NCBI GenBank assembly: GCA_934167485.1
Contig: CAKPKL010000002.1
Coordinates: 16,422 to 80,421, forward strand
Length of the DNA stretch: 64,000 nt
Direction of reading: 5' to 3'
Origin: an uncultured Bacilli bacterium
Lineage (GTDB): Bacteria > Bacillota_I > Bacilli_A > RF39 > UBA660
Position numbers and translations under genes: made by a program. Below the pieces are notes generated by a model. It was not told the origin of the DNA. It searched no databases and was given only the letters and a program-made list of their open reading frames with translations. Shown here piece by piece: positions 1 through 64,000 of the stretch; positions within the stretch are counted from its first letter, which is position 1, and each line of letters opens with the position of its first letter.

Positions 1-525
1 AACTGCATTAGAAGCAAAATTTTTATAAATATTATTAATTAATTCTTTTATTATAACTGTCTTACCTACTCCTGCACCACCTAAAAGTCCTAGTTTAAAA
101 CCTTTTTGGATTGGTGAGAAGAAATCAATTACTTTAATGCCTGTCCAAAGAATATTATCATCAACATTTATCTCTCCTAAATCAACTTTTCTGTTATAAA
201 CATTTCTTTTTACTTCTACCTGAACAGGATTATTATTTATTATTTTTCCATATGGACTAAATACTCTTCCTAAAATCTCATCTGAATATTGAATCTCTAA
301 TCCATTTTCTTTTTTTTGTAATTCAACACCTTTTTTTAAACCAATAACACTTTCAAAAGGAATTGTGGTCGCTATCATATCATTTATTTCAACAACTTCA
401 AAAGATCTTTCTTCTCCGTTTAAATTAGTATATAAAACATCGTTAATTTTGATATCGTTATTATTAATTAAAACTTTAACATTAAGATCTGAAATTGCGA
501 CTATTTTACCTACACTATTATTCAC
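1..525 (-). CDS. atpD: F1-ATPase beta-subunit-like protein, N-terminal ~175 codons (3' end lies beyond the window start)
   Basis: Not in the ORF track because it is truncated. My minus-strand translation from GTG (525..523) reads VNNSVGKIVAISDLNVKVL...ILWTGIKVIDFFSPIQKGFKLGLLGGAGVGKTVIIKELINNI. The Walker A GGAGVGKT sits in the typical beta context (TGIKVIDxxxPxxKGxKxGLFGGAGVGKT). An in-frame TAA 8 codons upstream leaves GTG as the first possible start. The purine tract AAAGGGAAGAG lies just upstream. The start is 4 nt after the gamma-like stop. Confidence 0.85.
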   Translation of the reverse strand, partial: MNNSVGKIVAISDLNVKVLINNNDIKINDVLYTNLNGEERSFEVVEINDMIATTIPFESVIGLKKGVELQKKENGLEIQYSDEILGRVFSPYGKIINNNPVQVEVKRNVYNRKVDLGEINVDDNILWTGIKVIDFFSPIQKGFKLGLLGGAGVGKTVIIKELINNIYKNFASNAV

Positions 526-529
526 ACTA

Positions 530-1318
530 TCACTCTTCCCTTTCTCTTATATGATTAGAATTTTCTATTATCTTTTTAAATGCTTTATTCTTTTTTTCTT
601 TTCTAATCATTGTTTCCTTTTCTTCTTCTATTTTTTCTATTTTATCTAATGATTCTTTCGTTACAAGTTGTCTCATTACATTTTCTGCGGCCCAACTACT
701 TGCCTCAGCTATTTCTATTTCATAACCTATATAAAGAGAAACTAAATTTATTAATATTTCATTAATGTTTCCCTCAACTACAAAGTCATCACTGTATTTT
801 TTTTCTTGATTTTCACTTAAAGGTTCAATAGGAAAAATTACTTTTTCAACCAAACCTAACTTATTTACATTATAATAATGATTATATACAACTTTTATAT
901 TACTATATTTAAAATTAATTAAACTGTCCAATAAATAATTATTGATATCTGCTACACCTGCATAAAAACTATCTTTATCCATAAACTTTATTACATTTGT
1001 AGCCAAATTGGCATTTATTTTTTTACCTATTAATATTTTATCATTTTCTTTATCATGTTTTAATTTATCATTTACTGCAGTATTAAAGTTAGAACAAAAT
1101 CCATAATCATTACCTATATAAATAACCAAATCTTTTTTATCTTTAGGTGGTATTAAACTTTTTTTATCCAATAAGAAATTCCTATTATTTAAAATAGTAT
1201 CAATCATACTATGAAGTTCTTTTTCATACTCATTTAATCTTTCAGCTTTTTTTCTTGCTGAATTAACTCTAAGTAATGAGTGGAAATTCATGATTTTTAC
1301 TACACTCTTAACCTTCAT
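530..1318 (-). CDS. atpG: F1-ATPase gamma-subunit-like protein (short, ~262 aa)
   Basis: The ORF track gives 530..1342. The gene lies between the alpha-like and beta-like genes. The N-terminal helix MKVKSVVKIMNFHSLLRVNSARKKAE resembles the canonical gamma N-terminus (IKSVKNTxKITKAMxMVAAAKLRRA). I prefer the ATG at 1318 (AAAGAGG 6 nt upstream, 11-nt overlap with the alpha stop) over 1342. Confidence 0.7.
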   Translation of the reverse strand: MKVKSVVKIMNFHSLLRVNSARKKAERLNEYEKELHSMIDTILNNRNFLLDKKSLIPPKDKKDLVIYIGNDYGFCSNFNTAVNDKLKHDKENDKILIGKKINANLATNVIKFMDKDSFYAGVADINNYLLDSLINFKYSNIKVVYNHYYNVNKLGLVEKVIFPIEPLSENQEKKYSDDFVVEGNINEILINLVSLYIGYEIEIAEASSWAAENVMRQLVTKESLDKIEKIEEEKETMIRKEKKNKAFKKIIENSNHIREREE

Positions 1319-2642
1319 TATTAGCCTCTTTAGCAAATTCAAATTCAGATATTATTTGCTCTTTAGTTTTAGGAGAAAATTTATTTTGATTCAATAATTC
1401 AACAATTTTTTTACCTTCTATAAATTTATTTTTTAAATTATCTCCCATTTCATCCATATTAGCAAATTGATATACATCTTGTGTTTCCAAGAAACTTAAT
1501 AGTTTTAAACGTACATTAGCACCCAATTTTTTTATTTCTGGACTTTGAACTGCTCCACCTAAACGTGATACAGATAATCCATAATCAATCGCAGGTTTTT
1601 GACCTTTATTAAATAGTTTTGTTGAAAGATATATTTGTCCATCTGTTATAGAGATTACATTAGTTGTAATATAATCAGTCATATCTTCACCTTTTGTTTC
1701 AATGATAGGTAATATTGTAATTGAACCTCCATCTTTGTGTTGACAACCCTTTTCTAGTAATCTAGAATGTGTATAAAATATATCTGCTGGATAAGCATCT
1801 CTACCAGGTGTTTTACCAGAGATTAAACTTATTTCCCTGTATGCTTCAGCATGTCGCTTCAAGTCATCAATAACAACTAATACATCAAAATGATTTTTCA
1901 TATAAACTTCTGCTATTGATAAAGCTGCATAGGGTGTTAAAGATAATACTGGAGGATTATCATCATTAAAAGCTGCTACTATAATAGTATAAGAAAGAGC
2001 TCCTCTTTTTTGTAACTCAGTATATATACTTTTTACTTCTTTTTTTGTCTTACCTATTGCTACATAAATACATAACATCTTTTTATTTCTTTGATTTACA
2101 ATAACATCTAAGCACATTTGTGTTTTACCTGTTTTTTTATCTCCAACAATTAATTGTCTTTGTCCTTTACCAATTGGATATATTAAATCAATTCCAGCTA
2201 TACCAGTTTCAAGTGGTCTATTTACTCTACCTCTATCCATAATTGATACAGCTTTGTTCTCTATATTAATTTTAACTAAATTTTCAAATTTTTCTTGAGT
2301 ATATAAATCATTACCAAACATGTCTATTATTCTACCAACAAATTGATTAGAAAAATATGTCTTTAAACTTTCTCCAGTTGAGTATACTTTATCATTAATC
2401 TTAATTTTCTGACTAGTTTTTAAAACTGCTACTATAACTGAATTTTCTAGAATACCATTAACATATCCTATTCCATAATCACCTATATTAACTCTTTCAA
2501 AAAATGATAAATTTTCTAATCCAGTTACTTCTATTATAAAATTAGTAACCTTAACTACTCTTCCACACTCATAGACATTTTCTTGTTTATTAATTTTATT
2601 AATTTTATTATCTAAATACTCATTAATATAGTTATCCACCAT
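1308..2642 (-). CDS. atpA: F1-ATPase alpha-subunit-like protein (444 aa, C-terminally short)
   Basis: Walker A is GDKKTGKT (canonical alpha GDRQTGKT). Walker B region is VLVVIDDLKRHAEAYREISL. LSVSRLGGAVQ matches SVSRVGGAAQ. RBS AAAGGATGTGAT precedes the ATG at 2642. Only ~78 aa follow the SVSR motif, against roughly 140 in canonical alphas (from memory). Confidence 0.85.
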   Translation of the reverse strand: MVDNYINEYLDNKINKINKQENVYECGRVVKVTNFIIEVTGLENLSFFERVNIGDYGIGYVNGILENSVIVAVLKTSQKIKINDKVYSTGESLKTYFSNQFVGRIIDMFGNDLYTQEKFENLVKINIENKAVSIMDRGRVNRPLETGIAGIDLIYPIGKGQRQLIVGDKKTGKTQMCLDVIVNQRNKKMLCIYVAIGKTKKEVKSIYTELQKRGALSYTIIVAAFNDDNPPVLSLTPYAALSIAEVYMKNHFDVLVVIDDLKRHAEAYREISLISGKTPGRDAYPADIFYTHSRLLEKGCQHKDGGSITILPIIETKGEDMTDYITTNVISITDGQIYLSTKLFNKGQKPAIDYGLSVSRLGGAVQSPEIKKLGANVRLKLLSFLETQDVYQFANMDEMGDNLKNKFIEGKKIVELLNQNKFSPKTKEQIISEFEFAKEANNEG

Positions 2643-2659
2643 ATCACATCCTTTTTATT

Positions 2660-3409
2660 CTATATACTATAATCATAAATAATTCCTTTATAATTAATCT
2701 TTATTCCTTCATTTATACTTTTATCATATACCGTTTTTATCTTATCAGATAAATAATCAAAGTTTTTATTTTTTTGACCCACATATACATAAACAGTAGG
2801 ATCATTTTTTTCTATAAATATATCTAAAGATGTAATAAATCTATTTATCTTTATTTTATTTAAATTAATTAATTTACTTACCAATTTATATTCTTCATCA
2901 CTTAAGAATTCTTTAATATATTTTTTTTGTTCTTCTAATCTTAATCCCATAATTTTATAAACAACATCATCTGTAAATTTTTTTCTAATTTCTAAAGCTG
3001 CTTTATAATTTATATTATCTACAGTTAATTTATTATTAATAAAATTACTAACTATTTTTTCATAATCAAGACTAAATTTTTCTTTTATATCTTTATATTT
3101 TTTAAATAAACTTTGATCTTCGTATTTTGGTATAGTAAAATCATTATAATACACTTTAGATTCTTCTTCTGGTTCAAATGTCCCTATTTTCTTTAATTCA
3201 CTTAATTCCTTTTTACTCTGTTCTATTTCATTATTTAATTCATCTATTTTTTTCTTTTTCTCTTCTATCAAATAATCATAATCTTGAAGTTTATCTACAA
3301 AATACTTTTTTGTATTATAATCAATTCTTTTTACCGTACTACGAAGTGCGAAAAATAATATTGCGATTAATAATAAAGAGATTAAAACTGCTACTATATA
3401 TATTTGCAT
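2660..3409 (-). CDS. Peripheral-stalk-like protein: N-terminal TM helix, charged coiled coil, and a C-terminal domain with a delta/OSCP-like ending (possible b-delta fusion)
   Basis: Sequence: MQIYIVAVLISLLLIAILFFAL (TM), then the KKKKIDELNNEIEQSKKELSELKK coiled coil. The C-terminus DKSINEGIKINYKGIIYDYSI resembles the delta C-terminal pattern D.sliGG..v.vGd.viD.S. The gene occupies the atpF/atpH slot between the c-like and alpha-like genes. The start is 1 nt after the c-like stop. Confidence 0.5.
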   Translation of the reverse strand: MQIYIVAVLISLLLIAILFFALRSTVKRIDYNTKKYFVDKLQDYDYLIEEKKKKIDELNNEIEQSKKELSELKKIGTFEPEEESKVYYNDFTIPKYEDQSLFKKYKDIKEKFSLDYEKIVSNFINNKLTVDNINYKAALEIRKKFTDDVVYKIMGLRLEEQKKYIKEFLSDEEYKLVSKLINLNKIKINRFITSLDIFIEKNDPTVYVYVGQKNKNFDYLSDKIKTVYDKSINEGIKINYKGIIYDYSI

Positions 3410-3410
3410 A

Positions 3411-5088
<1,678 letters not shown>

Positions 5089-5108
5089 ATAAAATTTCTC
5101 CTTTCTTT

Positions 5109-8100
5109 TTATTTAGCAACTTGCGCAATAAGTTCTCTTGTTTGTGTAGAACTATTATAACTATATATATTTGCAGCAATAGATTTAGGTTCTGTTCCAA
5201 CTCTATCTTCGTATTTTAAAAGTGTTAAAAAATTTGATGAATCGTCAGAAGTGAAAATTATATTATTTTCTTGATCTAAATCTACATTAGAATATGTATA
5301 AGAATATGTACTACCATTCGTATACGTCACAGTGTAATCTATTATAGCAATTTTCGCCTTTGTTTCTGGGTTTGGATTTGCCATTCTTAAAATATAGTAT
5401 TTACCTACAGGTGGTAATATCTCCAAATTCAAATCAGAAATACTATTTATTTTTACGTCTTTAGAAAAAGATAAAACTCCTGTACTATTAATTGTACAAT
5501 AATTGATTACATAAGTATATTCGCCATTACTTGTAAAAAATTTAGTAAGATCTAGTTTAGTAGTTAGTTTGTCAAATCCAATAGGAGTATATCCAATTAC
5601 TGCTCCATCACTTTTTTGAATAATTTTAAAATGATAAACATTTGGTGCTGGATTTGGATCATATGCAGAACTTGGAAAATATGCTTTTATATCTTTAGCA
5701 CCTTTAGGAACTTCATAATTATCACATGGTTCTAATACACCATCTACATCATTAACTGTCAAATCAACAGTTGTTAGTCTACTTGAAATTCCTACTTCTG
5801 GAGAGTTATTTTTTATATTGAAAAGTTTAAGTGGATTCAATTCAAAACTTTCTAACTCTATTTCTTCAGTTGAAGATTTTACAAAAGGTTTTATTATAGC
5901 TTTAAAGTTTCCATCCATTGTACTAACGTTACCACCATCATCTATTATTTTTGTTATTATATTTAAAGTTTTAGAATTGGTTGATACATTATTTACAGGT
6001 GTCTCAACTACGAAATAATCTTCAGTTTCTCCTATGTCAGTATTAGGATTATAATTTTTTATTAAAAATTCGTTCCCTGACTCATTAACTAAATATAATC
6101 TATATGCCAAAATTTCATCATCAAGTAATTTATAATATTTTGAATAAACATTGAAACTATAATCAAGATTTTTTGTGAATTTCAGTTCATTATTACTATT
6201 AAAATTCCAATATTTAGTTGAATATGTAGCATTTTTATTATTTAAAGTTAAATTGCTAATTGTATGAATTGGGTTATTTTGTACTTTATAGCCTGAATAA
6301 TAGAAATAATCTTCAGTATTATTTAATGTATATACTAGTGAATAATAATAATATTTTGGGTCACTCGCTTCTCTTTGTAAATTGTTTAAATTGATAATAT
6401 ATTTTTTTGTGTTAGTATCATCAGAAGTGGTTATTGTTGCACTCTCTTGTATACCTTCTTTTGTAGTAACTTCTTTTTTTATCAAATCTACAGATAAAAT
6501 TTCATTTTTAGCGGAATCTGTTAAAGAAAACTTTAGAGTGTTATTTGAATTATTATTATTTATTCGTTCTAAATTTTCATTACTAATTTCAAATGTAATT
6601 TCTGCACCATTTGTCCTATAACTAACAACTCTATCTGTTAACTCCATGACTTTATTATAATCCAATTGATAAAAATCTTTATAATCACCAGTTGTATTTA
6701 CATTCTTATTATTAAAATCAACATCATAAGCTATTATACTTGACATTTCAGCTTCATTAGCATGTATTAGTATATTATTAAATCTTCGTCCAATCCATTT
6801 TGTATCAGATGATGATGAATTATATTCATTTAAAGAAGTTTCAAATTCGCCATTATATTGATATTGTTTATACTTTCCTGACTCATTTGATGTAGAATAT
6901 ATATCTGTAGAAAGAATACCTCTAAATTCTCCATCACTCCTTAAATAACTATTTATATCTTGACTATCTGCCCTTTTTATAAATAAAGCTTCTGAATTAT
7001 CGCTATTAATTTTACCACTATCATATACTATTGAAAATGATGGTATAAAAACATTTTTTTCATCTTGTGAAGTTTTTATTCCATAATATTCAAATAAGTT
7101 AGATGAAATTGAAACATTATAATGATTATCATTTTTAATAAATTGGGTATATTTTTGGCCAATTTTTAAACCGAAAATGTTTGCATCACCTAAATTTTTA
7201 TTGACATAACAAGGAGTAGTATCTTCTCCAATAGCACCAAAGCTTTTGCAATATGCTTCGTCAAATGGTAAATCTATGTTTACTTTTCCATCTGAACTGC
7301 TAATAACAACATTAAGATTTTCTAATGATTTAATACTTTCTACCTCATCTTCATATATTGTATTGACAACTTCTCCTTGACCTCTATTCTCTAAAATGTT
7401 TAATTTAAATCTTTTGAAACTTTTTGCCAATATACTAAAATTTTGAATGCCATTCTCTAAGTTTATTGATTGTTTTTCTTCGCTATTAGCAATAACTTTA
7501 AGTGTTTTTGCAGCATTATCAGGATCATCTTTTTGAATTTGAAATTTAATATTTTCACCATCATACTCTTTTATGTACCCTTTAATTTTTGCAGCTTGTT
7601 TAAGTGAAAATAAACTTATATATTTTACTTTTCCATCTATTTCTTCTTCTTTTTCATTAAGATATGTAGAAATACCTTTTAAGCAATAATACTTACCTCT
7701 AGAAAGTTCTTGCTTCTCCATATTGATAAATAATTTTATATCATTATCTTTATCTGTTATTGTTTTATTCCCTGACGTTATCGATGTTTTCCCTTGTATT
7801 GATGTTTCTTCTGTACATTCCTCCGATTCGTAAATTTCATATTTAAAGCTATTTATCGATTGTCCTTTTGTACTCTTTATTGGTTTAATTTCTAAATCAT
7901 ATCCTACTATTGTATCATCATCCAAATCTTTGTTTTTATTACAATCATTTGAGTCACATGATGAATTTGGAACTTCTACTGCTTTTATCTCAAAATCAGG
8001 AATATTATCAATAATATTTAATTTAAAACTATTTGTATCCTCGTATTTTTTTTCATCTCGATCTTCAACTTCAGTTTCTTCTTGTTTTAATCTAATAGGA

Positions 8101-10694
8101 ATTTCATAGTTTTTTGTAGAAATAGATTTAATTGCTACTTTATAATATTGTCCTTCTTCCAAATCATAATTATCATTTCGATATGAGAATTCGGATGCTT
8201 TTAATTCTATTGATTCTCCATTTTTTATTGTTTCTAATTCATCACTTTGATTTTGAGTTTGTGGTACTGTTCTAGAAAAATTAGACAATGTCTCACATTC
8301 ATTAGATTGATTACATCTTTTCAATTCTAACTTCATATAACCTAAATTATCTCCCGATTCATAACTAACAGGTGTATCAGGATCAGAATTAAATGTTCTG
8401 TTAATTTTTAATTTAAAACCAAACATTTCATCAGTTAAATCTTGCGAATCTAAATTTTTATAAATTAAATACATAGGTGCTGGCTCAGCTGTTTTAACAA
8501 TTTCATATCCGATATAAGTAGCAGATGATGCTGTTTCTAAATAAACATTTAATATATATTCTGTATTTGGTTTTAATTCTTTTATATCCACAGGGAAAAC
8601 AAATTCGGTAGAATTTTGACTACCACTAACGTCTACTGAGAAACTTGTTGAATATGTCCCTATACCACTATTTTCTTTAAGTACAATTTTAAAACTTCTT
8701 ATATTATGCATAGAAATATATTGTTCTTCATCTAATATTTTTATCTGGCCACTAATTCTTTCAGAAGTTATTGCTGCCCCTTCTACAAATCCTATAACTT
8801 TTGGATATTTTATATTGCTTGTACTTATTATATTAGAATTATTTGATGTATAAATAATTGTTTTTTGATTATCATCGAACTCAACTGTAACAGAGAAATA
8901 ATATGATTGTCCTTGACCTAAATCATCTATACTTAACGTAACTGATTTATATTCATTTTGTGTTACTGTTTGTATTACTTCTTCGCTTTCAGTGCTATAT
9001 ATATTATATGTAATAGATTTAATACCATTATTGTTATCAATTAAATTATCTACTGATAGTTGTATAGTATTTTTTTGATTATCAAGTATTGCTTGTAATT
9101 TAGCACTCTCTACAGTCGGTTTTTGTTTTAATGTTTTTAATTTATGACTTATTGATAAATTTGGAATGTTTTCTGATGAGTACTCATCTGTATCATACTG
9201 TATTTTTGTAACTTTTAATTTATAATTTGAGTTAGAACGTAATGGTTCTTTTTCTTTCGTATTTTCTGAATTTGCAGTTGCATATACAATATTACTATTT
9301 TCATCGTAACTTGCTTTTGTTTCTTCTACAATAATTTGATCATCAGAATCAACGATTACATAACTAAAGGCTTTAACTTTTGAATAAGCATTTCTGTATA
9401 TTGCAAAAGATACAGTATCACTTGTTACATAATCCTCTGTAATCTCAAGTCCTATGTCAAGTGTTCTAAATATTTTAGATACAAAAGTTCTATCATAAAC
9501 AGTATCTTCTATTTTATATTGACCCTTAATATTAAGTGTGTATTCAGAATTTGGTTTTAGTTTTGTATAATAATTAATTGTATAAATTAAACTACCCTCA
9601 TCCCAGTCTTCTAAATTTTCTAGTACTGTTCCTGTAGAATTATCAACTAACTCTACTTGCCTATTTCCATAAAGTACACTAGATTTATCTTCTAATGTTA
9701 TTTTTAAATTTTCAAATCCTATAGATGTAACTTCCATACTTTCTACTGTAAAAGTAGGTTGAATAAAATTATCTTCATTGTCAACATTTTCTCCAGGAGT
9801 TACTAAATTACCTAATTGATCAGATATATCTATGTCATTTCCACCGTTATTTTGATTGTTACCTTGATTATTTCCTTGGTTACCTTGATTATTTTGATTA
9901 TTACCTTGATTATTGTCATCTGCTGGTGTGACTGGTAATTTTTCTTCTGGTAAAACTTCAATGTTATCATCTGCATTTATTACCATATCTGCCATAGTTA
10001 AATATTTTATATTATTTTTACTTATTGTCTTATATTCAAGATTTATTTTAATATTATCGGAAATAAGATATAAATTAGAAGCTATTGTTTGATACTCTGA
10101 TTCATCGTTATATAATTTAATAACATTTTTGTTTATATATTCTATTTCAACATAGTTTTTTAAACTAACTGTTTGACTATCAGAAAATGAAATAACAATA
10201 TTATCTGCTGCCATTAAATATTTTTTATCAGATATTTTAAATAATAATTTTTGAAAACTTAAGTTCTCATTTAAATTATTAATTTCATACCCTTTTGAGG
10301 TTTTTGTCAATATAGATTCAGAAAAAATATTATAATAAGATATTATTTTAGAATCTATATCTGTTAAATCAATTGCAACTCCATCTTTTAATGCCATTAT
10401 AGAGTTATTATTGTAATGAACAAAATTATCTTGAGTAACTACATTCTTTTTTCCATCAGAATTATTAAAACTGTATTCGTCATTAGCATGTTTTGTATAT
10501 TGTGCTTTAGCATCAAAATATATTTTGTTAATTTCACTATCATTATTTTTTTTATAAACATTGCTTATAATATATCCGCCATCTTGGAAATTCTTTATTG
10601 ATTCCTTTTTTGTATTTATAGCCAATATTAACCCTAATACTAACATTATCAAAGCGATTATTGTAATTATAATTATTTTAATTTTTGTTTTCAT
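5109..10694 (-). CDS. Giant membrane-anchored surface protein (1861 aa) with repeated FN3-like modules
   Basis: The ORF track gives 5109..10781. I prefer the ATG at 10694 (MKTKIKIIIITIIALIMLVLGLILAI is the TM; RBS AGGTGAG) because the upstream extension covers a promoter. It has the Gln/Asn/Gly linker NNQGNNQNNQGNQGNNQGNNQNNGGN. Recurrent FN3-like motifs are PNSEYTLNIKGQYK, SNSNYKLKVTKIQY, GQSYYFSVTVEFDD and PNTEYILNVYLE. Confidence 0.85.
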   Translation of the reverse strand: MKTKIKIIIITIIALIMLVLGLILAINTKKESIKNFQDGGYIISNVYKKNNDSEINKIYFDAKAQYTKHANDEYSFNNSDGKKNVVTQDNFVHYNNNSIMALKDGVAIDLTDIDSKIISYYNIFSESILTKTSKGYEINNLNENLSFQKLLFKISDKKYLMAADNIVISFSDSQTVSLKNYVEIEYINKNVIKLYNDESEYQTIASNLYLISDNIKINLEYKTISKNNIKYLTMADMVINADDNIEVLPEEKLPVTPADDNNQGNNQNNQGNQGNNQGNNQNNGGNDIDISDQLGNLVTPGENVDNEDNFIQPTFTVESMEVTSIGFENLKITLEDKSSVLYGNRQVELVDNSTGTVLENLEDWDEGSLIYTINYYTKLKPNSEYTLNIKGQYKIEDTVYDRTFVSKIFRTLDIGLEITEDYVTSDTVSFAIYRNAYSKVKAFSYVIVDSDDQIIVEETKASYDENSNIVYATANSENTKEKEPLRSNSNYKLKVTKIQYDTDEYSSENIPNLSISHKLKTLKQKPTVESAKLQAILDNQKNTIQLSVDNLIDNNNGIKSITYNIYSTESEEVIQTVTQNEYKSVTLSIDDLGQGQSYYFSVTVEFDDNQKTIIYTSNNSNIISTSNIKYPKVIGFVEGAAITSERISGQIKILDEEQYISMHNIRSFKIVLKENSGIGTYSTSFSVDVSGSQNSTEFVFPVDIKELKPNTEYILNVYLETASSATYIGYEIVKTAEPAPMYLIYKNLDSQDLTDEMFGFKLKINRTFNSDPDTPVSYESGDNLGYMKLELKRCNQSNECETLSNFSRTVPQTQNQSDELETIKNGESIELKASEFSYRNDNYDLEEGQYYKVAIKSISTKNYEIPIRLKQEETEVEDRDEKKYEDTNSFKLNIIDNIPDFEIKAVEVPNSSCDSNDCNKNKDLDDDTIVGYDLEIKPIKSTKGQSINSFKYEIYESEECTEETSIQGKTSITSGNKTITDKDNDIKLFINMEKQELSRGKYYCLKGISTYLNEKEEEIDGKVKYISLFSLKQAAKIKGYIKEYDGENIKFQIQKDDPDNAAKTLKVIANSEEKQSINLENGIQNFSILAKSFKRFKLNILENRGQGEVVNTIYEDEVESIKSLENLNVVISSSDGKVNIDLPFDEAYCKSFGAIGEDTTPCYVNKNLGDANIFGLKIGQKYTQFIKNDNHYNVSISSNLFEYYGIKTSQDEKNVFIPSFSIVYDSGKINSDNSEALFIKRADSQDINSYLRSDGEFRGILSTDIYSTSNESGKYKQYQYNGEFETSLNEYNSSSSDTKWIGRRFNNILIHANEAEMSSIIAYDVDFNNKNVNTTGDYKDFYQLDYNKVMELTDRVVSYRTNGAEITFEISNENLERINNNNSNNTLKFSLTDSAKNEILSVDLIKKEVTTKEGIQESATITTSDDTNTKKYIINLNNLQREASDPKYYYYSLVYTLNNTEDYFYYSGYKVQNNPIHTISNLTLNNKNATYSTKYWNFNSNNELKFTKNLDYSFNVYSKYYKLLDDEILAYRLYLVNESGNEFLIKNYNPNTDIGETEDYFVVETPVNNVSTNSKTLNIITKIIDDGGNVSTMDGNFKAIIKPFVKSSTEEIELESFELNPLKLFNIKNNSPEVGISSRLTTVDLTVNDVDGVLEPCDNYEVPKGAKDIKAYFPSSAYDPNPAPNVYHFKIIQKSDGAVIGYTPIGFDKLTTKLDLTKFFTSNGEYTYVINYCTINSTGVLSFSKDVKINSISDLNLEILPPVGKYYILRMANPNPETKAKIAIIDYTVTYTNGSTYSYTYSNVDLDQENNIIFTSDDSSNFLTLLKYEDRVGTEPKSIAANIYSYNSSTQTRELIAQVAK

Positions 10695-10730
10695 AGTCTC
10701 ACCTACTCTTAAGTTTATACCTATATTATC

Positions 10731-10759
10731 ATTATATATGATTTTTTCTTTTTTTTCAA
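10731..10759 (-). promoter_or_regulatory. Sigma-A-type promoter TTGAAA-17 nt-TATAAT for the surface-protein/ATPase operon
   Basis: Minus strand reads TTGAAA (10759..10754), a 17-nt spacer, then TATAAT (10736..10731). It lies ~37 nt upstream of the ATG at 10694 and directly downstream of a terminator. Confidence 0.55.
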
Positions 10760-10778
10760 TATTTTTATTTGGATTTAA

Positions 10779-10806
10779 CAAAAAAAATCTAGAATTTTTC
10801 TAGATT
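10779..10806 (-). terminator. Rho-independent terminator after the 154-aa gene
   Basis: Stem AATCTAGAA / TTCTAGATT (10786..10794 and 10798..10806) with a 3-nt loop, followed on the minus strand by a T-run (plus-strand A-run 10779..10787). Confidence 0.7.
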
Positions 10807-10807
10807 T

Positions 10808-11272
10808 TTATTCGCAATAAACATAACTTCTAAGAATCCCTAAATAAGATGAATTTTCTTCTTTTAAAGCTGTAACAATTATATAATCTTTTTCCTTCAT
10901 TAATCCATATTTTAATGCATATTCTCCTATTTGTTCATTTAGTTTATCTATGTATTGATTTAAAAGATTATACTCTATTTTATCTAATTTATCTATTATT
11001 ACTATGAATTCATTAGTTTGCTCATTTACGCCAACTATATACTTATTTGCTTTACTATAGTCAATTGGTAAATAATTTGTTGCCTCACTATTTTCAATAA
11101 TAACAAATTGATCTTTATTAAAACTATTAATATCATTAAAAATATCTTCTATATTTATTTTTCCATAACAATTATTCTCTAAATTATTATTATTAATATT
11201 AACTATAAATATTAATATTGAAAGTATAAATATAAGAGTTAAAGGAATTAAATATTTTATATATTTTTTCAT
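10808..11272 (-). CDS. Small membrane-anchored protein (154 aa), translationally coupled to the giant gene
   Basis: N-terminal TM is YLIPLTLIFILSILIFIV. ATGA start/stop overlap with the 3032-aa gene (11269..11272). No motif recognised. Confidence 0.7.
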   Translation of the reverse strand: MKKYIKYLIPLTLIFILSILIFIVNINNNNLENNCYGKINIEDIFNDINSFNKDQFVIIENSEATNYLPIDYSKANKYIVGVNEQTNEFIVIIDKLDKIEYNLLNQYIDKLNEQIGEYALKYGLMKEKDYIIVTALKEENSSYLGILRSYVYCE

Positions 11273-14200
11273 GATACACCTCTTAATCTTTTTCGATTTA
11301 TTAACAAATATAAAGCTCCAAAAATTGACACAATTGAAAGAGTAAATATTATTATACCACTTAAGGATTTTTCTTGTTTAGTAGTATGAGAAGTATTATA
11401 GAATTCTACTAATTCATAATCACTATTTATTTTATCATTCTCTGTTGTTATGCTTTCAGGAGAAGTTAATACTTCCTCTAAATTATAAATATCATACTTT
11501 TTAGTATTTGCATTATATACCATAGTATAATTTTTACCACTTGATGTTATAGAATTATTTCCTGTTATTTTTCCTTTAGCATCGCTAATTGAAATTTCTT
11601 CTATTTTTATCTTTAATTTTTCCATGTTTTTATAATTAGATGATTTTGATAAATTTTTTATAACTTCTTCTCTAGAATCTTCTGATAACTTAGATTTTAT
11701 ATATTCTAAGAAACTCTTATCTTTGGTTATATTAGTAAACACTAACTCACCTGTTTGATAATTAAATGCATATATTCCTTCATTTTTATATCTTATAACA
11801 GCTATTGTTGATGATGAATATAAATCTGTAAATAATTCTTCAATATCCTTATTTACTAGATCTGAAGGATATTTTATATTATTTTTCAAACTATATAATT
11901 CACCTTTATTATCAAGAATAATTTGAATTTCATTATTATTATAATTATCAATTATGTAAGAATTCTTTTTATTATCAAGGGATGAATCAATTATACTTAA
12001 TACACCATTTTTTACAAGAACTTGGTAATTTTGAATACTGCCATCTATATCAGTAAAATTATAATATGTATTTATATGTTTTTCATTGTAGATAAATGAA
12101 TATAAAGGTATACTTTCTAAAATACTATAATCCACATAACTATCAACATATTCTTTTGTATCTATATAATAAATACTATTATCACTAGTTAATACTTTAT
12201 TGTTATATAAATTTATAAAACTTCCCATTATAGAATTTTCTTCTCCATATAAAATACCATTATTAATATAATATACCGAATCTCCAACTAAACTAATCTT
12301 CTTTGATAATTCGGATGGATCTATAGTACTAGTCTTGTAATTACTTCCATTTGAAACATAAATTTTTATCGGAGACTTATAATCATAACTTATAGTATAA
12401 ACTCTATTATTTATACTAATATCATAAGATTTATAATCACCTATTTCATAATAGAAATAACTATTTTGATCTATATTTGAAAATTCAATATTTATTTTAT
12501 CCACATCACTAGCATACACGTCATATTTTATCTTAACTGGATTAGAGTATGCTACTGCATAATTTCTCATCATACGCATTTGTGGAGCCATCAATCTTGT
12601 AGTTTGTGTCGTTGCATTCGGAATTTTTACTTTTTCTTCATCACTTATTTGTGGATTTGAACCTCCTTCTACGAATACTGGAAAGTAGATATTTGACAAT
12701 TTATAAATACCCTGAGAACCTACAAAACTATTTAAATCAGATGGTGTATTAATTTGGATTTCTGAAGGTTCATTAGTATCAGAGTATTCCATGAACTTAC
12801 TTTCCTTAGATAAATCAAATGCATTAGATATATTAACATAGGATGCTGATGGAACTAAATTTTCTATTTGTCCAAATCCAGAACCAACATTTTTACCTAT
12901 TAAATCTCCATAGAACAATGATTTATTATATTTTTTATCTTGAGATTGTGGAGTTTTATAAATTTTTCCTATTAATCCTCCAGCAGTTCCTTCATTAGAA
13001 TCTGCTTCTATAATACATCCTTCAACTAAATTATTAGAAAATGAAATATTTTGTGAATAATCAGTTGAATTATTAATATAACCTATTATTCCTCCAGATG
13101 AATACTTAGAACTAATTTTTGTATTTAATACTATGTTATACCTAAAATTTGCCGGACCATCTGTTATGGTATCATGTTTACCCAATATACCACCAGCAGC
13201 ATTTTCAGAAACAGCAATGAAAGAATTTGAAACTACATTTCTAAACGTTTCATGTGAGTAATATGTTCCAATATATCCAGCCATTCCACCTGTATTTTTT
13301 TTAGCATATATAAGTGAATTCTTTAAATATGAATATTGAATCGAATACATAAAACCTCCTATGCCTCCAACTATATTTGCATTTAAAGGTTCATATGCTC
13401 TATTTCTTATAGTTGAATCTGATAAAGAATTTGCCAAATCAGACGGTGTTAATTCAGATAAATTTTTTCCAAATTTCTCACTTGTTGTACTTGCAATTAC
13501 TACATTTGTTGCATAATCATGTCTTCCATAATATCCATACCCATATGTTCCTCCTACATAAGTAGATTCTCCTGATGTTTCATGCAATTTTGCCGGTGGA
13601 TTTATTATATTAGGATCTGATGTTATTAGTAAATTTTCTACGTTGTAATTGTTAAGATACATATGAGTAAGAAGACTACCTGTAATTCCACCTACGCGAG
13701 ATGCCTTATCAATATATATTATATTAATTTTATCATTAGTAGAATTCAAAGTACAATTTACACAGTCACCATATCCAACAATGCCACCTACATACTGTCT
13801 AGGTCTAATATATGAATTAACAGTATCTGTATTTAACCATAGTCCCTCATAACCTTGTATTGTAACATTGGTTAGTTTAATATCCGATATAAAATAATCT
13901 ATGTAGCCTGCTATTCCACCCAAATGTGAATAAGCCTCAATAGTAACATTGGAAGCAATTATGTCTTTAATATGAATATTTGATTCTTTATCTTCACTAG
14001 TAGAATATCCAACCAAACCGCCTACATAATACCTTCCTCTCATTCTAATATCATCCATTGTAACACTATTTATATATCCATTACTTAATCCTACTATTCC
14101 AACAACATTAGCATAATTTATTATATCTATTGATTTAAAATCACAATTGGTAATTGTTCCATTGTTAAATCTAACTATAGCACTATAATTACTATTTTGT

Positions 14201-17200
14201 CCAGATATTTTTATAGAATTAAATTTTACATTTTTCATAGTGCCATCAAGCCAATATATAAGCGAATTTCTTATCGAATCTTTATCAGTATAATGATTGT
14301 CATTTAATTCAGATACACTAATTGTTTTATTATTGCCATAAAAATTATCCAAACTTTTTTGAATCGATAAAATATTTCTATTTTGATATTCTTTACCATT
14401 ATAATAAATTTGTTTATCTATATTACCATCTGGTTCTATTTTTATATCATCAAGCAACAAAATATTTTGATATTTACTATCATATCCACCACTAGTTAAA
14501 AAGTTTAAACTATCCCAATCGCTAGTAGACTCTATATGTTTGAAAAATTTAACAGTTAATTTTTCATTTCTATTTTCATTTTCTACCTCTACTTCATAAA
14601 TACTATAGTATACATTATTGGTAGGTTTAATTTCGTAGCGATAATACTCATCTTCTTTTTGGAGAGAATTAATCTCCAAATCTTTAGATTTATTTTTACC
14701 TTCTTTTACATATAACTCTTTATTAGTTTTTAAAATAGCACTTGTAGCACAAGCATTTTTATAGTCATTATCTTCTTTAAAAAGAGAATCTAATTTATCT
14801 AAACATCCTTCATCTATTACATATTCAATTGAATAATCAAAATCCTGATCTGATTTTTCTCCGACTTTTTTATCTTTTACATTTTGTTCTACAAATGAAG
14901 AGTTAGATAAATATGGTAAATATTCCTTATTACCTGCTTCACCATTTTGTAAATATATATTATTATAAATGTCATCTGCATTATAAACATCTGTAAAAGA
15001 TGTAAAACTTGGAACATTGTCAATTGTAAAATTATTAGTTTTAACAGTATCTAAATATGTTATCGAATCATAGTTTGGTTTCCCCTTTGGATTTAATATA
15101 GTTCCTACAAATAAATTATTAGAGATGGAGTTAGAAATAGATAAACGCTTCAAATAATTCCCAACTATTCCACCTACGTTTGAACCTTGGCTAAACAAGG
15201 TCATTGAACTATAACTATTTCTTACCTTTCCTATAGAAATTGTTCCTGCTATTCCACCTACATTTGAAAGCTCAGTATCAAATTTTCCTGTTGAATAACA
15301 ATTATTAATATCGATAAAGTTAGGATAAGTTGCACTTGCATAACCTATTATTCCTCCTACAGTTTGATATCCAATTAAAGTATCATATGTAGCATTAAAT
15401 TTCAAATTATAAGAATAACTATTACTTATTTTACCGTCAAGTCCATAACCAATTATTCCGCCTACATTAAAGCGATATAATTTTCCATTTTGACTGCTAT
15501 CTTTATTAATAGTTGCATTATTTACTGAAATTTTATCAAATTCTGAACCTGTTGAATAAGCTGTTAAACTACCAAGATAAACAGTAGTTGTATTGTTTAT
15601 TCCTCTCCTATCTGCTAAAATATCTAAATCAGTAAGATCAACATTATCGATTTTTGCTAAAGTTGTTAATCTTATAAATCCTATATAGTACTCACTCGAG
15701 CTTAATTTCATGTTTTTTACTTGTAAATTACTTAATTCACCAGTATATCCATAGAAGAAGTATCCCCTTTTTATGTTATTATTTCCAAAGTCTATTGTAT
15801 GTTGATTACCATCAAATTTTGCTGAATAAGTCTCCAATTTTGGCAAACAACTAGAATTAATCTCATTATAAGTTTCATTTTGAGCTTGATTTAAACAAGC
15901 CGTACCTCCAATCTCAGTATTATTATTTAAACTAATATTGCCAAGCATATATATATTACTATTACTATTAATTGCACTTATTAATCCTTCATAGCTTGCA
16001 ACACGCTTATATAAAGTAATATCTATTATTCTTGGGTTAGAATCTGTATAATATGATTTTGTTATCTCATCACCTAAAGACGTTTTATAAGTCATACTTA
16101 AAATATCATAATTTGATAAAGCTTGTTCATTTTCTTCATCTATAGTTAAAGTTAAAATTAAATTTGATATTTGATAGTTTTCATCATAACCACCATTTTC
16201 AAGTTCATCCTCGCAAGTTGTACATATCTGTGCAGTCGCCTTATCTACTTTAATATTTGTTATTTCCAATTTATTAGGGTTACTTATATATACTCTAACC
16301 TTAGCTACACCATCTTCCCTATTATCTTTAATAGCTTCTGTTGATATTATATCTATAGTTGAATCTTTAAGTTCATAAGTAATTTCTATAGGTACTTGAT
16401 ATTCTTTCATAAATTCACTCATGTTTACTATAGGATAATATCCTGAAGTAATAGAATAAGGATCTTTGTCTCCTGCTTCTGGCTCACTATCCGAATTTAA
16501 AATAACATCAAGTACACCTGCATTTCTAAGCGAAGCTTTACTAATTTTTTTGTTAAAACTATTTCTATAAGAATAATTTAAAGAATTAGTATCAACATAA
16601 TAATTATTACTTACCTTTCCTTTAGAAGAGTATATGCTTGGACCATTAGTTGTCGAATTATGTGTTGAAGTTGCAACAGAAAGTGTATTATATATTGTAC
16701 TAGAATTACGATTTTCTTTTGATATAAAGGCAATTCCAGATGAACCTTTTACATAATTTTCTTCTGTTGATAAAACATCTGTTAAATTATAAACATTTGA
16801 AATGACACCTTCATTATAATAAGTAAACGTACCATGACTGGAAGTAATATCTTTCAAATAAATTTTGCTGTCATTGTTTGAAATAACTGCACCGTATTTA
16901 ATTTTCGCTCCAGCATAATTATAATAACTTACCAAACTGGATACGCCATATGTGTATATATCAGTATCTAAATATATAACAAAGTTTTTCAAAGTTCCAT
17001 AATTTAATCTAGCCAAAAGCCCCATTTTATTAGCACTACCAGTAGTATTATTTTGTTTTACATGAATAACAAAATTTTCTATTGTTCCCCTATTTACTTG
17101 TACTAAGCCAGCTAAATCTTGAATTACTCCAGCATAGTCTAATTCATAATAAACCAAAGCATTTTTTAAAACTCCTGTTTTAGAAACACTAGAAAACAAA

Positions 17201-20200
17201 GTTGGACTTAAATCATTATTTTTGTAAAGTGTTAATTTATATCCTTGAAAATCTATAGAACCTCTAAAACCATCAATAACCTTATTTGGATAAAATGTTC
17301 CATCTGCTTTTTTTAAATCTAGGTTTTCAGTTACTACATAATGTTTACCTAAATCTATTGAATACAAACCATCATCACGACCATCAACACTACTTATATT
17401 GTAAATTTCGTGTTCTGTCGTATAATCTAAACTACTTAATATATATAAATAATTTAAATCTGTTTCTTCTATTTTTGAAAAATTTGCTAAATTTGTTGCT
17501 GCATTTTTTTCAAGTACTACATAAAATTTATGCTCTCCTTGATTTTCTTTTTTATTTTCATTCTTAAATTTAATTCTAATTTTATAGAATTTCCTCTCTT
17601 CACCTAAATCAGAAACTTCTGTTACTGGTTCTAAAGAATCAAAGGTAGAATTTTTATCACTAATAGGTACAAATTTACCAGATGGTGTTGATTCAGTTAT
17701 ATCTTGTGTTATATATCCTATAACATTACATTTCCCATTAAAACAATCAATGCCATATAAATTTGAGGTCATTTCACCCAAATTATATTTTACATTTATT
17801 TCAGTCAAATAATTAGATTTATCTTCAGATAATTTTTGTTGATACATTTCCAATTTAGTCTTAACATTTCTGTCAACTTGAATCAAGTAAACAAATCCAT
17901 CTTCAGATTCAGTATTAGACTTTATTGGTATTACTTGTTCTACATCTACACCATTGTATGGTTTTGCACTTATTTTTATTGTATAAGAGTCTGAAGAATA
18001 TCCATCTAATGTTAATTTTATATTTGTTATATTAGAATATTTATCGTCATGAGTATTTTCTATTTGTTGAACACTCCTATATATGTATTGTGAATTTATA
18101 CTTTCTATATTATCGTATAAGCCTTCATATATCTCTATATTAACTTTACTTTCATCTATTAAACGGTCTAAATCAACAACATCAAAAGATAAATCCAGCA
18201 TCTCACCCATAAGCTTTTTATATCGTACATTAACATAAGCCTCTTGATCCAATGTCGTTATAGGTGGATTCATATTTTTAAATATATAAGCATCTTTTTC
18301 TATTTGTTTTATTTTTATTTTTAAGGCCATAATATATTCAGTTTTAGATTCTAATCCTTCAAATAAAGAATCCACATTATAATATGAGCCATTTTTCTCT
18401 AAATTTTTATATGTATTATAATATTTTAAATTGCCTTCTTCATCTAAAATATCATTTCCATCTTTATCTTTTAAATATATAGTAACTTCCGTATCCTCTT
18501 TATCTAAAATTGGTGTTTTAGAGCCTATATAAATTTTAGCTTGTATTGAATTTGATGTTACTATTTTAGTATTTTGATCATACCATGCATTAATAAGAGT
18601 GTCTAAACTTGCAGTTGTAAATGTTTTTTCCTCATAAAACTCCTGTAAGCCCTTTCCATCTTCCAAATCATAAGTACCTGTTATAATAATTCTATAATTT
18701 GTATCATAATCTAAATTATTAAAAGATAAATTATTAGGATATTTATTCTCATAATTTAAACTACCTTCATCTATTAATACTCCAGAATAACTATATAATT
18801 TATAATTATAGTCTCTTATATAAATATCATCTTTATTTAAGGTAGTTATTGTTAATTTAACATCATTTGTTTGTTTATTAATATCTGAATTAAATTTTAG
18901 TGTAGGAACTTCCTTTGTTGTTCTTATTACACCACTATCTTTTCCTGTTGTTTTAAGTTCATTAGAATCGCCATCAAAAAATTTAATTTCATAATTATAA
19001 CTTGTATTAGAATCTAATGAATTAGTAGTTGATACAACTGTTGGTTTACCCTTAATTAAGGAACTAATTTTAGAATAAGATAAATTAAAATTAGTTTTAT
19101 TTGAACTTCCAGTTTTCCAAACACTTAAAACAATCTTTTTTACACCCCTTAAAGCTTCATTATCTGAATTTAAAATAGTTAAATCTTTTATTTCTATTTT
19201 ATTTGAATATCTATCTCCGACATCTGAATCAAGATTAATTGCTTCTAATTCTGATATATCTTTTGTTTTTATTTTTCCTTCAAAGAATGTAACAACCATA
19301 GTTATACCTTGTTTATTCTTATATTTATAAGTACCAACTACATTATATTCAGTATTAGAATTCAATCCTGTAATTGCAAATAATCCATTATTACTTACTT
19401 TTTTTCTTGAATTAAGTTTTCCATCTGGTTTGTATATTTCAAATGTTGGATTTGTTGTTATAACCCCTGATGGATCATTTATTGTCATAACAGATTCTAT
19501 AGAATAAACATTAACTTTGAAATCAGTTATACTAACTGTAGGTTTGATAAATGTATCATCATCTTGTTTATCATCTTCTTGTTTTATAGGAACCTCATCA
19601 GGTTTATTATCATCTATGGTATTGTCTTCTTCTTTATCTATTTTTTTAACTAAATTCATTTTTAAAAGAAATTCTTCATAAGTTAAAGAAACATCTCCAA
19701 TTTTTATTAAAGAATCATAATAAATATCATCTATTCTATTATAATTAAATTTTTCACCGTCAAACACATAATAATTTATATATTTAGTATTAAAATAAAT
19801 TGGACTATTTATTGGAATATTATATTCATTATATGCTGTTTTTATTGTAATAGTTTGAAGTCCTAGTAACACAGAATTATTTAAATGAGCAAAAATATAA
19901 TCTATATCATCTGCTGGTTCTATATCTCCATCATTATAAAGAATACCTGAAGTAATACTAAGACCAGGATAGCCTGCTACCCTATTAAAATTTCTATCTA
20001 TAAGAGTAAAATTATCAGTTATACTATAAATAGTAAGCCCATCTATACTATAAAGTGGATAATCCATATCTATTTCCTTTTTGTCTTTCTCACCTACGTA
20101 ATAAGAATCTACTTGTTTATATATAGAATCTCCACTATTTACACCCACTACTCCTACATTTAGGGTATCATTAACAGTATTATTATTCATTAAGTTATAA

Positions 20201-20367
20201 GTCATGTTTTGAGATAATACTGCATAACCTTTTTTATCAATTGTTTTATATGGTCTAAAATTCAAGTATACATTAACAAGAATTATAACAATAACAGCTA
20301 CCACTACCATAATTATTAATGGGAATTCATTTATATATTTATTCTTTTTTGTTTTTGACTCTTCCAT
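11269..20367 (-). CDS. Giant surface protein (3032 aa): N-terminal TM, FN3-like repeats, three GLUG-motif beta-helix-like modules, C-terminal TM anchor with basic tail
   Basis: The ORF track gives 11269..20424. I prefer the ATG at 20367 (MEESKTKKNKY; GGTGAT 5 nt upstream). TM is FPLIIMVVVAVIVIILVNVYL. FN3-like motifs are NSNTEYNVVGTYKY, SNTSYNYEIKFFD and YDTNYRIIITGTYD. Module heads are GFRGSIDFQGYKLTL, FDGNQHTIDFGNNNI and FYGNNKTISVSEL. Many GLUG-type repeats are present (VGGIIGY, VGGIAGT..RNSYS, VGGIVGN, VGGLVGY, LGGIAGY). The C-terminus is LSGIIIFTLSIVSIFGALYLLINRKRLRGVS with no LPXTG. Confidence 0.85.
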   Translation of the reverse strand: MEESKTKKNKYINEFPLIIMVVVAVIVIILVNVYLNFRPYKTIDKKGYAVLSQNMTYNLMNNNTVNDTLNVGVVGVNSGDSIYKQVDSYYVGEKDKKEIDMDYPLYSIDGLTIYSITDNFTLIDRNFNRVAGYPGLSITSGILYNDGDIEPADDIDYIFAHLNNSVLLGLQTITIKTAYNEYNIPINSPIYFNTKYINYYVFDGEKFNYNRIDDIYYDSLIKIGDVSLTYEEFLLKMNLVKKIDKEEDNTIDDNKPDEVPIKQEDDKQDDDTFIKPTVSITDFKVNVYSIESVMTINDPSGVITTNPTFEIYKPDGKLNSRKKVSNNGLFAITGLNSNTEYNVVGTYKYKNKQGITMVVTFFEGKIKTKDISELEAINLDSDVGDRYSNKIEIKDLTILNSDNEALRGVKKIVLSVWKTGSSNKTNFNLSYSKISSLIKGKPTVVSTTNSLDSNTSYNYEIKFFDGDSNELKTTGKDSGVIRTTKEVPTLKFNSDINKQTNDVKLTITTLNKDDIYIRDYNYKLYSYSGVLIDEGSLNYENKYPNNLSFNNLDYDTNYRIIITGTYDLEDGKGLQEFYEEKTFTTASLDTLINAWYDQNTKIVTSNSIQAKIYIGSKTPILDKEDTEVTIYLKDKDGNDILDEEGNLKYYNTYKNLEKNGSYYNVDSLFEGLESKTEYIMALKIKIKQIEKDAYIFKNMNPPITTLDQEAYVNVRYKKLMGEMLDLSFDVVDLDRLIDESKVNIEIYEGLYDNIESINSQYIYRSVQQIENTHDDKYSNITNIKLTLDGYSSDSYTIKISAKPYNGVDVEQVIPIKSNTESEDGFVYLIQVDRNVKTKLEMYQQKLSEDKSNYLTEINVKYNLGEMTSNLYGIDCFNGKCNVIGYITQDITESTPSGKFVPISDKNSTFDSLEPVTEVSDLGEERKFYKIRIKFKNENKKENQGEHKFYVVLEKNAATNLANFSKIEETDLNYLYILSSLDYTTEHEIYNISSVDGRDDGLYSIDLGKHYVVTENLDLKKADGTFYPNKVIDGFRGSIDFQGYKLTLYKNNDLSPTLFSSVSKTGVLKNALVYYELDYAGVIQDLAGLVQVNRGTIENFVIHVKQNNTTGSANKMGLLARLNYGTLKNFVIYLDTDIYTYGVSSLVSYYNYAGAKIKYGAVISNNDSKIYLKDITSSHGTFTYYNEGVISNVYNLTDVLSTEENYVKGSSGIAFISKENRNSSTIYNTLSVATSTHNSTTNGPSIYSSKGKVSNNYYVDTNSLNYSYRNSFNKKISKASLRNAGVLDVILNSDSEPEAGDKDPYSITSGYYPIVNMSEFMKEYQVPIEITYELKDSTIDIISTEAIKDNREDGVAKVRVYISNPNKLEITNIKVDKATAQICTTCEDELENGGYDENYQISNLILTLTIDEENEQALSNYDILSMTYKTSLGDEITKSYYTDSNPRIIDITLYKRVASYEGLISAINSNSNIYMLGNISLNNNTEIGGTACLNQAQNETYNEINSSCLPKLETYSAKFDGNQHTIDFGNNNIKRGYFFYGYTGELSNLQVKNMKLSSSEYYIGFIRLTTLAKIDNVDLTDLDILADRRGINNTTTVYLGSLTAYSTGSEFDKISVNNATINKDSSQNGKLYRFNVGGIIGYGLDGKISNSYSYNLKFNATYDTLIGYQTVGGIIGYASATYPNFIDINNCYSTGKFDTELSNVGGIAGTISIGKVRNSYSSMTLFSQGSNVGGIVGNYLKRLSISNSISNNLFVGTILNPKGKPNYDSITYLDTVKTNNFTIDNVPSFTSFTDVYNADDIYNNIYLQNGEAGNKEYLPYLSNSSFVEQNVKDKKVGEKSDQDFDYSIEYVIDEGCLDKLDSLFKEDNDYKNACATSAILKTNKELYVKEGKNKSKDLEINSLQKEDEYYRYEIKPTNNVYYSIYEVEVENENRNEKLTVKFFKHIESTSDWDSLNFLTSGGYDSKYQNILLLDDIKIEPDGNIDKQIYYNGKEYQNRNILSIQKSLDNFYGNNKTISVSELNDNHYTDKDSIRNSLIYWLDGTMKNVKFNSIKISGQNSNYSAIVRFNNGTITNCDFKSIDIINYANVVGIVGLSNGYINSVTMDDIRMRGRYYVGGLVGYSTSEDKESNIHIKDIIASNVTIEAYSHLGGIAGYIDYFISDIKLTNVTIQGYEGLWLNTDTVNSYIRPRQYVGGIVGYGDCVNCTLNSTNDKINIIYIDKASRVGGITGSLLTHMYLNNYNVENLLITSDPNIINPPAKLHETSGESTYVGGTYGYGYYGRHDYATNVVIASTTSEKFGKNLSELTPSDLANSLSDSTIRNRAYEPLNANIVGGIGGFMYSIQYSYLKNSLIYAKKNTGGMAGYIGTYYSHETFRNVVSNSFIAVSENAAGGILGKHDTITDGPANFRYNIVLNTKISSKYSSGGIIGYINNSTDYSQNISFSNNLVEGCIIEADSNEGTAGGLIGKIYKTPQSQDKKYNKSLFYGDLIGKNVGSGFGQIENLVPSASYVNISNAFDLSKESKFMEYSDTNEPSEIQINTPSDLNSFVGSQGIYKLSNIYFPVFVEGGSNPQISDEEKVKIPNATTQTTRLMAPQMRMMRNYAVAYSNPVKIKYDVYASDVDKINIEFSNIDQNSYFYYEIGDYKSYDISINNRVYTISYDYKSPIKIYVSNGSNYKTSTIDPSELSKKISLVGDSVYYINNGILYGEENSIMGSFINLYNNKVLTSDNSIYYIDTKEYVDSYVDYSILESIPLYSFIYNEKHINTYYNFTDIDGSIQNYQVLVKNGVLSIIDSSLDNKKNSYIIDNYNNNEIQIILDNKGELYSLKNNIKYPSDLVNKDIEELFTDLYSSSTIAVIRYKNEGIYAFNYQTGELVFTNITKDKSFLEYIKSKLSEDSREEVIKNLSKSSNYKNMEKLKIKIEEISISDAKGKITGNNSITSSGKNYTMVYNANTKKYDIYNLEEVLTSPESITTENDKINSDYELVEFYNTSHTTKQEKSLSGIIIFTLSIVSIFGALYLLINRKRLRGVS

Positions 20368-20406
20368 ATTATCACCATACCATTCGACAACTATCTTAAT
20401 AACATA

Positions 20407-20435
20407 ATTATAACATATTAACAATTGTTTGGGAA
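20407..20435 (-). promoter_or_regulatory. Candidate extended -10 promoter (TTCCCA-17-TGTTATAAT) for the giant gene
   Basis: Minus strand reads TTCCCA (20435..20430), a 17-nt spacer ending in TGT, then TATAAT (20412..20407). It lies ~40 nt upstream of the ATG at 20367 and follows a terminator. Confidence 0.45.
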
Positions 20436-20443
20436 TTATTTTA

Positions 20444-20472
20444 CAAAAAAAATAGAATTTTTATCTTCTATT
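20444..20472 (-). terminator. Rho-independent terminator after the Cys-rich protein gene
   Basis: Stem AATAGAA / TTCTATT (20451..20457 and 20466..20472) with an 8-nt loop, followed by a minus-strand T-run (plus-strand A-run 20444..20452). Confidence 0.65.
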
Positions 20473-20479
20473 TTCTAAC

Positions 20480-22792
20480 TTAATTTGTAGTAACTATATA
20501 ATTTTTGTTTTTTATTTCACTTAAAAATCTACTACCACATTTTTGTTCACTATCACAAACTTGAGAAAAATTACTATAGTCATGATTATTATTATATTCT
20601 CTTATATCTTTTATTGAATTATAATTTAAATTTATTATATATTTTGGAGATACTTTATCTCCATTTCCATTTATTCCATTACTATTTGTTCTATTGATTA
20701 TATTATTTTGTATAGTCGTTAAATTATTGTAATTCTCTATTCCTACACTTGTGCAAGTGCCTTCACCATCGCACCAATTACTTCCTATTATTCTACCTTC
20801 ACCTGTTTTTCCTGGAAATGGGTTTCTTGTATCTATTATTCTAAACTCTAGATTAGGTTTATTATCTTTTATCATTTGTTTATCAAATGTGTAACTACAA
20901 TAATCACTTTGATTTACCTTATTAGAAAAATCTGAATTATCTTTTTGTAATAAATCTAAATATGTTCCAGTTACTATTACATCTGGTGTGAAATTTATAT
21001 TAAAGTTATCACTACTATTTATATCATTCTCAAAACGAGTTACTATTCCGCTTACTTTTATACATTCCCCTTCTATACAATATCTATCGCTAGATAATCC
21101 TGAGACTTTTTCTATATAATTTATTTTTGAATATTTAATATTTCTTCTACCAATATATTCTTTATCATTATTTATAGGTTCAATATTTGTTACATCATAA
21201 TCTAATTTCTGATTTAATATACTTACACTATCTATATAATCTGTATAATTAAATCCACCACTATAATCAGCACTTCCATCATATGAATAACATCTTTTTT
21301 GTAAATAACCCGTTCCTAAATTATCCAAATCCTGAAATATTATTCTTCCTGCATTTACAAAAGAATTTTTATTATATGCACTTAGAAAAGCACTATTATA
21401 ATTATATTCATAAACACAGTATGCTTTTTTATTATCAACACTTTCAAGTGTTGAATAGCAAGATAAATTATTGGAATTAAATCCATTATATTTTATATTC
21501 GTATTTGTACAAGTTGAATTATAAACCATTCCACAATCTCTTGTAGCAGAGCAAGGATTAGTTACATTATTAAAATTCAATAATTGATAAGGAGCTCCTT
21601 CTGCTCTATTTAAATATTTGTTGAATAACCCTAATCTTATTTGTGGATCAGTCCTCTGCCATCCAACCAATTCATCAAATTCAGATTCGCAAGTTGATTC
21701 ATTTTTTATATCTTTGGAAGTTGTTTCACCAGGTTTAATTTCAAAAGGAACACAACTATCATCTTTTTGGTATTTTCCAGGTGCAACAATTTCTTTAAAA
21801 GAATAATTTCCTACCTCAAGTTCTATTGTACCTGAACCATTTATTGTAACTTCCTGTTTAAAATTTTCACAACCGTCACCCGTATATATATTAAATTTAG
21901 CATCTTTACCAACAATCATTGTTCCATCTTTTTTTGTTTTATTTATAGTCAAATTACCTTTTCTTATATATTCTTTTATAACAATAATACCCTTACCATA
22001 TTTATTTGTTGAATAAGAATCTATCATATCAGCAACATAAGTTTTGGAACTCCCATCCGTATATTTACCATATGTCTCATTAAGCATAAAAGTAGTTAAA
22101 TAGTTTTTTAATACACTCCAATTTTGGCAGGAACCGGAAAGTCCTCCACCTGCTTTACCTATACAATCCTCGTAATCTTTATAGTAATAGTATCTTGAAT
22201 ATTTTTTACAAGCTTCATTAGTTCCGCATCCTTCACCATCATACAACTTTTTAGATATTTCAGCAATATTCCCTATATGGTGTGGTACTATAGAATAATA
22301 TTTATATTCCAACATAAAAATTGGTTCTATTACAATATAATAATTTTTAGCACTATTAAGATTATAACCTAATTTTCTAAGAATTTCTTCTACTTTATCA
22401 GCATCCAAATAATTTATAAACCCAGCATAATAAAATACATCCTCCACATAGATATTATTGTTTTGTGCTGTTTTAAAACTATTATATATAGTTTCTATAT
22501 TATCATTTTCATTTGCCCTAGCGGCTTTTGCTTTTGCTTTCGTAAACCACAAGTCTTTACGTTTTATCTCACTATTATTTGAACTATTAAGTAAAATAAC
22601 TCTTATTCCATCGTTATAATCACCACTTACACCAACACCATAGGTACCACAGCATATACCTGTTGTACAAGTATTACTTGTTCCACCTGATCCAGTTGTA
22701 ACGTTTGTTTCTATCTTTACATTAGCAGCCATTACACTACCATTTATAAACATTGTTAAAAATAATAAAACTATTAATAATTTTCTTTTCAT
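20480..22792 (-). CDS. Secreted Cys-rich protein (770 aa) with a Cna-B/SpaA-like (prealbumin-fold) domain
   Basis: The ORF track gives 20480..22906. I prefer the ATG at 22792 (RBS AGGTGA; signal peptide MKRKLLIVLLFLTMFINGSVMAANV). The segment GNLTINKTKKDGTMIVGKDAKFNIYTGDGCENFKQEVTINGSGTIELEVGNYSFKEIVAPGKYQKD looks like a Cna-B/SpaA-type domain. I count ~23 Cys by eye, often in pairs (CGTNEAC, CIEGEC, CDGEGTC, CDSEQKC). Confidence 0.8.
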   Translation of the reverse strand: MKRKLLIVLLFLTMFINGSVMAANVKIETNVTTGSGGTSNTCTTGICCGTYGVGVSGDYNDGIRVILLNSSNNSEIKRKDLWFTKAKAKAARANENDNIETIYNSFKTAQNNNIYVEDVFYYAGFINYLDADKVEEILRKLGYNLNSAKNYYIVIEPIFMLEYKYYSIVPHHIGNIAEISKKLYDGEGCGTNEACKKYSRYYYYKDYEDCIGKAGGGLSGSCQNWSVLKNYLTTFMLNETYGKYTDGSSKTYVADMIDSYSTNKYGKGIIVIKEYIRKGNLTINKTKKDGTMIVGKDAKFNIYTGDGCENFKQEVTINGSGTIELEVGNYSFKEIVAPGKYQKDDSCVPFEIKPGETTSKDIKNESTCESEFDELVGWQRTDPQIRLGLFNKYLNRAEGAPYQLLNFNNVTNPCSATRDCGMVYNSTCTNTNIKYNGFNSNNLSCYSTLESVDNKKAYCVYEYNYNSAFLSAYNKNSFVNAGRIIFQDLDNLGTGYLQKRCYSYDGSADYSGGFNYTDYIDSVSILNQKLDYDVTNIEPINNDKEYIGRRNIKYSKINYIEKVSGLSSDRYCIEGECIKVSGIVTRFENDINSSDNFNINFTPDVIVTGTYLDLLQKDNSDFSNKVNQSDYCSYTFDKQMIKDNKPNLEFRIIDTRNPFPGKTGEGRIIGSNWCDGEGTCTSVGIENYNNLTTIQNNIINRTNSNGINGNGDKVSPKYIINLNYNSIKDIREYNNNHDYSNFSQVCDSEQKCGSRFLSEIKNKNYIVTTN

Positions 22793-22816
22793 TTTGTCAC
22801 CTATCTTGCTATAAAA

Positions 22817-22845
22817 ATTATAACAAATAATAATATAAAATACAA
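22817..22845 (-). promoter_or_regulatory. Promoter TTGTAT-17-TATAAT (with TGn extension) for the Cys-rich protein gene
   Basis: Minus strand reads TTGTAT (22845..22840), a 17-nt spacer ending in TGT, then TATAAT (22822..22817). It lies ~25 nt upstream of the ATG at 22792. Confidence 0.55.
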
Positions 22846-22846
22846 T

Positions 22847-22869
22847 AAAAAGTTTATCATTTGATAAAC
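22847..22869 (-). terminator. Terminator hairpin after the 90-aa gene
   Basis: Palindrome GTTTATCATTTGATAAAC (22852..22869), followed on the minus strand by CTTTTTATT. Confidence 0.5.
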
Positions 22870-22924
22870 CTTTAAACTTTGGTAAATATTCTATATTTTT
22901 CTGCAATTAAATCTAAATTACCTA

Positions 22925-23197
22925 TTATTCGTTATTTATTTTATCTAAATAAATAGCTAACAATTCTTTAAAATTCATAAAATCTTCATAGTACCCATTA
23001 AGATATTCATCTTCAGTTAAATTACCTTCATATAAATTTAGAAATTCATCTAAATTAATTTCTTCTATATTCATAGTCATACTTTTAATATATTGATAGA
23101 TTAATATATATACTTCAGATAATTCTCTTCCTAATTCTCTTCTTTTAGAAGTAATGTCTAAAGATGCGAAAGATTTAAATAATTCATCTCTATTCAT
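22925..23197 (-). CDS. Hypothetical acidic protein (90 aa)
   Basis: The ORF abuts the upstream gene with no gap (stop at 23198, start at 23197). No motif recognised. Confidence 0.55.
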   Translation of the reverse strand: MNRDELFKSFASLDITSKRRELGRELSEVYILIYQYIKSMTMNIEEINLDEFLNLYEGNLTEDEYLNGYYEDFMNFKELLAIYLDKINNE

Positions 23198-23845
23198 CTA
23201 TATACTTCTCCCTTTGAACATTTCTTCACTTTCAATTTGTTCTTGTAAATAACTTGGATCACTCAATGCATGTTGGAAATCTTGTCTATTGCGTTCATTT
23301 ATCATTTTTCTTATTTCTGATTCAGTATATTTATCTCTTTCTCTATAATTTTTTTCTTTTTGTTCATTTCGGTTAACTTGGTAAGTTGTATTACCCGAAC
23401 TTAAAGAAATTAAAAAATTTAATTCTTCTGATGATAATTTTGAAATTTTCTTAAAATTAGGTTTCTTATTAGTCAATCTTTGAAACATACTCAAACTTTT
23501 ATATCGTTTTTTTACCTCTTTAAATGCTATCTTACGCCTTTCTTCTTCTCTTTTTTCTTCTTGTTGTCTTAAAGTTTCTTCTTTTTTCCTTTCTTCTAAT
23601 TCAGTTCTATGATATTCTCTATATTGTTCTTTATTTTGTTTCATTTGATCTAATTGTCTTTGTTCTGCCATGATTTGTTGTCTTAAAGCAACTATTTTTT
23701 TTTCATTATCATTTGTCATTGTATGATATTTTATTTCTCCACCATCATTATAAGCCACAGTAGTTTTCTCACCTTGCTGTGATACTAACTCACTTAATTT
23801 TTGTCTATCTTTTGATATTTGTATTTCTAATTCTTCTATTCCCAT
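23198..23845 (-). CDS. Hypothetical highly charged coiled-coil protein (215 aa)
   Basis: RBS GGGAGG. Lys/Glu/Arg/Gln-rich stretches (ELEERKKEETLRQQEEKREEERRK). Possible own promoter TGTTATAAT / TATAAT just upstream. No catalytic motif recognised. Confidence 0.6.
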   Translation of the reverse strand: MGIEELEIQISKDRQKLSELVSQQGEKTTVAYNDGGEIKYHTMTNDNEKKIVALRQQIMAEQRQLDQMKQNKEQYREYHRTELEERKKEETLRQQEEKREEERRKIAFKEVKKRYKSLSMFQRLTNKKPNFKKISKLSSEELNFLISLSSGNTTYQVNRNEQKEKNYRERDKYTESEIRKMINERNRQDFQHALSDPSYLQEQIESEEMFKGRSI

Positions 23846-23894
23846 AATACCTCCCTATATTATACATTTTTATTATAACACAAAAGAAAAGCAC

Positions 23895-25046
23895 TTAAAA
23901 TACTTTTCTCATTTTTCTTTTTTTACTTGACACAATATTATTTAATACTATAAAAAGTATTGAAAAGGCTATAATAACTATCATATTTATAAATATTGGT
24001 CTTAATGAACTCGTGTTTATAATATCTATACTGGATAATAATTCATTTGAATTGATATACCAATATGATGGAAATATATGTGCGAACTTTAATACATTTT
24101 CAGGTAAATATTGTACTGGTACAAAAGCTCCACAAATAAATGCCGAACCAAGTGCGACTACATTAACAATTCCATTTACTGCATTTTTATTATTTATTAG
24201 ATTTGATATTAAAAGTGCGAGTGTTAAAGATGAAAATGTAAATAAGAATAAATTTAAAACATAAATAAGTCCTCGTATATTAAACATATTAGTTTTAAGT
24301 AATACGCTACCTAATATACAATATAATATCCATATTATTAAACTATAAATAAAACTTGAAATTAATATAAGTTTATTATGTTTTCTATAATTCATACTAC
24401 TTATAATTATTCTTTTATTAACACTATTTTCTTTAAAACTAGTAAGTACTAAACATACAATGTATATAACAACAGCCATTATACTGTAACTTGCAAAATT
24501 AAAATATTTTGTTAAATTAGACGATTCTGTTGTATCTACCTTAGATAATATTTCTATATTTGTTTTTTGTGATAAATTATTATTTATTAGATTTATTAAT
24601 TCATCTTCTGTATCTACATAATCTTTATATATACTTTGTACTTTTAAATATCTACTTAGTAACATTTGTGCTAAACTAGCATTATAATCTCCAGAAGATT
24701 TTATATCAAGTTCTACATCTTTTCCATCTAAAATAGCTTTTCTATAACCTTTTGGTATATATATTACATAACTAATATCACGATAGAATATAGCATCATC
24801 TATACTTTCTTTTTTTATTTTTACAATATTTGAATTAGAACTCATATAATCTATTAAATTTTTAGTAATACCTATATTAGTATCTTCATTTACTATAAAA
24901 ATATCTGGTTTACTATTTGTAAATTCATGCGTATTTTTATTAGTAGATATGTTAATTGTTCCAAATATAATAAGCATAACAGTATAAAGAATTATTGTAC
25001 CTTTATATTTTTTTACTACTTTCCAAAATGTATTAAATACTGTCAT
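23895..25046 (-). CDS. ABC-2 type transporter permease
   Basis: One N-terminal TM, a large extracytoplasmic loop, then a cluster of ~5 C-terminal TMs. Overlaps the upstream permease gene. Third gene of an ATPase-permease-permease set. Confidence 0.75.
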   Translation of the reverse strand: MTVFNTFWKVVKKYKGTIILYTVMLIIFGTINISTNKNTHEFTNSKPDIFIVNEDTNIGITKNLIDYMSSNSNIVKIKKESIDDAIFYRDISYVIYIPKGYRKAILDGKDVELDIKSSGDYNASLAQMLLSRYLKVQSIYKDYVDTEDELINLINNNLSQKTNIEILSKVDTTESSNLTKYFNFASYSIMAVVIYIVCLVLTSFKENSVNKRIIISSMNYRKHNKLILISSFIYSLIIWILYCILGSVLLKTNMFNIRGLIYVLNLFLFTFSSLTLALLISNLINNKNAVNGIVNVVALGSAFICGAFVPVQYLPENVLKFAHIFPSYWYINSNELLSSIDIINTSSLRPIFINMIVIIAFSILFIVLNNIVSSKKRKMRKVF

Positions 25047-26187
25047 ACTGCCTCCTTATTAAGTCATTTAAAGATATAAGAATCATAATAATAGAAAATA
25101 TAATTAAACTTATTATATTAAAATAAAATCTATTTAAATCAGTATAATAATATAATGAATAAAATCCATCTGTAATCATATTAGCAGGATTAATTATATT
25201 TAATAATGGTATATTTTTATCTATAACATATTTCATAGTAATACCTGTCATTCCTGCTAAAAAGCACCAAAGCATTGTTATTGAAATTAATACACCTGTT
25301 TTAGCTGCTTCACTTGTTTTTAATTTTGTAGCAATTGCAATACCTAAACTAAGACCTGCAAATACACCTAAAATTGATAATAAAAGAACTAAACATAAAT
25401 TACCATAATCTACCTTTATTACAAATATAGTATATAAGAATAGCAATAATAGACCTATTAATTGAACTATAAAACTTGCAAGTAAACTACCCAATAACAT
25501 ACTTAATTTCTTAATAGGTGATATGCTTACTCTCTTTCCTACACTACTTGTATTAGCAAGTTTACCATTAATTATAAACATGGAAATTAATCCCCCATAA
25601 AGAGCTGCCATCGCGATTAAATTATAATACTCTATCATAGTATAACTAATATTAGCATTCGTTTTATTATTTAATTTAACCTTAATATTATTAATTTCAT
25701 TATTTATATTTTTTATTAATATACTATAATCACTTGAATCCATATTTTTACTAATTAAAGTATTATATATTTCAGTATTACTTTTAATTTCATCTACGAC
25801 ACTTCTTATTATAGTTTCATTTATACCACTTTGGGATACAGTTATATTAATTGCATCATTATCAAATGTTAAATAACCTTCTATTCTTTTTTCTTCCAAT
25901 AATTTTTTAGCACTTTCCTCATTTGTATACTCAATATTAAATAATCTATCTTCATTATCTTTATTAGATAATGAATTAAAAACATCTTTATACATTATAT
26001 TATTATCAAAATCATGACTATTTACTATAGCTATATCTATTACGCTTAAAGCCTCTTTTTTCTCTATATTAGAAAATGCCATATTATATAGAGTCGCTAA
26101 TACTATTGGAAAGGCAAATGTCCAAAATATAAGTGCTTTATTTCTTAATAAAATTTTTAAAGAATATTTAAAATTTAAAAAGAACAT
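25033..26187 (-). CDS. ABC-2 type transporter permease
   Basis: Same topology as its neighbour. 1-nt start/stop overlap with the ATPase gene. Confidence 0.75.
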   Translation of the reverse strand: MFFLNFKYSLKILLRNKALIFWTFAFPIVLATLYNMAFSNIEKKEALSVIDIAIVNSHDFDNNIMYKDVFNSLSNKDNEDRLFNIEYTNEESAKKLLEEKRIEGYLTFDNDAINITVSQSGINETIIRSVVDEIKSNTEIYNTLISKNMDSSDYSILIKNINNEINNIKVKLNNKTNANISYTMIEYYNLIAMAALYGGLISMFIINGKLANTSSVGKRVSISPIKKLSMLLGSLLASFIVQLIGLLLLFLYTIFVIKVDYGNLCLVLLLSILGVFAGLSLGIAIATKLKTSEAAKTGVLISITMLWCFLAGMTGITMKYVIDKNIPLLNIINPANMITDGFYSLYYYTDLNRFYFNIISLIIFSIIMILISLNDLIRRQYDSI

Positions 26188-27125
26188 TAATCTCTTAAAT
26201 CCTTTCCAGTAAGTTCTAGAAATACATCATTTAAAGTTGGTCTTTCTGAAAATATTCTGTTATACTTAATTTTGTTTAATTTTAAATAATCTATAAGCTC
26301 ACCCAAATTATCTTTGCCTTTTTTATATATAATTATTAATGTATTTTTATTTAAATTTACACTATCAACAGTTTTAAATTTTTTTATTTCTTCTATTATA
26401 CTATTTTTTATATTATCTACCTCTAATGTTATTTTTTCTTCTATATTAGCAAGACTTTTTAACTTATCACTAGTTCCTTCAGCAATTATTTTACCTTTAT
26501 CAAGTATAATAATTCTATCACAAAGTATTTCCACTTCTTCCATATAATGAGTTGTATAAAGAATAGTAGTACCATTATCTCTTAATTTTTTTATTCCATC
26601 CAATATATTGTTTCTACTTTGAGGATCTACTGCTACTGTAGGTTCATCTAAAAATAATAGTTTTGGTTTATGAGCAATGCCACATGCTATATTTAATCTC
26701 CTTTTTAAACCACCTGATAATTGTTTAGGATAGAAATTTTTAAATTCAGAAAGTCCTACAAAATTAATCGCATCTATAACACACTCTTTTCTTAATTTTT
26801 TATCATTTATATATAATCCACAAAAATAATCAACATTATCATAAACTGTTAATTCTTCAAAAACAGCTATTTCTTGAAATACAACACCTATTTTTTCCTT
26901 TATATCATAAGAATTTGGATTCATTTCTTGACCAAATATTTTAATATTACCTTTATCATATTTAATAAGAGAAAGCAGACAATTTATAGTTGTTGACTTA
27001 CCACTACCATTTGGACCTAAAAGTCCTATAATTTCTCCTTTACCTACATTAAATGATATATCATCTACAGCAGTTAATTTTTTATATCTCTTTGTTAAAT
27101 TTTTAACCTCTATTACATTTTCCAT
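26187..27125 (-). CDS. ABC transporter ATP-binding protein
   Basis: Walker A GPNGSGKST, signature LSGGLKRRL, Walker B LLFLDEPT. Confidence 0.9.
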   Translation of the reverse strand: MENVIEVKNLTKRYKKLTAVDDISFNVGKGEIIGLLGPNGSGKSTTINCLLSLIKYDKGNIKIFGQEMNPNSYDIKEKIGVVFQEIAVFEELTVYDNVDYFCGLYINDKKLRKECVIDAINFVGLSEFKNFYPKQLSGGLKRRLNIACGIAHKPKLLFLDEPTVAVDPQSRNNILDGIKKLRDNGTTILYTTHYMEEVEILCDRIIILDKGKIIAEGTSDKLKSLANIEEKITLEVDNIKNSIIEEIKKFKTVDSVNLNKNTLIIIYKKGKDNLGELIDYLKLNKIKYNRIFSERPTLNDVFLELTGKDLRD

Positions 27126-27495
27126 AATTTCTCCTTATATAACTTTTAACAATATCAATTCTATCCTTATCTTTTTGTCTATTACTTTCTTCTAAAAACT
27201 TTAAATAGTCTAACATATCTTGAAGATAATATTCTCCAATTTTTTCTTTTTTACCATCCATATTATCTTGTATACACTCTATTTTATCAGTTACAATATA
27301 CCAACCATTATCTTTCTTTATTAAATTATAATTATTATTTAATTCTTCTAAACCTTTATCTGTAACAGCAATATCTAAATCATTAGCTCTATCCATTATT
27401 CCTCTTATTACTAAATTAGATGATGAAAGTATTACAAATTCTTCTTTTGATAATTTTATACTTTCTATTAATTTAATTAACTCTTTTCTATCCAT
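27103..27495 (-). CDS. Hypothetical protein (130 aa); weak resemblance to a minimal nucleotidyltransferase fold
   Basis: RBS AGGAG. The motif SSSNLVIRG...ANDLDIAV is reminiscent of G-S...DxD nucleotidyltransferases. The assignment is tentative. Confidence 0.5.
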   Translation of the reverse strand: MDRKELIKLIESIKLSKEEFVILSSSNLVIRGIMDRANDLDIAVTDKGLEELNNNYNLIKKDNGWYIVTDKIECIQDNMDGKKEKIGEYYLQDMLDYLKFLEESNRQKDKDRIDIVKSYIRRNYGKCNRG

Positions 27496-27503
27496 ATTTA
27501 CTC

Positions 27504-27698
27504 CTAATCTTTTTTGTTTAGACTTGCTACTGAAATAATAATTCCAAGTAGATTTATACCTATAGATATTCCAAGCATTAAACCAGAGAAAAAATCACCC
27601 ACATTACCAGTCATATTAGGACTTAGAAATTTATATAAAAAATATAAAAATTCTCCTAAAATAATCAAATATAAACCTAATTTTGAATTTTTTATCAT
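27504..27698 (-). CDS. Small two-TM membrane protein (64 aa), first gene of the ABC-2 operon
   Basis: RBS GGAGGA. Hydrophobic segments LGLYLIILGEFLYFLY and FFSGLMLGISIGINLLGIIISV. Lies directly downstream of the shared 33-bp promoter box. Confidence 0.6.
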   Translation of the reverse strand: MIKNSKLGLYLIILGEFLYFLYKFLSPNMTGNVGDFFSGLMLGISIGINLLGIIISVASLNKKD

Positions 27699-27717
27699 AC
27701 AATTCCTCCATTCTCTT

Positions 27718-27752
27718 AATTATATTGTATCACATAGTACATTATTTGTATA
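27718..27752 (-). promoter_or_regulatory. Promoter (TATACA-17-TGaTACAAT) containing a 33-bp box identical to the one upstream of the TetR gene
   Basis: 27718..27750 (aattatattgtatcacatagtacattatttgta) is identical to 37904..37936. On the minus strand it holds the extended -10 TGATACAAT (27729..27724 is TACAAT), the full 17-nt spacer AATAATGTACTATGTGA, and part of the -35. Confidence 0.6.
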
Positions 27753-27769
27753 TAATTTTTACAAAGTTT

Positions 27770-27792
27770 AAAAAAAGATAGATAACTCTATC
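27770..27792 (-). terminator. Rho-independent terminator after prepilin-like gene 1
   Basis: Stem GATAGA / TCTATC (27777..27782 and 27787..27792) with a 4-nt loop, followed by a minus-strand T-run (plus-strand A-run 27770..27776). Confidence 0.65.
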
Positions 27793-27795
27793 ATT

Positions 27796-28995
27796 TTATG
27801 AAAGATTAGATTTTAAAACCTCTATTACTGGACGTACACCATAACTGCTCGAAGAAGTAATATTGACATAATAAACGTTGCCATAGTAGTTCACGTTCCA
27901 AGCATTGTTTGCGTTGTCAGCACGGGAAGTACTTGTCCAATATCCTGGAATTGATACATCTGAATTATTTGAACATCCATACGTTGTACAAATTGGAGCT
28001 GTTCTATCATACAGCCATCCATATTTACATCCTGTTATATTTCCTTCCTTACATGTTGGACTTGCTGTACTTGTATTTGTATCAAAATAGAAAGTGTCTA
28101 TATCAGTCTTTTCATCAAATGATGTGTTTTCGACTATTGTAGCTACTTCATTAGGCGTTATTAATCTTGCTTTATATCCCTCATCCTTATACTTTATTGC
28201 ATAATTAGCATTACTTGTTTGCCCTACTTGATCCATTATGTAATTTTCTGGTGTTTCTGTTCCTTGCCATAAAGCTGTATCGTTTTTCAATTGTGTCAAT
28301 GATGTTATTGGACCAAATTCAGTTGTTGCACAAAGTCCACCATATTGACAAGAAACTACCGCTGATAAATCTTCTCCTCCAGCAGATATATAATCATCTT
28401 TTGATATCCAAGCTACTTTTGCTGTAGTATTATGATCCAATATTAAATTTACCTTATCACTTCCAAAATCATTAAATGCATAAAATTTTAAACATCCATT
28501 TTGTTTTCCTGTTCCACCTATTCCATTATATCCCGTATTACTATTCTCTTTAGTATAATTATCACAAGCCTTACCTGTGGCTACATCAAAATATACTATT
28601 TTTCCATTATAATATATTACATCTCCATATGTATATTCAACAGTTTTGTCATTTACGCTACAGTTTTCTAAATAAATATTTCCTTTATTTGATATTACTA
28701 CATCACATACCGTTTTAGCTCCATCATAATCTACTTTTATTGTTGTTTCTCCATTTGTTAATGTTTTACCATCAGTAGTCGTATACTTTCCACTTGGTAC
28801 AATACTTCCATTTAATTGTGCTTTTGCTACTGAGTTTTCTACTGCATCTGCATATAATTCTATACTTCTTTTTATACTAGAATTTTTACTATCCTCTATT
28901 ATATCTAGTACTATTGGTGTTGCGATTAATGCGATTATAGCTAGTATTACTATGACTGCTAATAACTCTATTAAAGTAAAACCTTTTCTTTTCAT
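27796..28995 (-). CDS. Prepilin-type N-terminal cleavage/methylation-domain protein with a large variable C-terminal domain (399 aa)
   Basis: MKRKGFTLIELLAVIVILAIIALIATPIV carries the class III signal (G/FTLIE). The C-terminus YWTSTSRADNANNAWNVNYYGNVYYVNITSSSSYGVRPVIEV fits the WW(L)RS...GVRP(A/V) motif family. RBS AGGAGGA. Confidence 0.85.
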   Translation of the reverse strand: MKRKGFTLIELLAVIVILAIIALIATPIVLDIIEDSKNSSIKRSIELYADAVENSVAKAQLNGSIVPSGKYTTTDGKTLTNGETTIKVDYDGAKTVCDVVISNKGNIYLENCSVNDKTVEYTYGDVIYYNGKIVYFDVATGKACDNYTKENSNTGYNGIGGTGKQNGCLKFYAFNDFGSDKVNLILDHNTTAKVAWISKDDYISAGGEDLSAVVSCQYGGLCATTEFGPITSLTQLKNDTALWQGTETPENYIMDQVGQTSNANYAIKYKDEGYKARLITPNEVATIVENTSFDEKTDIDTFYFDTNTSTASPTCKEGNITGCKYGWLYDRTAPICTTYGCSNNSDVSIPGYWTSTSRADNANNAWNVNYYGNVYYVNITSSSSYGVRPVIEVLKSNLS

Positions 28996-29186
28996 ATTAT
29001 TCCTCCTTCTTTATTTTGTTTCACTCTTGTAAAGATATACAAAAAAAACACAAAGAAACCTAAAGTTTTATCCTCTAGATCTTTGTATTATGTATCCTAA
29101 TGGTATTATAGTATAACTAGATATCCCCGCGCTATTTTTATTAATTTTTCTTAATGATATCTCCATATACTACCACTACCCTTACT
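28996..29186 (-). promoter_or_regulatory. Long structured 5' leader of prepilin-like gene 1 (candidate attenuator or riboswitch-like element, class unknown)
   Basis: ~190 nt lie between the promoter and the ATG. There is a long-range helix GTAGTATA-TGG-AGATATC ... GATATCT-AGT-TATACTA enclosing a 31-nt loop with the only GC-rich patch (AGCGCGGGG). An intrinsic terminator follows, ~45 nt before the RBS. Confidence 0.45.
29041..29085 (-). terminator. Intrinsic terminator inside the leader (attenuator)
   Basis: Minus strand reads CAAAGA-TCTAGAGG-ATAAAA-CTTTAGG-TT-TCTTTG followed by TGTTTTTTTTG. That is two 6-bp stem segments (one G-U pair) and an 8-U tract (plus-strand A-run 29041..29048). I see no promoter between it and the ATG. 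Confidence 0.55.
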
Positions 29187-29192
29187 ATCTAA

Positions 29193-29221
29193 ATTATATA
29201 TTATCTTGTCTTATTAGTCAA
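29193..29221 (-). promoter_or_regulatory. Consensus-like promoter TTGACT-17-TATAAT
   Basis: Minus strand reads TTGACT (29221..29216), the 17-nt spacer AATAAGACAAGATAATA, then TATAAT (29198..29193). Confidence 0.6.
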
Positions 29222-29248
29222 TATTTAACCAAATATATTTAACCAAAT
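29221..29248. repeat. Perfect 14-bp tandem duplication (atatttaaccaaat x2) abutting the -35 element
   Basis: 29221..29234 and 29235..29248 are identical. The position immediately upstream of the -35 suggests an activator site or UP-like element. Confidence 0.6.
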
Positions 29249-29302
29249 ATAAATTAAATAATTAATCAAATATTATTTTATATCATATCTTATTATAGGA
29301 AG

Positions 29303-29326
29303 AAAAAAATCACTTTAAGTGATTTT
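29303..29326 (-). terminator. Rho-independent terminator after the DUF11-like gene
   Basis: Stem AATCACT / AGTGATT (29308..29314 and 29318..29324) with a 3-nt loop, followed by a minus-strand T-run (plus-strand A-run 29303..29309). Overlaps the stop codon. Confidence 0.7.
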
Positions 29327-29855
29327 AACTTCTCCAATAAGGTGTCCCACAATCATATTTAATTGAATTTGTTCTTATTGGACTTATTACAACAACATAA
29401 TTACTATATAGTTCATCGCTTACATTATAATTTACTTTACAACGACTTTTTAAAATGAAAAAGTCGTTATATTTTTTTTTGACATTAAAAGTAACAATGC
29501 TTTTTGATGTAGGATCAACTTTTTCTAAATTAACTGTTAATGTATGATTTGCATCATTATATGAATACTCCGAGATAGTAGCAGATACACCATTAATAGA
29601 AACGCTGTCATTTACAAATTCAACCAAACTAGTATCTATAACATCAGTTATTATTGGAGATTCATAAGTAGTATCTGTTTGATTATCAAGAGTTATTGTA
29701 TAAGTAAGAAATCCATCACTCCAATTTTGTTTATTTGCACTTTTTGTTAATGTAAGTCCATCTATTATATTTACTACAGATGTATTTGATGTAAGGGAAG
29801 TTGGTATATTATTATAATTTCCTACTGAAGAAACTGTATTAGATAATTCACTCAT
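29325..29855 (-). CDS. Small DUF11-like (conserved repeat domain) protein, 176 aa, no signal peptide
   Basis: LTLTKSANKQNWSDGFLTYTITLDNQTDTTYESPIITDVIDTSLVEFVNDSVSINGV...SKSIVTFNVKKK fits the DUF11 pattern (K.a....v..G..ltYtitv.N.g...a..v.vtD.l......fv..s). RBS AGGAGG. Confidence 0.6.
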   Translation of the reverse strand: MSELSNTVSSVGNYNNIPTSLTSNTSVVNIIDGLTLTKSANKQNWSDGFLTYTITLDNQTDTTYESPIITDVIDTSLVEFVNDSVSINGVSATISEYSYNDANHTLTVNLEKVDPTSKSIVTFNVKKKYNDFFILKSRCKVNYNVSDELYSNYVVVISPIRTNSIKYDCGTPYWRS

Positions 29856-29902
29856 AGTTACCTCCTACAATAAGATATGTTATTTAATAAAATTTGTTCT
29901 TG

Positions 29903-30769
29903 TTACTTTTTTACCATTAAACAATAATTAACTTGAATAGGAGCTTTTATTTTATTATTAGGATTAAGTGTATTGTAATCATAAAAATAATTATTATCTA
30001 TATTTTTGTTATTTAACAATTCATAAATTAATAAATTTGAAGAATATGCTATATCTTGTATGTAACTATAAGAATATTTAGATTTCATTTCTGCATTAGC
30101 GCCATGAGCTAATTTACCATTAATTGATTTACTATATTCTCCTATATCATTTGGGTAATCAAATAAAATTGCACTCCCTCTTGGTATATTATCAGATAGC
30201 ACTTTCAATGTTTTTTTAAATGTTTCTTTTTCTAAATAATAGCTAACACCTAATATTGAACAAAATGTTTTTTCATCTTTTTTAAATCCGTTCTTTAATA
30301 AAAGTTTTATCCATTCATTATTAAAATCGCAACTAATATATTTAACATTTTGATTATTTATTTTAGCTTTCTTTATTCTTTCTATTTTATCTTGAATAAC
30401 ATCCTTTTTATCTAGTTCAAAAACTTTAACCGTTTTATTTACTTTATACATTGATGTATCATACCCACTACCTAATACTACATATTGTTTTAAACCTAAT
30501 CTAATTTCATTAAGTAAGTGTTTTTGATTGAATGCTAAACGTGCGAATACTAATGGTCCAAGTATATTGTTTACTATCCAACCAAGTGCATTATTACCAT
30601 TATATTTTGGATTAAAAAACTCAATTCCATTTTCTAAATGATATGATATAGAATCATACTCTTCAGGACTTAAAATACTAAACTTATCATAATATATTTT
30701 TATATTGCTATTTTTAACATGATAATCTTTTACAAAAGCACTTACTAGTGCTGTCATATTTTTATCCAT
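29903..30769 (-). CDS. Class I SAM-dependent methyltransferase (LCMT/TIGR00027-like)
   Basis: N-terminal TALVSAFVKDYH, and the SAM-binding-like strand QYVVLGSGYDTSMYK. RBS GGAGGTGA. Confidence 0.6.
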   Translation of the reverse strand: MDKNMTALVSAFVKDYHVKNSNIKIYYDKFSILSPEEYDSISYHLENGIEFFNPKYNGNNALGWIVNNILGPLVFARLAFNQKHLLNEIRLGLKQYVVLGSGYDTSMYKVNKTVKVFELDKKDVIQDKIERIKKAKINNQNVKYISCDFNNEWIKLLLKNGFKKDEKTFCSILGVSYYLEKETFKKTLKVLSDNIPRGSAILFDYPNDIGEYSKSINGKLAHGANAEMKSKYSYSYIQDIAYSSNLLIYELLNNKNIDNNYFYDYNTLNPNNKIKAPIQVNYCLMVKK

Positions 30770-30854
30770 AATTTCACCTCCATATACTTAATACACCTTT
30801 CTTATATTCATTACAAGTCTTGAAAAAAATGCAAATTTATGGTAATATAAATAT

Positions 30855-30897
30855 AGAAAAAGAAAGAAATAGGTTAAAATTTTTCCTATTTCTTTCT
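30855..30897 (-). terminator. Strong rho-independent terminator after the acyltransferase gene
   Basis: Perfect 13-bp stem AGAAAGAAATAGG / CCTATTTCTTTCT (30861..30873 and 30885..30897), followed by a minus-strand T-run. Confidence 0.8.
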
Positions 30898-33152
30898 TAT
30901 TTTATATTATTTTTTAAATATTTACTGAAGGCAATATTACCATTTTTAGTTAAATGTTTTCCATCAGCCATTAAATAATCTTTATGTTTTTTTATTTCTT
31001 TATAAAAATTTAAAACTGTAACATTTGAGTAATTATCTAATTTACTAATAGTTTTATCGAATGCTACTACATATACTTCATAGTCTGAACAAAGTTCTAT
31101 TAATTCTTTATAATCTTTTATACTTAAATTAGAACTTTCATCAAATGCAAATACTATTTTTTTTGTTATTGTATCTTCTTTTATAGATTCTATAATACTA
31201 TTTTTTATATCATTATATTTAAAATCTTTATTTGTTATAAATTTATCTTCCTTAAAATTATCTTTAAGATAATCAAAAGAATTAATTATAATATCGTTTC
31301 CATAAAAACTTATTCTATTTTTTAATTCTTCTTTATGTTTTTCTATCATTCTTTGTTGTTTTGCTTTGTATACCTCTAAATAAGAATTATATATAACATC
31401 ATAAATAGCTTTAGCATATGCTTCTCTACCGGTTGCTGTTAAATGTATTCCATCAGCATAAAAATAATCATCATGACCTTTAGAAAGATTTTTCCAATCT
31501 ATAATATGCAGATTATCATAAGAGCTTGCTAGTTCTACTAAGTTATCATTAACATAATCTAAATTAGTGGTATTAAGCCAGTATACTTCTCTATCGCCAC
31601 AAATCTCCATAATCTTCATTTTACATTCCTTAGAACAATCTCCATTTGTTCCTAAATGCAAAATAACAGGTTCACCTAATAAATTCATATTGCTTAACTC
31701 TTGTAATATTTCTTGAGCTTTCCATGTAGATCGTGATACTTTAGCATCAAAATATCCTTTAGGAAATGTTTTTGATAATTCTTCTACTGCACCCAACATA
31801 ACTGAATCTCCAATTCCAACTACTGGAAGTGATGAAACAACACTATCTAATTTACTTTGATCTTTTTCTAGTTCTTCAAGAGAATTCATTAATTCTTCTT
31901 CTCGCTTTTTTAATGCATCAGCATATTCTTCCTGATTTTGTTGTAACATTTTTTCATTATGCGCTAATTGATCTTTTAATTCATTCATCTCTTTTGTATG
32001 ATCTTTAGCTATAATATATTCAAACATACCTATTAAAGATATAATAATTATTATTATACTCATTATATCTTTTACTTTTTTATACTTTTTATTTTTATTA
32101 TTAATACAAAAATGTAATAAATAAGAGATTGCTATTACTAAAATTAATATTATAAACAATTTTAAAAGTTTATTAATATTTAAATATTGAAATAAATATA
32201 TTACTGGATATTGAACTAAATATACCTCATAACTAATACTAACTATATTTTTTATAAGTTTATCATTTTTTGATAATTCTTTATTTTTATTTGTAGTACC
32301 TATATCAATTAACAAACAAGTTATCAATGTTGTTATTATCATACTTATAGAATATATACTAGACTTAGAACTTATAAATATGAACATTAAACATAATATA
32401 GATAATCCACCATAAAAAATATATCGATATAATTCCTTTTTATTTAATACTTTTGGTAATATTTCTCCTTTATATATATGGTATATTCCTAAACAAAGTC
32501 CAAAGGCATATGAGAATAATCTTGTAAATGTACTATAATAAACTGACATCAGATTATTAGTTAAACTCATTATAAAGAAATATATTGTACTTAAAATAGT
32601 TATCATTAAAGCTATTCTACATATATTTTTTTTGCTTACTTTATTTTCTATCTTACGTAATCCTAAATATATAAAAGGAAATACTAGATCTAATTGCAAT
32701 AATATTGATATATACCATAAATGCATAAAAGGAGAATCAATATGTCTAGCAAAATAGTCTAAGTTAGCACCTAATTGCCAAAAATTATTATAACCAAAAA
32801 TAGCAGATGTTGCTTCAGGTTTTAAATTAAACCATGTAATATTTTTAAATAATGATACTGTAAATATTGTCATAAATACTACTATAATAAGTGGTAAATA
32901 TAATCTTAATAATTTACTAACATAATACTTTTTAAGTGAAAATTCTTGCTTTTTATAAGATGATTTAATTGATAAATATCCACTTAAAACAAAGAATATA
33001 CAAACTGCTAAATATCCACCTTTTAATATATTTAAATGATAAAATAGAACTGCTATACAAGCAATTAATCTAATTAAATCATAATCTCTATAATAATAGT
33101 TTATTTTTTTATCATGTCTATGTTTACGATTTTGTTTTTGCTTAGATTTCAT
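30897..33152 (-). CDS. OatA-like membrane acyltransferase (acyltransferase-3 domain) fused to an SGNH hydrolase domain plus a second, degenerate SGNH-like domain
   Basis: ~10 TMs in the N-terminal ~380 aa, then a coiled coil. SGNH block I is GIGDSVMLGA, followed by HLGTNGD and ADGIHLT. The C-terminal repeat has FYGNDIII (Ser replaced by Asn) but keeps ADGKHLT. Confidence 0.8.
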   Translation of the reverse strand: MKSKQKQNRKHRHDKKINYYYRDYDLIRLIACIAVLFYHLNILKGGYLAVCIFFVLSGYLSIKSSYKKQEFSLKKYYVSKLLRLYLPLIIVVFMTIFTVSLFKNITWFNLKPEATSAIFGYNNFWQLGANLDYFARHIDSPFMHLWYISILLQLDLVFPFIYLGLRKIENKVSKKNICRIALMITILSTIYFFIMSLTNNLMSVYYSTFTRLFSYAFGLCLGIYHIYKGEILPKVLNKKELYRYIFYGGLSILCLMFIFISSKSSIYSISMIITTLITCLLIDIGTTNKNKELSKNDKLIKNIVSISYEVYLVQYPVIYLFQYLNINKLLKLFIILILVIAISYLLHFCINNKNKKYKKVKDIMSIIIIIISLIGMFEYIIAKDHTKEMNELKDQLAHNEKMLQQNQEEYADALKKREEELMNSLEELEKDQSKLDSVVSSLPVVGIGDSVMLGAVEELSKTFPKGYFDAKVSRSTWKAQEILQELSNMNLLGEPVILHLGTNGDCSKECKMKIMEICGDREVYWLNTTNLDYVNDNLVELASSYDNLHIIDWKNLSKGHDDYFYADGIHLTATGREAYAKAIYDVIYNSYLEVYKAKQQRMIEKHKEELKNRISFYGNDIIINSFDYLKDNFKEDKFITNKDFKYNDIKNSIIESIKEDTITKKIVFAFDESSNLSIKDYKELIELCSDYEVYVVAFDKTISKLDNYSNVTVLNFYKEIKKHKDYLMADGKHLTKNGNIAFSKYLKNNIK

Positions 33153-33272
33153 TTCTACACCTCTTACTACTTGTCTTATTATTATAACATTTATTAGATT
33201 AAATATAAAGATATTATACTTCTATGTTTTTATTTTTTACATTTTTCTACAAAAAAAGTAGAAAATCTACTT

Positions 33273-34871
33273 TTAAACATTTATTTTTCTATAATCTTTT
33301 ATACATCTCTTAATTAATACTAAATAAAGTATTATAGAACTTATTAAAAGAATTATTATATTTAAAATTATTAAAACATTAATACTTAAGTATTTATTAA
33401 AATAAACAAAACAAAATATTGTTATTATAAATATTCCAACACCTATAAATACAGATATCATCGAACTCATACTTTGTTTTACTACTTCTGTATCATTTGA
33501 AGCATTCATTTTTGGATATTTTAAATTAACTATAATTCCTATAATAGCAGACAATAAAACTGTTATAATACCTATTAATAGAATTGATATTATATAAAAT
33601 ATATTAGGTTTAAATACTATAAAGAATATAAATTCACTAATTAATATAAATGGCATTTCTATTATAAATGGATAGATTATTTTTGATTTAAATATATCTT
33701 TTTCACTTATTGGAAGACTTTTTGTAATGTTAATAGTTTTTCCTTCTAGTGATATACTGGAGGATGTAATAGATGTCATACAAGTTGAAAAATATATTAA
33801 ACCGTAGTATAGAAGTGATAATGAAATATCACGATTTATATTATACTCTGATAATATAAGGTCAAAAGCACTTTTTCCTTTAATACATAAAAGTATTGTC
33901 ATAACAAAAACTAATAATAAACCAAAAGATGTATTAAACATATATACTGGAGAAGAAAAATATCTTTTTAGTTCTTTTTTTGTTAAAGAATATATAGGAC
34001 TTCTCATTCTAAATTTATTTTCTTTTGTTTTATTTTTTAATGTACTACTTTTAGAATTAGATATTATTTTGAAATAGTACTTAGATCCTAAATATATAAA
34101 AATTATAAAAGGTATAATATTAATTAATAATAGTTTTATTAAATCTATTATATTAAAATTATTTATTAAATTAACATAAACTCCTATTGGATAATATACT
34201 TTAATTAATATATCATTAATACTAGTGGCATTTTTAGCTATTGAGTCTATAAATGTATCCAATTTAAGACTTAAGAAAAATATCCCTAAAAATACAATAG
34301 AAGAAAGAACTGTTTGAACCATTTTCTTTGATTTAGATTTACTTGAAAATAGTTTTACTAAATAACCTATTGCACTTGATATTATTGTTGGTATTATAGG
34401 TATTAATAATGACATTAATATTGACATTATATAAAAGCTTATACCTGGTGATTCATAGTATATATATACTACAAATGCTGGTAATAAAAACATTGAATTA
34501 TATATATATTGAAATAATAATAATTTAAATATTCTTATAAATAAAATTTTTGATTTAGATATTGGAAGTGAAAATAATAAATCATTATCTCGTGCCTCAA
34601 ATAGTATTCCTTGAGATTTATATACTCCACTTGTAAATGTTAAAATAGTTACAAGTGCGATAAACATAGAAAGCATTACGTAAGTTAGTTTTAATGGATG
34701 TAATGTTTTACTCATTAAAACTGCATAAGAACCTATAGAAACGCAAACTATAATAAATAGAATTAAAGGAAATAATACTTTAGTTATTTTATTAGAATTT
34801 TTCTTTGTTGTGTATTTAAATAGATTCATATCTTGACTTAAAGCTGCTTTTATTAATGATTTTATTTTCAT
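33273..34871 (-). CDS. Polytopic ABC exporter permease-like membrane protein (532 aa)
   Basis: ~12 hydrophobic segments. 4-nt overlap with the upstream ABC ATPase gene. Confidence 0.7.
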   Translation of the reverse strand: MKIKSLIKAALSQDMNLFKYTTKKNSNKITKVLFPLILFIIVCVSIGSYAVLMSKTLHPLKLTYVMLSMFIALVTILTFTSGVYKSQGILFEARDNDLLFSLPISKSKILFIRIFKLLLFQYIYNSMFLLPAFVVYIYYESPGISFYIMSILMSLLIPIIPTIISSAIGYLVKLFSSKSKSKKMVQTVLSSIVFLGIFFLSLKLDTFIDSIAKNATSINDILIKVYYPIGVYVNLINNFNIIDLIKLLLINIIPFIIFIYLGSKYYFKIISNSKSSTLKNKTKENKFRMRSPIYSLTKKELKRYFSSPVYMFNTSFGLLLVFVMTILLCIKGKSAFDLILSEYNINRDISLSLLYYGLIYFSTCMTSITSSSISLEGKTINITKSLPISEKDIFKSKIIYPFIIEMPFILISEFIFFIVFKPNIFYIISILLIGIITVLLSAIIGIIVNLKYPKMNASNDTEVVKQSMSSMISVFIGVGIFIITIFCFVYFNKYLSINVLIILNIIILLISSIILYLVLIKRCIKDYRKINV

Positions 34872-35581
34872 GAGTTTTCTCCTAATTCAAGAAATACTTG
34901 TTCTAGAGATTCATCACCTTTTATATCTTTCATTTTACCTATTTTAACTATTTTACCTGCTTTTATAATTGCTACCCTATCACATAATTTTTCAGCTACA
35001 TCTAATATATGTGTTGAAAAAAATACACTTTTACCTTCTTTTGCCATTTTATGCATTAATTCTTTCATATCATATACTGCTTTTGGATCTAGTCCTACAA
35101 AAGGTTCATCCATTATAAGTATTTTTGGATTATGAGATAAAGCTGCAATTAGAGCTATTTTTTGCTTCATTCCATGTGAGAAACTAGATATATCATCATT
35201 TAATTTATTATCTATTTCAAACATACGTGAATATTTTAAAATATTTTCTTTTCTAATATCTGATGGCACACCGTACATGTCACATATAAAATTTATAAAA
35301 TCGATGGCTTTCATATTTTCATATAAATCTGGATTATCTGGTACATAAGCCATATCCATCTTACATAAAATAGGATCATTTTTAATAGATTTATTATTTA
35401 TTAAAATATCTCCTTCATCAAAATCTAATATACCTACAAGAGACTTTATCATAGTCGTTTTACCTGCTCCATTATGTCCAATAAACCCAAATATTTCACC
35501 ATTTTTTATTTTAAAACTAACATTATCTATTGCTTTTACTTTACCATCATATGATTTACTTACATTTTTTATATCTATCAT
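34868..35581 (-). CDS. ABC transporter ATP-binding protein
   Basis: Walker A GHNGAGKTT, signature FSHGMKQKIAL, Walker B ILIMDEPF. Confidence 0.9.
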   Translation of the reverse strand: MIDIKNVSKSYDGKVKAIDNVSFKIKNGEIFGFIGHNGAGKTTMIKSLVGILDFDEGDILINNKSIKNDPILCKMDMAYVPDNPDLYENMKAIDFINFICDMYGVPSDIRKENILKYSRMFEIDNKLNDDISSFSHGMKQKIALIAALSHNPKILIMDEPFVGLDPKAVYDMKELMHKMAKEGKSVFFSTHILDVAEKLCDRVAIIKAGKIVKIGKMKDIKGDESLEQVFLELGENS

Positions 35582-35590
35582 ATATTCCTC

Positions 35591-35818
35591 CTATTTTTTT
35601 ATACTTATACCAATTGCTTCGCCTATTAGCATGCCTATACTAAGTCCTAAACCTAAATTTATATTTAACATAGTAGAAAATAGTATACCTAAAGACATCC
35701 CTATACACATACCTTCACTAATATAATCATTCTTTTTACTTTTTTTATTTGCACAAATAACTACAATACATAAACCAATGATTACCCAAGGAAGTGCGGA
35801 TAATATAAACTCTTTCAT
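35591..35818 (-). CDS. Small membrane protein (75 aa)
   Basis: Two TMs (LPWVIIGLCIVVI and GLGLSIGMLIGEAIGI). 4-nt overlap with the upstream gene. Confidence 0.6.
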   Translation of the reverse strand: MKEFILSALPWVIIGLCIVVICANKKSKKNDYISEGMCIGMSLGILFSTMLNINLGLGLSIGMLIGEAIGISIKK

Positions 35819-36612
35819 TTTGTTTCTCCTTTAAAATTTACCTTTATTTCTCCTATTCCACCATCTATATCTATATAATTTGATCCATTACCAATTACCT
35901 CATTATCTTTTACCTTTTTATTATCTATATAAACATTACCTATACCTTTATCTAATTTAATTTTATAATCAAGAGACTTACCTAATATATCTAATTTAAG
36001 ACTTCCTATTCCTGCATCTATTTTAGTATTTCCAGTAAGATTTGCCTCAATTATTATTTCACCTACACCCATATCTAAATCTAAATTATTTATTAAACTA
36101 GACTTTATTTCTAATTTTCCTGCTCCTGACTCTATATCGGTATTATTAGTCTTAATATTATTAATATTAGTTTTTCCAGCACCCAGTTCTAGATCTAAAT
36201 TATTAACTTGCATATTTTCTATATTTATACTACCTGCTCCATTTTCTATTTTTACTTCATTAAATTTATAATTATTAGGTACATATATAATTACTTTTGA
36301 ATTATTTCTTACTCTAAATAATCTCCTTTTTTCTTTAATTAAAAGCTTATTTTCTTTATTACTACATTTAATATTATTATTATTTGTTTCTATTATAAAC
36401 TTATCTGATTCTTTTATTTCCAAATTAGAATAATTTAAACTTAAATCTAAATTTTCATTATAATTACAAGATAGTTCTTTTAACTCACCTAGTTTTTCAC
36501 TATTTCCAAAAATACTAAATATTAATACTGTAATTGATGATATTATTGTTACTATTAAAAATATAGCAAATGCGATTGACAAATTTTTAATTATTTTTTG
36601 AGTCGTTGTCAT
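35815..36612 (-). CDS. DUF4097-like (putative adhesin, beta-helical repeat) membrane-anchored protein
   Basis: N-terminal TM. Repeats are NGAGSINIENM, LGAGKTNINNI, SGAGKLEIKSS, MGVGEIIIEAN and AGIGSLKLDI. The family number is from memory. Confidence 0.65.
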   Translation of the reverse strand: MTTTQKIIKNLSIAFAIFLIVTIISSITVLIFSIFGNSEKLGELKELSCNYNENLDLSLNYSNLEIKESDKFIIETNNNNIKCSNKENKLLIKEKRRLFRVRNNSKVIIYVPNNYKFNEVKIENGAGSINIENMQVNNLDLELGAGKTNINNIKTNNTDIESGAGKLEIKSSLINNLDLDMGVGEIIIEANLTGNTKIDAGIGSLKLDILGKSLDYKIKLDKGIGNVYIDNKKVKDNEVIGNGSNYIDIDGGIGEIKVNFKGETK

Positions 36613-37286
36613 TTAATATCAACTCCTCCAAATAAACAAGTTGCATTTATATAAATTGTAATCTCTTTCTTATTTTCACTATTTTTTTTATTACTTACTC
36701 CACCAAATATACTTGATGATTTTACTTTTATTTTAACATCATTAGGTACAAGTATATCAACACCACCAAACACACTAGTTGTATTAATTACTATATCCTT
36801 AGTAATTATTGACTCTCTAAGATCTAATTCTACACCACCAAATATAGCATTTATATCAGTTCCATTAAATTCTTCTTTATCATATTTAATTTTTTCACTA
36901 GAAAATGTTGCACATATTACATCATCTTTTTTTGATTTATTTAATTCTTTTATTTTTTTATTTATTTTACTATTAAAAACATCTTTAAAAATAAATGAAA
37001 GACCTATTATTATTAAAATAATTGGTAAAATTAATTTAGAAGCAGTATATATATCTATTAGTCCATTACAACAAAGCAAAAGAATAATACCTACTAATAA
37101 ACCTATAATATTTCCTTTCTTTTCATATTGAGTTAATAAACCTATAAAACAAGGTACTATTATAAATAAAGTCCACCATCCATTAAAAAATACATTAATA
37201 CTTGTTATACCAAGTTCATTAAGACCAAATATACCTCCTATTAAAACTAACACAATTCCCCATAATATTCTACTAATATTTTTCAT
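36609..37286 (-). CDS. LiaF-like (cell wall-active antibiotic response, DUF2154-type C-terminal domain) membrane protein
   Basis: Four N-terminal TMs. C-terminal repeats are AIFGGVELDL, SVFGGVDILVP, SIFGGVSNK and CLFGGVDIK. Confidence 0.65.
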   Translation of the reverse strand: MKNISRILWGIVLVLIGGIFGLNELGITSINVFFNGWWTLFIIVPCFIGLLTQYEKKGNIIGLLVGIILLLCCNGLIDIYTASKLILPIILIIIGLSFIFKDVFNSKINKKIKELNKSKKDDVICATFSSEKIKYDKEEFNGTDINAIFGGVELDLRESIITKDIVINTTSVFGGVDILVPNDVKIKVKSSSIFGGVSNKKNSENKKEITIYINATCLFGGVDIK

Positions 37287-37299
37287 ATAATCCTCTCCT

Positions 37300-37887
37300 T
37301 TAATCTAATACCCATTTATTATTTTTATTTTCTTCTAAAAGCATGAGTGCTTGAAACTCTAATGACAATAATTCTTTTATTTGTTCATCACTTAAACTTA
37401 CAGTATGGCTTGCTACTAAGGTAGCTATACCATGTGAAAACATCCACATCTTGGTATGAAATGTTTTTATATCTTTATCACTTAATTTTGTACTAACTTT
37501 AATTAATTTAGCAATTTCTTTGAAGTCTTCATCCTCTTGTAAAATAAATTCTTTAGGAACATATTTTGAACCACTCATAAATAATATTTTAAATAAATTA
37601 TTTTCATTTTTAGCAAACTTTATATAATTGATACCTACTTGCTTATACTTTGGCATATCATCCGTCATATTTTCAAGTATGTATGAATAAAAATACTTTT
37701 CTATTTTTATATATAATTCTTTGTTTAATTCTTCTACATTTTTAAATTGATAATAAATAGGTCTTATTGATGAATTTAATTTTTTAGCAAGTTCCCTATT
37801 ACTAACACATTCTATACCCTTTTCTCTTGCTATAGAAAAAGCAGCATCTAGTATTTTATCTTTAGTTATTTTTAATGTTGTTGGCAT
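37300..37887 (-). CDS. TetR/AcrR family transcriptional regulator
   Basis: N-terminal HTH KILDAAFSIAREKGIECVSNRELAKKLNSSIRPIYYQFKNVEEL. RBS GAGGTGA. First gene of the LiaF-like/DUF4097/ABC operon. Confidence 0.85.
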   Translation of the reverse strand: MPTTLKITKDKILDAAFSIAREKGIECVSNRELAKKLNSSIRPIYYQFKNVEELNKELYIKIEKYFYSYILENMTDDMPKYKQVGINYIKFAKNENNLFKILFMSGSKYVPKEFILQEDEDFKEIAKLIKVSTKLSDKDIKTFHTKMWMFSHGIATLVASHTVSLSDEQIKELLSLEFQALMLLEENKNNKWVLD

Positions 37888-37903
37888 GTTATCACCTCAT
37901 TCT

Positions 37904-37938
37904 AATTATATTGTATCACATAGTACATTATTTGTAAA
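37904..37938 (-). promoter_or_regulatory. Promoter TTTACA-17-TGaTACAAT of the TetR operon; contains the 33-bp box shared with 27718..27750
   Basis: Minus strand reads TTTACA (37938..37933), the 17-nt spacer AATAATGTACTATGTGA, then TACAAT (37915..37910). 37904..37936 is identical to 27718..27750. Confidence 0.65.
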
Positions 37939-37940
37939 TT

Positions 37941-37963
37941 AAAAAAAGTATAGAAACCTATAC
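37941..37963 (-). terminator. Rho-independent terminator after the NUDIX gene
   Basis: Stem GTATAG / CTATAC (37948..37953 and 37958..37963) with a 4-nt loop, followed by a minus-strand T-run (plus-strand A-run 37941..37947). Confidence 0.65.
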
Positions 37964-38460
37964 TATTTATTTAAATATTTTAAAATACTAAAAAATGGAG
38001 CTATATTACCTTTTCTAATTTTATCTTCTTCAATCAATTTTTTTATTTCTTCTATTGATAACCAAAATACATCATCTACTTCTTCTTTTTGTAATTTTAA
38101 ATCTGAAATATTAATATCTTTTTCTAAATAATATACATCAACAAAAGCATTTTTTATTAAATCTGTATATATAAACTTTACATTATCATCTCTTATATTT
38201 ATACCTAACTCTTCTTCTGTCTCACAAAATACAGTTTCCATACTAGTACTGCCTGCTTTAACAAATCCACCAGTTGTAGCTATGACATTGCCTTTTTCCA
38301 TAGATGTTTTTTGAAATAAAAATTTATCTTCACTATTTTTTATAAAAATTAAAATTATATTTATATATCTATCTTTTAACTTAGATAACTTATCTTTATC
38401 TCTTATTATTTTTTCACCAGTTAATTTTTTATTTGAATCATATAAATCTAAATATTCCAT
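37963..38460 (-). CDS. NUDIX-family hydrolase (variant Nudix box)
   Basis: GGFVKAGSTSMETVFCETEEELGI approximates GX5EX7REUXEEXGU, with ETEEELGI as the C-terminal half. The N-terminal LDLYD...TGE is typical of this subgroup. Confidence 0.65.
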   Translation of the reverse strand: MEYLDLYDSNKKLTGEKIIRDKDKLSKLKDRYINIILIFIKNSEDKFLFQKTSMEKGNVIATTGGFVKAGSTSMETVFCETEEELGINIRDDNVKFIYTDLIKNAFVDVYYLEKDINISDLKLQKEEVDDVFWLSIEEIKKLIEEDKIRKGNIAPFFSILKYLNK

Positions 38461-38505
38461 AATGCCTCCACTATGTCTTAATTTTATAACACTAATATAT
38501 AAAAA

Positions 38506-39588
38506 TCAAGTATTAATATATTCTTTTATTATTTCTTTATTTTGTTTTAATCTTTCATCTTTTGAATTTAGTTCTATTGCTTTATTTATATTACTTAGTG
38601 ATTGTTCATAATTTTTTATATTAAAATAACAAATTGATAATATATCATACGGTAATTCATTCCAACTAAAATTTTCATTTATATATGATTTAGATTTCTC
38701 TTTTATTTTTAACGCTTCTTCTATGTAGTATATAGAATCTACCCAATTATTATTATAATATTCTAATAATCCCATTTCTATCCAAGGTTCTCTTAGATAT
38801 GGTGCTTCTTTTATAGCTTTCTTTAACCAATTTCTTGATTCATCTAAATTATTCAAATTTTGGTATGCTCTTGATATAAATCTCATAGAAGCACATCTTT
38901 CATCCCTCCAAGTTGATGATGGTAATCCTAAATGTTTTTTTAATGTATCTATACATTCCTGCCATTTTCCATAATACATATACTCTCTGCCTAAATAATG
39001 CATATTTCTATCATCATTTGGGTTTTCTTTTACTGATTGCTCTAATAAAGGTAAATACATTGATCTAGATTTATTGATATCTGGATAATGATTTAAAACT
39101 ATATCATCTATAGTGACATAATTTTCTATTCCTTGGTATTCTAATACTTCATGTACTGGATGTACCCATTTATAGTTATTTCTAATATGTATTTTATCAG
39201 TATAAAAGTTTACTATTGGATTATTATTCTCATCCAATTTCCAATTATAATTATAAAATGCTCTAGTAGTATTATCTGTCCACTTACTTTCTAAGGCCTC
39301 TCTCCATCCAGATACAAGAACTTCATCTAAATCTGTACACACATATATATCATACTTATCTGGAATAATATTTAAAGATTCATTTCTAGCTGCATCAAAT
39401 CTCCAAGGTTTTATTTCTTTTATAGATACATTAATACCCCTTTGTTTTAATTTTTTTACTGTATTATCACTAGAACCTGTATCAAGAACATATATATCAT
39501 CTGCTTCTTTCATAGAATCTACCCATCTATCTACAAATTTTTCTTCATTTTTACTTATTGCATATACACATACTTTATATTTTTTCAT
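38506..39588 (-). CDS. Family-2 glycosyltransferase with C-terminal TPR-like repeats
   Basis: CVYAISKNEEKFVDRWVDSMKEADDIYVLDTGSSDNT and CTDLDEV (DxD) are present. The C-terminal half has TPR-like helices (YLGREYMYYGKWQECIDTLKKHL, ISRAYQNLNNLDESRNWLKKAI). 1-nt stop/start overlap with the collagen-like gene. Confidence 0.75.
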   Translation of the reverse strand: MKKYKVCVYAISKNEEKFVDRWVDSMKEADDIYVLDTGSSDNTVKKLKQRGINVSIKEIKPWRFDAARNESLNIIPDKYDIYVCTDLDEVLVSGWREALESKWTDNTTRAFYNYNWKLDENNNPIVNFYTDKIHIRNNYKWVHPVHEVLEYQGIENYVTIDDIVLNHYPDINKSRSMYLPLLEQSVKENPNDDRNMHYLGREYMYYGKWQECIDTLKKHLGLPSSTWRDERCASMRFISRAYQNLNNLDESRNWLKKAIKEAPYLREPWIEMGLLEYYNNNWVDSIYYIEEALKIKEKSKSYINENFSWNELPYDILSICYFNIKNYEQSLSNINKAIELNSKDERLKQNKEIIKEYINT

Positions 39589-40262
39589 TAGTTACTCTGT
39601 CTTCCTAAATAATCAATAACAATAGTAATAAGTGAATTACTAAAATATGAAGTAGAGGCTATATTTTTTAGATCAGGTGTAGATATATAGATTGAAGATT
39701 TACCTAAGTTTGATAACTCATATGTTTTTGATATGTCTGGGACTGATAATATTCCTTGTGCGAAATGTTCTATAGCTTCACCATTATATACCCATTGACC
39801 TACACCTATATAAACAAGATCTGTATTAGTTTCTTTAAAGCCTACTGATACTATATCCGTTTCTGGGTCAAAGTCTACACTACTTACTAAAGGATAAGCT
39901 GATACTGTAAAAGATATTTTATAGTATCCTGGAACATTAAATTTAATTATATTATTATTTAATGTAACTATATTACTAATATCTAATTCTGTTCTAGTTA
40001 TTGGAAGACTATCACCACTTTTAACTTCAATTCCATCTGCTTTAGTACTATCATTAAAAGTTACTAAATAAGCTGATCTTAATAAACTAGGTCCAGTAGG
40101 CCCTGTTGGACCTACATCTCCTTTAGATCCCTGTAAACCTTGTTCACCCTTCGGGCCTGTTGGCCCAACATCACCTCGAGGCCCTGTTGGGCCTATTAAG
40201 CAGGCTGGTTTACACTTTTGATCTTGTTCTATTTTTTTTAATATTTTATTATAATCAATCAT
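39588..40262 (-). CDS. BclA-like collagen-repeat protein (short GXX triple-helix region plus globular C-terminal domain)
   Basis: GPTGPRGDVGPTGPKGEQGLQGSKGDVGPTGPTGPS is ~12 GXY triplets, followed by a ~150-aa beta-rich C-terminal domain. I prefer the ATG at 40262 (GAGGAGG upstream) over the track start at 40277. Confidence 0.75.
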   Translation of the reverse strand: MIDYNKILKKIEQDQKCKPACLIGPTGPRGDVGPTGPKGEQGLQGSKGDVGPTGPTGPSLLRSAYLVTFNDSTKADGIEVKSGDSLPITRTELDISNIVTLNNNIIKFNVPGYYKISFTVSAYPLVSSVDFDPETDIVSVGFKETNTDLVYIGVGQWVYNGEAIEHFAQGILSVPDISKTYELSNLGKSSIYISTPDLKNIASTSYFSNSLITIVIDYLGRQSN

Positions 40263-40321
40263 TATATTCCTCCTCATTATAAAATATGTAGATTTGTATA
40301 TAATGTAAATTATTTTTATCT

Positions 40322-40347
40322 AAAAAAGGAACATTACTTTTGTTCCT
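40322..40347 (-). terminator. Rho-independent terminator after tex
   Basis: Stem AGGAAC / GTTCCT (40327..40332 and 40342..40347), followed by a minus-strand T-run (plus-strand A-run 40322..40327). Confidence 0.6.
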
Positions 40348-42499
40348 TTTTCTCTAATAAACTAAGTGATACCTTATTTTTGTCAAGTTTTATTTCTTCA
40401 ACATAGCAATCAACTATATCACCTACACTTAAAACTTCACTAGGATGTTTTATATATTTATCTGTTATTTTAGATATATGTACAAGTCCATCTTCATGAA
40501 GCCCAATATCTATAAAAGCTCCAAAATCAACTACATTTCTAACTGTTCCCTGTAATTTCATTCCAACAGTTAAATCTTTAAGTTCTAATATATCACTTTT
40601 TAATAATGGTTGAGGCATTTCATCTCTTGGATCCCTAGATGGACTCTTTAATGACTTAACTACATCTTCTAAAGTATAAATATCTGTAGATAACTTGTCT
40701 TTATATTCTTCTAAATTTATTTTATTTAGCTTTTCTATTAATTCATTAGTGCCTACATCTTTTAAAGTCATATTTAGGCTTTGTAATAAATCAAGAGCTA
40801 TTTTATAACTTTCCGGATGTATTCCTGTAGAATCTAATATATTATCGCCTTCTGTTATTCTTAAGAAACCTATTGCTTGTTCATAAGTTTTATCACTCAA
40901 TAACTTTTCAAGTTCTAATCTAGATTTAAATTTACCATGAGTATCTCTATAGTTAATTAATTTATCTATATTCTTTTTAGTAATACCAGATACATATTTT
41001 AATAACGATGGAGATGCTGTATTTATATTTACACCTACACTATTTACAGCTTTACTTACAACGAAATCCAAATTTTCACTTAGTTTTTTACTAGATACAT
41101 CATGTTGATAAAGTCCAACACCTATACCTTCTGGTGGAATTTTTACAAGTTCTGATAATGGATCTTGCAATCTTCTACCAATACTAACAGCACTTCTTTT
41201 TTCAACAGCTAAATCATGGAATTCTTCAATAGCTACCTTAGAAGCACTGTATATAGAAGCACCTGCCTCTGATACTATAACATATTTACATTTCAAATTA
41301 TATTTTTTTATCATATTAGATATAAACTTTTCTGATTCTCTAGAAGCAGTTCCATTACCAATAGCTATTATATCAACATTATATTTATCAATTAAATTCT
41401 TTACAATTATTTCTGATTGTTCTATTAACTTATCTTGATTATTACTTTTAATAAATGGTTTTACAACTGTACTGTCTAAATATTTTCCTGTTTTATCTAT
41501 TACTGCTATTTTACATCCATTTATATAACCAGGATCAAAAGCTAACACTACTTGCTCTTTCATAGGTGGAGTTAATAACAGTGACTCTAAGTTTTTACCA
41601 AAATTATCAATTGCAGCTTCTTCACCTATATTAGTTAAATCACTTCTTATTTCTCTTTCTATAGAAGGTTCAATTAATCTTTTATACGAATCAGCTATAG
41701 CATCCTTTATTATATCAACTACAAAAGAAGAATTATTCTTTATTATTCTTTTTTCTAAATATTCTAAAGTTCTTTCTTTATCATTTTCTATAGATACACT
41801 AAGTACTCCATCATTTTCTCCTCTATTGAGCGCTAAAATCCTATGAGGTTTAATATATTTAATTTTTTCCTCATAATCATAATACATATCATATGTTTTA
41901 TTTTCATCTTTAGCATTCTTTTTTAATTTACTTTTTATAATACCAAAGTTATATGTATTATCTCTAATACTCTTTCTAAAGAATGCGTTATCACTTATAT
42001 TTTCTGCAATAATGTATTTAGCACCTTCTATAGCTTTATCTATACTAGTAACATTTTCATTCAGATACTTTTTAGCAATACCCTCTATACTACCACTAGT
42101 TGGGAAAGCCATAATGTCTTTAGCTAAACCTTCTAAACCATTTTTGATAGCCTCTGTTGCTTTAGTTTTTTTCTTTTCCTTAAATGGTCTATATAAATCT
42201 TCTACCTCTACTAATTTAGTAGATTTCATAATATTATCTTTAAGCTCAGGTGTAAGTAAGCCTTTTTCATCTATAAGTCTTATTACATCTTCTTTTCTTT
42301 TTAATAAATTAACTTGATAACTATATACCTCTTCAATAGCTTTTATTTTTTCTTCATCTAAAGCTCCTGTAGCCTCTTTTCTATATCTAGCAATAAAAGG
42401 AATAGTATTACCCTCTTCTAATAATTTTAAAGTAACTAATACTTGTTTTAAAGTTATATTTAAATCTTTACTTATCTCTTTTATAATTTCTTCGTTCAT
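40334..42499 (-). CDS. tex: Tex-like transcription accessory protein (YqgF/HhH/S1 domains)
   Basis: 721 aa. The N-terminus is ...TLKLLEEGNTIPFIARYRKEATG. The C-terminal S1 domain is GMKLQGTVRNVVDFGAFIDIGLHEDGLVHISK. Confidence 0.9.
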   Translation of the reverse strand: MNEEIIKEISKDLNITLKQVLVTLKLLEEGNTIPFIARYRKEATGALDEEKIKAIEEVYSYQVNLLKRKEDVIRLIDEKGLLTPELKDNIMKSTKLVEVEDLYRPFKEKKKTKATEAIKNGLEGLAKDIMAFPTSGSIEGIAKKYLNENVTSIDKAIEGAKYIIAENISDNAFFRKSIRDNTYNFGIIKSKLKKNAKDENKTYDMYYDYEEKIKYIKPHRILALNRGENDGVLSVSIENDKERTLEYLEKRIIKNNSSFVVDIIKDAIADSYKRLIEPSIEREIRSDLTNIGEEAAIDNFGKNLESLLLTPPMKEQVVLAFDPGYINGCKIAVIDKTGKYLDSTVVKPFIKSNNQDKLIEQSEIIVKNLIDKYNVDIIAIGNGTASRESEKFISNMIKKYNLKCKYVIVSEAGASIYSASKVAIEEFHDLAVEKRSAVSIGRRLQDPLSELVKIPPEGIGVGLYQHDVSSKKLSENLDFVVSKAVNSVGVNINTASPSLLKYVSGITKKNIDKLINYRDTHGKFKSRLELEKLLSDKTYEQAIGFLRITEGDNILDSTGIHPESYKIALDLLQSLNMTLKDVGTNELIEKLNKINLEEYKDKLSTDIYTLEDVVKSLKSPSRDPRDEMPQPLLKSDILELKDLTVGMKLQGTVRNVVDFGAFIDIGLHEDGLVHISKITDKYIKHPSEVLSVGDIVDCYVEEIKLDKNKVSLSLLEKKEQK

Positions 42500-42571
42500 A
42501 CGTCCTCTTTTCTACTATCTAATTATACTATATTTTTTCATATAAAAAAAGACTGTATAAACAATCTTAAA

Positions 42572-42898
42572 TTATTTTTGAACTAATATAGTTTCATAAT
42601 TTACCATTACTTTACTATGAAAATCACTCATATGTTTCTTTAAACTTTTTAAGGATTCTACTCGAGTAAAAAACTTCTTATTTTTTTCAAAATTTGTTAA
42701 TGGTTCAAAATATTCAATTGAATAACTGTATCCTTCTTTAAGACTAATAGTAGATATTTTTCTGTCTGGATATTGTAAATCTATAATACAATTATTTTCA
42801 CTTGATACTATAGTATAATATCCATTTAATTCTACTCCATTTAAGTAAGTAGCTACATTAGCAAGACCTAAATTATTTACATCATATTGTTTCTTCAT
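42572..42898 (-). CDS. Hypothetical protein (108 aa)
   Basis: ORF with RBS-like GGGGATGA upstream. No motif recognised. Confidence 0.5.
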   Translation of the reverse strand: MKKQYDVNNLGLANVATYLNGVELNGYYTIVSSENNCIIDLQYPDRKISTISLKEGYSYSIEYFEPLTNFEKNKKFFTRVESLKSLKKHMSDFHSKVMVNYETILVQK

Positions 42899-42961
42899 AT
42901 AATCATCCCCTGTTTGATTATATTACATTAAATACGACTTTTTGTCAATAAAAATAAAGAT

Positions 42962-43068
42962 TTAGTTAAGTAAAGATTTTGAAATAGTTATAACTGGGCG
43001 AACACCTGAAGAATTCGAGATAGCAACATGACTGCTAATAACTCTATTAAAGTAAAACCTTTCTTCAT
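42962..43068 (-). pseudogene. Internally deleted, frameshifted remnant of a prepilin-like gene (leader plus C-terminal GVRPVI motif only)
   Basis: ATG at 43068 with RBS AGGAGGA. It encodes MKKGFTLIELLAV..., then stops after 26 codons. In another frame the 3' part reads SNSSGVRPVITISKSLLN*, compare SYGVRPVIEVLKSNLS* in gene 27796..28995. The span is 107 nt, which is not a multiple of 3. The upstream 28 bp (43077..43104) is identical to 50048..50075. Confidence 0.75.
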
Positions 43069-43146
43069 GTTATCCTCCTATTCTATGTAAATTATACTAA
43101 AAAATATAGATTAATCAATAACCTATATTTTTATCTAATCAAAATA

Positions 43147-45174
43147 TTAATTACTAGTTCCTAAAGTTTCTATACCTGTTTCATATGCTTTTATCAAATC
43201 ATAAGTTATTATACCATTTGAAACATTTATTAATTCTTCTGCATATTTATTATACTTATCTATATAATCAATATCTATAGATGTTTCTAAATCCAATTGT
43301 CTAAACTCTTGTTTAGAACTATTATAATAAACTTTATTAGTTAACCAATTTCCACTTGGAAAAACTACAACATTATCACTAATATTAAACATATCATTAC
43401 CTAAAGCATATTTTGGTTTTACACCTAACATATTTGCTAAAGTTGGCATAACATCTATCATACCCATCACTTCATTAATCTTTTTAGTATATTTGGATTT
43501 AACTTTATCTTTTGACCATATTATAAATGGAACTTTTCTATTTATCTCATAAGTAAATTCATCTATTACTCCTACTGTATTATTTGGATCTATTAATACA
43601 CTTTGATAATATTCACTTTGATATAATTTATTAAATTCACTTTTCTTTAATTTACAATCATGATCTCCATATAAAACTACAACTGTATTATCTAAAAGTC
43701 CTTTAGAATCTAGATTAGCTAAAAGTTCTCCTATAGCCTCATCAGCATAATGAACTGATTTTAAATAATTACCTATTCTTGTTTCTTCTAACCATTCTAC
43801 TTCTTGTTCTTCTCCTGTCTCTGGATCAATTTGTCCAGTTTTATAATTAACTGAATAATCACTATGTTCTTCTATATCACTAAAAGGAGTATGATTAGTT
43901 AACATAACAAGAGTTCCATACCAATTTGATTTTTCATCATTAATATTTTTAATTTTATCTACAGCTTGTCTAAAGAAAGATTTATCTGATAATCCTAAAC
44001 CTATTTCTTCATCTATTTCAAAATCTTTCGTATAATAATAGAAATTATCATACCCTAAATATTTATAAGCTACGTTTCTATTCCATGCACTACCATTATT
44101 AGCATGCATACTGAATGTATAATATCCTTCGTTTTTTAATAGTTTCAAAATTGTTTCATAATCTCTATTAAAATAATTCATAAATACAGTACCACTATTT
44201 GAAGGAAGTAAACTTGTAAGTGAAGTAAATTCACTATCACTACTATTTCCTACGCTTTCTTGAGCATAAAAATTAGAAAAATAAATACCTTCTTGTGACA
44301 TCTTATTTAAATTTGGAGTTAATTCTTTTCCATTAAATTTAAGATTCATAGTAAATCCTTGAATACTCTCTCCATGAATTACTAAAACATTTTTACCTTT
44401 AAATATATTGGTATATTTATTATTTTCTTTATCTATATTATTACTTTCATAATACTCCCTGAATGTTTTGTAAGCTTCATCATATCCAAACATTTCATTT
44501 ACAGTTGTCTTTACAGAAGTTAATATATCATTTGCTTGATATGTATATATGCCAAATTCCATAACAATAGATGATCTATTCCATTGTTTATTTAACCTAC
44601 TTATATCTACACCTGTTAACATTGATATAAAAAATCCAAGTGTTATTAAAGCAACTACTACCATGTTTAAAAATCTAACTTTACCATTTTCAATTAAAGT
44701 TACTTTATCATAATACTTTTTCTTTTTTAATTGAAAGTGCACAAAACACACTACAAAAATTTGTAATAAGAAAACAAAATCTTTTAACTCTAATATATTT
44801 TCAAAAACTGCATCCGTATACCCTCCAAGTTCAGTTGCTGTTTTAAGTAATGAAACAGATGCAAAAGATAAATAATTACTATAATAAACTGTATTAATTA
44901 AACAAATAGCAGTAAGTATAACACTCCATACTATAAAATACTTAAATTGATGTTTGGGTTTAATAAAATATCCAAAAGATGTAATTATTAAAAGTACTAC
45001 TAAGTCAGCTAATATAGGTTTAATAGCAAAATAATTAGCTACTGTAAGAAATCTTACAAGCGTTGAATTTATTAAACAACTTATTATAAAAGATGACATT
45101 AATATATTTGTTTTTATATATCTACATATTTTATCTATTCCTCGTTTTAATACTTCTATCACTCTATCACCCAC
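43147..45174 (-). CDS. ltaS: LtaS-family lipoteichoic acid synthase / sulfatase-domain membrane protein
   Basis: Five N-terminal TMs plus an extracellular sulfatase-like domain (VIHGESIQGF, SEFTSLTSLLP, LTNHTPF, LYGDHD). The track start is a GTG; the exact start is uncertain. Confidence 0.8.
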   Translation of the reverse strand: MGDRVIEVLKRGIDKICRYIKTNILMSSFIISCLINSTLVRFLTVANYFAIKPILADLVVLLIITSFGYFIKPKHQFKYFIVWSVILTAICLINTVYYSNYLSFASVSLLKTATELGGYTDAVFENILELKDFVFLLQIFVVCFVHFQLKKKKYYDKVTLIENGKVRFLNMVVVALITLGFFISMLTGVDISRLNKQWNRSSIVMEFGIYTYQANDILTSVKTTVNEMFGYDEAYKTFREYYESNNIDKENNKYTNIFKGKNVLVIHGESIQGFTMNLKFNGKELTPNLNKMSQEGIYFSNFYAQESVGNSSDSEFTSLTSLLPSNSGTVFMNYFNRDYETILKLLKNEGYYTFSMHANNGSAWNRNVAYKYLGYDNFYYYTKDFEIDEEIGLGLSDKSFFRQAVDKIKNINDEKSNWYGTLVMLTNHTPFSDIEEHSDYSVNYKTGQIDPETGEEQEVEWLEETRIGNYLKSVHYADEAIGELLANLDSKGLLDNTVVVLYGDHDCKLKKSEFNKLYQSEYYQSVLIDPNNTVGVIDEFTYEINRKVPFIIWSKDKVKSKYTKKINEVMGMIDVMPTLANMLGVKPKYALGNDMFNISDNVVVFPSGNWLTNKVYYNSSKQEFRQLDLETSIDIDYIDKYNKYAEELINVSNGIITYDLIKAYETGIETLGTSN

Positions 45175-45208
45175 TTGACTCGATAATTATACCATACCTA
45201 ATAAAATA

Positions 45209-45883
45209 TTACAAATTTGAATTAACATAATCAAACAATTCTTCATTAATTTCTTCTATTTTTTTAGGTAATTTTTTATTATTGCACTCAATAGTTTTAA
45301 AATTATACATTTTAGCTATTTCTTTATATGCATCCTCTGCTAAAAGCAAATGTTCTTTTGATGCTTCATGTTCATCCATAGCCTCTTCCCTATCTTTTTT
45401 TAATATTAAAGATACTTCATATGGCATGTGCAAAAAAACTTTTATATCAGCATGTGGAAGTTCAAGTAAATCAAACTCCAATTTTTCTAACCACTTATAC
45501 ATTTTTATTCTTTCTTCATTGTCTTTTATTTTTCCACCTTGATGAGCTAAATTAGAATATATATATCTATCTAATATAACATTAATACCTTGATTTAACA
45601 TTTCCTCTATTTTACCAATATTATACTTTCTATCCGCTGCATAATAAAGAGATGAAACTTTTGGATCTACATTAATCGCACCTTCATTAAACCAACCTTT
45701 ACAGATATAAGATTTTCCTAGATAAGGTCCTCCTACTATTTTACCTGTTGGACTATCATAATTTGGAAAACTAAATCTTACACACTTCTTATTTATTTTT
45801 TCTAATTTTTCAACCAACAATTTTGTTTGTGTTTCTTTACCACTACAATCAGTTCCTTCTATTACTATTAATTTACCCTTCAT
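45209..45883 (-). CDS. tmk: Thymidylate (dTMP) kinase
   Basis: P-loop is LIVIEGTDCSGKETQTKLL. RFSFPNYDSPTGKIV resembles the RFPERSTxIG motif of type-I TMP kinases. DRYIYSNLAHQ is also present. Confidence 0.75.
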   Translation of the reverse strand: MKGKLIVIEGTDCSGKETQTKLLVEKLEKINKKCVRFSFPNYDSPTGKIVGGPYLGKSYICKGWFNEGAINVDPKVSSLYYAADRKYNIGKIEEMLNQGINVILDRYIYSNLAHQGGKIKDNEERIKMYKWLEKLEFDLLELPHADIKVFLHMPYEVSLILKKDREEAMDEHEASKEHLLLAEDAYKEIAKMYNFKTIECNNKKLPKKIEEINEELFDYVNSNL

Positions 45884-45959
45884 AACATCACCATATTAAT
45901 TATACTATTTTTGATAAAAAATAAAAAGATTATTAATCAAAATAATCTCTTATTTACAT

Positions 45960-47183
45960 TTATTCATAAAGTGGTAATGTTATTGTTACTTTAGTTCCTA
46001 CATTGTATTCTGATTCATAATTGATACTTCCGTTATGTGCTTCTATTATTTCATATATAAGAGCTACTCCAAGACCAGATCCTCTTTTTTTAGTTGTAAA
46101 AAACGGATCTTTTATTTTATCTAATACTTCTTCAGTCATTCCACAACCATTATCACATATAACTAAATTATATTTATTATTACTTATTTTACTTGTAAAT
46201 GTTATAAGTCCATTATCACTTATAGATTCAATACTATTTTTAATAAGATTTATTAATACTTGACTTAATCTATTATAATCACCATTAATAAATACTTCAT
46301 CTTCACTAGTATCCATGTTTACATCTATATTTTTTTCTTTTAACAAAGGTTTTACTTTATCTAATGTATCTTCTAAAAGCATATTTATATCCATTATATC
46401 TTTATTAAGATTACTTTTATTTATAAGTAAAAAATCTTCTAATATTGAAAGTAATCTTTCTATTTCTGATTTTATTATAGGTATATATCTTTCTACTTGC
46501 CTTTGGTCTCTTACATTAATCATATCCAAATAACCTTTACAAACAGCTATTGGATTCTTTATTTCATGTGTTATTTTAAATAGCGATAATCTTATTTGTT
46601 TTTCTTGTTGTAATTCTTTAAATGTTGTATGTGTACTCATAATACTTCTACCTATTTCATACATTAAATATAATATATTTAAAATAAAAAAGTAAGCTGA
46701 TATTGAAAGTATTATTTCATTCATTTGATATAAATATGAATTAAATATATTTAACCATAATAAATATACTAAACTACTCAGTAGTATAAATGCTTCTAAA
46801 AAAACTATATTATTTAACTTATTATACTTTTTAACTAAATATAATAATCCTAATATTATGTAAAGTATTATTAAAAAATAAATATAATTTACATAATTTC
46901 TATGAATTATAAGTATACATAATCCAAGTGCATTAGCAAGTATCCACTTATCTTCTATATATGCGATTAAAACTACTGTATTAAGCACAAGTATTGGTAC
47001 AACTTTAGGTTCATTTATACCATATTTTAAAACTAGAAAAAAAGATGAAATTAGCATAAGTGAACTATATATTTTTTTATTTCTTGGTTTTATATTTTTA
47101 TTTGTAGATAAATAAATTAAATAAACAAGTATTGGAAATACTAATAATATAACATCTAACAACACTATTTGAAATAAATTCAT
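45960..47183 (-). CDS. Orphan membrane sensor histidine kinase (multi-TM sensor, HisKA, HATPase_c)
   Basis: H-box is FKITHEIKNPIAV. N, G1 and G2 boxes are LINLIKNSIES, DNGCGM and GSGLGVAL. There are ~6 N-terminal TMs. The track start at 47195 is TTG; I prefer the ATG at 47183 (GGGTGAT upstream). No response regulator is adjacent. Confidence 0.85.
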   Translation of the reverse strand: MNLFQIVLLDVILLVFPILVYLIYLSTNKNIKPRNKKIYSSLMLISSFFLVLKYGINEPKVVPILVLNTVVLIAYIEDKWILANALGLCILIIHRNYVNYIYFLIILYIILGLLYLVKKYNKLNNIVFLEAFILLSSLVYLLWLNIFNSYLYQMNEIILSISAYFFILNILYLMYEIGRSIMSTHTTFKELQQEKQIRLSLFKITHEIKNPIAVCKGYLDMINVRDQRQVERYIPIIKSEIERLLSILEDFLLINKSNLNKDIMDINMLLEDTLDKVKPLLKEKNIDVNMDTSEDEVFINGDYNRLSQVLINLIKNSIESISDNGLITFTSKISNNKYNLVICDNGCGMTEEVLDKIKDPFFTTKKRGSGLGVALIYEIIEAHNGSINYESEYNVGTKVTITLPLYE

Positions 47184-47234
47184 TATATCACCCAATATAA
47201 GTATATTAAATTATTTTGTCGAATTTTGTCGAAA

Positions 47235-47262
47235 TATGAAAAAAAGTGACGAAATATCACTT
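47235..47262 (-). terminator. Rho-independent terminator after the EIIB-like gene
   Basis: Minus strand reads AAGTGA-TATTTCG-TCACTT followed by TTTTTT. Overlaps the TGA stop (47259..47257). Confidence 0.65.
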
Positions 47263-47568
47263 CAAATCATTAATATACTTTTTTATTTGTTTAGCATCAC
47301 TACCTAAAATAATTTTTAATTGATTATCAATTTCTACTATTCCTTGAGCTCCCATTCTTTGTATACCCTCTTTATTTGCTTTAGATATATCTTTAAGTGT
47401 TACTACAAATCTAGATTTATTAAATTCATAATCAATAACATTATCTTTACCACCCAAAAGCATTATTAGTTTATTTGCCTCTAATTTGAAATCTTTCTTC
47501 TTAGAACGTGCAATTGCAATTGCGATTACTAAACATACTAATATTACTATTATATATTCTATTCTCAT
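47257..47568 (-). CDS. Membrane-anchored PTS EIIB(Glc)-like domain protein lacking the phospho-cysteine
   Basis: N-terminal TM IIVILVCLVIAIAIA. LLGGKDNVIDYEFNKSRFVVTLKD aligns with the canonical ALGGKENI..LDHCATRLRVTVKD, with Cys replaced by Asn. GAQGIVEIDNQLKIILG is also present. Confidence 0.6.
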   Translation of the reverse strand: MRIEYIIVILVCLVIAIAIARSKKKDFKLEANKLIMLLGGKDNVIDYEFNKSRFVVTLKDISKANKEGIQRMGAQGIVEIDNQLKIILGSDAKQIKKYINDLK

Positions 47569-47671
47569 TAAATCACCAATATAATTATACTATAAAATTT
47601 TAAAAAAATAAATATTTAAGTTTTTATTGTATAAAAATCATAAATAGTGTAAGATAATAAATGGTGATGTT

Positions 47672-48799
47672 ATGAAAAACATATCAAGATTTAGAGTTGA
47701 TATTGGTATATTTTTATGTATAGTTTTGTTTGCTTTGATAAGTATTATAACCATTGGAAGTGCGCAAAACTTACTTAGTGATGATACTAATTTAATGTTA
47801 AAACAAATACTTTGGTACTCTATTGGTTTTATAATTATTTATTTAGTTATGATTATAGGCAACAATTTTTTATATAAGAATGCTTGGATATTATATATAA
47901 TAGGAGTTATCTCGTTAATATTAGTATTATTTTTTGGAGCTGATATCAATAATGCTCGTTGTTGGTTTAAAATTAAAGGTATTGGTAATATTCAACCTAG
48001 TGAATTTATGAAAATTATATTAATTATCATTAATGGTAAAATGATTAATAATTTTAAAGAAAATTACCCAGATCCTACTATAGAAGAAGAATTTAAATTT
48101 TTACTTAAAGTATGTATTGTCGTAGGTATACCTGCTATTCTTACATTCTTGCAACCTGATACTGGTGTTGTACTTATTTATTTATTAATCACTTTAGTAA
48201 TGCTTTTTGTATCAGGTATTAGATATAGATGGTTTGCTATATTATTTGGTATGTTTGGTATTATAATTGGTATCATACTTATTACATACTTTGTTAATAC
48301 TGATTTATTTATTAAAATATTTGGTACGTCTTTCTTTCTTAGAGTAGATAGATTATTAGATTGGTCAAGTGGTAGTGGATATCAACTTGAAAATGGTATT
48401 ACTTCTATTGGTAGTGGTGGTATGCTAGGTTATGGAATTAATAATACTCCGATATATTTTCCAGAACCTCAAACAGATTTTATTTTTGCTGTATTTGCTA
48501 ATAACTTTGGATTTATTGGTTCTATATGTCTTTTAGGACTTATTACTTTTTTTGATTTAAAACTAATTAAATTAGCAGTTGAAAATCCAAATAATATAAA
48601 TAAATACGTTATAAGTGGTATTATTGGTATGCTTATATACCAGCAATTACAAAATATTGGTATGACTTTAGGTCTTATGCCTATTACAGGTATTACACTG
48701 CCATTTATAAGTTATGGTGGATCTAGTCTTTTAAGTTATATGATTATGGCAGGAATAATATTTAATATATCAAATGAGAATATAAGATATAGAAATTAA
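47672..48799 (+). CDS. SEDS-family peptidoglycan glycosyltransferase (FtsW/RodA/SpoVE)
   Basis: Motifs: IQPSEFMKI, LQPDTGV, PEPQTDFIFAV, GITLPFISYGGSS. ~10 TMs. RBS GGTGAT. Confidence 0.9.
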   Translation: MKNISRFRVDIGIFLCIVLFALISIITIGSAQNLLSDDTNLMLKQILWYSIGFIIIYLVMIIGNNFLYKNAWILYIIGVISLILVLFFGADINNARCWFKIKGIGNIQPSEFMKIILIIINGKMINNFKENYPDPTIEEEFKFLLKVCIVVGIPAILTFLQPDTGVVLIYLLITLVMLFVSGIRYRWFAILFGMFGIIIGIILITYFVNTDLFIKIFGTSFFLRVDRLLDWSSGSGYQLENGITSIGSGGMLGYGINNTPIYFPEPQTDFIFAVFANNFGFIGSICLLGLITFFDLKLIKLAVENPNNINKYVISGIIGMLIYQQLQNIGMTLGLMPITGITLPFISYGGSSLLSYMIMAGIIFNISNENIRYRN

Positions 48800-48800
48800 A

Positions 48801-48829
48801 AATAGTGTTAGCATAAACACTATTTTTAT
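48801..48829. terminator. Bidirectional terminator between the convergent SEDS gene and prepilin-like gene 2
   Basis: Stem AATAGTGTT / AACACTATT (48801..48809 and 48816..48824), flanked by an A-run upstream and a T-run downstream. Confidence 0.7.
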
Positions 48830-48898
48830 ATGTTATCTTTTAATTTAATTGTAGTTACTCTCGTTTGAAGCTCATTTACCGAATGTTTTTAATCGATA

Positions 48899-50032
48899 CT
48901 AAATTCGGAAAGCCACAGCCACGCCAACAGTATAATTAGCAGGTCCGTTTCCCAAACTACCACTGTCGCCAACACCATCAAAAGCATAAGTACAATCAGA
49001 AGTAGCAGAGCGAAACCACCAAATTGTTGAACTTCCATTATAGTTCTTAATTGCTCCTGAATTACTATCTGTCGTTACTCCATTTGTCTTATAATAATCT
49101 AATTGTCTTGTCTCTGCTTCTGCTGTATCAGATGTTATTGTATTAGTTGTTCCTTCTTTTCCATATACTTCTTTTGTCGATAATAAGTATATTTTATCTT
49201 CTGATGTGAAATTTGTCTCTCCACTTGTTGATCCATGGCCTGACACTACTTTTGTATTTATTATATTTTCCTTTAATCCTTCTGGTAATGCATTATATAT
49301 ATCATTATTTACATATGTTCTCATTTCACTTGCTGGCCATCCACCTACATTAGTATCACTTGAATTCATTGTACGTTCTGTTATTATATCTACAAATTCT
49401 ATTACAAATCCACATGCTGTTTGTGAAAAGCCTTCCGTATTACATTCTTCTGGTGTGGAATTGTTTGCTACTCTTATTGTATATAATCCATTACTATTTT
49501 CTTCTGTATTTGTAAATCCTGTAAGTGCTATTTCTTTTGTATCTCCTACTTTATATGCGCTTGTATTTCCTGCTTTTACATTTGCTACTATTGTTTCCCA
49601 AGAATCTTCACTAAATGATTTTGGGGTTGGTATTGTTGTATACACTAATTTACCCTGTGCATTTTTTACTATTGTTTTTCCTTCTTCATATTTTAATGTT
49701 ACATCTTTTATATCACCATTTGAAAATGTTATATTTCCACTTTCTGGCATTTCTCCTTCTACATCTACTTTTAACTCTTCAGTGCTTCCATCACAATATA
49801 ATTTTTTATTCTCTATTTTACATGTATTAGGATTATATGTTGCATCTTTCATTTTTTCTTTTGCAACCGTTTGTTCTACTGCACTTATATAAAATTCCGC
49901 ACTTCTAAGTAAACTTGACTCCTTTGTATCTTTTATTATATCCAATACTATTGGAGTAGCTATAAGTGCGATTATAGCTAGTATTACTATGACTGCTAAT
50001 AACTCTATTAAAGTAAAACCTTTTCTTTTCAT
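48899..50032 (-). CDS. Prepilin-type N-terminal cleavage/methylation-domain protein, paralog 2 (377 aa)
   Basis: The leader is MKRKGFTLIELLAVIVILAIIALIATPIV. The first 67 nt (49966..50032) are identical to 28929..28995. The C-terminus is STIWWFRSATSDCTYAFDGVGDSGSLGNGPANYTVGVAVAFRI (WWxRS...GV.xAF motif). Confidence 0.85.
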   Translation of the reverse strand: MKRKGFTLIELLAVIVILAIIALIATPIVLDIIKDTKESSLLRSAEFYISAVEQTVAKEKMKDATYNPNTCKIENKKLYCDGSTEELKVDVEGEMPESGNITFSNGDIKDVTLKYEEGKTIVKNAQGKLVYTTIPTPKSFSEDSWETIVANVKAGNTSAYKVGDTKEIALTGFTNTEENSNGLYTIRVANNSTPEECNTEGFSQTACGFVIEFVDIITERTMNSSDTNVGGWPASEMRTYVNNDIYNALPEGLKENIINTKVVSGHGSTSGETNFTSEDKIYLLSTKEVYGKEGTTNTITSDTAEAETRQLDYYKTNGVTTDSNSGAIKNYNGSSTIWWFRSATSDCTYAFDGVGDSGSLGNGPANYTVGVAVAFRI

Positions 50033-50061
50033 TTTATTCCTATTACTCCTATTCTATGTAA

Positions 50062-50090
50062 ATTATACTAAAAAAGATTGATTAAATCAA
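50062..50090 (-). promoter_or_regulatory. Promoter TTGATT-17-TATAAT of prepilin-like gene 2
   Basis: Minus strand reads TTGATT (50090..50085, inside the ileS terminator stem), a 17-nt spacer, then TATAAT (50067..50062). The same arrangement is kept upstream of the remnant at 43091..43118. Confidence 0.55.
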
Positions 50091-50092
50091 TC
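50071..50092 (-). terminator. Rho-independent terminator after ileS
   Basis: Stem GATTGA / TCAATC (50076..50081 and 50087..50092) with a 5-nt loop, followed by a minus-strand T-run (plus-strand A-run 50071..50075). Confidence 0.6.
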
Positions 50093-50096
50093 TCTT

Positions 50097-53000
50097 TTAA
50101 ACTCTTTCTACATCTATATAAGTCATATGACCATTTAAATCAACTTCTTCAGTTAGATTAAATTTAACTACTATGTCTACTGATAAAGTTTCATTTTTTA
50201 TAAATTCTTCAAACTTAGATACAGCTTCTGTTACCTCATCGTCACCATTATAATAAAGTGTTATACGATCAGCTATATCAAAATCTTTAGCTTTTCTCAT
50301 ATTTTGTACTTTAGATACAAGTTCACGAGCTATACCTTCCATAATTAAATCGTTAGTAAGTTCAGTATTAATTATAATGAAATTATTAGAGTCTGTAGCT
50401 ACATCGAATCCTTCTTTTGAATTTGTTCTTATATCTACCATAGAATGTGTTATATCACATTCTTTATCTCCTATTGTCATTTTAATTATTTCATTATTTT
50501 GAAGTTTACTTATATCATCTATAGATAAATTTAATAATTTTTCTTGGAATTCTTTTATAAGAGGTCCAAATGTTCTTCCAACTTCTTTAAAGTTTGGTTT
50601 AACAGTAAAATTCATATAGTTTTCTACATCACTAATAAATTTAACTTCTTTAACATTTAATTCTTCCTTTATCAAATCAACTAAATCACTTATTAATGAT
50701 TTATTTTTAGTATCCAATAATGCTTCTGTTAAAGGTTGTCTTACTTTAATTTTTACTTCTTCTCTTATATTTCTTCCAAGACTTATTAAATCTCTTACTA
50801 AATCCATTCTAGATTCTATCTTTTCATTTATTAATGTCTCATCGCATTTTGGATAATCAGCTAAATGCACTGACTTATTACCTGTTAATTTAGTATATAT
50901 TTCTTCTGATGTAAATGGTGAGAATGGTGCGATAAGTTTACAAACACCTACAAGTACATCATATGTTACTTTATATACTGCAAGCTTTGATGTATCATTA
51001 ATTGAAGCCCAAAATCTTCTTCTATTTCTTCTAATATACCAATTAGATAAATCTTCTGCTACAAAGTTTTGTATTTCTCTAACACTTGTAGTTAAATCAT
51101 AATTATCCATACTATTAGTTACTTTTCTTACTAATTTATTATATTTAGATAATAACCATTTATCTATTTCTTCCATATCTTCATATTTTATATCATATTC
51201 TTTTGGATCTATATTATCTATATTAGCATACATACTAAAGAATGCATATGTATTTTTTAAAGTATTAAAGAATTTTGATTGTACTTCTTTTATGCCATCT
51301 TCATCAAATCTAAGTGGTGTCCATACTGGTGATGTATATAACATATACCATCTAATAGGATCAGCACCATATTTATTTATTACTGTAAAAGGTTCTACTG
51401 CATTACCTTTACTTTTATGCATTTTATGACCAAATTTATCAGTAATTAAATCATTTACAAGTACGTTTTTATAAGGACTTTTACCTGTTACAAAAGTTGA
51501 TATAACAAGTAATGAATAAAACCAACCTCTTGTTTGATCTATTCCTTCACTTATAAAATCAGCTGGAAATTGAGATTCAAACAATTCTTTGTTTTCAAAT
51601 GGATAATGATATTGTGCGAATGGCATAGAACCAGAATCGAACCAACAATCCATAACTTCAGTTATTCTTGTCATAGCCTTACCACATTTACTACATTTAA
51701 TATGTACATCATCTACATAAGGTCTATGAAGTTCTATAGTCTCATCAATATCTTCAATAGATTTTTCTACTAATTCTTTACGTGAACCTATCATTTCTTT
51801 ATGACCACATTCACATTCCCATAAAGGAATTGGTGTACCCCAATATCTATTACGTGATATTGCCCAATCATTTAAATTGTCTAACCAATTACCAAATCTT
51901 TTTTCTCCTACATAATCTGGGTGCCAATTAACTGTCTTATTAGCTTCAATTATTTTATCTTTAAAGTCAGTTACTTTTATATATAAACTTGGTTTAGAAT
52001 AATAAACTAATGGTGTTTTACATCTCCAACAATGTGGATAATTATGAACCATTTTTTGTTTTTTAAATAATTTATCATGACTTGATAAGTATTTAATTAT
52101 TTCTATTTCTAACTCTGGATCTACTACAAGTCTTCCTTTCCAAGGCCCTTCTTTATAGCAACCATTTTCATCAACTGGATTTAAAACAGGTAAATCATAT
52201 TTAAGTCCAACCTCATAGTCATCTTGTCCAAATGCTGGTGCGATATGAACTATACCAGTACCATCTTCCATAGTTACATAATCTGCACAAGTTACAAAAA
52301 ATGCTTTTTTATTTACTTTTAAGAAATCTAAGTATTGTTCATATTCTAAATACTCTAATTCTTTTCCTTTATATTTTTCTACTACTTCGTAATCATCACC
52401 TAATACTTTGTTTGCTAATTTTTCTGCTACTATAAAATTATATCCTTTAGATAAACATTTTACATAAACTTCATTAGGATTTACACAAGCAGCAACATTT
52501 GACATAAGTGTCCAAGGAGTAGTTGTCCATATTAGTAAATATGTATTATCTTGATTTTTTACTTTAAATGGTACTGTAACTGTATTAACAGTTATTTCCT
52601 TATATCCTTGAGCAACCTCATGACTTGCAAGACCGGTACCACATCTAGGACAATATGGAAGTATTTTAAGTCCATTATAAATTAATCCTTCATCAAAAAA
52701 TTTCTTTAATATCCACCATTCAGTTTCAATATAGTTATTATCATATGTAATGTATGGATGTTTTAAATCAATGAATTGTCCCATTTTGTTAGTAAAATCC
52801 TTAAAAGCCGCTTCATTTTTCCAAACACTTTCTCTACACTTTTCATTAAAAGCTTTTATTCCATATTTTTCAATATCACCTTTACCATTAAAGCCTAATT
52901 CTTTTTCAACTTGAACTTCAACTGGTAATCCATGTGTATCCCATCCTACTTTTCTAAGTACTCTAAATCCTTGCATAGTTTTATATTTACAATATGTATC

Positions 53001-53195
53001 TTTTAATAATTTAGCAAGCATATGATGAATACCTGGCATTCCATTTGCAGTAGCTGGACCATCATAAAATACAAAGTTCTCACTATTTTTTCTATTTTCT
53101 ATTGTTTGTTCTAATAAATCCTCTTTAATAAATTTTTCAGTTAAATCACTTTCTACATCACTATTTTTTCTTTTATCTAATTCTTTAAATTTCAT
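50097..53195 (-). CDS. ileS: Isoleucine--tRNA ligase (long, type-2-like, 1032 aa)
   Basis: HIGH region is PGIHHMLAK. KMSKS is HKMHKSKGN. WTTTPWTL and WCISRQRYWG-like WAISRNRYWGTPIPLW are present, plus Zn-finger-like CPRCG and CWRCKTP. RBS AGGAGGT. Confidence 0.95.
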   Translation of the reverse strand: MKFKELDKRKNSDVESDLTEKFIKEDLLEQTIENRKNSENFVFYDGPATANGMPGIHHMLAKLLKDTYCKYKTMQGFRVLRKVGWDTHGLPVEVQVEKELGFNGKGDIEKYGIKAFNEKCRESVWKNEAAFKDFTNKMGQFIDLKHPYITYDNNYIETEWWILKKFFDEGLIYNGLKILPYCPRCGTGLASHEVAQGYKEITVNTVTVPFKVKNQDNTYLLIWTTTPWTLMSNVAACVNPNEVYVKCLSKGYNFIVAEKLANKVLGDDYEVVEKYKGKELEYLEYEQYLDFLKVNKKAFFVTCADYVTMEDGTGIVHIAPAFGQDDYEVGLKYDLPVLNPVDENGCYKEGPWKGRLVVDPELEIEIIKYLSSHDKLFKKQKMVHNYPHCWRCKTPLVYYSKPSLYIKVTDFKDKIIEANKTVNWHPDYVGEKRFGNWLDNLNDWAISRNRYWGTPIPLWECECGHKEMIGSRKELVEKSIEDIDETIELHRPYVDDVHIKCSKCGKAMTRITEVMDCWFDSGSMPFAQYHYPFENKELFESQFPADFISEGIDQTRGWFYSLLVISTFVTGKSPYKNVLVNDLITDKFGHKMHKSKGNAVEPFTVINKYGADPIRWYMLYTSPVWTPLRFDEDGIKEVQSKFFNTLKNTYAFFSMYANIDNIDPKEYDIKYEDMEEIDKWLLSKYNKLVRKVTNSMDNYDLTTSVREIQNFVAEDLSNWYIRRNRRRFWASINDTSKLAVYKVTYDVLVGVCKLIAPFSPFTSEEIYTKLTGNKSVHLADYPKCDETLINEKIESRMDLVRDLISLGRNIREEVKIKVRQPLTEALLDTKNKSLISDLVDLIKEELNVKEVKFISDVENYMNFTVKPNFKEVGRTFGPLIKEFQEKLLNLSIDDISKLQNNEIIKMTIGDKECDITHSMVDIRTNSKEGFDVATDSNNFIIINTELTNDLIMEGIARELVSKVQNMRKAKDFDIADRITLYYNGDDEVTEAVSKFEEFIKNETLSVDIVVKFNLTEEVDLNGHMTYIDVERV

Positions 53196-53836
53196 TTTTT
53201 ACCTCCTAATTTTTTTACTTTTTGATTGTTACACTCATTTAATGTTTCTATTAATAAATTTGAATCAACCATATGAGATAAGAATCGTAAATCAAAACTT
53301 ACCATTATATCATCTATATCTTTATCAATCACTATATCTGTTTTACATCCTACAAGATAATTTACATTAGGAGTTGTAACAGCACTACAATGATCTATCA
53401 TTTTTCTACCATCATACTGTATTTCATTTATATCCATTTTATAATTAAATGTATATTCTTTATTTGGACTAATTATAGATAATATAATCATAGGATAATT
53501 ATCATATGAATACTTAATTCTTTTATCATTATTTAATTTATTATTAATAGTATATTTACCAATACAATACATATTAGTTTTTAAACTATATTTAAAATTA
53601 TTTATTTCTTCTCCAGTAATATGAGCTAAAGCACTAACGAAATCTTTTAATCTTACTTTAATCATATTATCATTTAAATATTTATTTAATTCCTTCTTTT
53701 TTTCATCTAAACAATCTTTTTGTGGCTTCATAAAATGTTTAAATTCTTTATATTGTCTTTCTATTTCTTTTCTTATGCATTTTAATTCTTCTGCCTGTTT
53801 TTGATATCTTTTTATTTTATCCTCTACTTTTTCCAT
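53192..53836 (-). CDS. Hypothetical protein (214 aa) between the T-box leader and ileS
   Basis: RBS AGGAGGG lies immediately after the T-box terminator. ATGA stop/start overlap with ileS (53192..53195). There is an N-terminal charged coiled coil. No motif recognised. Confidence 0.65.
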   Translation of the reverse strand: MEKVEDKIKRYQKQAEELKCIRKEIERQYKEFKHFMKPQKDCLDEKKKELNKYLNDNMIKVRLKDFVSALAHITGEEINNFKYSLKTNMYCIGKYTINNKLNNDKRIKYSYDNYPMIILSIISPNKEYTFNYKMDINEIQYDGRKMIDHCSAVTTPNVNYLVGCKTDIVIDKDIDDIMVSFDLRFLSHMVDSNLLIETLNECNNQKVKKLGGKK

Positions 53837-53847
53837 AAACCCTCCTA

Positions 53848-54030
53848 ATAAAAAAAACTACTATGACATAGGGGCCTAATATAGACTGTACCACCCTATT
53901 TCATAATAGTTACTATTATCTTTAAACTATAACGCGTTACCGTTTTAATCTTATCCATCAAAAACATCAAGAGTGATTTATATAATAATTACTTACTTGT
54001 TTGCACCAACCACAAGCTCTCTTTAAGATA
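53848..54030 (-). promoter_or_regulatory. T-box riboswitch leader (candidate Ile specifier AUC)
   Basis: Minus-strand elements:
- AG-bay AGAGAG.
- Upper stem CTTGT...ACAAG capped by the GGTTGGTGCAA distal loop.
- S-turn-like AGTA.
- AUC followed by A (53977..53975).
- T-box sequence AATAGGGTGGTAC (GGGTGGTAC is 53896..53888).
- Terminator arms ACTATTATGAAATAGGG / CCCCTATGTCATAGTAG followed by TTTTTTTT (plus strand 53850..53857). Confidence 0.8.
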
Positions 54031-54033
54031 CTT

Positions 54034-54062
54034 ATTATATCGTCTCCATCAAATGTTTTAAA
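54034..54062 (-). promoter_or_regulatory. Candidate promoter TTTAAA-17-TATAAT for the T-box leader
   Basis: Minus strand reads TTTAAA (54062..54057, overlapping the divIVA stop), a 17-nt spacer, then TATAAT (54039..54034). Confidence 0.45.
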
Positions 54063-54540
54063 AATCTACTTTTTCAATATCATCAACCATTTCTAGTTGA
54101 GCTTCTATTATTCCTCTTAATTTACGTTTGAATACATTAACATTTCTTTTAAGCATTTCTGCTTCCATTTCTGTTTTTTCTGCTTTGAGTAGGGATTCAT
54201 TAACTATACGACTAGCATTCTTTTTAGCATCCTCTAAGATTATTTCAGATTCTTTATGAGCATTAGATTTAATTTGATCTGAAGTTTTTTGAGCCATCAT
54301 AAGTGCCCTATTTAAAGTTCCTTCAAGTCTTTCATAGTGAGCAAGCTTCTCCCTTGCACCTTTAGTTCCCTCTAACATGCTCTCTAATTCTTTAATCCTC
54401 TTATCTTTTAAAGCAATTTCGTGATTTTTTATCTTATTATCATCAATCATCTTTTCTACTTGTTTGATAATTTGATCCAAGAATCTATCAACCTCTTCGG
54501 GAGTATAATTTTTAAATGTCCTATTATTTTCCATAAGCAT
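54058..54540 (-). CDS. divIVA: Cell-division protein DivIVA
   Basis: FKNYTPEEVDRFLDQIIKQVEKMI matches the DivIVA N-terminal pattern F......GY...EVD.FLD, followed by a coiled coil. The track start at 54552 is TTG; I prefer the ATG at 54540 (GAGGG upstream). Confidence 0.85.
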   Translation of the reverse strand: MLMENNRTFKNYTPEEVDRFLDQIIKQVEKMIDDNKIKNHEIALKDKRIKELESMLEGTKGAREKLAHYERLEGTLNRALMMAQKTSDQIKSNAHKESEIILEDAKKNASRIVNESLLKAEKTEMEAEMLKRNVNVFKRKLRGIIEAQLEMVDDIEKVDF

Positions 54541-54604
54541 CTCTACCCTCAAACGCTGTGCTTAATATATTAGCACACATATTCTAATTTTTCAAGTATT
54601 TTTT

Positions 54605-55006
54605 TTACCATTCTAGATTAATATTATCTTCATCAGTTTCTTTTTCTTTATCATTATCATCAGTAATCTTACCTTGTACATTTATGTTATTTGGAGTACA
54701 CAAAAAAATTCCACTACCAATCTTTTGTATATTACCCTTAATCGCATATATAGTACCACTTAAGAAATCCATGATTCTTTTAGCTTGATCACTTGTAACT
54801 CTTTTTAAATTTACTACTACAGTATTTCTTTTTTTCAAATGATCAGCTATTTGTTGAGCTTCTGAATAAGCACGTGGTTCTAAAAGAATCATCTTAGCTC
54901 CACCTTCCTCAGTAAGCGCATCCTCTGCTTTTAAATCATAGTATTCATTACTGTTACCAACTTGATTTTCCTCTTTATCATTAAATAAACCTTTGATAAA
55001 ACCCAT
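54605..55006 (-). CDS. sepF: Cell-division protein SepF
   Basis: [67 protein letters not shown] is the typical SepF core. RBS GGAGGA. Confidence 0.9.
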
Positions 55007-55094
55007 GTTTATTCCTCCAATTCTAACGTCTACTATAAGTATTTTAACACATAATTAATAAAAATGGAATATTTTCATATACTTTTTTTCGACT

Positions 55095-58013
55095 TTATAA
55101 TTTTTTTAATTTATTTACAACAATTTGATATTTATCAAATCTCTTTTCTACTTTACCTTGAATTAATATAGTATCCCCTACTTTTATATCAACTTTCTCA
55201 TACACACGAGGAAATAACACTATATCAGCTTGCGATAATTCATCACTTCCTGTTATAAAACACATACTTTCTCCCTTAGATGTTGTTATTTCCTTTATCT
55301 TATCTATAATAGCTACTGAATTTATTATTTTATCAAAATAAAGTTCTATTTCATTTAAATTAACAATATTATTTAATTTGTTTTTAATATCTGTAATTGG
55401 ATTATCGCTTAAATAAAATCCAAATAATTCAAGTTCACGAGCTAATAATTCTTTTTTAGAAAACTCATTTTTTATAGCAAGTTCAGGTTCTAGAGCATAT
55501 TCTCTATCTAAATCTTTAATTAACTCTCCATAATTTATAATTAAATCAAGATTTTCTATCAATGTCATTTTATTATAACCAAAACTATCAAGTGCACCTG
55601 AATATATTAAAGACTCTAATGTCTTACTATTAACTCCTCTTCCATAACATCTTCTAATAAAATCATAAATATCTACAAATTTACCGGATTCTCTTTCTTT
55701 AATTATAAAATCGGTAGTAAGTATTCCAACATTTTTAATATTAGTAAGTGGATATCTAATACCTTTGTCTTCTATTTCATATTTTTTATTACTTAAATTA
55801 ATATCTGGCATTAAAATTTTTATATTATTCTTTTTTGCTTCATATATATATTGCTTTGTTTTATTACTATCATTAATCTCCATAGATAATAAATATGTAA
55901 TAAATTCTTTAGGAAAATATGCCTTCAAATATGCCATTTTGTATGCTACTATTGAATAACCTATTGAATGAGATTTATTAAATCCATATTCTGCAAATTT
56001 AAGCATCAAATCAAATACATTTTTAACTAATACTTTATCATAGCCTTTATCAATAGCTCTTTTTGTAAACTTTTCTTCTTCCATAAGTAATATATCTTTT
56101 TTCTTTTTACTCATAGCCTTTCTTAATATATCTGCTTCACCCAATGAATAATTCGCCATAATTTGTGCGATCTGCATTATTTGTTCTTGATATATCATAA
56201 TACCATACGTAGGTTTTAAAATCCGTTCTAATGATGGATCTATATAATCTATTCTTTCTTTACCATTTTTTCTATTTATATATGTAGGTATATTTTTCAT
56301 AGGACCTGGTCTAAATAAAGCAATTGCAGCAAATAAATCATTCATATTACTTACTTTTAATTTTCTTAAAAAGTTAATCATACCATCTGATTCAAATTGG
56401 AATATACCTATAGTATCTGCTTTAGTAAATACACTTATTGCTTTTGGATCATTAAGTGGTATAGAATCAAATTTTATATTTAAATTATGTCTTTTATTTA
56501 TACTATCTATTATATTATGAATCGTAGTTAAATATTTGATAGCTAAAAAATCCATTTTAAGTAAACCAAGCTCCTCTAAATAAGTCATATCATATCCACT
56601 TACATAAAAATCATGGCTTTTATCAAGTGGTATTACCTCATCTAAATCTATATTAGACATGATAACTCCAGCAGCATGTATTGATGTATGTCTTTTTAAC
56701 CCTTCAAATTTTACTGAAATATTATAAGCTTCCTTAAGTTTACTTTTTCTATCTAATAACTCTTTTATTTTTTGGTTTTCATTATAATTTTCCATTAACG
56801 ATTTCTTTGAATCTATTAATTTACATAAATTATCTACAAGACCTTGTTCAATATCTAAAACTTTGCAAACATCCCTTATTGCTTGTTTTGCTCCTAACGT
56901 TCCAAATGTTATTATTGGTACTACTTTCTTTTTACCATACTTATTAATACAATAATTAATAACATCTTCTCTTTTTTCATGTTCAAAATCTATATCAATA
57001 TCTGGCATACTTACACGTTCTGGATTCAAAAATCTTTCAAATAATAAATTATATTTTATTGGATCTACATCAGTTATCATTAAACAATATGATACTAGTG
57101 AACCAACTGCACTTCCCCTACCAGAGCCTACTATTATATTGTTGTCTTTAGCAAACTTTACATAATCGGATACAATTAAAAAATAATCGCAGAATCCCAT
57201 TTTGTTTATTATATTTAATTCATATTTAAGTCTTTCTTTATATATTTCCTGAACTGTATTGCCAAAATGGTTTCTTAATCCTTCTATACATTTTTTCTTT
57301 AAATAAGTATAACTATCTACACCTTCTTGATTTGTGTACGAAGGCATTAATTTTTGTTTAAAAGGTATTTCTACATTACATAAATCCGTTATAAAATGAT
57401 TATTATCTATACTTTCACTATAATTAGTATTATACTCATCCTCTGTCAATATATAATTATCATAATGATTACTATCAATATTATCTATTGTCTTTCCTTC
57501 CCTTATTGCATCTATATATTTTATTAATTCTTTATCTATTTTATTTATATATAAAGTTTCATTCATATATATTTTATTTTTTTCTTTTATATTATCCATT
57601 TCTTCTTTATTTTTATATGAAATATAGATATATTCATAAAGTGGTTTTAGCTCATTATAAAGTTCAACAGAAGATGTTATGCACACTAAACTTTTAGAAT
57701 GCTCTTCTAAATCAGTTATTTCAATTTGTTTATATGAAGAAAGTGTGCATAACTTTATTAAATTCTTATATCCATCATAATTTATTGCATATAAAACTAT
57801 TTTTTTTAAGTTATACACTATTTCTAAACCTATTATAGGTTTAATATTATTATTTATACACATTTTATAAAAATCCATAACGCCATACATATTATTATCT
57901 GTTATAGATAAAGATTTTATATTATTTTTTTTAGCAAACTCTATTAAATCTTTTATTTTAATTAACGAAGTTTGTAAACTATTATCTGTCTTAATATAAA
58001 ATGGTGTATACAT
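55095..58013 (-). CDS. dnaE: DNA polymerase III alpha subunit, DnaE type (972 aa), with a degenerate PHP motif
   Basis: Palm and fingers motifs are MPDIDIDFE, HAAGVIMS, LLKMDFLAIKYLT, ALFRPGP, IYQEQIMQ and FNKSHSIGYS. The N-terminus PFYIKTDNSLQTS replaces the canonical HLHVHSEYSLLDG. RBS AGGAGGG. Confidence 0.9.
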   Translation of the reverse strand: MYTPFYIKTDNSLQTSLIKIKDLIEFAKKNNIKSLSITDNNMYGVMDFYKMCINNNIKPIIGLEIVYNLKKIVLYAINYDGYKNLIKLCTLSSYKQIEITDLEEHSKSLVCITSSVELYNELKPLYEYIYISYKNKEEMDNIKEKNKIYMNETLYINKIDKELIKYIDAIREGKTIDNIDSNHYDNYILTEDEYNTNYSESIDNNHFITDLCNVEIPFKQKLMPSYTNQEGVDSYTYLKKKCIEGLRNHFGNTVQEIYKERLKYELNIINKMGFCDYFLIVSDYVKFAKDNNIIVGSGRGSAVGSLVSYCLMITDVDPIKYNLLFERFLNPERVSMPDIDIDFEHEKREDVINYCINKYGKKKVVPIITFGTLGAKQAIRDVCKVLDIEQGLVDNLCKLIDSKKSLMENYNENQKIKELLDRKSKLKEAYNISVKFEGLKRHTSIHAAGVIMSNIDLDEVIPLDKSHDFYVSGYDMTYLEELGLLKMDFLAIKYLTTIHNIIDSINKRHNLNIKFDSIPLNDPKAISVFTKADTIGIFQFESDGMINFLRKLKVSNMNDLFAAIALFRPGPMKNIPTYINRKNGKERIDYIDPSLERILKPTYGIMIYQEQIMQIAQIMANYSLGEADILRKAMSKKKKDILLMEEEKFTKRAIDKGYDKVLVKNVFDLMLKFAEYGFNKSHSIGYSIVAYKMAYLKAYFPKEFITYLLSMEINDSNKTKQYIYEAKKNNIKILMPDINLSNKKYEIEDKGIRYPLTNIKNVGILTTDFIIKERESGKFVDIYDFIRRCYGRGVNSKTLESLIYSGALDSFGYNKMTLIENLDLIINYGELIKDLDREYALEPELAIKNEFSKKELLARELELFGFYLSDNPITDIKNKLNNIVNLNEIELYFDKIINSVAIIDKIKEITTSKGESMCFITGSDELSQADIVLFPRVYEKVDIKVGDTILIQGKVEKRFDKYQIVVNKLKKL

Positions 58014-58068
58014 AATCTATCCCTCCTACATATATTTTACTATAATTTTTATTTTTTTTAAATATTTA

Positions 58069-58097
58069 TTGTTTAAACTACATAAATATGATATAGT
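58069..58097 (+). promoter_or_regulatory. Candidate promoter TTGTTT-17-TATAGT (TGn extended) for the plus-strand cluster
   Basis: TTGTTT at 58069..58074, a 17-nt spacer ending in TGA, then TATAGT at 58092..58097. It lies ~20 nt upstream of the RBS GGAAGGAG. Confidence 0.4.
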
Positions 58098-58118
58098 TTT
58101 AATAGGAAGGAGTGTTTT

Positions 58119-58466
58119 ATGAAAGAAAAAAATATCGCATTATGTATAATACTATCTATTTTTACATGTGGAATTTATGGAATTATTTGGTTTATATCTA
58201 TGACTGATGATACTGTTAGATTAAGTGATGGAGTTGAATTTAATACTTCGGGTGGTACAGCATTTTTATTAACTTTAATTACTTGTGGAATTTATGGATA
58301 CTATTGGGCATATAAAATGGGTAAATCTTTAGCGAGTGCTGGAGAAAAAAAGAATATTAATATTTCAGATAATTCAGTATTATATTTAGTTCTTTATATA
58401 TTTGGACTTGGAATAGTTGCTGAATGTTTAATCCAAAGTGATTTAAATAAATTAATAAATGCTTAA
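58119..58466 (+). CDS. Small membrane protein with duplicated CGIYG-x-xW motif (DUF4234-like)
   Basis: FTCGIYGIIWF and ITCGIYGYYWAY are present, with three TMs. The family number is from memory. Confidence 0.65.
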   Translation: MKEKNIALCIILSIFTCGIYGIIWFISMTDDTVRLSDGVEFNTSGGTAFLLTLITCGIYGYYWAYKMGKSLASAGEKKNINISDNSVLYLVLYIFGLGIVAECLIQSDLNKLINA

Positions 58467-58821
58467 AAAAAATAAAAAAGAATATATTATAATAACAATA
58501 TTCTTTTTTATAATACTATTTTTATATTTAACAGGATATCCAATTCCTTGCATATTTCATAAAATAACTGGTCTTTATTGCCCAGGATGTGGTATTACTA
58601 GAATGTTTATATCTATATTAAGATTAAAATTTATAGATGCATTTCATTATAATTGTTTTGCTTTTATATTATTAATTATATTCATAATATTAAACTTAAT
58701 AAAAATAATAACCAAAAAAAATATAATGATTAAGAATTCTGTATTATATGTAATTATAGCATTAGCTATAGTATTTGTAATATTAAGAAATATGCCATAT
58801 TTTAGTTGGTTAAGCCCTTAA
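58459..58821 (+). CDS. DUF2752-like membrane protein (CPGCG motif)
   Basis: CIFHKITGLYCPGCGITR plus hydrophobic helices. 8-nt overlap with the upstream gene. Confidence 0.65.
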   Translation: MLKKNKKEYIIITIFFFIILFLYLTGYPIPCIFHKITGLYCPGCGITRMFISILRLKFIDAFHYNCFAFILLIIFIILNLIKIITKKNIMIKNSVLYVIIALAIVFVILRNMPYFSWLSP

Positions 58822-58905
58822 ATTTATTAAATTTTGTTGACATATCACAAAAAATATGATAAACTTTATTGGCATAGGAAGAAAAACTTTGAATGGAGGA
58901 ATATT

Positions 58906-59079
58906 ATGGCAGTTAAAGCAACTAATAAAAAACCATTATCTGGTAATAGAAGATCTCATTCTTGTAGAGCTACTAAACATGCTCAAAAAGTAAATTTACA
59001 ATTAGTTACATTAGAAGATGGTACTAAAGTAAGAATGAGCGCTAGAGAAAAAAGAACATTAAATAAAGTTGAAAAATAA
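58906..59079 (+). CDS. rpmB: 50S ribosomal protein L28
   Basis: MAVKATNKKPLSGNRRSHSCRATKHAQKVNLQLVTL.DGTKVRMSAREKRTLNK fits L28 (..GN.rSHa.n.tkR....NLq). RBS GGAGGA is at 58895..58900. The track ORF (58834) has an unsupported N-terminal extension. Confidence 0.9.
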   Translation: MAVKATNKKPLSGNRRSHSCRATKHAQKVNLQLVTLEDGTKVRMSAREKRTLNKVEK

Positions 59080-59106
59080 AAAAGCATTAAAAATATGCTT
59101 TTTTTA
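59078..59106. terminator. Bidirectional terminator between rpmB and the J-like protein gene
   Basis: Stem AAAGCAT / ATGCTTT (59081..59087 and 59095..59101), flanked by A-runs and T-runs on both sides. Confidence 0.75.
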
Positions 59107-60423
59107 TTTTACTTTATTTGATTTTTCATTAGAAAAATCAGTTATATAATTAATAAATTCACTATCATCCATTTTCTTTACATTATGAGTTGTTATTATA
59201 TTAGGATTTGATAGCTTAGCTACCTTACCAATACCACCCTTTTGAAGTTTAATTTTTGAACCTTTTATATTTCTTTTTATAATAAGTTTATTTAATTTTG
59301 ATTGTTCTTTTTCTAATTTCAAAGAATTAGGGTCACCTTTTATATCATTTATTTTTTGCATTTGAGAAGATATCGATTTATTAAGTTTAGATAAACTAGA
59401 TTCAAATTCAAATTCATCAGTTTTAGATTCATCAGTTTTAATAAATTTATTATATCTTTCTATAGAATTTTCTATTTTTTTCAACTTAGATTCTGAATTT
59501 AATATTCGATTTTTTATTGAAATTAACTCCAATCTAGATTTCAAAGTAGATTTACTGTTTTGTATTTCATTTAATTTAGTTTCAAACATTTTTTTCCATA
59601 ATTCTAAATGATTCTGATATCTAAGTTTTTTTACTTGAAGACTATAATTATTATGAGGTTTTGATAATAAATTATCTATTTCCTTCGATAATTTTTCTTC
59701 ATACTCTTTTTCTAAATCCATTACTCCAGTTTCTATTTTTAAATCTTTTATTTTTTTAACGTGTCCATCATAAATTAAAGTTAATGCACCTTTTCCATTT
59801 TTTTTATAAAAATGTTTTTGAACAAAGAAGCCTATTATTCCAAAAGTTGCTATCCCAGCTAAATATTCTCCAGTTTTAATTGCTTTTGGTTTTACTTTAT
59901 TTTTCATAAATGAATCAAATTTAGAAGGATTCAATTTTTGTTCTTTAAATTGAGTATATAATTCGGTTGTTGGCTCTGGTGTTGGCTCTGGTGTTGGCTT
60001 TGGTGTTGGATCTGGTGCTGGCTTTGGCGTTGGATCTGGCGTTGGCTTTGGTGCTGGCTTTGGTGTTGGATCTGGTGTTGGATCTGGCGTTGGATCTGGT
60101 GCTGGCTTTGGCGTTGGATCTGGTGCTGGCTTTGGCGTTGGATCTGGTGTTGGATCTGGCGTTGGCATTGGATCTGGTGCTGGATTTGGTGTTGGATCTG
60201 GTGTTGGATCATTATCCTTTTCTTTTAATGATTCATCATAATTTTTTCTAGATATTGGATTTGATAGTACATCATAAGCCTCATCTATTTCCTTCCACAT
60301 CCAAAAAGGAACTCTATCATCAGGATTTCCATATTTCATTCTATTTCTAGCTTTTTCTATATTTTCAAAACTTGCATCCTGTTCTACTCCTAATATATCA
60401 TAATAAGTCCTTTGCATATTCAT
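59104..60423 (-). CDS. Membrane protein with N-terminal J-like domain (no HPD), Pro/Thr/Asp-rich repeat linker, one TM and a C-terminal coiled coil
   Basis: [32 protein letters not shown]...[18 protein letters not shown] is the J-domain scaffold with KYGNPDD in place of KYHPDKN. About 80 aa of (P[TAM]P[DKNE]) repeats follow. The TM is [16 protein letters not shown] prefer the ATG at 60423 (GAGGGA upstream) over the GTG at 60435. Confidence 0.75.
59966..60210. repeat. Imperfect 12-nt-period tandem repeat (TGG[AC]T[CT]TGG[TC]G[TC]) encoding the PTPD/PAPK linker
   Basis: ~20 consecutive units are visible in the plus strand (ggctctggtgtt / ggatctggcgtt / ggctttggtgct ...). It is locally GC-richer than its surroundings. 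All three frames on both strands stay open, which explains track ORFs 59931..60212 and 59967..60251. Confidence 0.85.
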
Positions 60424-60503
60424 AATATCCCTCACTAACTAGAAATAATATATCATATTTTTACAATTTTGTAAACTAAAAGGGAATAATGTAAAACTAT
60501 TCC

Positions 60504-61568
60504 CTAATAAGTTATTATTTTCTTTTCGTATGTTTGATTTATCAAATGTTCTTCTGCCTTTGATACTACTATTGTATCTTTATTTCCATCAGATATATAT
60601 CTATTATTTTCTAACAATTTAAAATTCATTTCTATATCAAATTCTTTGCCATCATTGTCATAAGCCCTTATTCTTTTTAAAAATTTTGGATTAAACTCTT
60701 GAGAAAATGGAGAACTTTCACTTTTCCAACCAACTCTTAAAGTTGATTTTGTAATATACTCTTTTCCATTATAATTTGTATTAAATATGTATTGCATATT
60801 TTCATGATCCAATTTATATGGAGAACCAAATGGAAGAGCAACTATATTAACATATTTACCAGGTATTATTTTATCAAGTAATTCATAAAGTTTTCCAACT
60901 TCTTCTATTGATTTATTTGAATCAACTTGACTAAAATTTACATGTGTATATGTGTGATTTCCAATATCATATCCATTATCTATTAACCATTTTAATATTT
61001 TTTCATTATACTCTTCTTGTTGAAATATTCCACCATTTACAAAGAATGTTGCAGTTACATTGTAATCTGGATATTTTTTCTTAAAATCCTCTAAAATTCC
61101 TACCGCACTATTTGGATCTATTATAATATTTCCTTTAGAATCTAATCCTATTACCTTTATAGCATTTTCTAATCCGTCATCAAATGTTAAAATAATTGGA
61201 CTTTTTCCAAGTTCAACATCTATATTACCATCTATATAGTCAGTAAGTCTAATCATTCTATACCCAGAATTATAATAAAATTCCAAATCATTTGCGAATG
61301 CTTCACTAGTTCTTTGATATCCATCCCTATCAACATTCCCACCAGTATAATTTGTTTCGCTGCTTTTTTTATTATGAATACCATGATACATCATAATAGG
61401 TACTTCCCCTAACTCATCCACATTATTGTTTTTATAATCTTCTTCAGTTAATACTTTTTCCTCTTTAAGAGGTTCTTCTATTATGTCTTTTTGTTGTTTT
61501 TTAATCTCTTTATTACTAGAACATCCAACCAATAATAAAATTAATAATGTCACTAAGATTTTTTTCAT
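60504..61568 (-). CDS. Polysaccharide deacetylase (NodB-type) lipoprotein
   Basis: Lipobox is LLLVGCSS. NodB motifs are ILTFDDG and GNHTYTH. Confidence 0.8.
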   Translation of the reverse strand: MKKILVTLLILLLVGCSSNKEIKKQQKDIIEEPLKEEKVLTEEDYKNNNVDELGEVPIMMYHGIHNKKSSETNYTGGNVDRDGYQRTSEAFANDLEFYYNSGYRMIRLTDYIDGNIDVELGKSPIILTFDDGLENAIKVIGLDSKGNIIIDPNSAVGILEDFKKKYPDYNVTATFFVNGGIFQQEEYNEKILKWLIDNGYDIGNHTYTHVNFSQVDSNKSIEEVGKLYELLDKIIPGKYVNIVALPFGSPYKLDHENMQYIFNTNYNGKEYITKSTLRVGWKSESSPFSQEFNPKFLKRIRAYDNDGKEFDIEMNFKLLENNRYISDGNKDTIVVSKAEEHLINQTYEKKIITY

Positions 61569-61608
61569 ATTATCACCTTTAATATTATTTACAAATTATA
61601 TTAATTTA

Positions 61609-62604
61609 TTATTTTTCTTTATAAGCTATACCTAAATGTTTATAAGCTTTCTCTGTAACAATTCTTCCTCGAGGTGTTCTTTTTAAAAGACCTCTTTGAA
61701 GTAAATATGGTTCATATACATCTTCTATTGTAGTTTGTTCTTCACCAATTGAAGATGCAATTGCTTCAATCCCAACAGGTCCACCATTAAATTTTTCTAT
61801 TATAGATTTTAGCAAATTATAGTCAGTTTCATCTAAACCTAAACTATCAACTTTTAGTTTATCTAATGCATGTTTTGTAATTTTTAAATCTATATTGCCG
61901 TTTCCCATAACTAAAGCAAAATCTCGAACTCTTTTAAATAATCTATTACAAATACGTGGTGTTCCTCTACTTCTTCTAGCAAGTTCACCTGCAGCATCTA
62001 TATCTATTGGACAATTTAAAACCCTACTTGTTCTAAGAGCAATTTGTTTTAATTCATCCTCTGTATAATAATTTAGTTTATTTATTATTCCAAATCTATC
62101 TCTTAAAGGACTAGTTAAATCTCCTGCTCTCGTTGTTGCCCCAACAAGTGTGAATGGTGGCAAATCTATTTTAATATTTCTACTAGAAGAATCATTACCA
62201 ACAACTATATCTAATGTAAAATCTTCCATAGCTGAATATAATATTTCTTCTACAAATCTTGGCATTCTATGTATTTCATCTATAAATAATACATCACCAG
62301 GCTCTAATGATGATAATATAGCCGCTAAATCTCCACTTTTTTCAATTGAAGGACCACTTGCAGTTTTAATATTACTTCCTAATTCATTAGCAATTATAAA
62401 TGCAAGAGTTGTCTTACCTAACCCAGGTGGACCATATAATAATACATGATCCAAAGTCTCTTCTCTTAATTTTGCAGCTTTTATAAATATAGATAAATTC
62501 TCTTTAACTTCTGTTTGACCAACATAATCATCTAAAGTATCTGGTCTTATATTTTGTTCAAAATTATCCTCTATTGTTTCTTCTTCACTTATTAATCGTT
62601 CCAA
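61609..62604 (-). CDS. ruvB: Holliday junction branch-migration helicase RuvB
   Basis: [12 protein letters not shown], Walker [10 protein letters not shown], Walker B LFIDEIHR, and [16 protein letters not shown]. The TTG start comes immediately after the upstream stop, and no in-frame ATG is available. Confidence 0.95.
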
Positions 62605-63105
62605 CTAATCACCACTTTCTATATATTTTAAAACACTATCCCATGTTTTAATTGTATCTCCAAATAAAATGCAATCTATACCTACATTTTTAATACTATT
62701 ATAAACACTTATATTGTCATCTATCATTAAATCTAAATTTAGAGAATTTGCTATATCTTGTTTATTGAAATATCCAAAATAAAATTCATCTATATTATAT
62801 AGATTTTTTATTATTTTTAAAGTTTCTTCTTCTATATTTTTACAATGAACATTTCCTCTTGCAGTTATAATATATAATTTATGTCCTTCTTCTTGCAATT
62901 TTTTTACAACTTCTTGAGACTTTTCTTTAGGTTTAGCATTTACCAAAACCTCAAACAAATAATTTTTATATATAAAATCACTTTCTTCAACTGTCCATTT
63001 CTCATTAAGTTTCTTTGAAAAATTAACATTATACTTTTTTATTACTTTATCAAAAGATTTACTTGTATCAAGTAACGTATCATCTATATCTATTCCTATT
63101 CTCAT
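62605..63105 (-). CDS. HAD-superfamily 5'(3')-deoxyribonucleotidase-like protein
   Basis: The N-terminal MRIGIDIDDTLLDT is the DxDxT motif. ITARG and MIDDN are also present. The gene is wedged between ruvA and ruvB with 2-nt and 0-nt gaps. Confidence 0.6.
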   Translation of the reverse strand: MRIGIDIDDTLLDTSKSFDKVIKKYNVNFSKKLNEKWTVEESDFIYKNYLFEVLVNAKPKEKSQEVVKKLQEEGHKLYIITARGNVHCKNIEEETLKIIKNLYNIDEFYFGYFNKQDIANSLNLDLMIDDNISVYNSIKNVGIDCILFGDTIKTWDSVLKYIESGD

Positions 63106-63107
63106 AA

Positions 63108-63659
63108 TTACTTCAACATTAATTTTAATGCTTCCTTTATTTGATCTTCTATATTTAAATTATCATTTATTGAAGGTAATACTTTATTTATATCTGCTTG
63201 TTTATAACCTAATCCTTTTAAAACTTCTACTAATTCATCTAATTCTTTATTTTTACTTGTGACTGTCATATTAAGTTTACCTTTTAAATCTAAAATTATT
63301 TGTCTAGCTACCTTATCCCCTATCTTAGGGAACTTCTTTAAATATAATATATTTTCTCTTTCTATCGCATCCATAATACCATCTATTGAACCTGTAGCGA
63401 GCATAGGAAGAGCCATTTTACATCCTAAACCTTTTACATTTATTAATTTTAAAAACAAATTTTTTTCTTCTTTTGTTTTAAATCCATATAAAGATATTTC
63501 ATCTTCTCTTACATATTGGTAAACATATACAATATATTCTTTATCTAATTCAAATGAATAAGGATTAGGTACATATACTAAATAACCTATCCCATTATTA
63601 TCAACCACTATATAATTACTATCTTGGTTTATTACTCTACCCTTTATATATTCATACAT
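63108..63659 (-). CDS. ruvA: Holliday junction DNA helicase RuvA
   Basis: MYEYIKGRV...GIGYLVYVP...YVREDEISLYGF...EKNLFLKLINVKGLG.KMAL is typical of RuvA. I prefer the ATG at 63659 over the track start at 63707 (hydrophobic, non-homologous extension). Confidence 0.9.
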   Translation of the reverse strand: MYEYIKGRVINQDSNYIVVDNNGIGYLVYVPNPYSFELDKEYIVYVYQYVREDEISLYGFKTKEEKNLFLKLINVKGLGCKMALPMLATGSIDGIMDAIERENILYLKKFPKIGDKVARQIILDLKGKLNMTVTSKNKELDELVEVLKGLGYKQADINKVLPSINDNLNIEDQIKEALKLMLK

Positions 63660-63722
63660 TTTTATCACCATATAAAGTATAACACAAACAAATGTTTTTG
63701 GCAACAAAAAAGATAATACAAT

Positions 63723-64000
63723 TTACATATTACCTTTCTTATATACCATTTGATAATTACTTTGATTTGCTTTTTGATTTATTAATTTTAATTCTTGTTT
63801 TTTCATTTTAGAAATTAATCTAACTGTAAACTTTAGTTTCCTGCCATCATTATTAGATAATGAATTTACAACTTCATAAGGCATAATTCCATTACTCAAA
63901 GCATCTTTTATTTTTAAGTTATTTTTTCTTACAAAACCAGAAGAAAATGTGTTATCATCTATATTTCTTATACTAGACTTACTGTCAACTATTGTTTCTA
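63723..64000 (-). CDS. Hypothetical protein, C-terminal 92 codons (5' end beyond the window)
   Basis: My minus-strand translation is ...ETIVDSKSSIRNIDDNTFSSGFVRKNNLKIKDALSNGIMPYEVVNSLSNNDGRKLKFTVRLISKMKKQELKLINQKANQSNYQMVYKKGNM*, open to the window edge. No motif recognised. Confidence 0.45.
   Translation of the reverse strand, partial: ETIVDSKSSIRNIDDNTFSSGFVRKNNLKIKDALSNGIMPYEVVNSLSNNDGRKLKFTVRLISKMKKQELKLINQKANQSNYQMVYKKGNM

Follow-up and report, generated by a model that had tools for sequence, protein, structure and literature searches.

A derived F-type ATPase gene cluster with a predicted ion-blind ring, linked to giant surface proteins in walled gut Firmicutes

Bacterial F1Fo operons normally follow the order atp(I)BEFHAGDC. 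F-type ATPases that perform mechanical or surface work rather than ion transport are, to our knowledge, confined so far to wall-less mycoplasmas, and the only ectodomain proteins that we know to ride on the ring of a rotary ATPase are Ac45 and PRR of the V-ATPase. The c-ring of that enzyme surrounds the transmembrane (TM) helices of the single-pass proteins ATP6AP1/Ac45 and ATP6AP2/PRR, one of which has a large luminal domain (10.1101/2022.05.01.490144). Among the mycoplasma systems, the Type 3 "F1-like X0" ATPase (MSC_0618/0619; MMCAP2_0575-0581) is needed for MIB-MIP antibody cleavage (PMC3369863, PMC12994834). Among its parts are a 12-TM protein, a small protein of the cytoplasm, and a protein of ~87 kDa that carries two TM helices at its C terminus; there is no c, b, or delta subunit, and alpha is without the N-terminal delta-binding helix (PMC12994834). 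The Type 2 G1-ATPase of Mycoplasma mobile (MMOB1610-1670) is an F1-derived gliding motor associated with very large surface "leg" proteins, and its ATP hydrolysis is thought to move surface structures (PMC11864180). The papers that defined the mycoplasma F1-like ATPases reported no equivalent in other bacteria (PMC3369863).

Here, we characterized a 64,000-nt stretch of DNA (the window) from an uncultured Bacilli bacterium. It carries seven open reading frames (ORFs), all on the minus strand and located where a preliminary description had put them. In the direction of transcription, these encode a giant surface protein (giant 1), a 472-aa surface protein (p472), a c-like subunit, a 249-aa protein, and alpha-, gamma-, and beta-like subunits, and the junctions between them are, in order, 20, 13, 1, and 17 nt, an 11-nt overlap (between alpha and gamma), and 4 nt, as described earlier. 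A sigma-70-like promoter match (TTGAAA-17-TATAAT; 10731..10759, minus strand; 11/12 matches), noted in the preliminary description as consensus-like, is present 37 nt upstream of the giant 1 ATG and is a plausible giant 1 promoter as far as its sequence goes. However, matches of this type are no more common in this 25% GC DNA than expected by chance (110 found versus 108 expected), so the site by itself proves nothing. The terminator placed upstream of it is really in the sequence: an AT-rich, terminator-like hairpin (AAATCTAGAA-AAA-TTCTAGATTT) followed by a T-run (10780..10807, minus strand) can be read directly after the stop codon of a gene for a 154-aa protein, and it was missed by the terminator scan because its stem has just two G-C pairs. 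Between the seven ORFs, the sole terminator-like match of the scan lies inside the giant 1 gene and is at chance level, in agreement with the earlier reading of this interval. The 154-aa protein (10808..11272, minus strand) has an N-terminal hydrophobic segment and no family matches in Pfam or NCBIfam. Its gene is lineage specific, being seen only on contigs of the window's own organism, and its membership in the system is uncertain.

The unit is larger than the interval 1..10759 first assigned to it: it extends past position 1 and takes in the gene for a second giant surface protein (giant 2; 11269..20367, minus strand), which is ~3032 aa long from its first ATG (the mechanical ORF runs to 20424 and encodes 3051 aa). 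The window cuts the unit at both ends. Gut-metagenome contigs that match the window exactly supplied what lies beyond position 1, i.e., the rest of beta and the genes for an 83-aa protein in the epsilon slot, a protein with 5 TM helices (5-TM protein), and a 236-aa single-pass protein (p236).

The families of the alpha, beta, gamma, and c subunits were confirmed by Pfam and NCBIfam. The beta-like gene (1..525, minus strand) has a GTG start at 525, and the N-terminal 175 of its 452 aa precede the cut at the window edge; the full protein was read from the exact-match contigs. It contains a Walker A motif (GGAGVGKT), GVGERSREG (including the catalytic GERSREG), a Walker B motif (LLFIDN), and an EELSEED loop. 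Its best PDB matches are canonical Bacillus-type F1 beta subunits (396 bits), and its score against the NCBIfam atpD model is borderline (460.4 against a cut-off of 462.85, i.e., 2.4 bits short). The alpha-like subunit (1308..2642, minus strand; 444 aa) carries GDKKTGKT and the arginine-finger motif SVSRLGG, matches Pfam PF00006 at 250 bits, and has a canonical Bacillus-type F1 alpha as its best PDB match (326 bits). It aligns to residues 12-431 of the 502-aa Bacillus-type protein, with the N-terminal segment kept and ~60 C-terminal residues absent, and it scores below the NCBIfam cut-offs (PRK13343, 464 versus 554; TIGR00962, 431 versus 484). More than 120 close relatives of alpha, ~440 aa in length, were found. 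The gamma-like central-shaft subunit (530..1318, minus strand; 262 aa), present in 49 loci, matches Pfam ATP-synt (PF00231) at 88 bits and the NCBIfam gamma model at 53.8, far under the cut-off of 194. As judged from their sequences, beta, alpha, and gamma form an F1-type core in which beta is catalytically intact; an alpha3beta3 stoichiometry is assumed from homology.

The question of whether an epsilon gene follows beta had been raised previously; the atpC slot is occupied by the 83-aa protein. Its size corresponds to the N-terminal domain of epsilon only and is too short for the C-terminal helical hairpin. It aligns colinearly with the epsilon N domain over 79 columns, but with a weak E value (hhalign E 0.12); only 2 of the 46 family members match the epsilon Pfam model PF02823, weakly (E 0.17 or worse), and a sequence search of the PDB gave no match. 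The protein may be a C-terminally truncated epsilon, in which case there would be no inhibitory helix and the enzyme would be hydrolysis competent.

The c-like protein (3411..3656, minus strand; 81 aa) matches Pfam ATP-synt_C at 33.5 bits and retains the GxGxGxG ring-packing motif, the gamma-binding RNPE loop, and the C-terminal FFNP. In a residue-by-residue alignment, its Ala60 stands opposite the essential Glu that binds the coupling ion in solved c subunits (Glu61 in the chloroplast protein, Glu65 in that of Ilyobacter tartaricus). This column is occupied by Thr (20), Ala (16), Ser (4), Val (2), or Met (2) in 44 c orthologues from two classes, and no Asp or Glu occurs in residues 48-76 (helix 2) of any of them. 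The ring is accordingly one that we predict to be ion-blind, with no membrane carboxylate. It is still under strong constraint, as indicated by a mean pairwise identity of 68%, which is comparable to those of alpha (65%) and beta (68%). No atpB lies within the cluster, and the earlier observation that subunit a is lacking was upheld by both sequence and fold. The sole polytopic cluster protein, the 5-TM protein (~177 aa), is the least conserved component (23% mean identity); its family alignment contains no invariant column and hence no conserved Arg. It has no Pfam, NCBIfam, or PDB match by sequence, and nothing significant emerged from a fold search (its best match had an E value of 0.28, and subunit a of Bacillus PS3 ranked only 34th, with E 3.2). 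The protein stands where an a-like stator might sit. The missing c carboxylate in 44/44 orthologues, the lack of a recognizable subunit a, and the scores of alpha and beta under the NCBIfam equivalog cut-offs all support the preliminary conclusion that this is not a normal proton or sodium ATP synthase.

The delta subunit, also listed previously as lacking, is instead present in the 249-aa protein (2660..3409, minus strand). No sequence-level match to this protein was found in Pfam, NCBIfam, or the PDB. In its AF2 model (pLDDT 85), residues 2-75 form an N-terminal TM helix that runs on into a stalk helix, residues 77-96 form a disordered linker, and residues 97-246 form a delta/OSCP-like helical bundle plus a beta domain. 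When the model was compared with the PDB by Foldseek, the top 27 matches were all ATP synthase delta/OSCP subunits, the mycobacterial b-delta fusion among them (E 2e-3 to 0.4; probability 0.28-0.99, with 17 of the 27 at ≥0.8). On the basis of this model, the protein is a b-delta fusion that would serve as the stator stalk. The canonical peripheral stalk of b plus delta/OSCP is thus kept in fused form.

The surface proteins share a common plan. In p472 (3670..5088, minus strand; 472 aa), a conserved cytoplasmic MRK..KN..FNxFG motif is followed by an N-terminal TM anchor, an ~200-aa membrane-proximal domain, an N/G-rich linker, and a beta-rich C-terminal part. Giant 1 (5109..10694, minus strand; 1861 aa from an ATG behind an AGGTGAG ribosome-binding site; mechanical ORF to 10781) has a single N-terminal TM anchor, a conserved membrane-proximal domain to about residue 280, an N/Q/G-rich linker, and a long variable ectodomain. 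Giant 2 has TM segments starting at residues 29 and 3019; its N-terminal anchor with a p236-type membrane-proximal domain leads into a long ectodomain with a GLUG motif (Pfam Glug match) and ends in a C-terminal TM helix and a basic tail. The membrane-proximal domain is common to all four single-pass proteins (hhalign E 2.7e-9, 6e-9, 6e-7, and 7e-7): that of p472 is homologous to those of giant 1 and p236 (E 2.7e-9 and 6e-7), that of giant 1 aligns with those of p472 and p236 at 96% probability, and that of giant 2 aligns with the p236 family at 92% probability (E 7e-7). Where two surface proteins had been described, there are therefore four paralogous ones, the upstream 3051-aa giant included. 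Their description as FN3-like fared less well, as fn3/Ig-like matches exist but are weak and under the Pfam thresholds, and giant 1 of the window has no Pfam matches at all; the giant of Kineothrix alysoides carries Big_3_2 and collagen repeats above the Pfam threshold.

In strains with identical alpha, the first ~400 aa of giant 1 are identical and the remainder is ~50% identical. Such a conserved base with a hypervariable distal part suggests an exposed structure that varies by strain and could be an adhesin or a phage/immune target. None of the eight non-catalytic components matched a PADLOC anti-phage defense model, and no MIB or MIP domain was found in Pfam scans of most window ORFs of at least 100 aa. 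The TM helices of the surface proteins are poorly conserved, which argues against a tight, specific packing of these helices. In three species (L023, L045, and L053), the 5-TM protein and p236 are encoded by one ORF of 405 to 407 aa. This is the only fusion observed, and it ties a surface protein to the presumed stator side rather than to the rotor.

The gene order recurs in ~50 Firmicute species, where median gaps between neighboring genes range from -8 to +20 nt, indicating that the arrangement is more than chance. The cluster occurs in Lachnospiraceae, Peptococcia, Erysipelotrichaceae, and Bacilli metagenome-assembled genomes (MAGs). Its hosts are walled members of the Clostridia and Bacilli from the guts of humans and animals, and at least two of them (Kineothrix alysoides and Candidatus Merdisoma sp.) have been cultured. 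All 44 loci long enough to hold them contain the c and b-delta genes. The linkage to surface-protein genes, on which the preliminary description had staked its interpretation, is kept in relatives: in 31 of 37 loci, the gene immediately upstream of c is p472-like, and this gene is itself preceded by a giant in 24 of 25. Most Clostridia loci have a second giant on the downstream side, an orthologue of giant 2 of the window; in Lachnospiraceae, Erysipelotrichaceae, and Peptococcia loci, where this giant directly follows p236, the two are colinear from residue ~20 (phmmer E 3e-81 to 4e-36). Of ten loci with a second gene order (order B), mostly from Bacilli/"Tenericutes" MAGs, all retain the 5-TM protein along with the ATPase core, but eight have no giants and carry several ~230-aa single-pass proteins without detectable homology to the shared domain, so the giants are not obligatory partners.

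Taken together, the locus looks like an ATP-driven surface machine and not an ATP synthase. The reading we favor, with a probability of roughly 0.5, is that it encodes a derived F-type rotary ATPase that would hydrolyze ATP without moving ions, with a set of paralogous single-pass surface proteins, including the two giants, as the probable recipients of its mechanical energy across the membrane. The mechanical or energetic coupling to these proteins is suggested by synteny and by one gene fusion. ATP hydrolysis would turn gamma, epsilon, and the c-ring against a stator composed of b-delta, the 5-TM protein, p236, and possibly giant 2, and the load would be one or more surface-protein anchors. 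These anchors might sit inside the ring, by analogy with the positions of Ac45 and PRR in the rotor of the V-ATPase. The conserved membrane-proximal domains and the long strain-variable ectodomains could then receive torque or cyclic strain, and candidate outputs are the control of adhesion, surface movement, or work done through the wall. The earlier interpretation as a whole is thus supported in part, and the observation underlying it is confirmed.

More tentatively, the cluster may represent an unrecognized class of prokaryotic surface motors, in which an F-type rotary engine has an ion-blind c-ring, the rotor or stator carries the TM anchors of the giants, and ATP turns or strains wall-spanning filaments. 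Such a class would be widespread in walled gut Firmicutes, including Lachnospiraceae, and might be a free-living relative ancestral to the mycoplasma Type 2 and Type 3 systems. A literature search found no paper describing such a system, which appears to be undescribed so far. The cluster also amounts to a natural experiment in which a c-type ring and a peripheral stalk were kept and the ion site was lost, i.e., an F-type rotor freed from chemiosmosis. It makes the question of how F1 torque or strain crosses the membrane to surface proteins approachable in organisms that can be grown and perhaps engineered.

The alternative that survives best, although we consider it rather unlikely, is a non-rotary switch or anchor, in which the ring and the 5-TM protein form a static base and the F1-like head toggles the conformation of the surface proteins (e.g., adhesin on/off or ligand release). 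The same has been proposed for the mycoplasma Type 3 system with MIB-MIP (PMC12994834). The 5-TM-p236 fusion, as a membrane-level association on the presumed non-rotor side, and the poor conservation of the TM anchors fit a switch, and an ion-blind ring could equally serve as a static membrane anchor. However, the full rotor-stator set is kept (gamma, the epsilon-slot protein, a c-ring with its RNPE loop, and b-delta), which a switch would not obviously need, and c is conserved as much as the catalytic subunits.

A dedicated export or assembly ATPase, comparable to FliI/FliH/FliJ, would power the insertion, translocation, or wall-threading of the 2000- to 3000-aa surface proteins rather than act on the mature ones. 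We judge this to be improbable. In its favor, the ATPase genes are flanked by genes whose very large products have N-terminal signal-anchors, the FliI/YscN models score best in NCBIfam once the F-type ones are set aside, and the loss of ion coupling in the ring means that the ATP energy must go elsewhere. The subunit set, however, is F-type and not type III (alpha and beta are separate proteins, and both a c-type ring and a delta-like cap are present), and F1 models give alpha and beta scores two to three times higher than FliI/SctN models do. The cluster contains no export-gate homologue, the ATPase occurs without any giant substrate in 8 of 10 order-B loci, and strains do not differ in the membrane-proximal domain of the giants, a pattern to be expected of a permanent partner.

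An ion-translocating ATPase with an unconventional site, built from other polar ring residues (H/Q50, S51, and T/A60) and the 5-TM protein, is very improbable. Polar positions are indeed conserved at the start of c helix 2 (His in 22 and Gln in 17 orthologues at residue 50; Ser in 32 at residue 51), and the best PDB match of c is the c1 subunit of Acetobacterium woodii, one hairpin of which is also without a carboxylate. However, every characterized F/V/A rotor ring known to us uses at least some carboxylate sites, whereas none is present here in any copy, and a partner as poorly conserved as the 5-TM protein, with no invariant residue, is ill suited to line an ion path. Least tenable of all is a housekeeping F1Fo ATPase/synthase with fast-evolving Fo subunits that adjoins surface-protein genes by an accident of operon packing: the order c-b-alpha-gamma-beta-(epsilon slot) does copy atpEF(H)AGDC, and alpha and beta are closest to canonical Bacillus-type F1 (beta within 2.4 bits of the atpD cut-off), but the helix 2 carboxylate is missing throughout, no subunit a with a conserved Arg is recognizable in the cluster, giant and p472-like genes stay linked to it in both Clostridia and Bacilli, and a membrane subunit is fused to a surface protein.

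A derived surface-acting rotary ATPase, as favored above, can be placed among known systems as follows. The locus shares with canonical F1Fo (atpIBEFHAGDC) the order c-b-(delta)-alpha-gamma-beta-(epsilon), the closest sequence relatives of alpha, beta, and c, the catalytic motifs, and the delta-like fold. It differs in having no subunit a, a c without the carboxylate, fused b and delta, an alpha that is ~60 C-terminal residues shorter, an epsilon-slot protein of N-domain size only, and four surface-protein genes inside or flanking the operon. Membership in the canonical family was rejected because of the absent ring carboxylate, the absence from the cluster of an a subunit with a conserved Arg, and alpha and beta scores under the atpA/atpD cut-offs (borderline for beta). 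The mycobacterial b-delta subunit (7njk_d and 7nkd_d among the fold matches) likewise joins a membrane-anchored b-type helix and a delta domain in one polypeptide, but it is ~445 aa long and works with a second b subunit in an ion-coupled enzyme; the stalk helix here extends only ~50 residues past the membrane before a 20-residue disordered linker. The N-ATPase (atpDCQRBEFAG) is similarly a second, laterally spread F-type operon with a non-standard order and extra small membrane proteins (PMC2881411), but it has subunit a and an Na+-binding c with a carboxylate. The present proteins are not members of that family (alt_F1F0 beta, 409 versus 752; alpha, 387 versus 750; gamma, 24.8 versus 282; c without a carboxylate). 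Nor do they belong to the type III/flagellar export ATPases, as alpha and beta are distinct paralogues rather than one homohexameric ATPase and score 180-217 against FliI/SctN cut-offs of 380-620. The V-ATPase is V-type and ion coupled, and its ring-associated proteins are not homologous to those described here.

The mycoplasma systems cited as precedent in the preliminary description are apt in concept, but NCBIfam scores far under the cut-offs exclude membership in either family. For Type 2, beta scores 400 versus 850, covering only profile positions 242-685, and alpha scores 392 versus 600 (glide_MMOB1660/1670); in a PDB search with beta, G1 beta reached 329 bits versus 396 for canonical beta. 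A large N-terminal extension of G1 beta dimerizes two hexamers into chains, whereas the 452-aa beta here has no extension. The leg genes of Mycoplasma mobile are not known to lie in the ATPase operon, and the Type 2 membrane partners differ from those here, as do those of Type 3. The Type 3 system resembles this locus in being an additional F1-derived module (alpha/beta/gamma/epsilon-like) that is clustered with genes for membrane proteins beside surface-protein genes, and in the proposal that it passes energy from ATP through the membrane to proteins of the surface (PMC3369863, PMC12994834). Its models were nevertheless not matched (beta, 399.5 versus a cut-off of 570; alpha, 312 versus 520), and the gene content differs, as this locus has a c-type ring subunit, a b-delta fusion, the alpha N-terminal segment, a 5-TM protein, and N-terminally anchored surface proteins. 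The hosts of Type 3 are Mollicutes, whereas those here are walled Firmicutes. With 544 representative clusters at 50% identity for b-delta alone, and with members in walled gut Clostridia and Bacilli, the family described here is larger than, and different from, those of the mycoplasmas.

The ATPase genes and their putative surface partners form a compact series on the minus strand, which runs, in 5′-to-3′ order, through giant 1 (5109..10694; 1861 aa), the single-pass protein p472 (3670..5088; 472 aa), a c-like subunit (3411..3656; 81 aa), a 249-aa TM-plus-helix protein initially described as a stalk (2660..3409), and alpha-like (1308..2642; 444 aa), gamma-like (530..1318; 262 aa), and beta-like (1..525) subunits, the last being clipped at the window edge to 175 of 452 aa. 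The ORF positions and junctions (20, 13, 1, and 17 nt, an 11-nt overlap, and 4 nt) agree with the preliminary description, and the alpha, beta, gamma, and c assignments made there were recognized by Pfam and NCBIfam. The reported promoter-like sequence (TTGAAA-17-TATAAT; 10759..10731) is present and is followed by AGGTGAG and an ATG at 10694; at the base composition of this DNA (25% GC), such matches are about as common as chance predicts (110 found, 108 expected). The proposed terminator also exists: at 10807..10780, directly 3′ of the stop codon of a 154-aa gene, an AT-rich hairpin precedes a run of T; the terminator scan missed this hairpin because it contains too few G-C pairs.

Human gut metagenome contigs (Hadza and others) whose encoded alpha is exactly the same protein extend the locus past position 1: they complete beta (452 aa) and then encode an 83-aa protein in the epsilon slot, a 177-aa protein in which five segments are hydrophobic (the 5-TM protein, in the place of subunit a), and a 236-aa single-pass protein (p236), after which unrelated genes follow. 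On the upstream side, giant 2 (11269..20424), a 3051-aa ORF with a TM helix at each end, is orthologous to another giant, whose gene lies directly 3′ of the p236 gene in other genomes (phmmer E values of 3e-81 to 4e-36; colinear from approximately residue 20). Loci with a giant in this position occur in Lachnospiraceae, Erysipelotrichaceae, and Peptococcia. The interval first proposed for the unit (1..10759) thus covers the middle of the system, but the unit runs beyond the window start and includes the upstream giant 2; with the downstream genes, this makes a system of about twelve genes.

The conservation of this arrangement was assessed with 52 loci obtained from one alpha scan of species-representative genomes, whose ORFs were searched with the proteins of the window organism. 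The same cluster was recovered at nearly every locus. Among loci with sufficient flanking sequence, the c gene and the 249-aa protein gene were each present in 44 of 44, a p472-like gene lay directly upstream of c in 31 of 37, and a giant lay directly upstream of the p472-like gene in 24 of 25. Neighboring genes of the cluster are separated by median gaps of −8 to +20 nt, and the 83-aa gene is always followed by a gene for a 5-TM protein (164 to 209 aa). Ten loci, mostly from Bacilli MAGs, have the order alpha-beta-83aa-5TM-gamma (order B), and in 8 of these the giants are replaced by several single-pass proteins of ~230 aa. Carriers include Kineothrix alysoides and a Candidatus Merdisoma isolate; MAG carriers include Roseburia, Butyrivibrio, Peptococcia, Erysipelotrichaceae, Bacilli, and "Tenericutes." The 249-aa family comprises 544 representative clusters (50% identity) at E ≤ 1e-3 and 414 at E ≤ 1e-10.

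The clusters present on four contigs of a single Hungatella MAG have alphas that are 90 to 100% identical, so that strain heterogeneity rather than paralogy accounts for the apparent multiple copies. Locus L056 (JBQKHF010000004.1), labeled Thermoguttaceae and thus as a planctomycete, agrees with the locus of a Roseburia sp. MAG (L015) exactly in its cluster coordinates and almost exactly in its scores, suggesting a mislabeled or contaminated assembly. In the complete 1.46-Mb chromosome of a Bacilli MAG (L049; CP091726.1, 8911..14142), the cluster is broken into many short ORFs, with alpha, beta, gamma, and stalk all fragmented, which could reflect either long-read frameshift errors or real decay.

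The catalytic core retains the motifs of an F1 head. Beta carries Walker A GGAGVGKT, GVGERSREG, LLFIDN, and an EELSEED loop, and alpha carries GDKKTGKT and SVSRLGG. The best matches of both are canonical Bacillus-type F1 subunits (396 bits for beta and 326 bits for alpha), the Mycoplasma mobile G1 beta scoring lower against the window beta (329 bits). The alpha C terminus is ~60 residues shorter than the canonical one. In many alpha homologues of 540 to 730 aa (including P0078, P0113, and P0071), long, low-complexity acidic tails, such as EVPVT(D/E)NYYQT repeats, replace the missing C-terminal domain. An interpretation of homologues in this size range as b-alpha fusions was rejected: they are alpha proteins that either end in an acidic repeat tail or owe their length to an ORF extended upstream.

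Profile searches of Pfam, NCBIfam, and PDB sequences yielded no significant match for the 249-aa, 5-TM, 83-aa, p236, p472, or giant proteins, and AF2 was therefore used for the 249-aa and 5-TM proteins. The model of the former (pLDDT 85) consists of a single helix (residues 2 to 75), a disordered linker, a helical bundle (97 to 201), and a small sheet. Its top 27 PDB fold matches were all delta/OSCP, including the mycobacterial b-delta fusion (E values from 2e-3 upward; probability up to 0.99). As modeled, the protein is a b-delta fusion, and the delta subunit earlier reported as missing is present within it, fused to b. The confident 5-TM model (pLDDT 85) had no significant PDB fold match, with Bacillus PS3 subunit a at rank 34 (E = 3.2). 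This protein is also the least conserved part of the system (23% mean identity, no invariant residue) and is not recognizably subunit a. In both position and size, the 83-aa protein corresponds to the N-terminal domain of epsilon. In hhalign comparisons its family was colinear with E. coli epsilon alone (nonsignificant; E = 0.42) and, over 79 columns, with four canonical epsilon/delta sequences (nonsignificant; E = 0.12), and a member-by-member Pfam scan gave no support for epsilon; epsilon is its probable, though putative, identity.

The c-like protein retains the glycine ring-packing motif, an RNPE loop, and a C-terminal FFNP. Its Ala60 occupies the column of the Glu that is essential in solved c subunits; in 44 c orthologues this column holds T, A, S, V, or M, and helix 2 is free of D and E throughout. 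By mean pairwise identity, c (68%) is nevertheless on a par with alpha (65%) and beta (68%). The c-like protein thus has no ion site. An odd ion pump is a less probable reading of the cluster than a motor.

Only two surface partners had been proposed. Giant 1, p472, p236, and giant 2 each have an N-terminal TM anchor followed by a ~200-residue domain, and these membrane-proximal domains are homologous. Pairwise BLAST among three of the regions was nonsignificant, and the relationship is visible only by profile-profile comparison (giant 1 versus p472, 96% probability, E = 2.7e-9; giant 1 versus p236, 96%, 6e-9; p472 versus p236, 92%, 6e-7; giant 2 versus p236, 92%, 7e-7), which indicates that the four are members of one family. 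Small-variant single-pass proteins (clusters C7, C10, and C9) could not be significantly related to this domain. In three loci (L023, L045, and L053), one ORF of 405 to 407 aa encodes both the 5-TM protein and p236, tying a surface protein to the membrane sector. Giant 1 occurs as two allele types among strains with 100% identical alpha (window 5109..10694 versus 1766..7534 in L001 and 1784..7534 in L006): the first ~400 residues are identical and the remainder (residues 400 to 1861) is ~50% identical, and lengths range from 1887 to 1922 aa. This pattern fits a fixed base with an exposed, diversifying distal part, which looks like the outcome of diversifying selection or recombination.

In the p472 family, a cytoplasmic N-terminal motif, MRK..KN..FN(I/L)FG (window 3670..5088, residues 1 to 20), is conserved before an otherwise unconserved TM helix and might be where a partner, cytoplasmic or in the ring loop, makes contact. 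The gene immediately upstream of giant 2 (20480..22906), likewise on the minus strand, encodes an 808-aa protein with an SpaA/prealbumin-like domain, of a type usually seen in the pilins and adhesins of Gram-positive bacteria. At 38506..40277, a 229-aa collagen-triple-helix-repeat protein adjoins a TPR-containing GT2 glycosyltransferase, and giant 1 of K. alysoides likewise has collagen repeats. Several proteins of 377 to 476 aa, which combine an N-terminal methylation motif of the prepilin type with DUF6273 or Lcl_C-like domains at the C terminus, occur at 27796..28995 and 48899..50032 and in L001 (15019..16407); one, strain variable (460 to 476 aa), lies directly 3′ of the cluster, and no pilus-assembly genes were seen near them.

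The presence of FtsW/RodA, an LtaS-type sulfatase, and LiaF genes indicates that the window organism is a walled Firmicute. A defense system or mobile element was rejected: there was no PADLOC match among the eight noncatalytic components scanned and no plasmid match, and the flanks encode housekeeping proteins (IleRS, DnaE, Tex, FtsW/RodA, HrcA, and GrpE). Across the whole 64-kb window, no match to an Rfam family attained the threshold. Almost every ORF of ≥100 aa in 1..64000 lies on the minus strand, and all 2-kb windows but one show negative GC skew, consistent with one replichore with strong co-orientation.

Taken together, the F1-type head is intact, a stator stalk is present, the c-type ring subunit lacks an ion site but is under strong constraint, and there is no subunit a; the linkage to surface proteins is genetic and conserved and, in one case, physical. 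The central idea of the preliminary description, that an ATPase may energize, or be mechanically coupled to, giant surface proteins, survives with amendments to delta, the unit extent, and the number of surface partners. We infer that the enzyme would be an ATP-driven rotary or strain-generating motor whose load is the surface-protein module, and we give this reading roughly even odds (~0.5). The anchors of the surface proteins may contact or fill the ring, in the way that the single-pass proteins Ac45 and PRR have their TM helices enclosed by the V-ATPase c-ring (10.1101/2022.05.01.490144). Against a motor stand the poorly conserved TM anchors and the absence of giants from 8 of 10 order-B loci. 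A static switch is less probable than a motor, as are an export ATPase and a housekeeping enzyme.

The cluster is a real, conserved variant of the repurposed-F-ATPase theme, widespread in gut Firmicutes. Full-text literature searches aimed at it found no description, and it is apparently undescribed so far; the studies of Type 2 and of Type 3 ATPases covered Mollicutes only and assert that no equivalent exists elsewhere (PMC3369863). It fails the membership tests for canonical F1Fo, N-ATPase, FliI-type ATPases, and PADLOC defense systems. Closest in way of working are the mycoplasma Type 2 (gliding) and Type 3 (MIB-MIP) F1-like ATPases (PMC3369863, PMC12994834, PMC11864180). However, the window ATPase misses the models of both families by wide margins and lies outside them, and the mycoplasma membrane partners include a 12-TM protein and neither c nor b, unlike the cluster described here.
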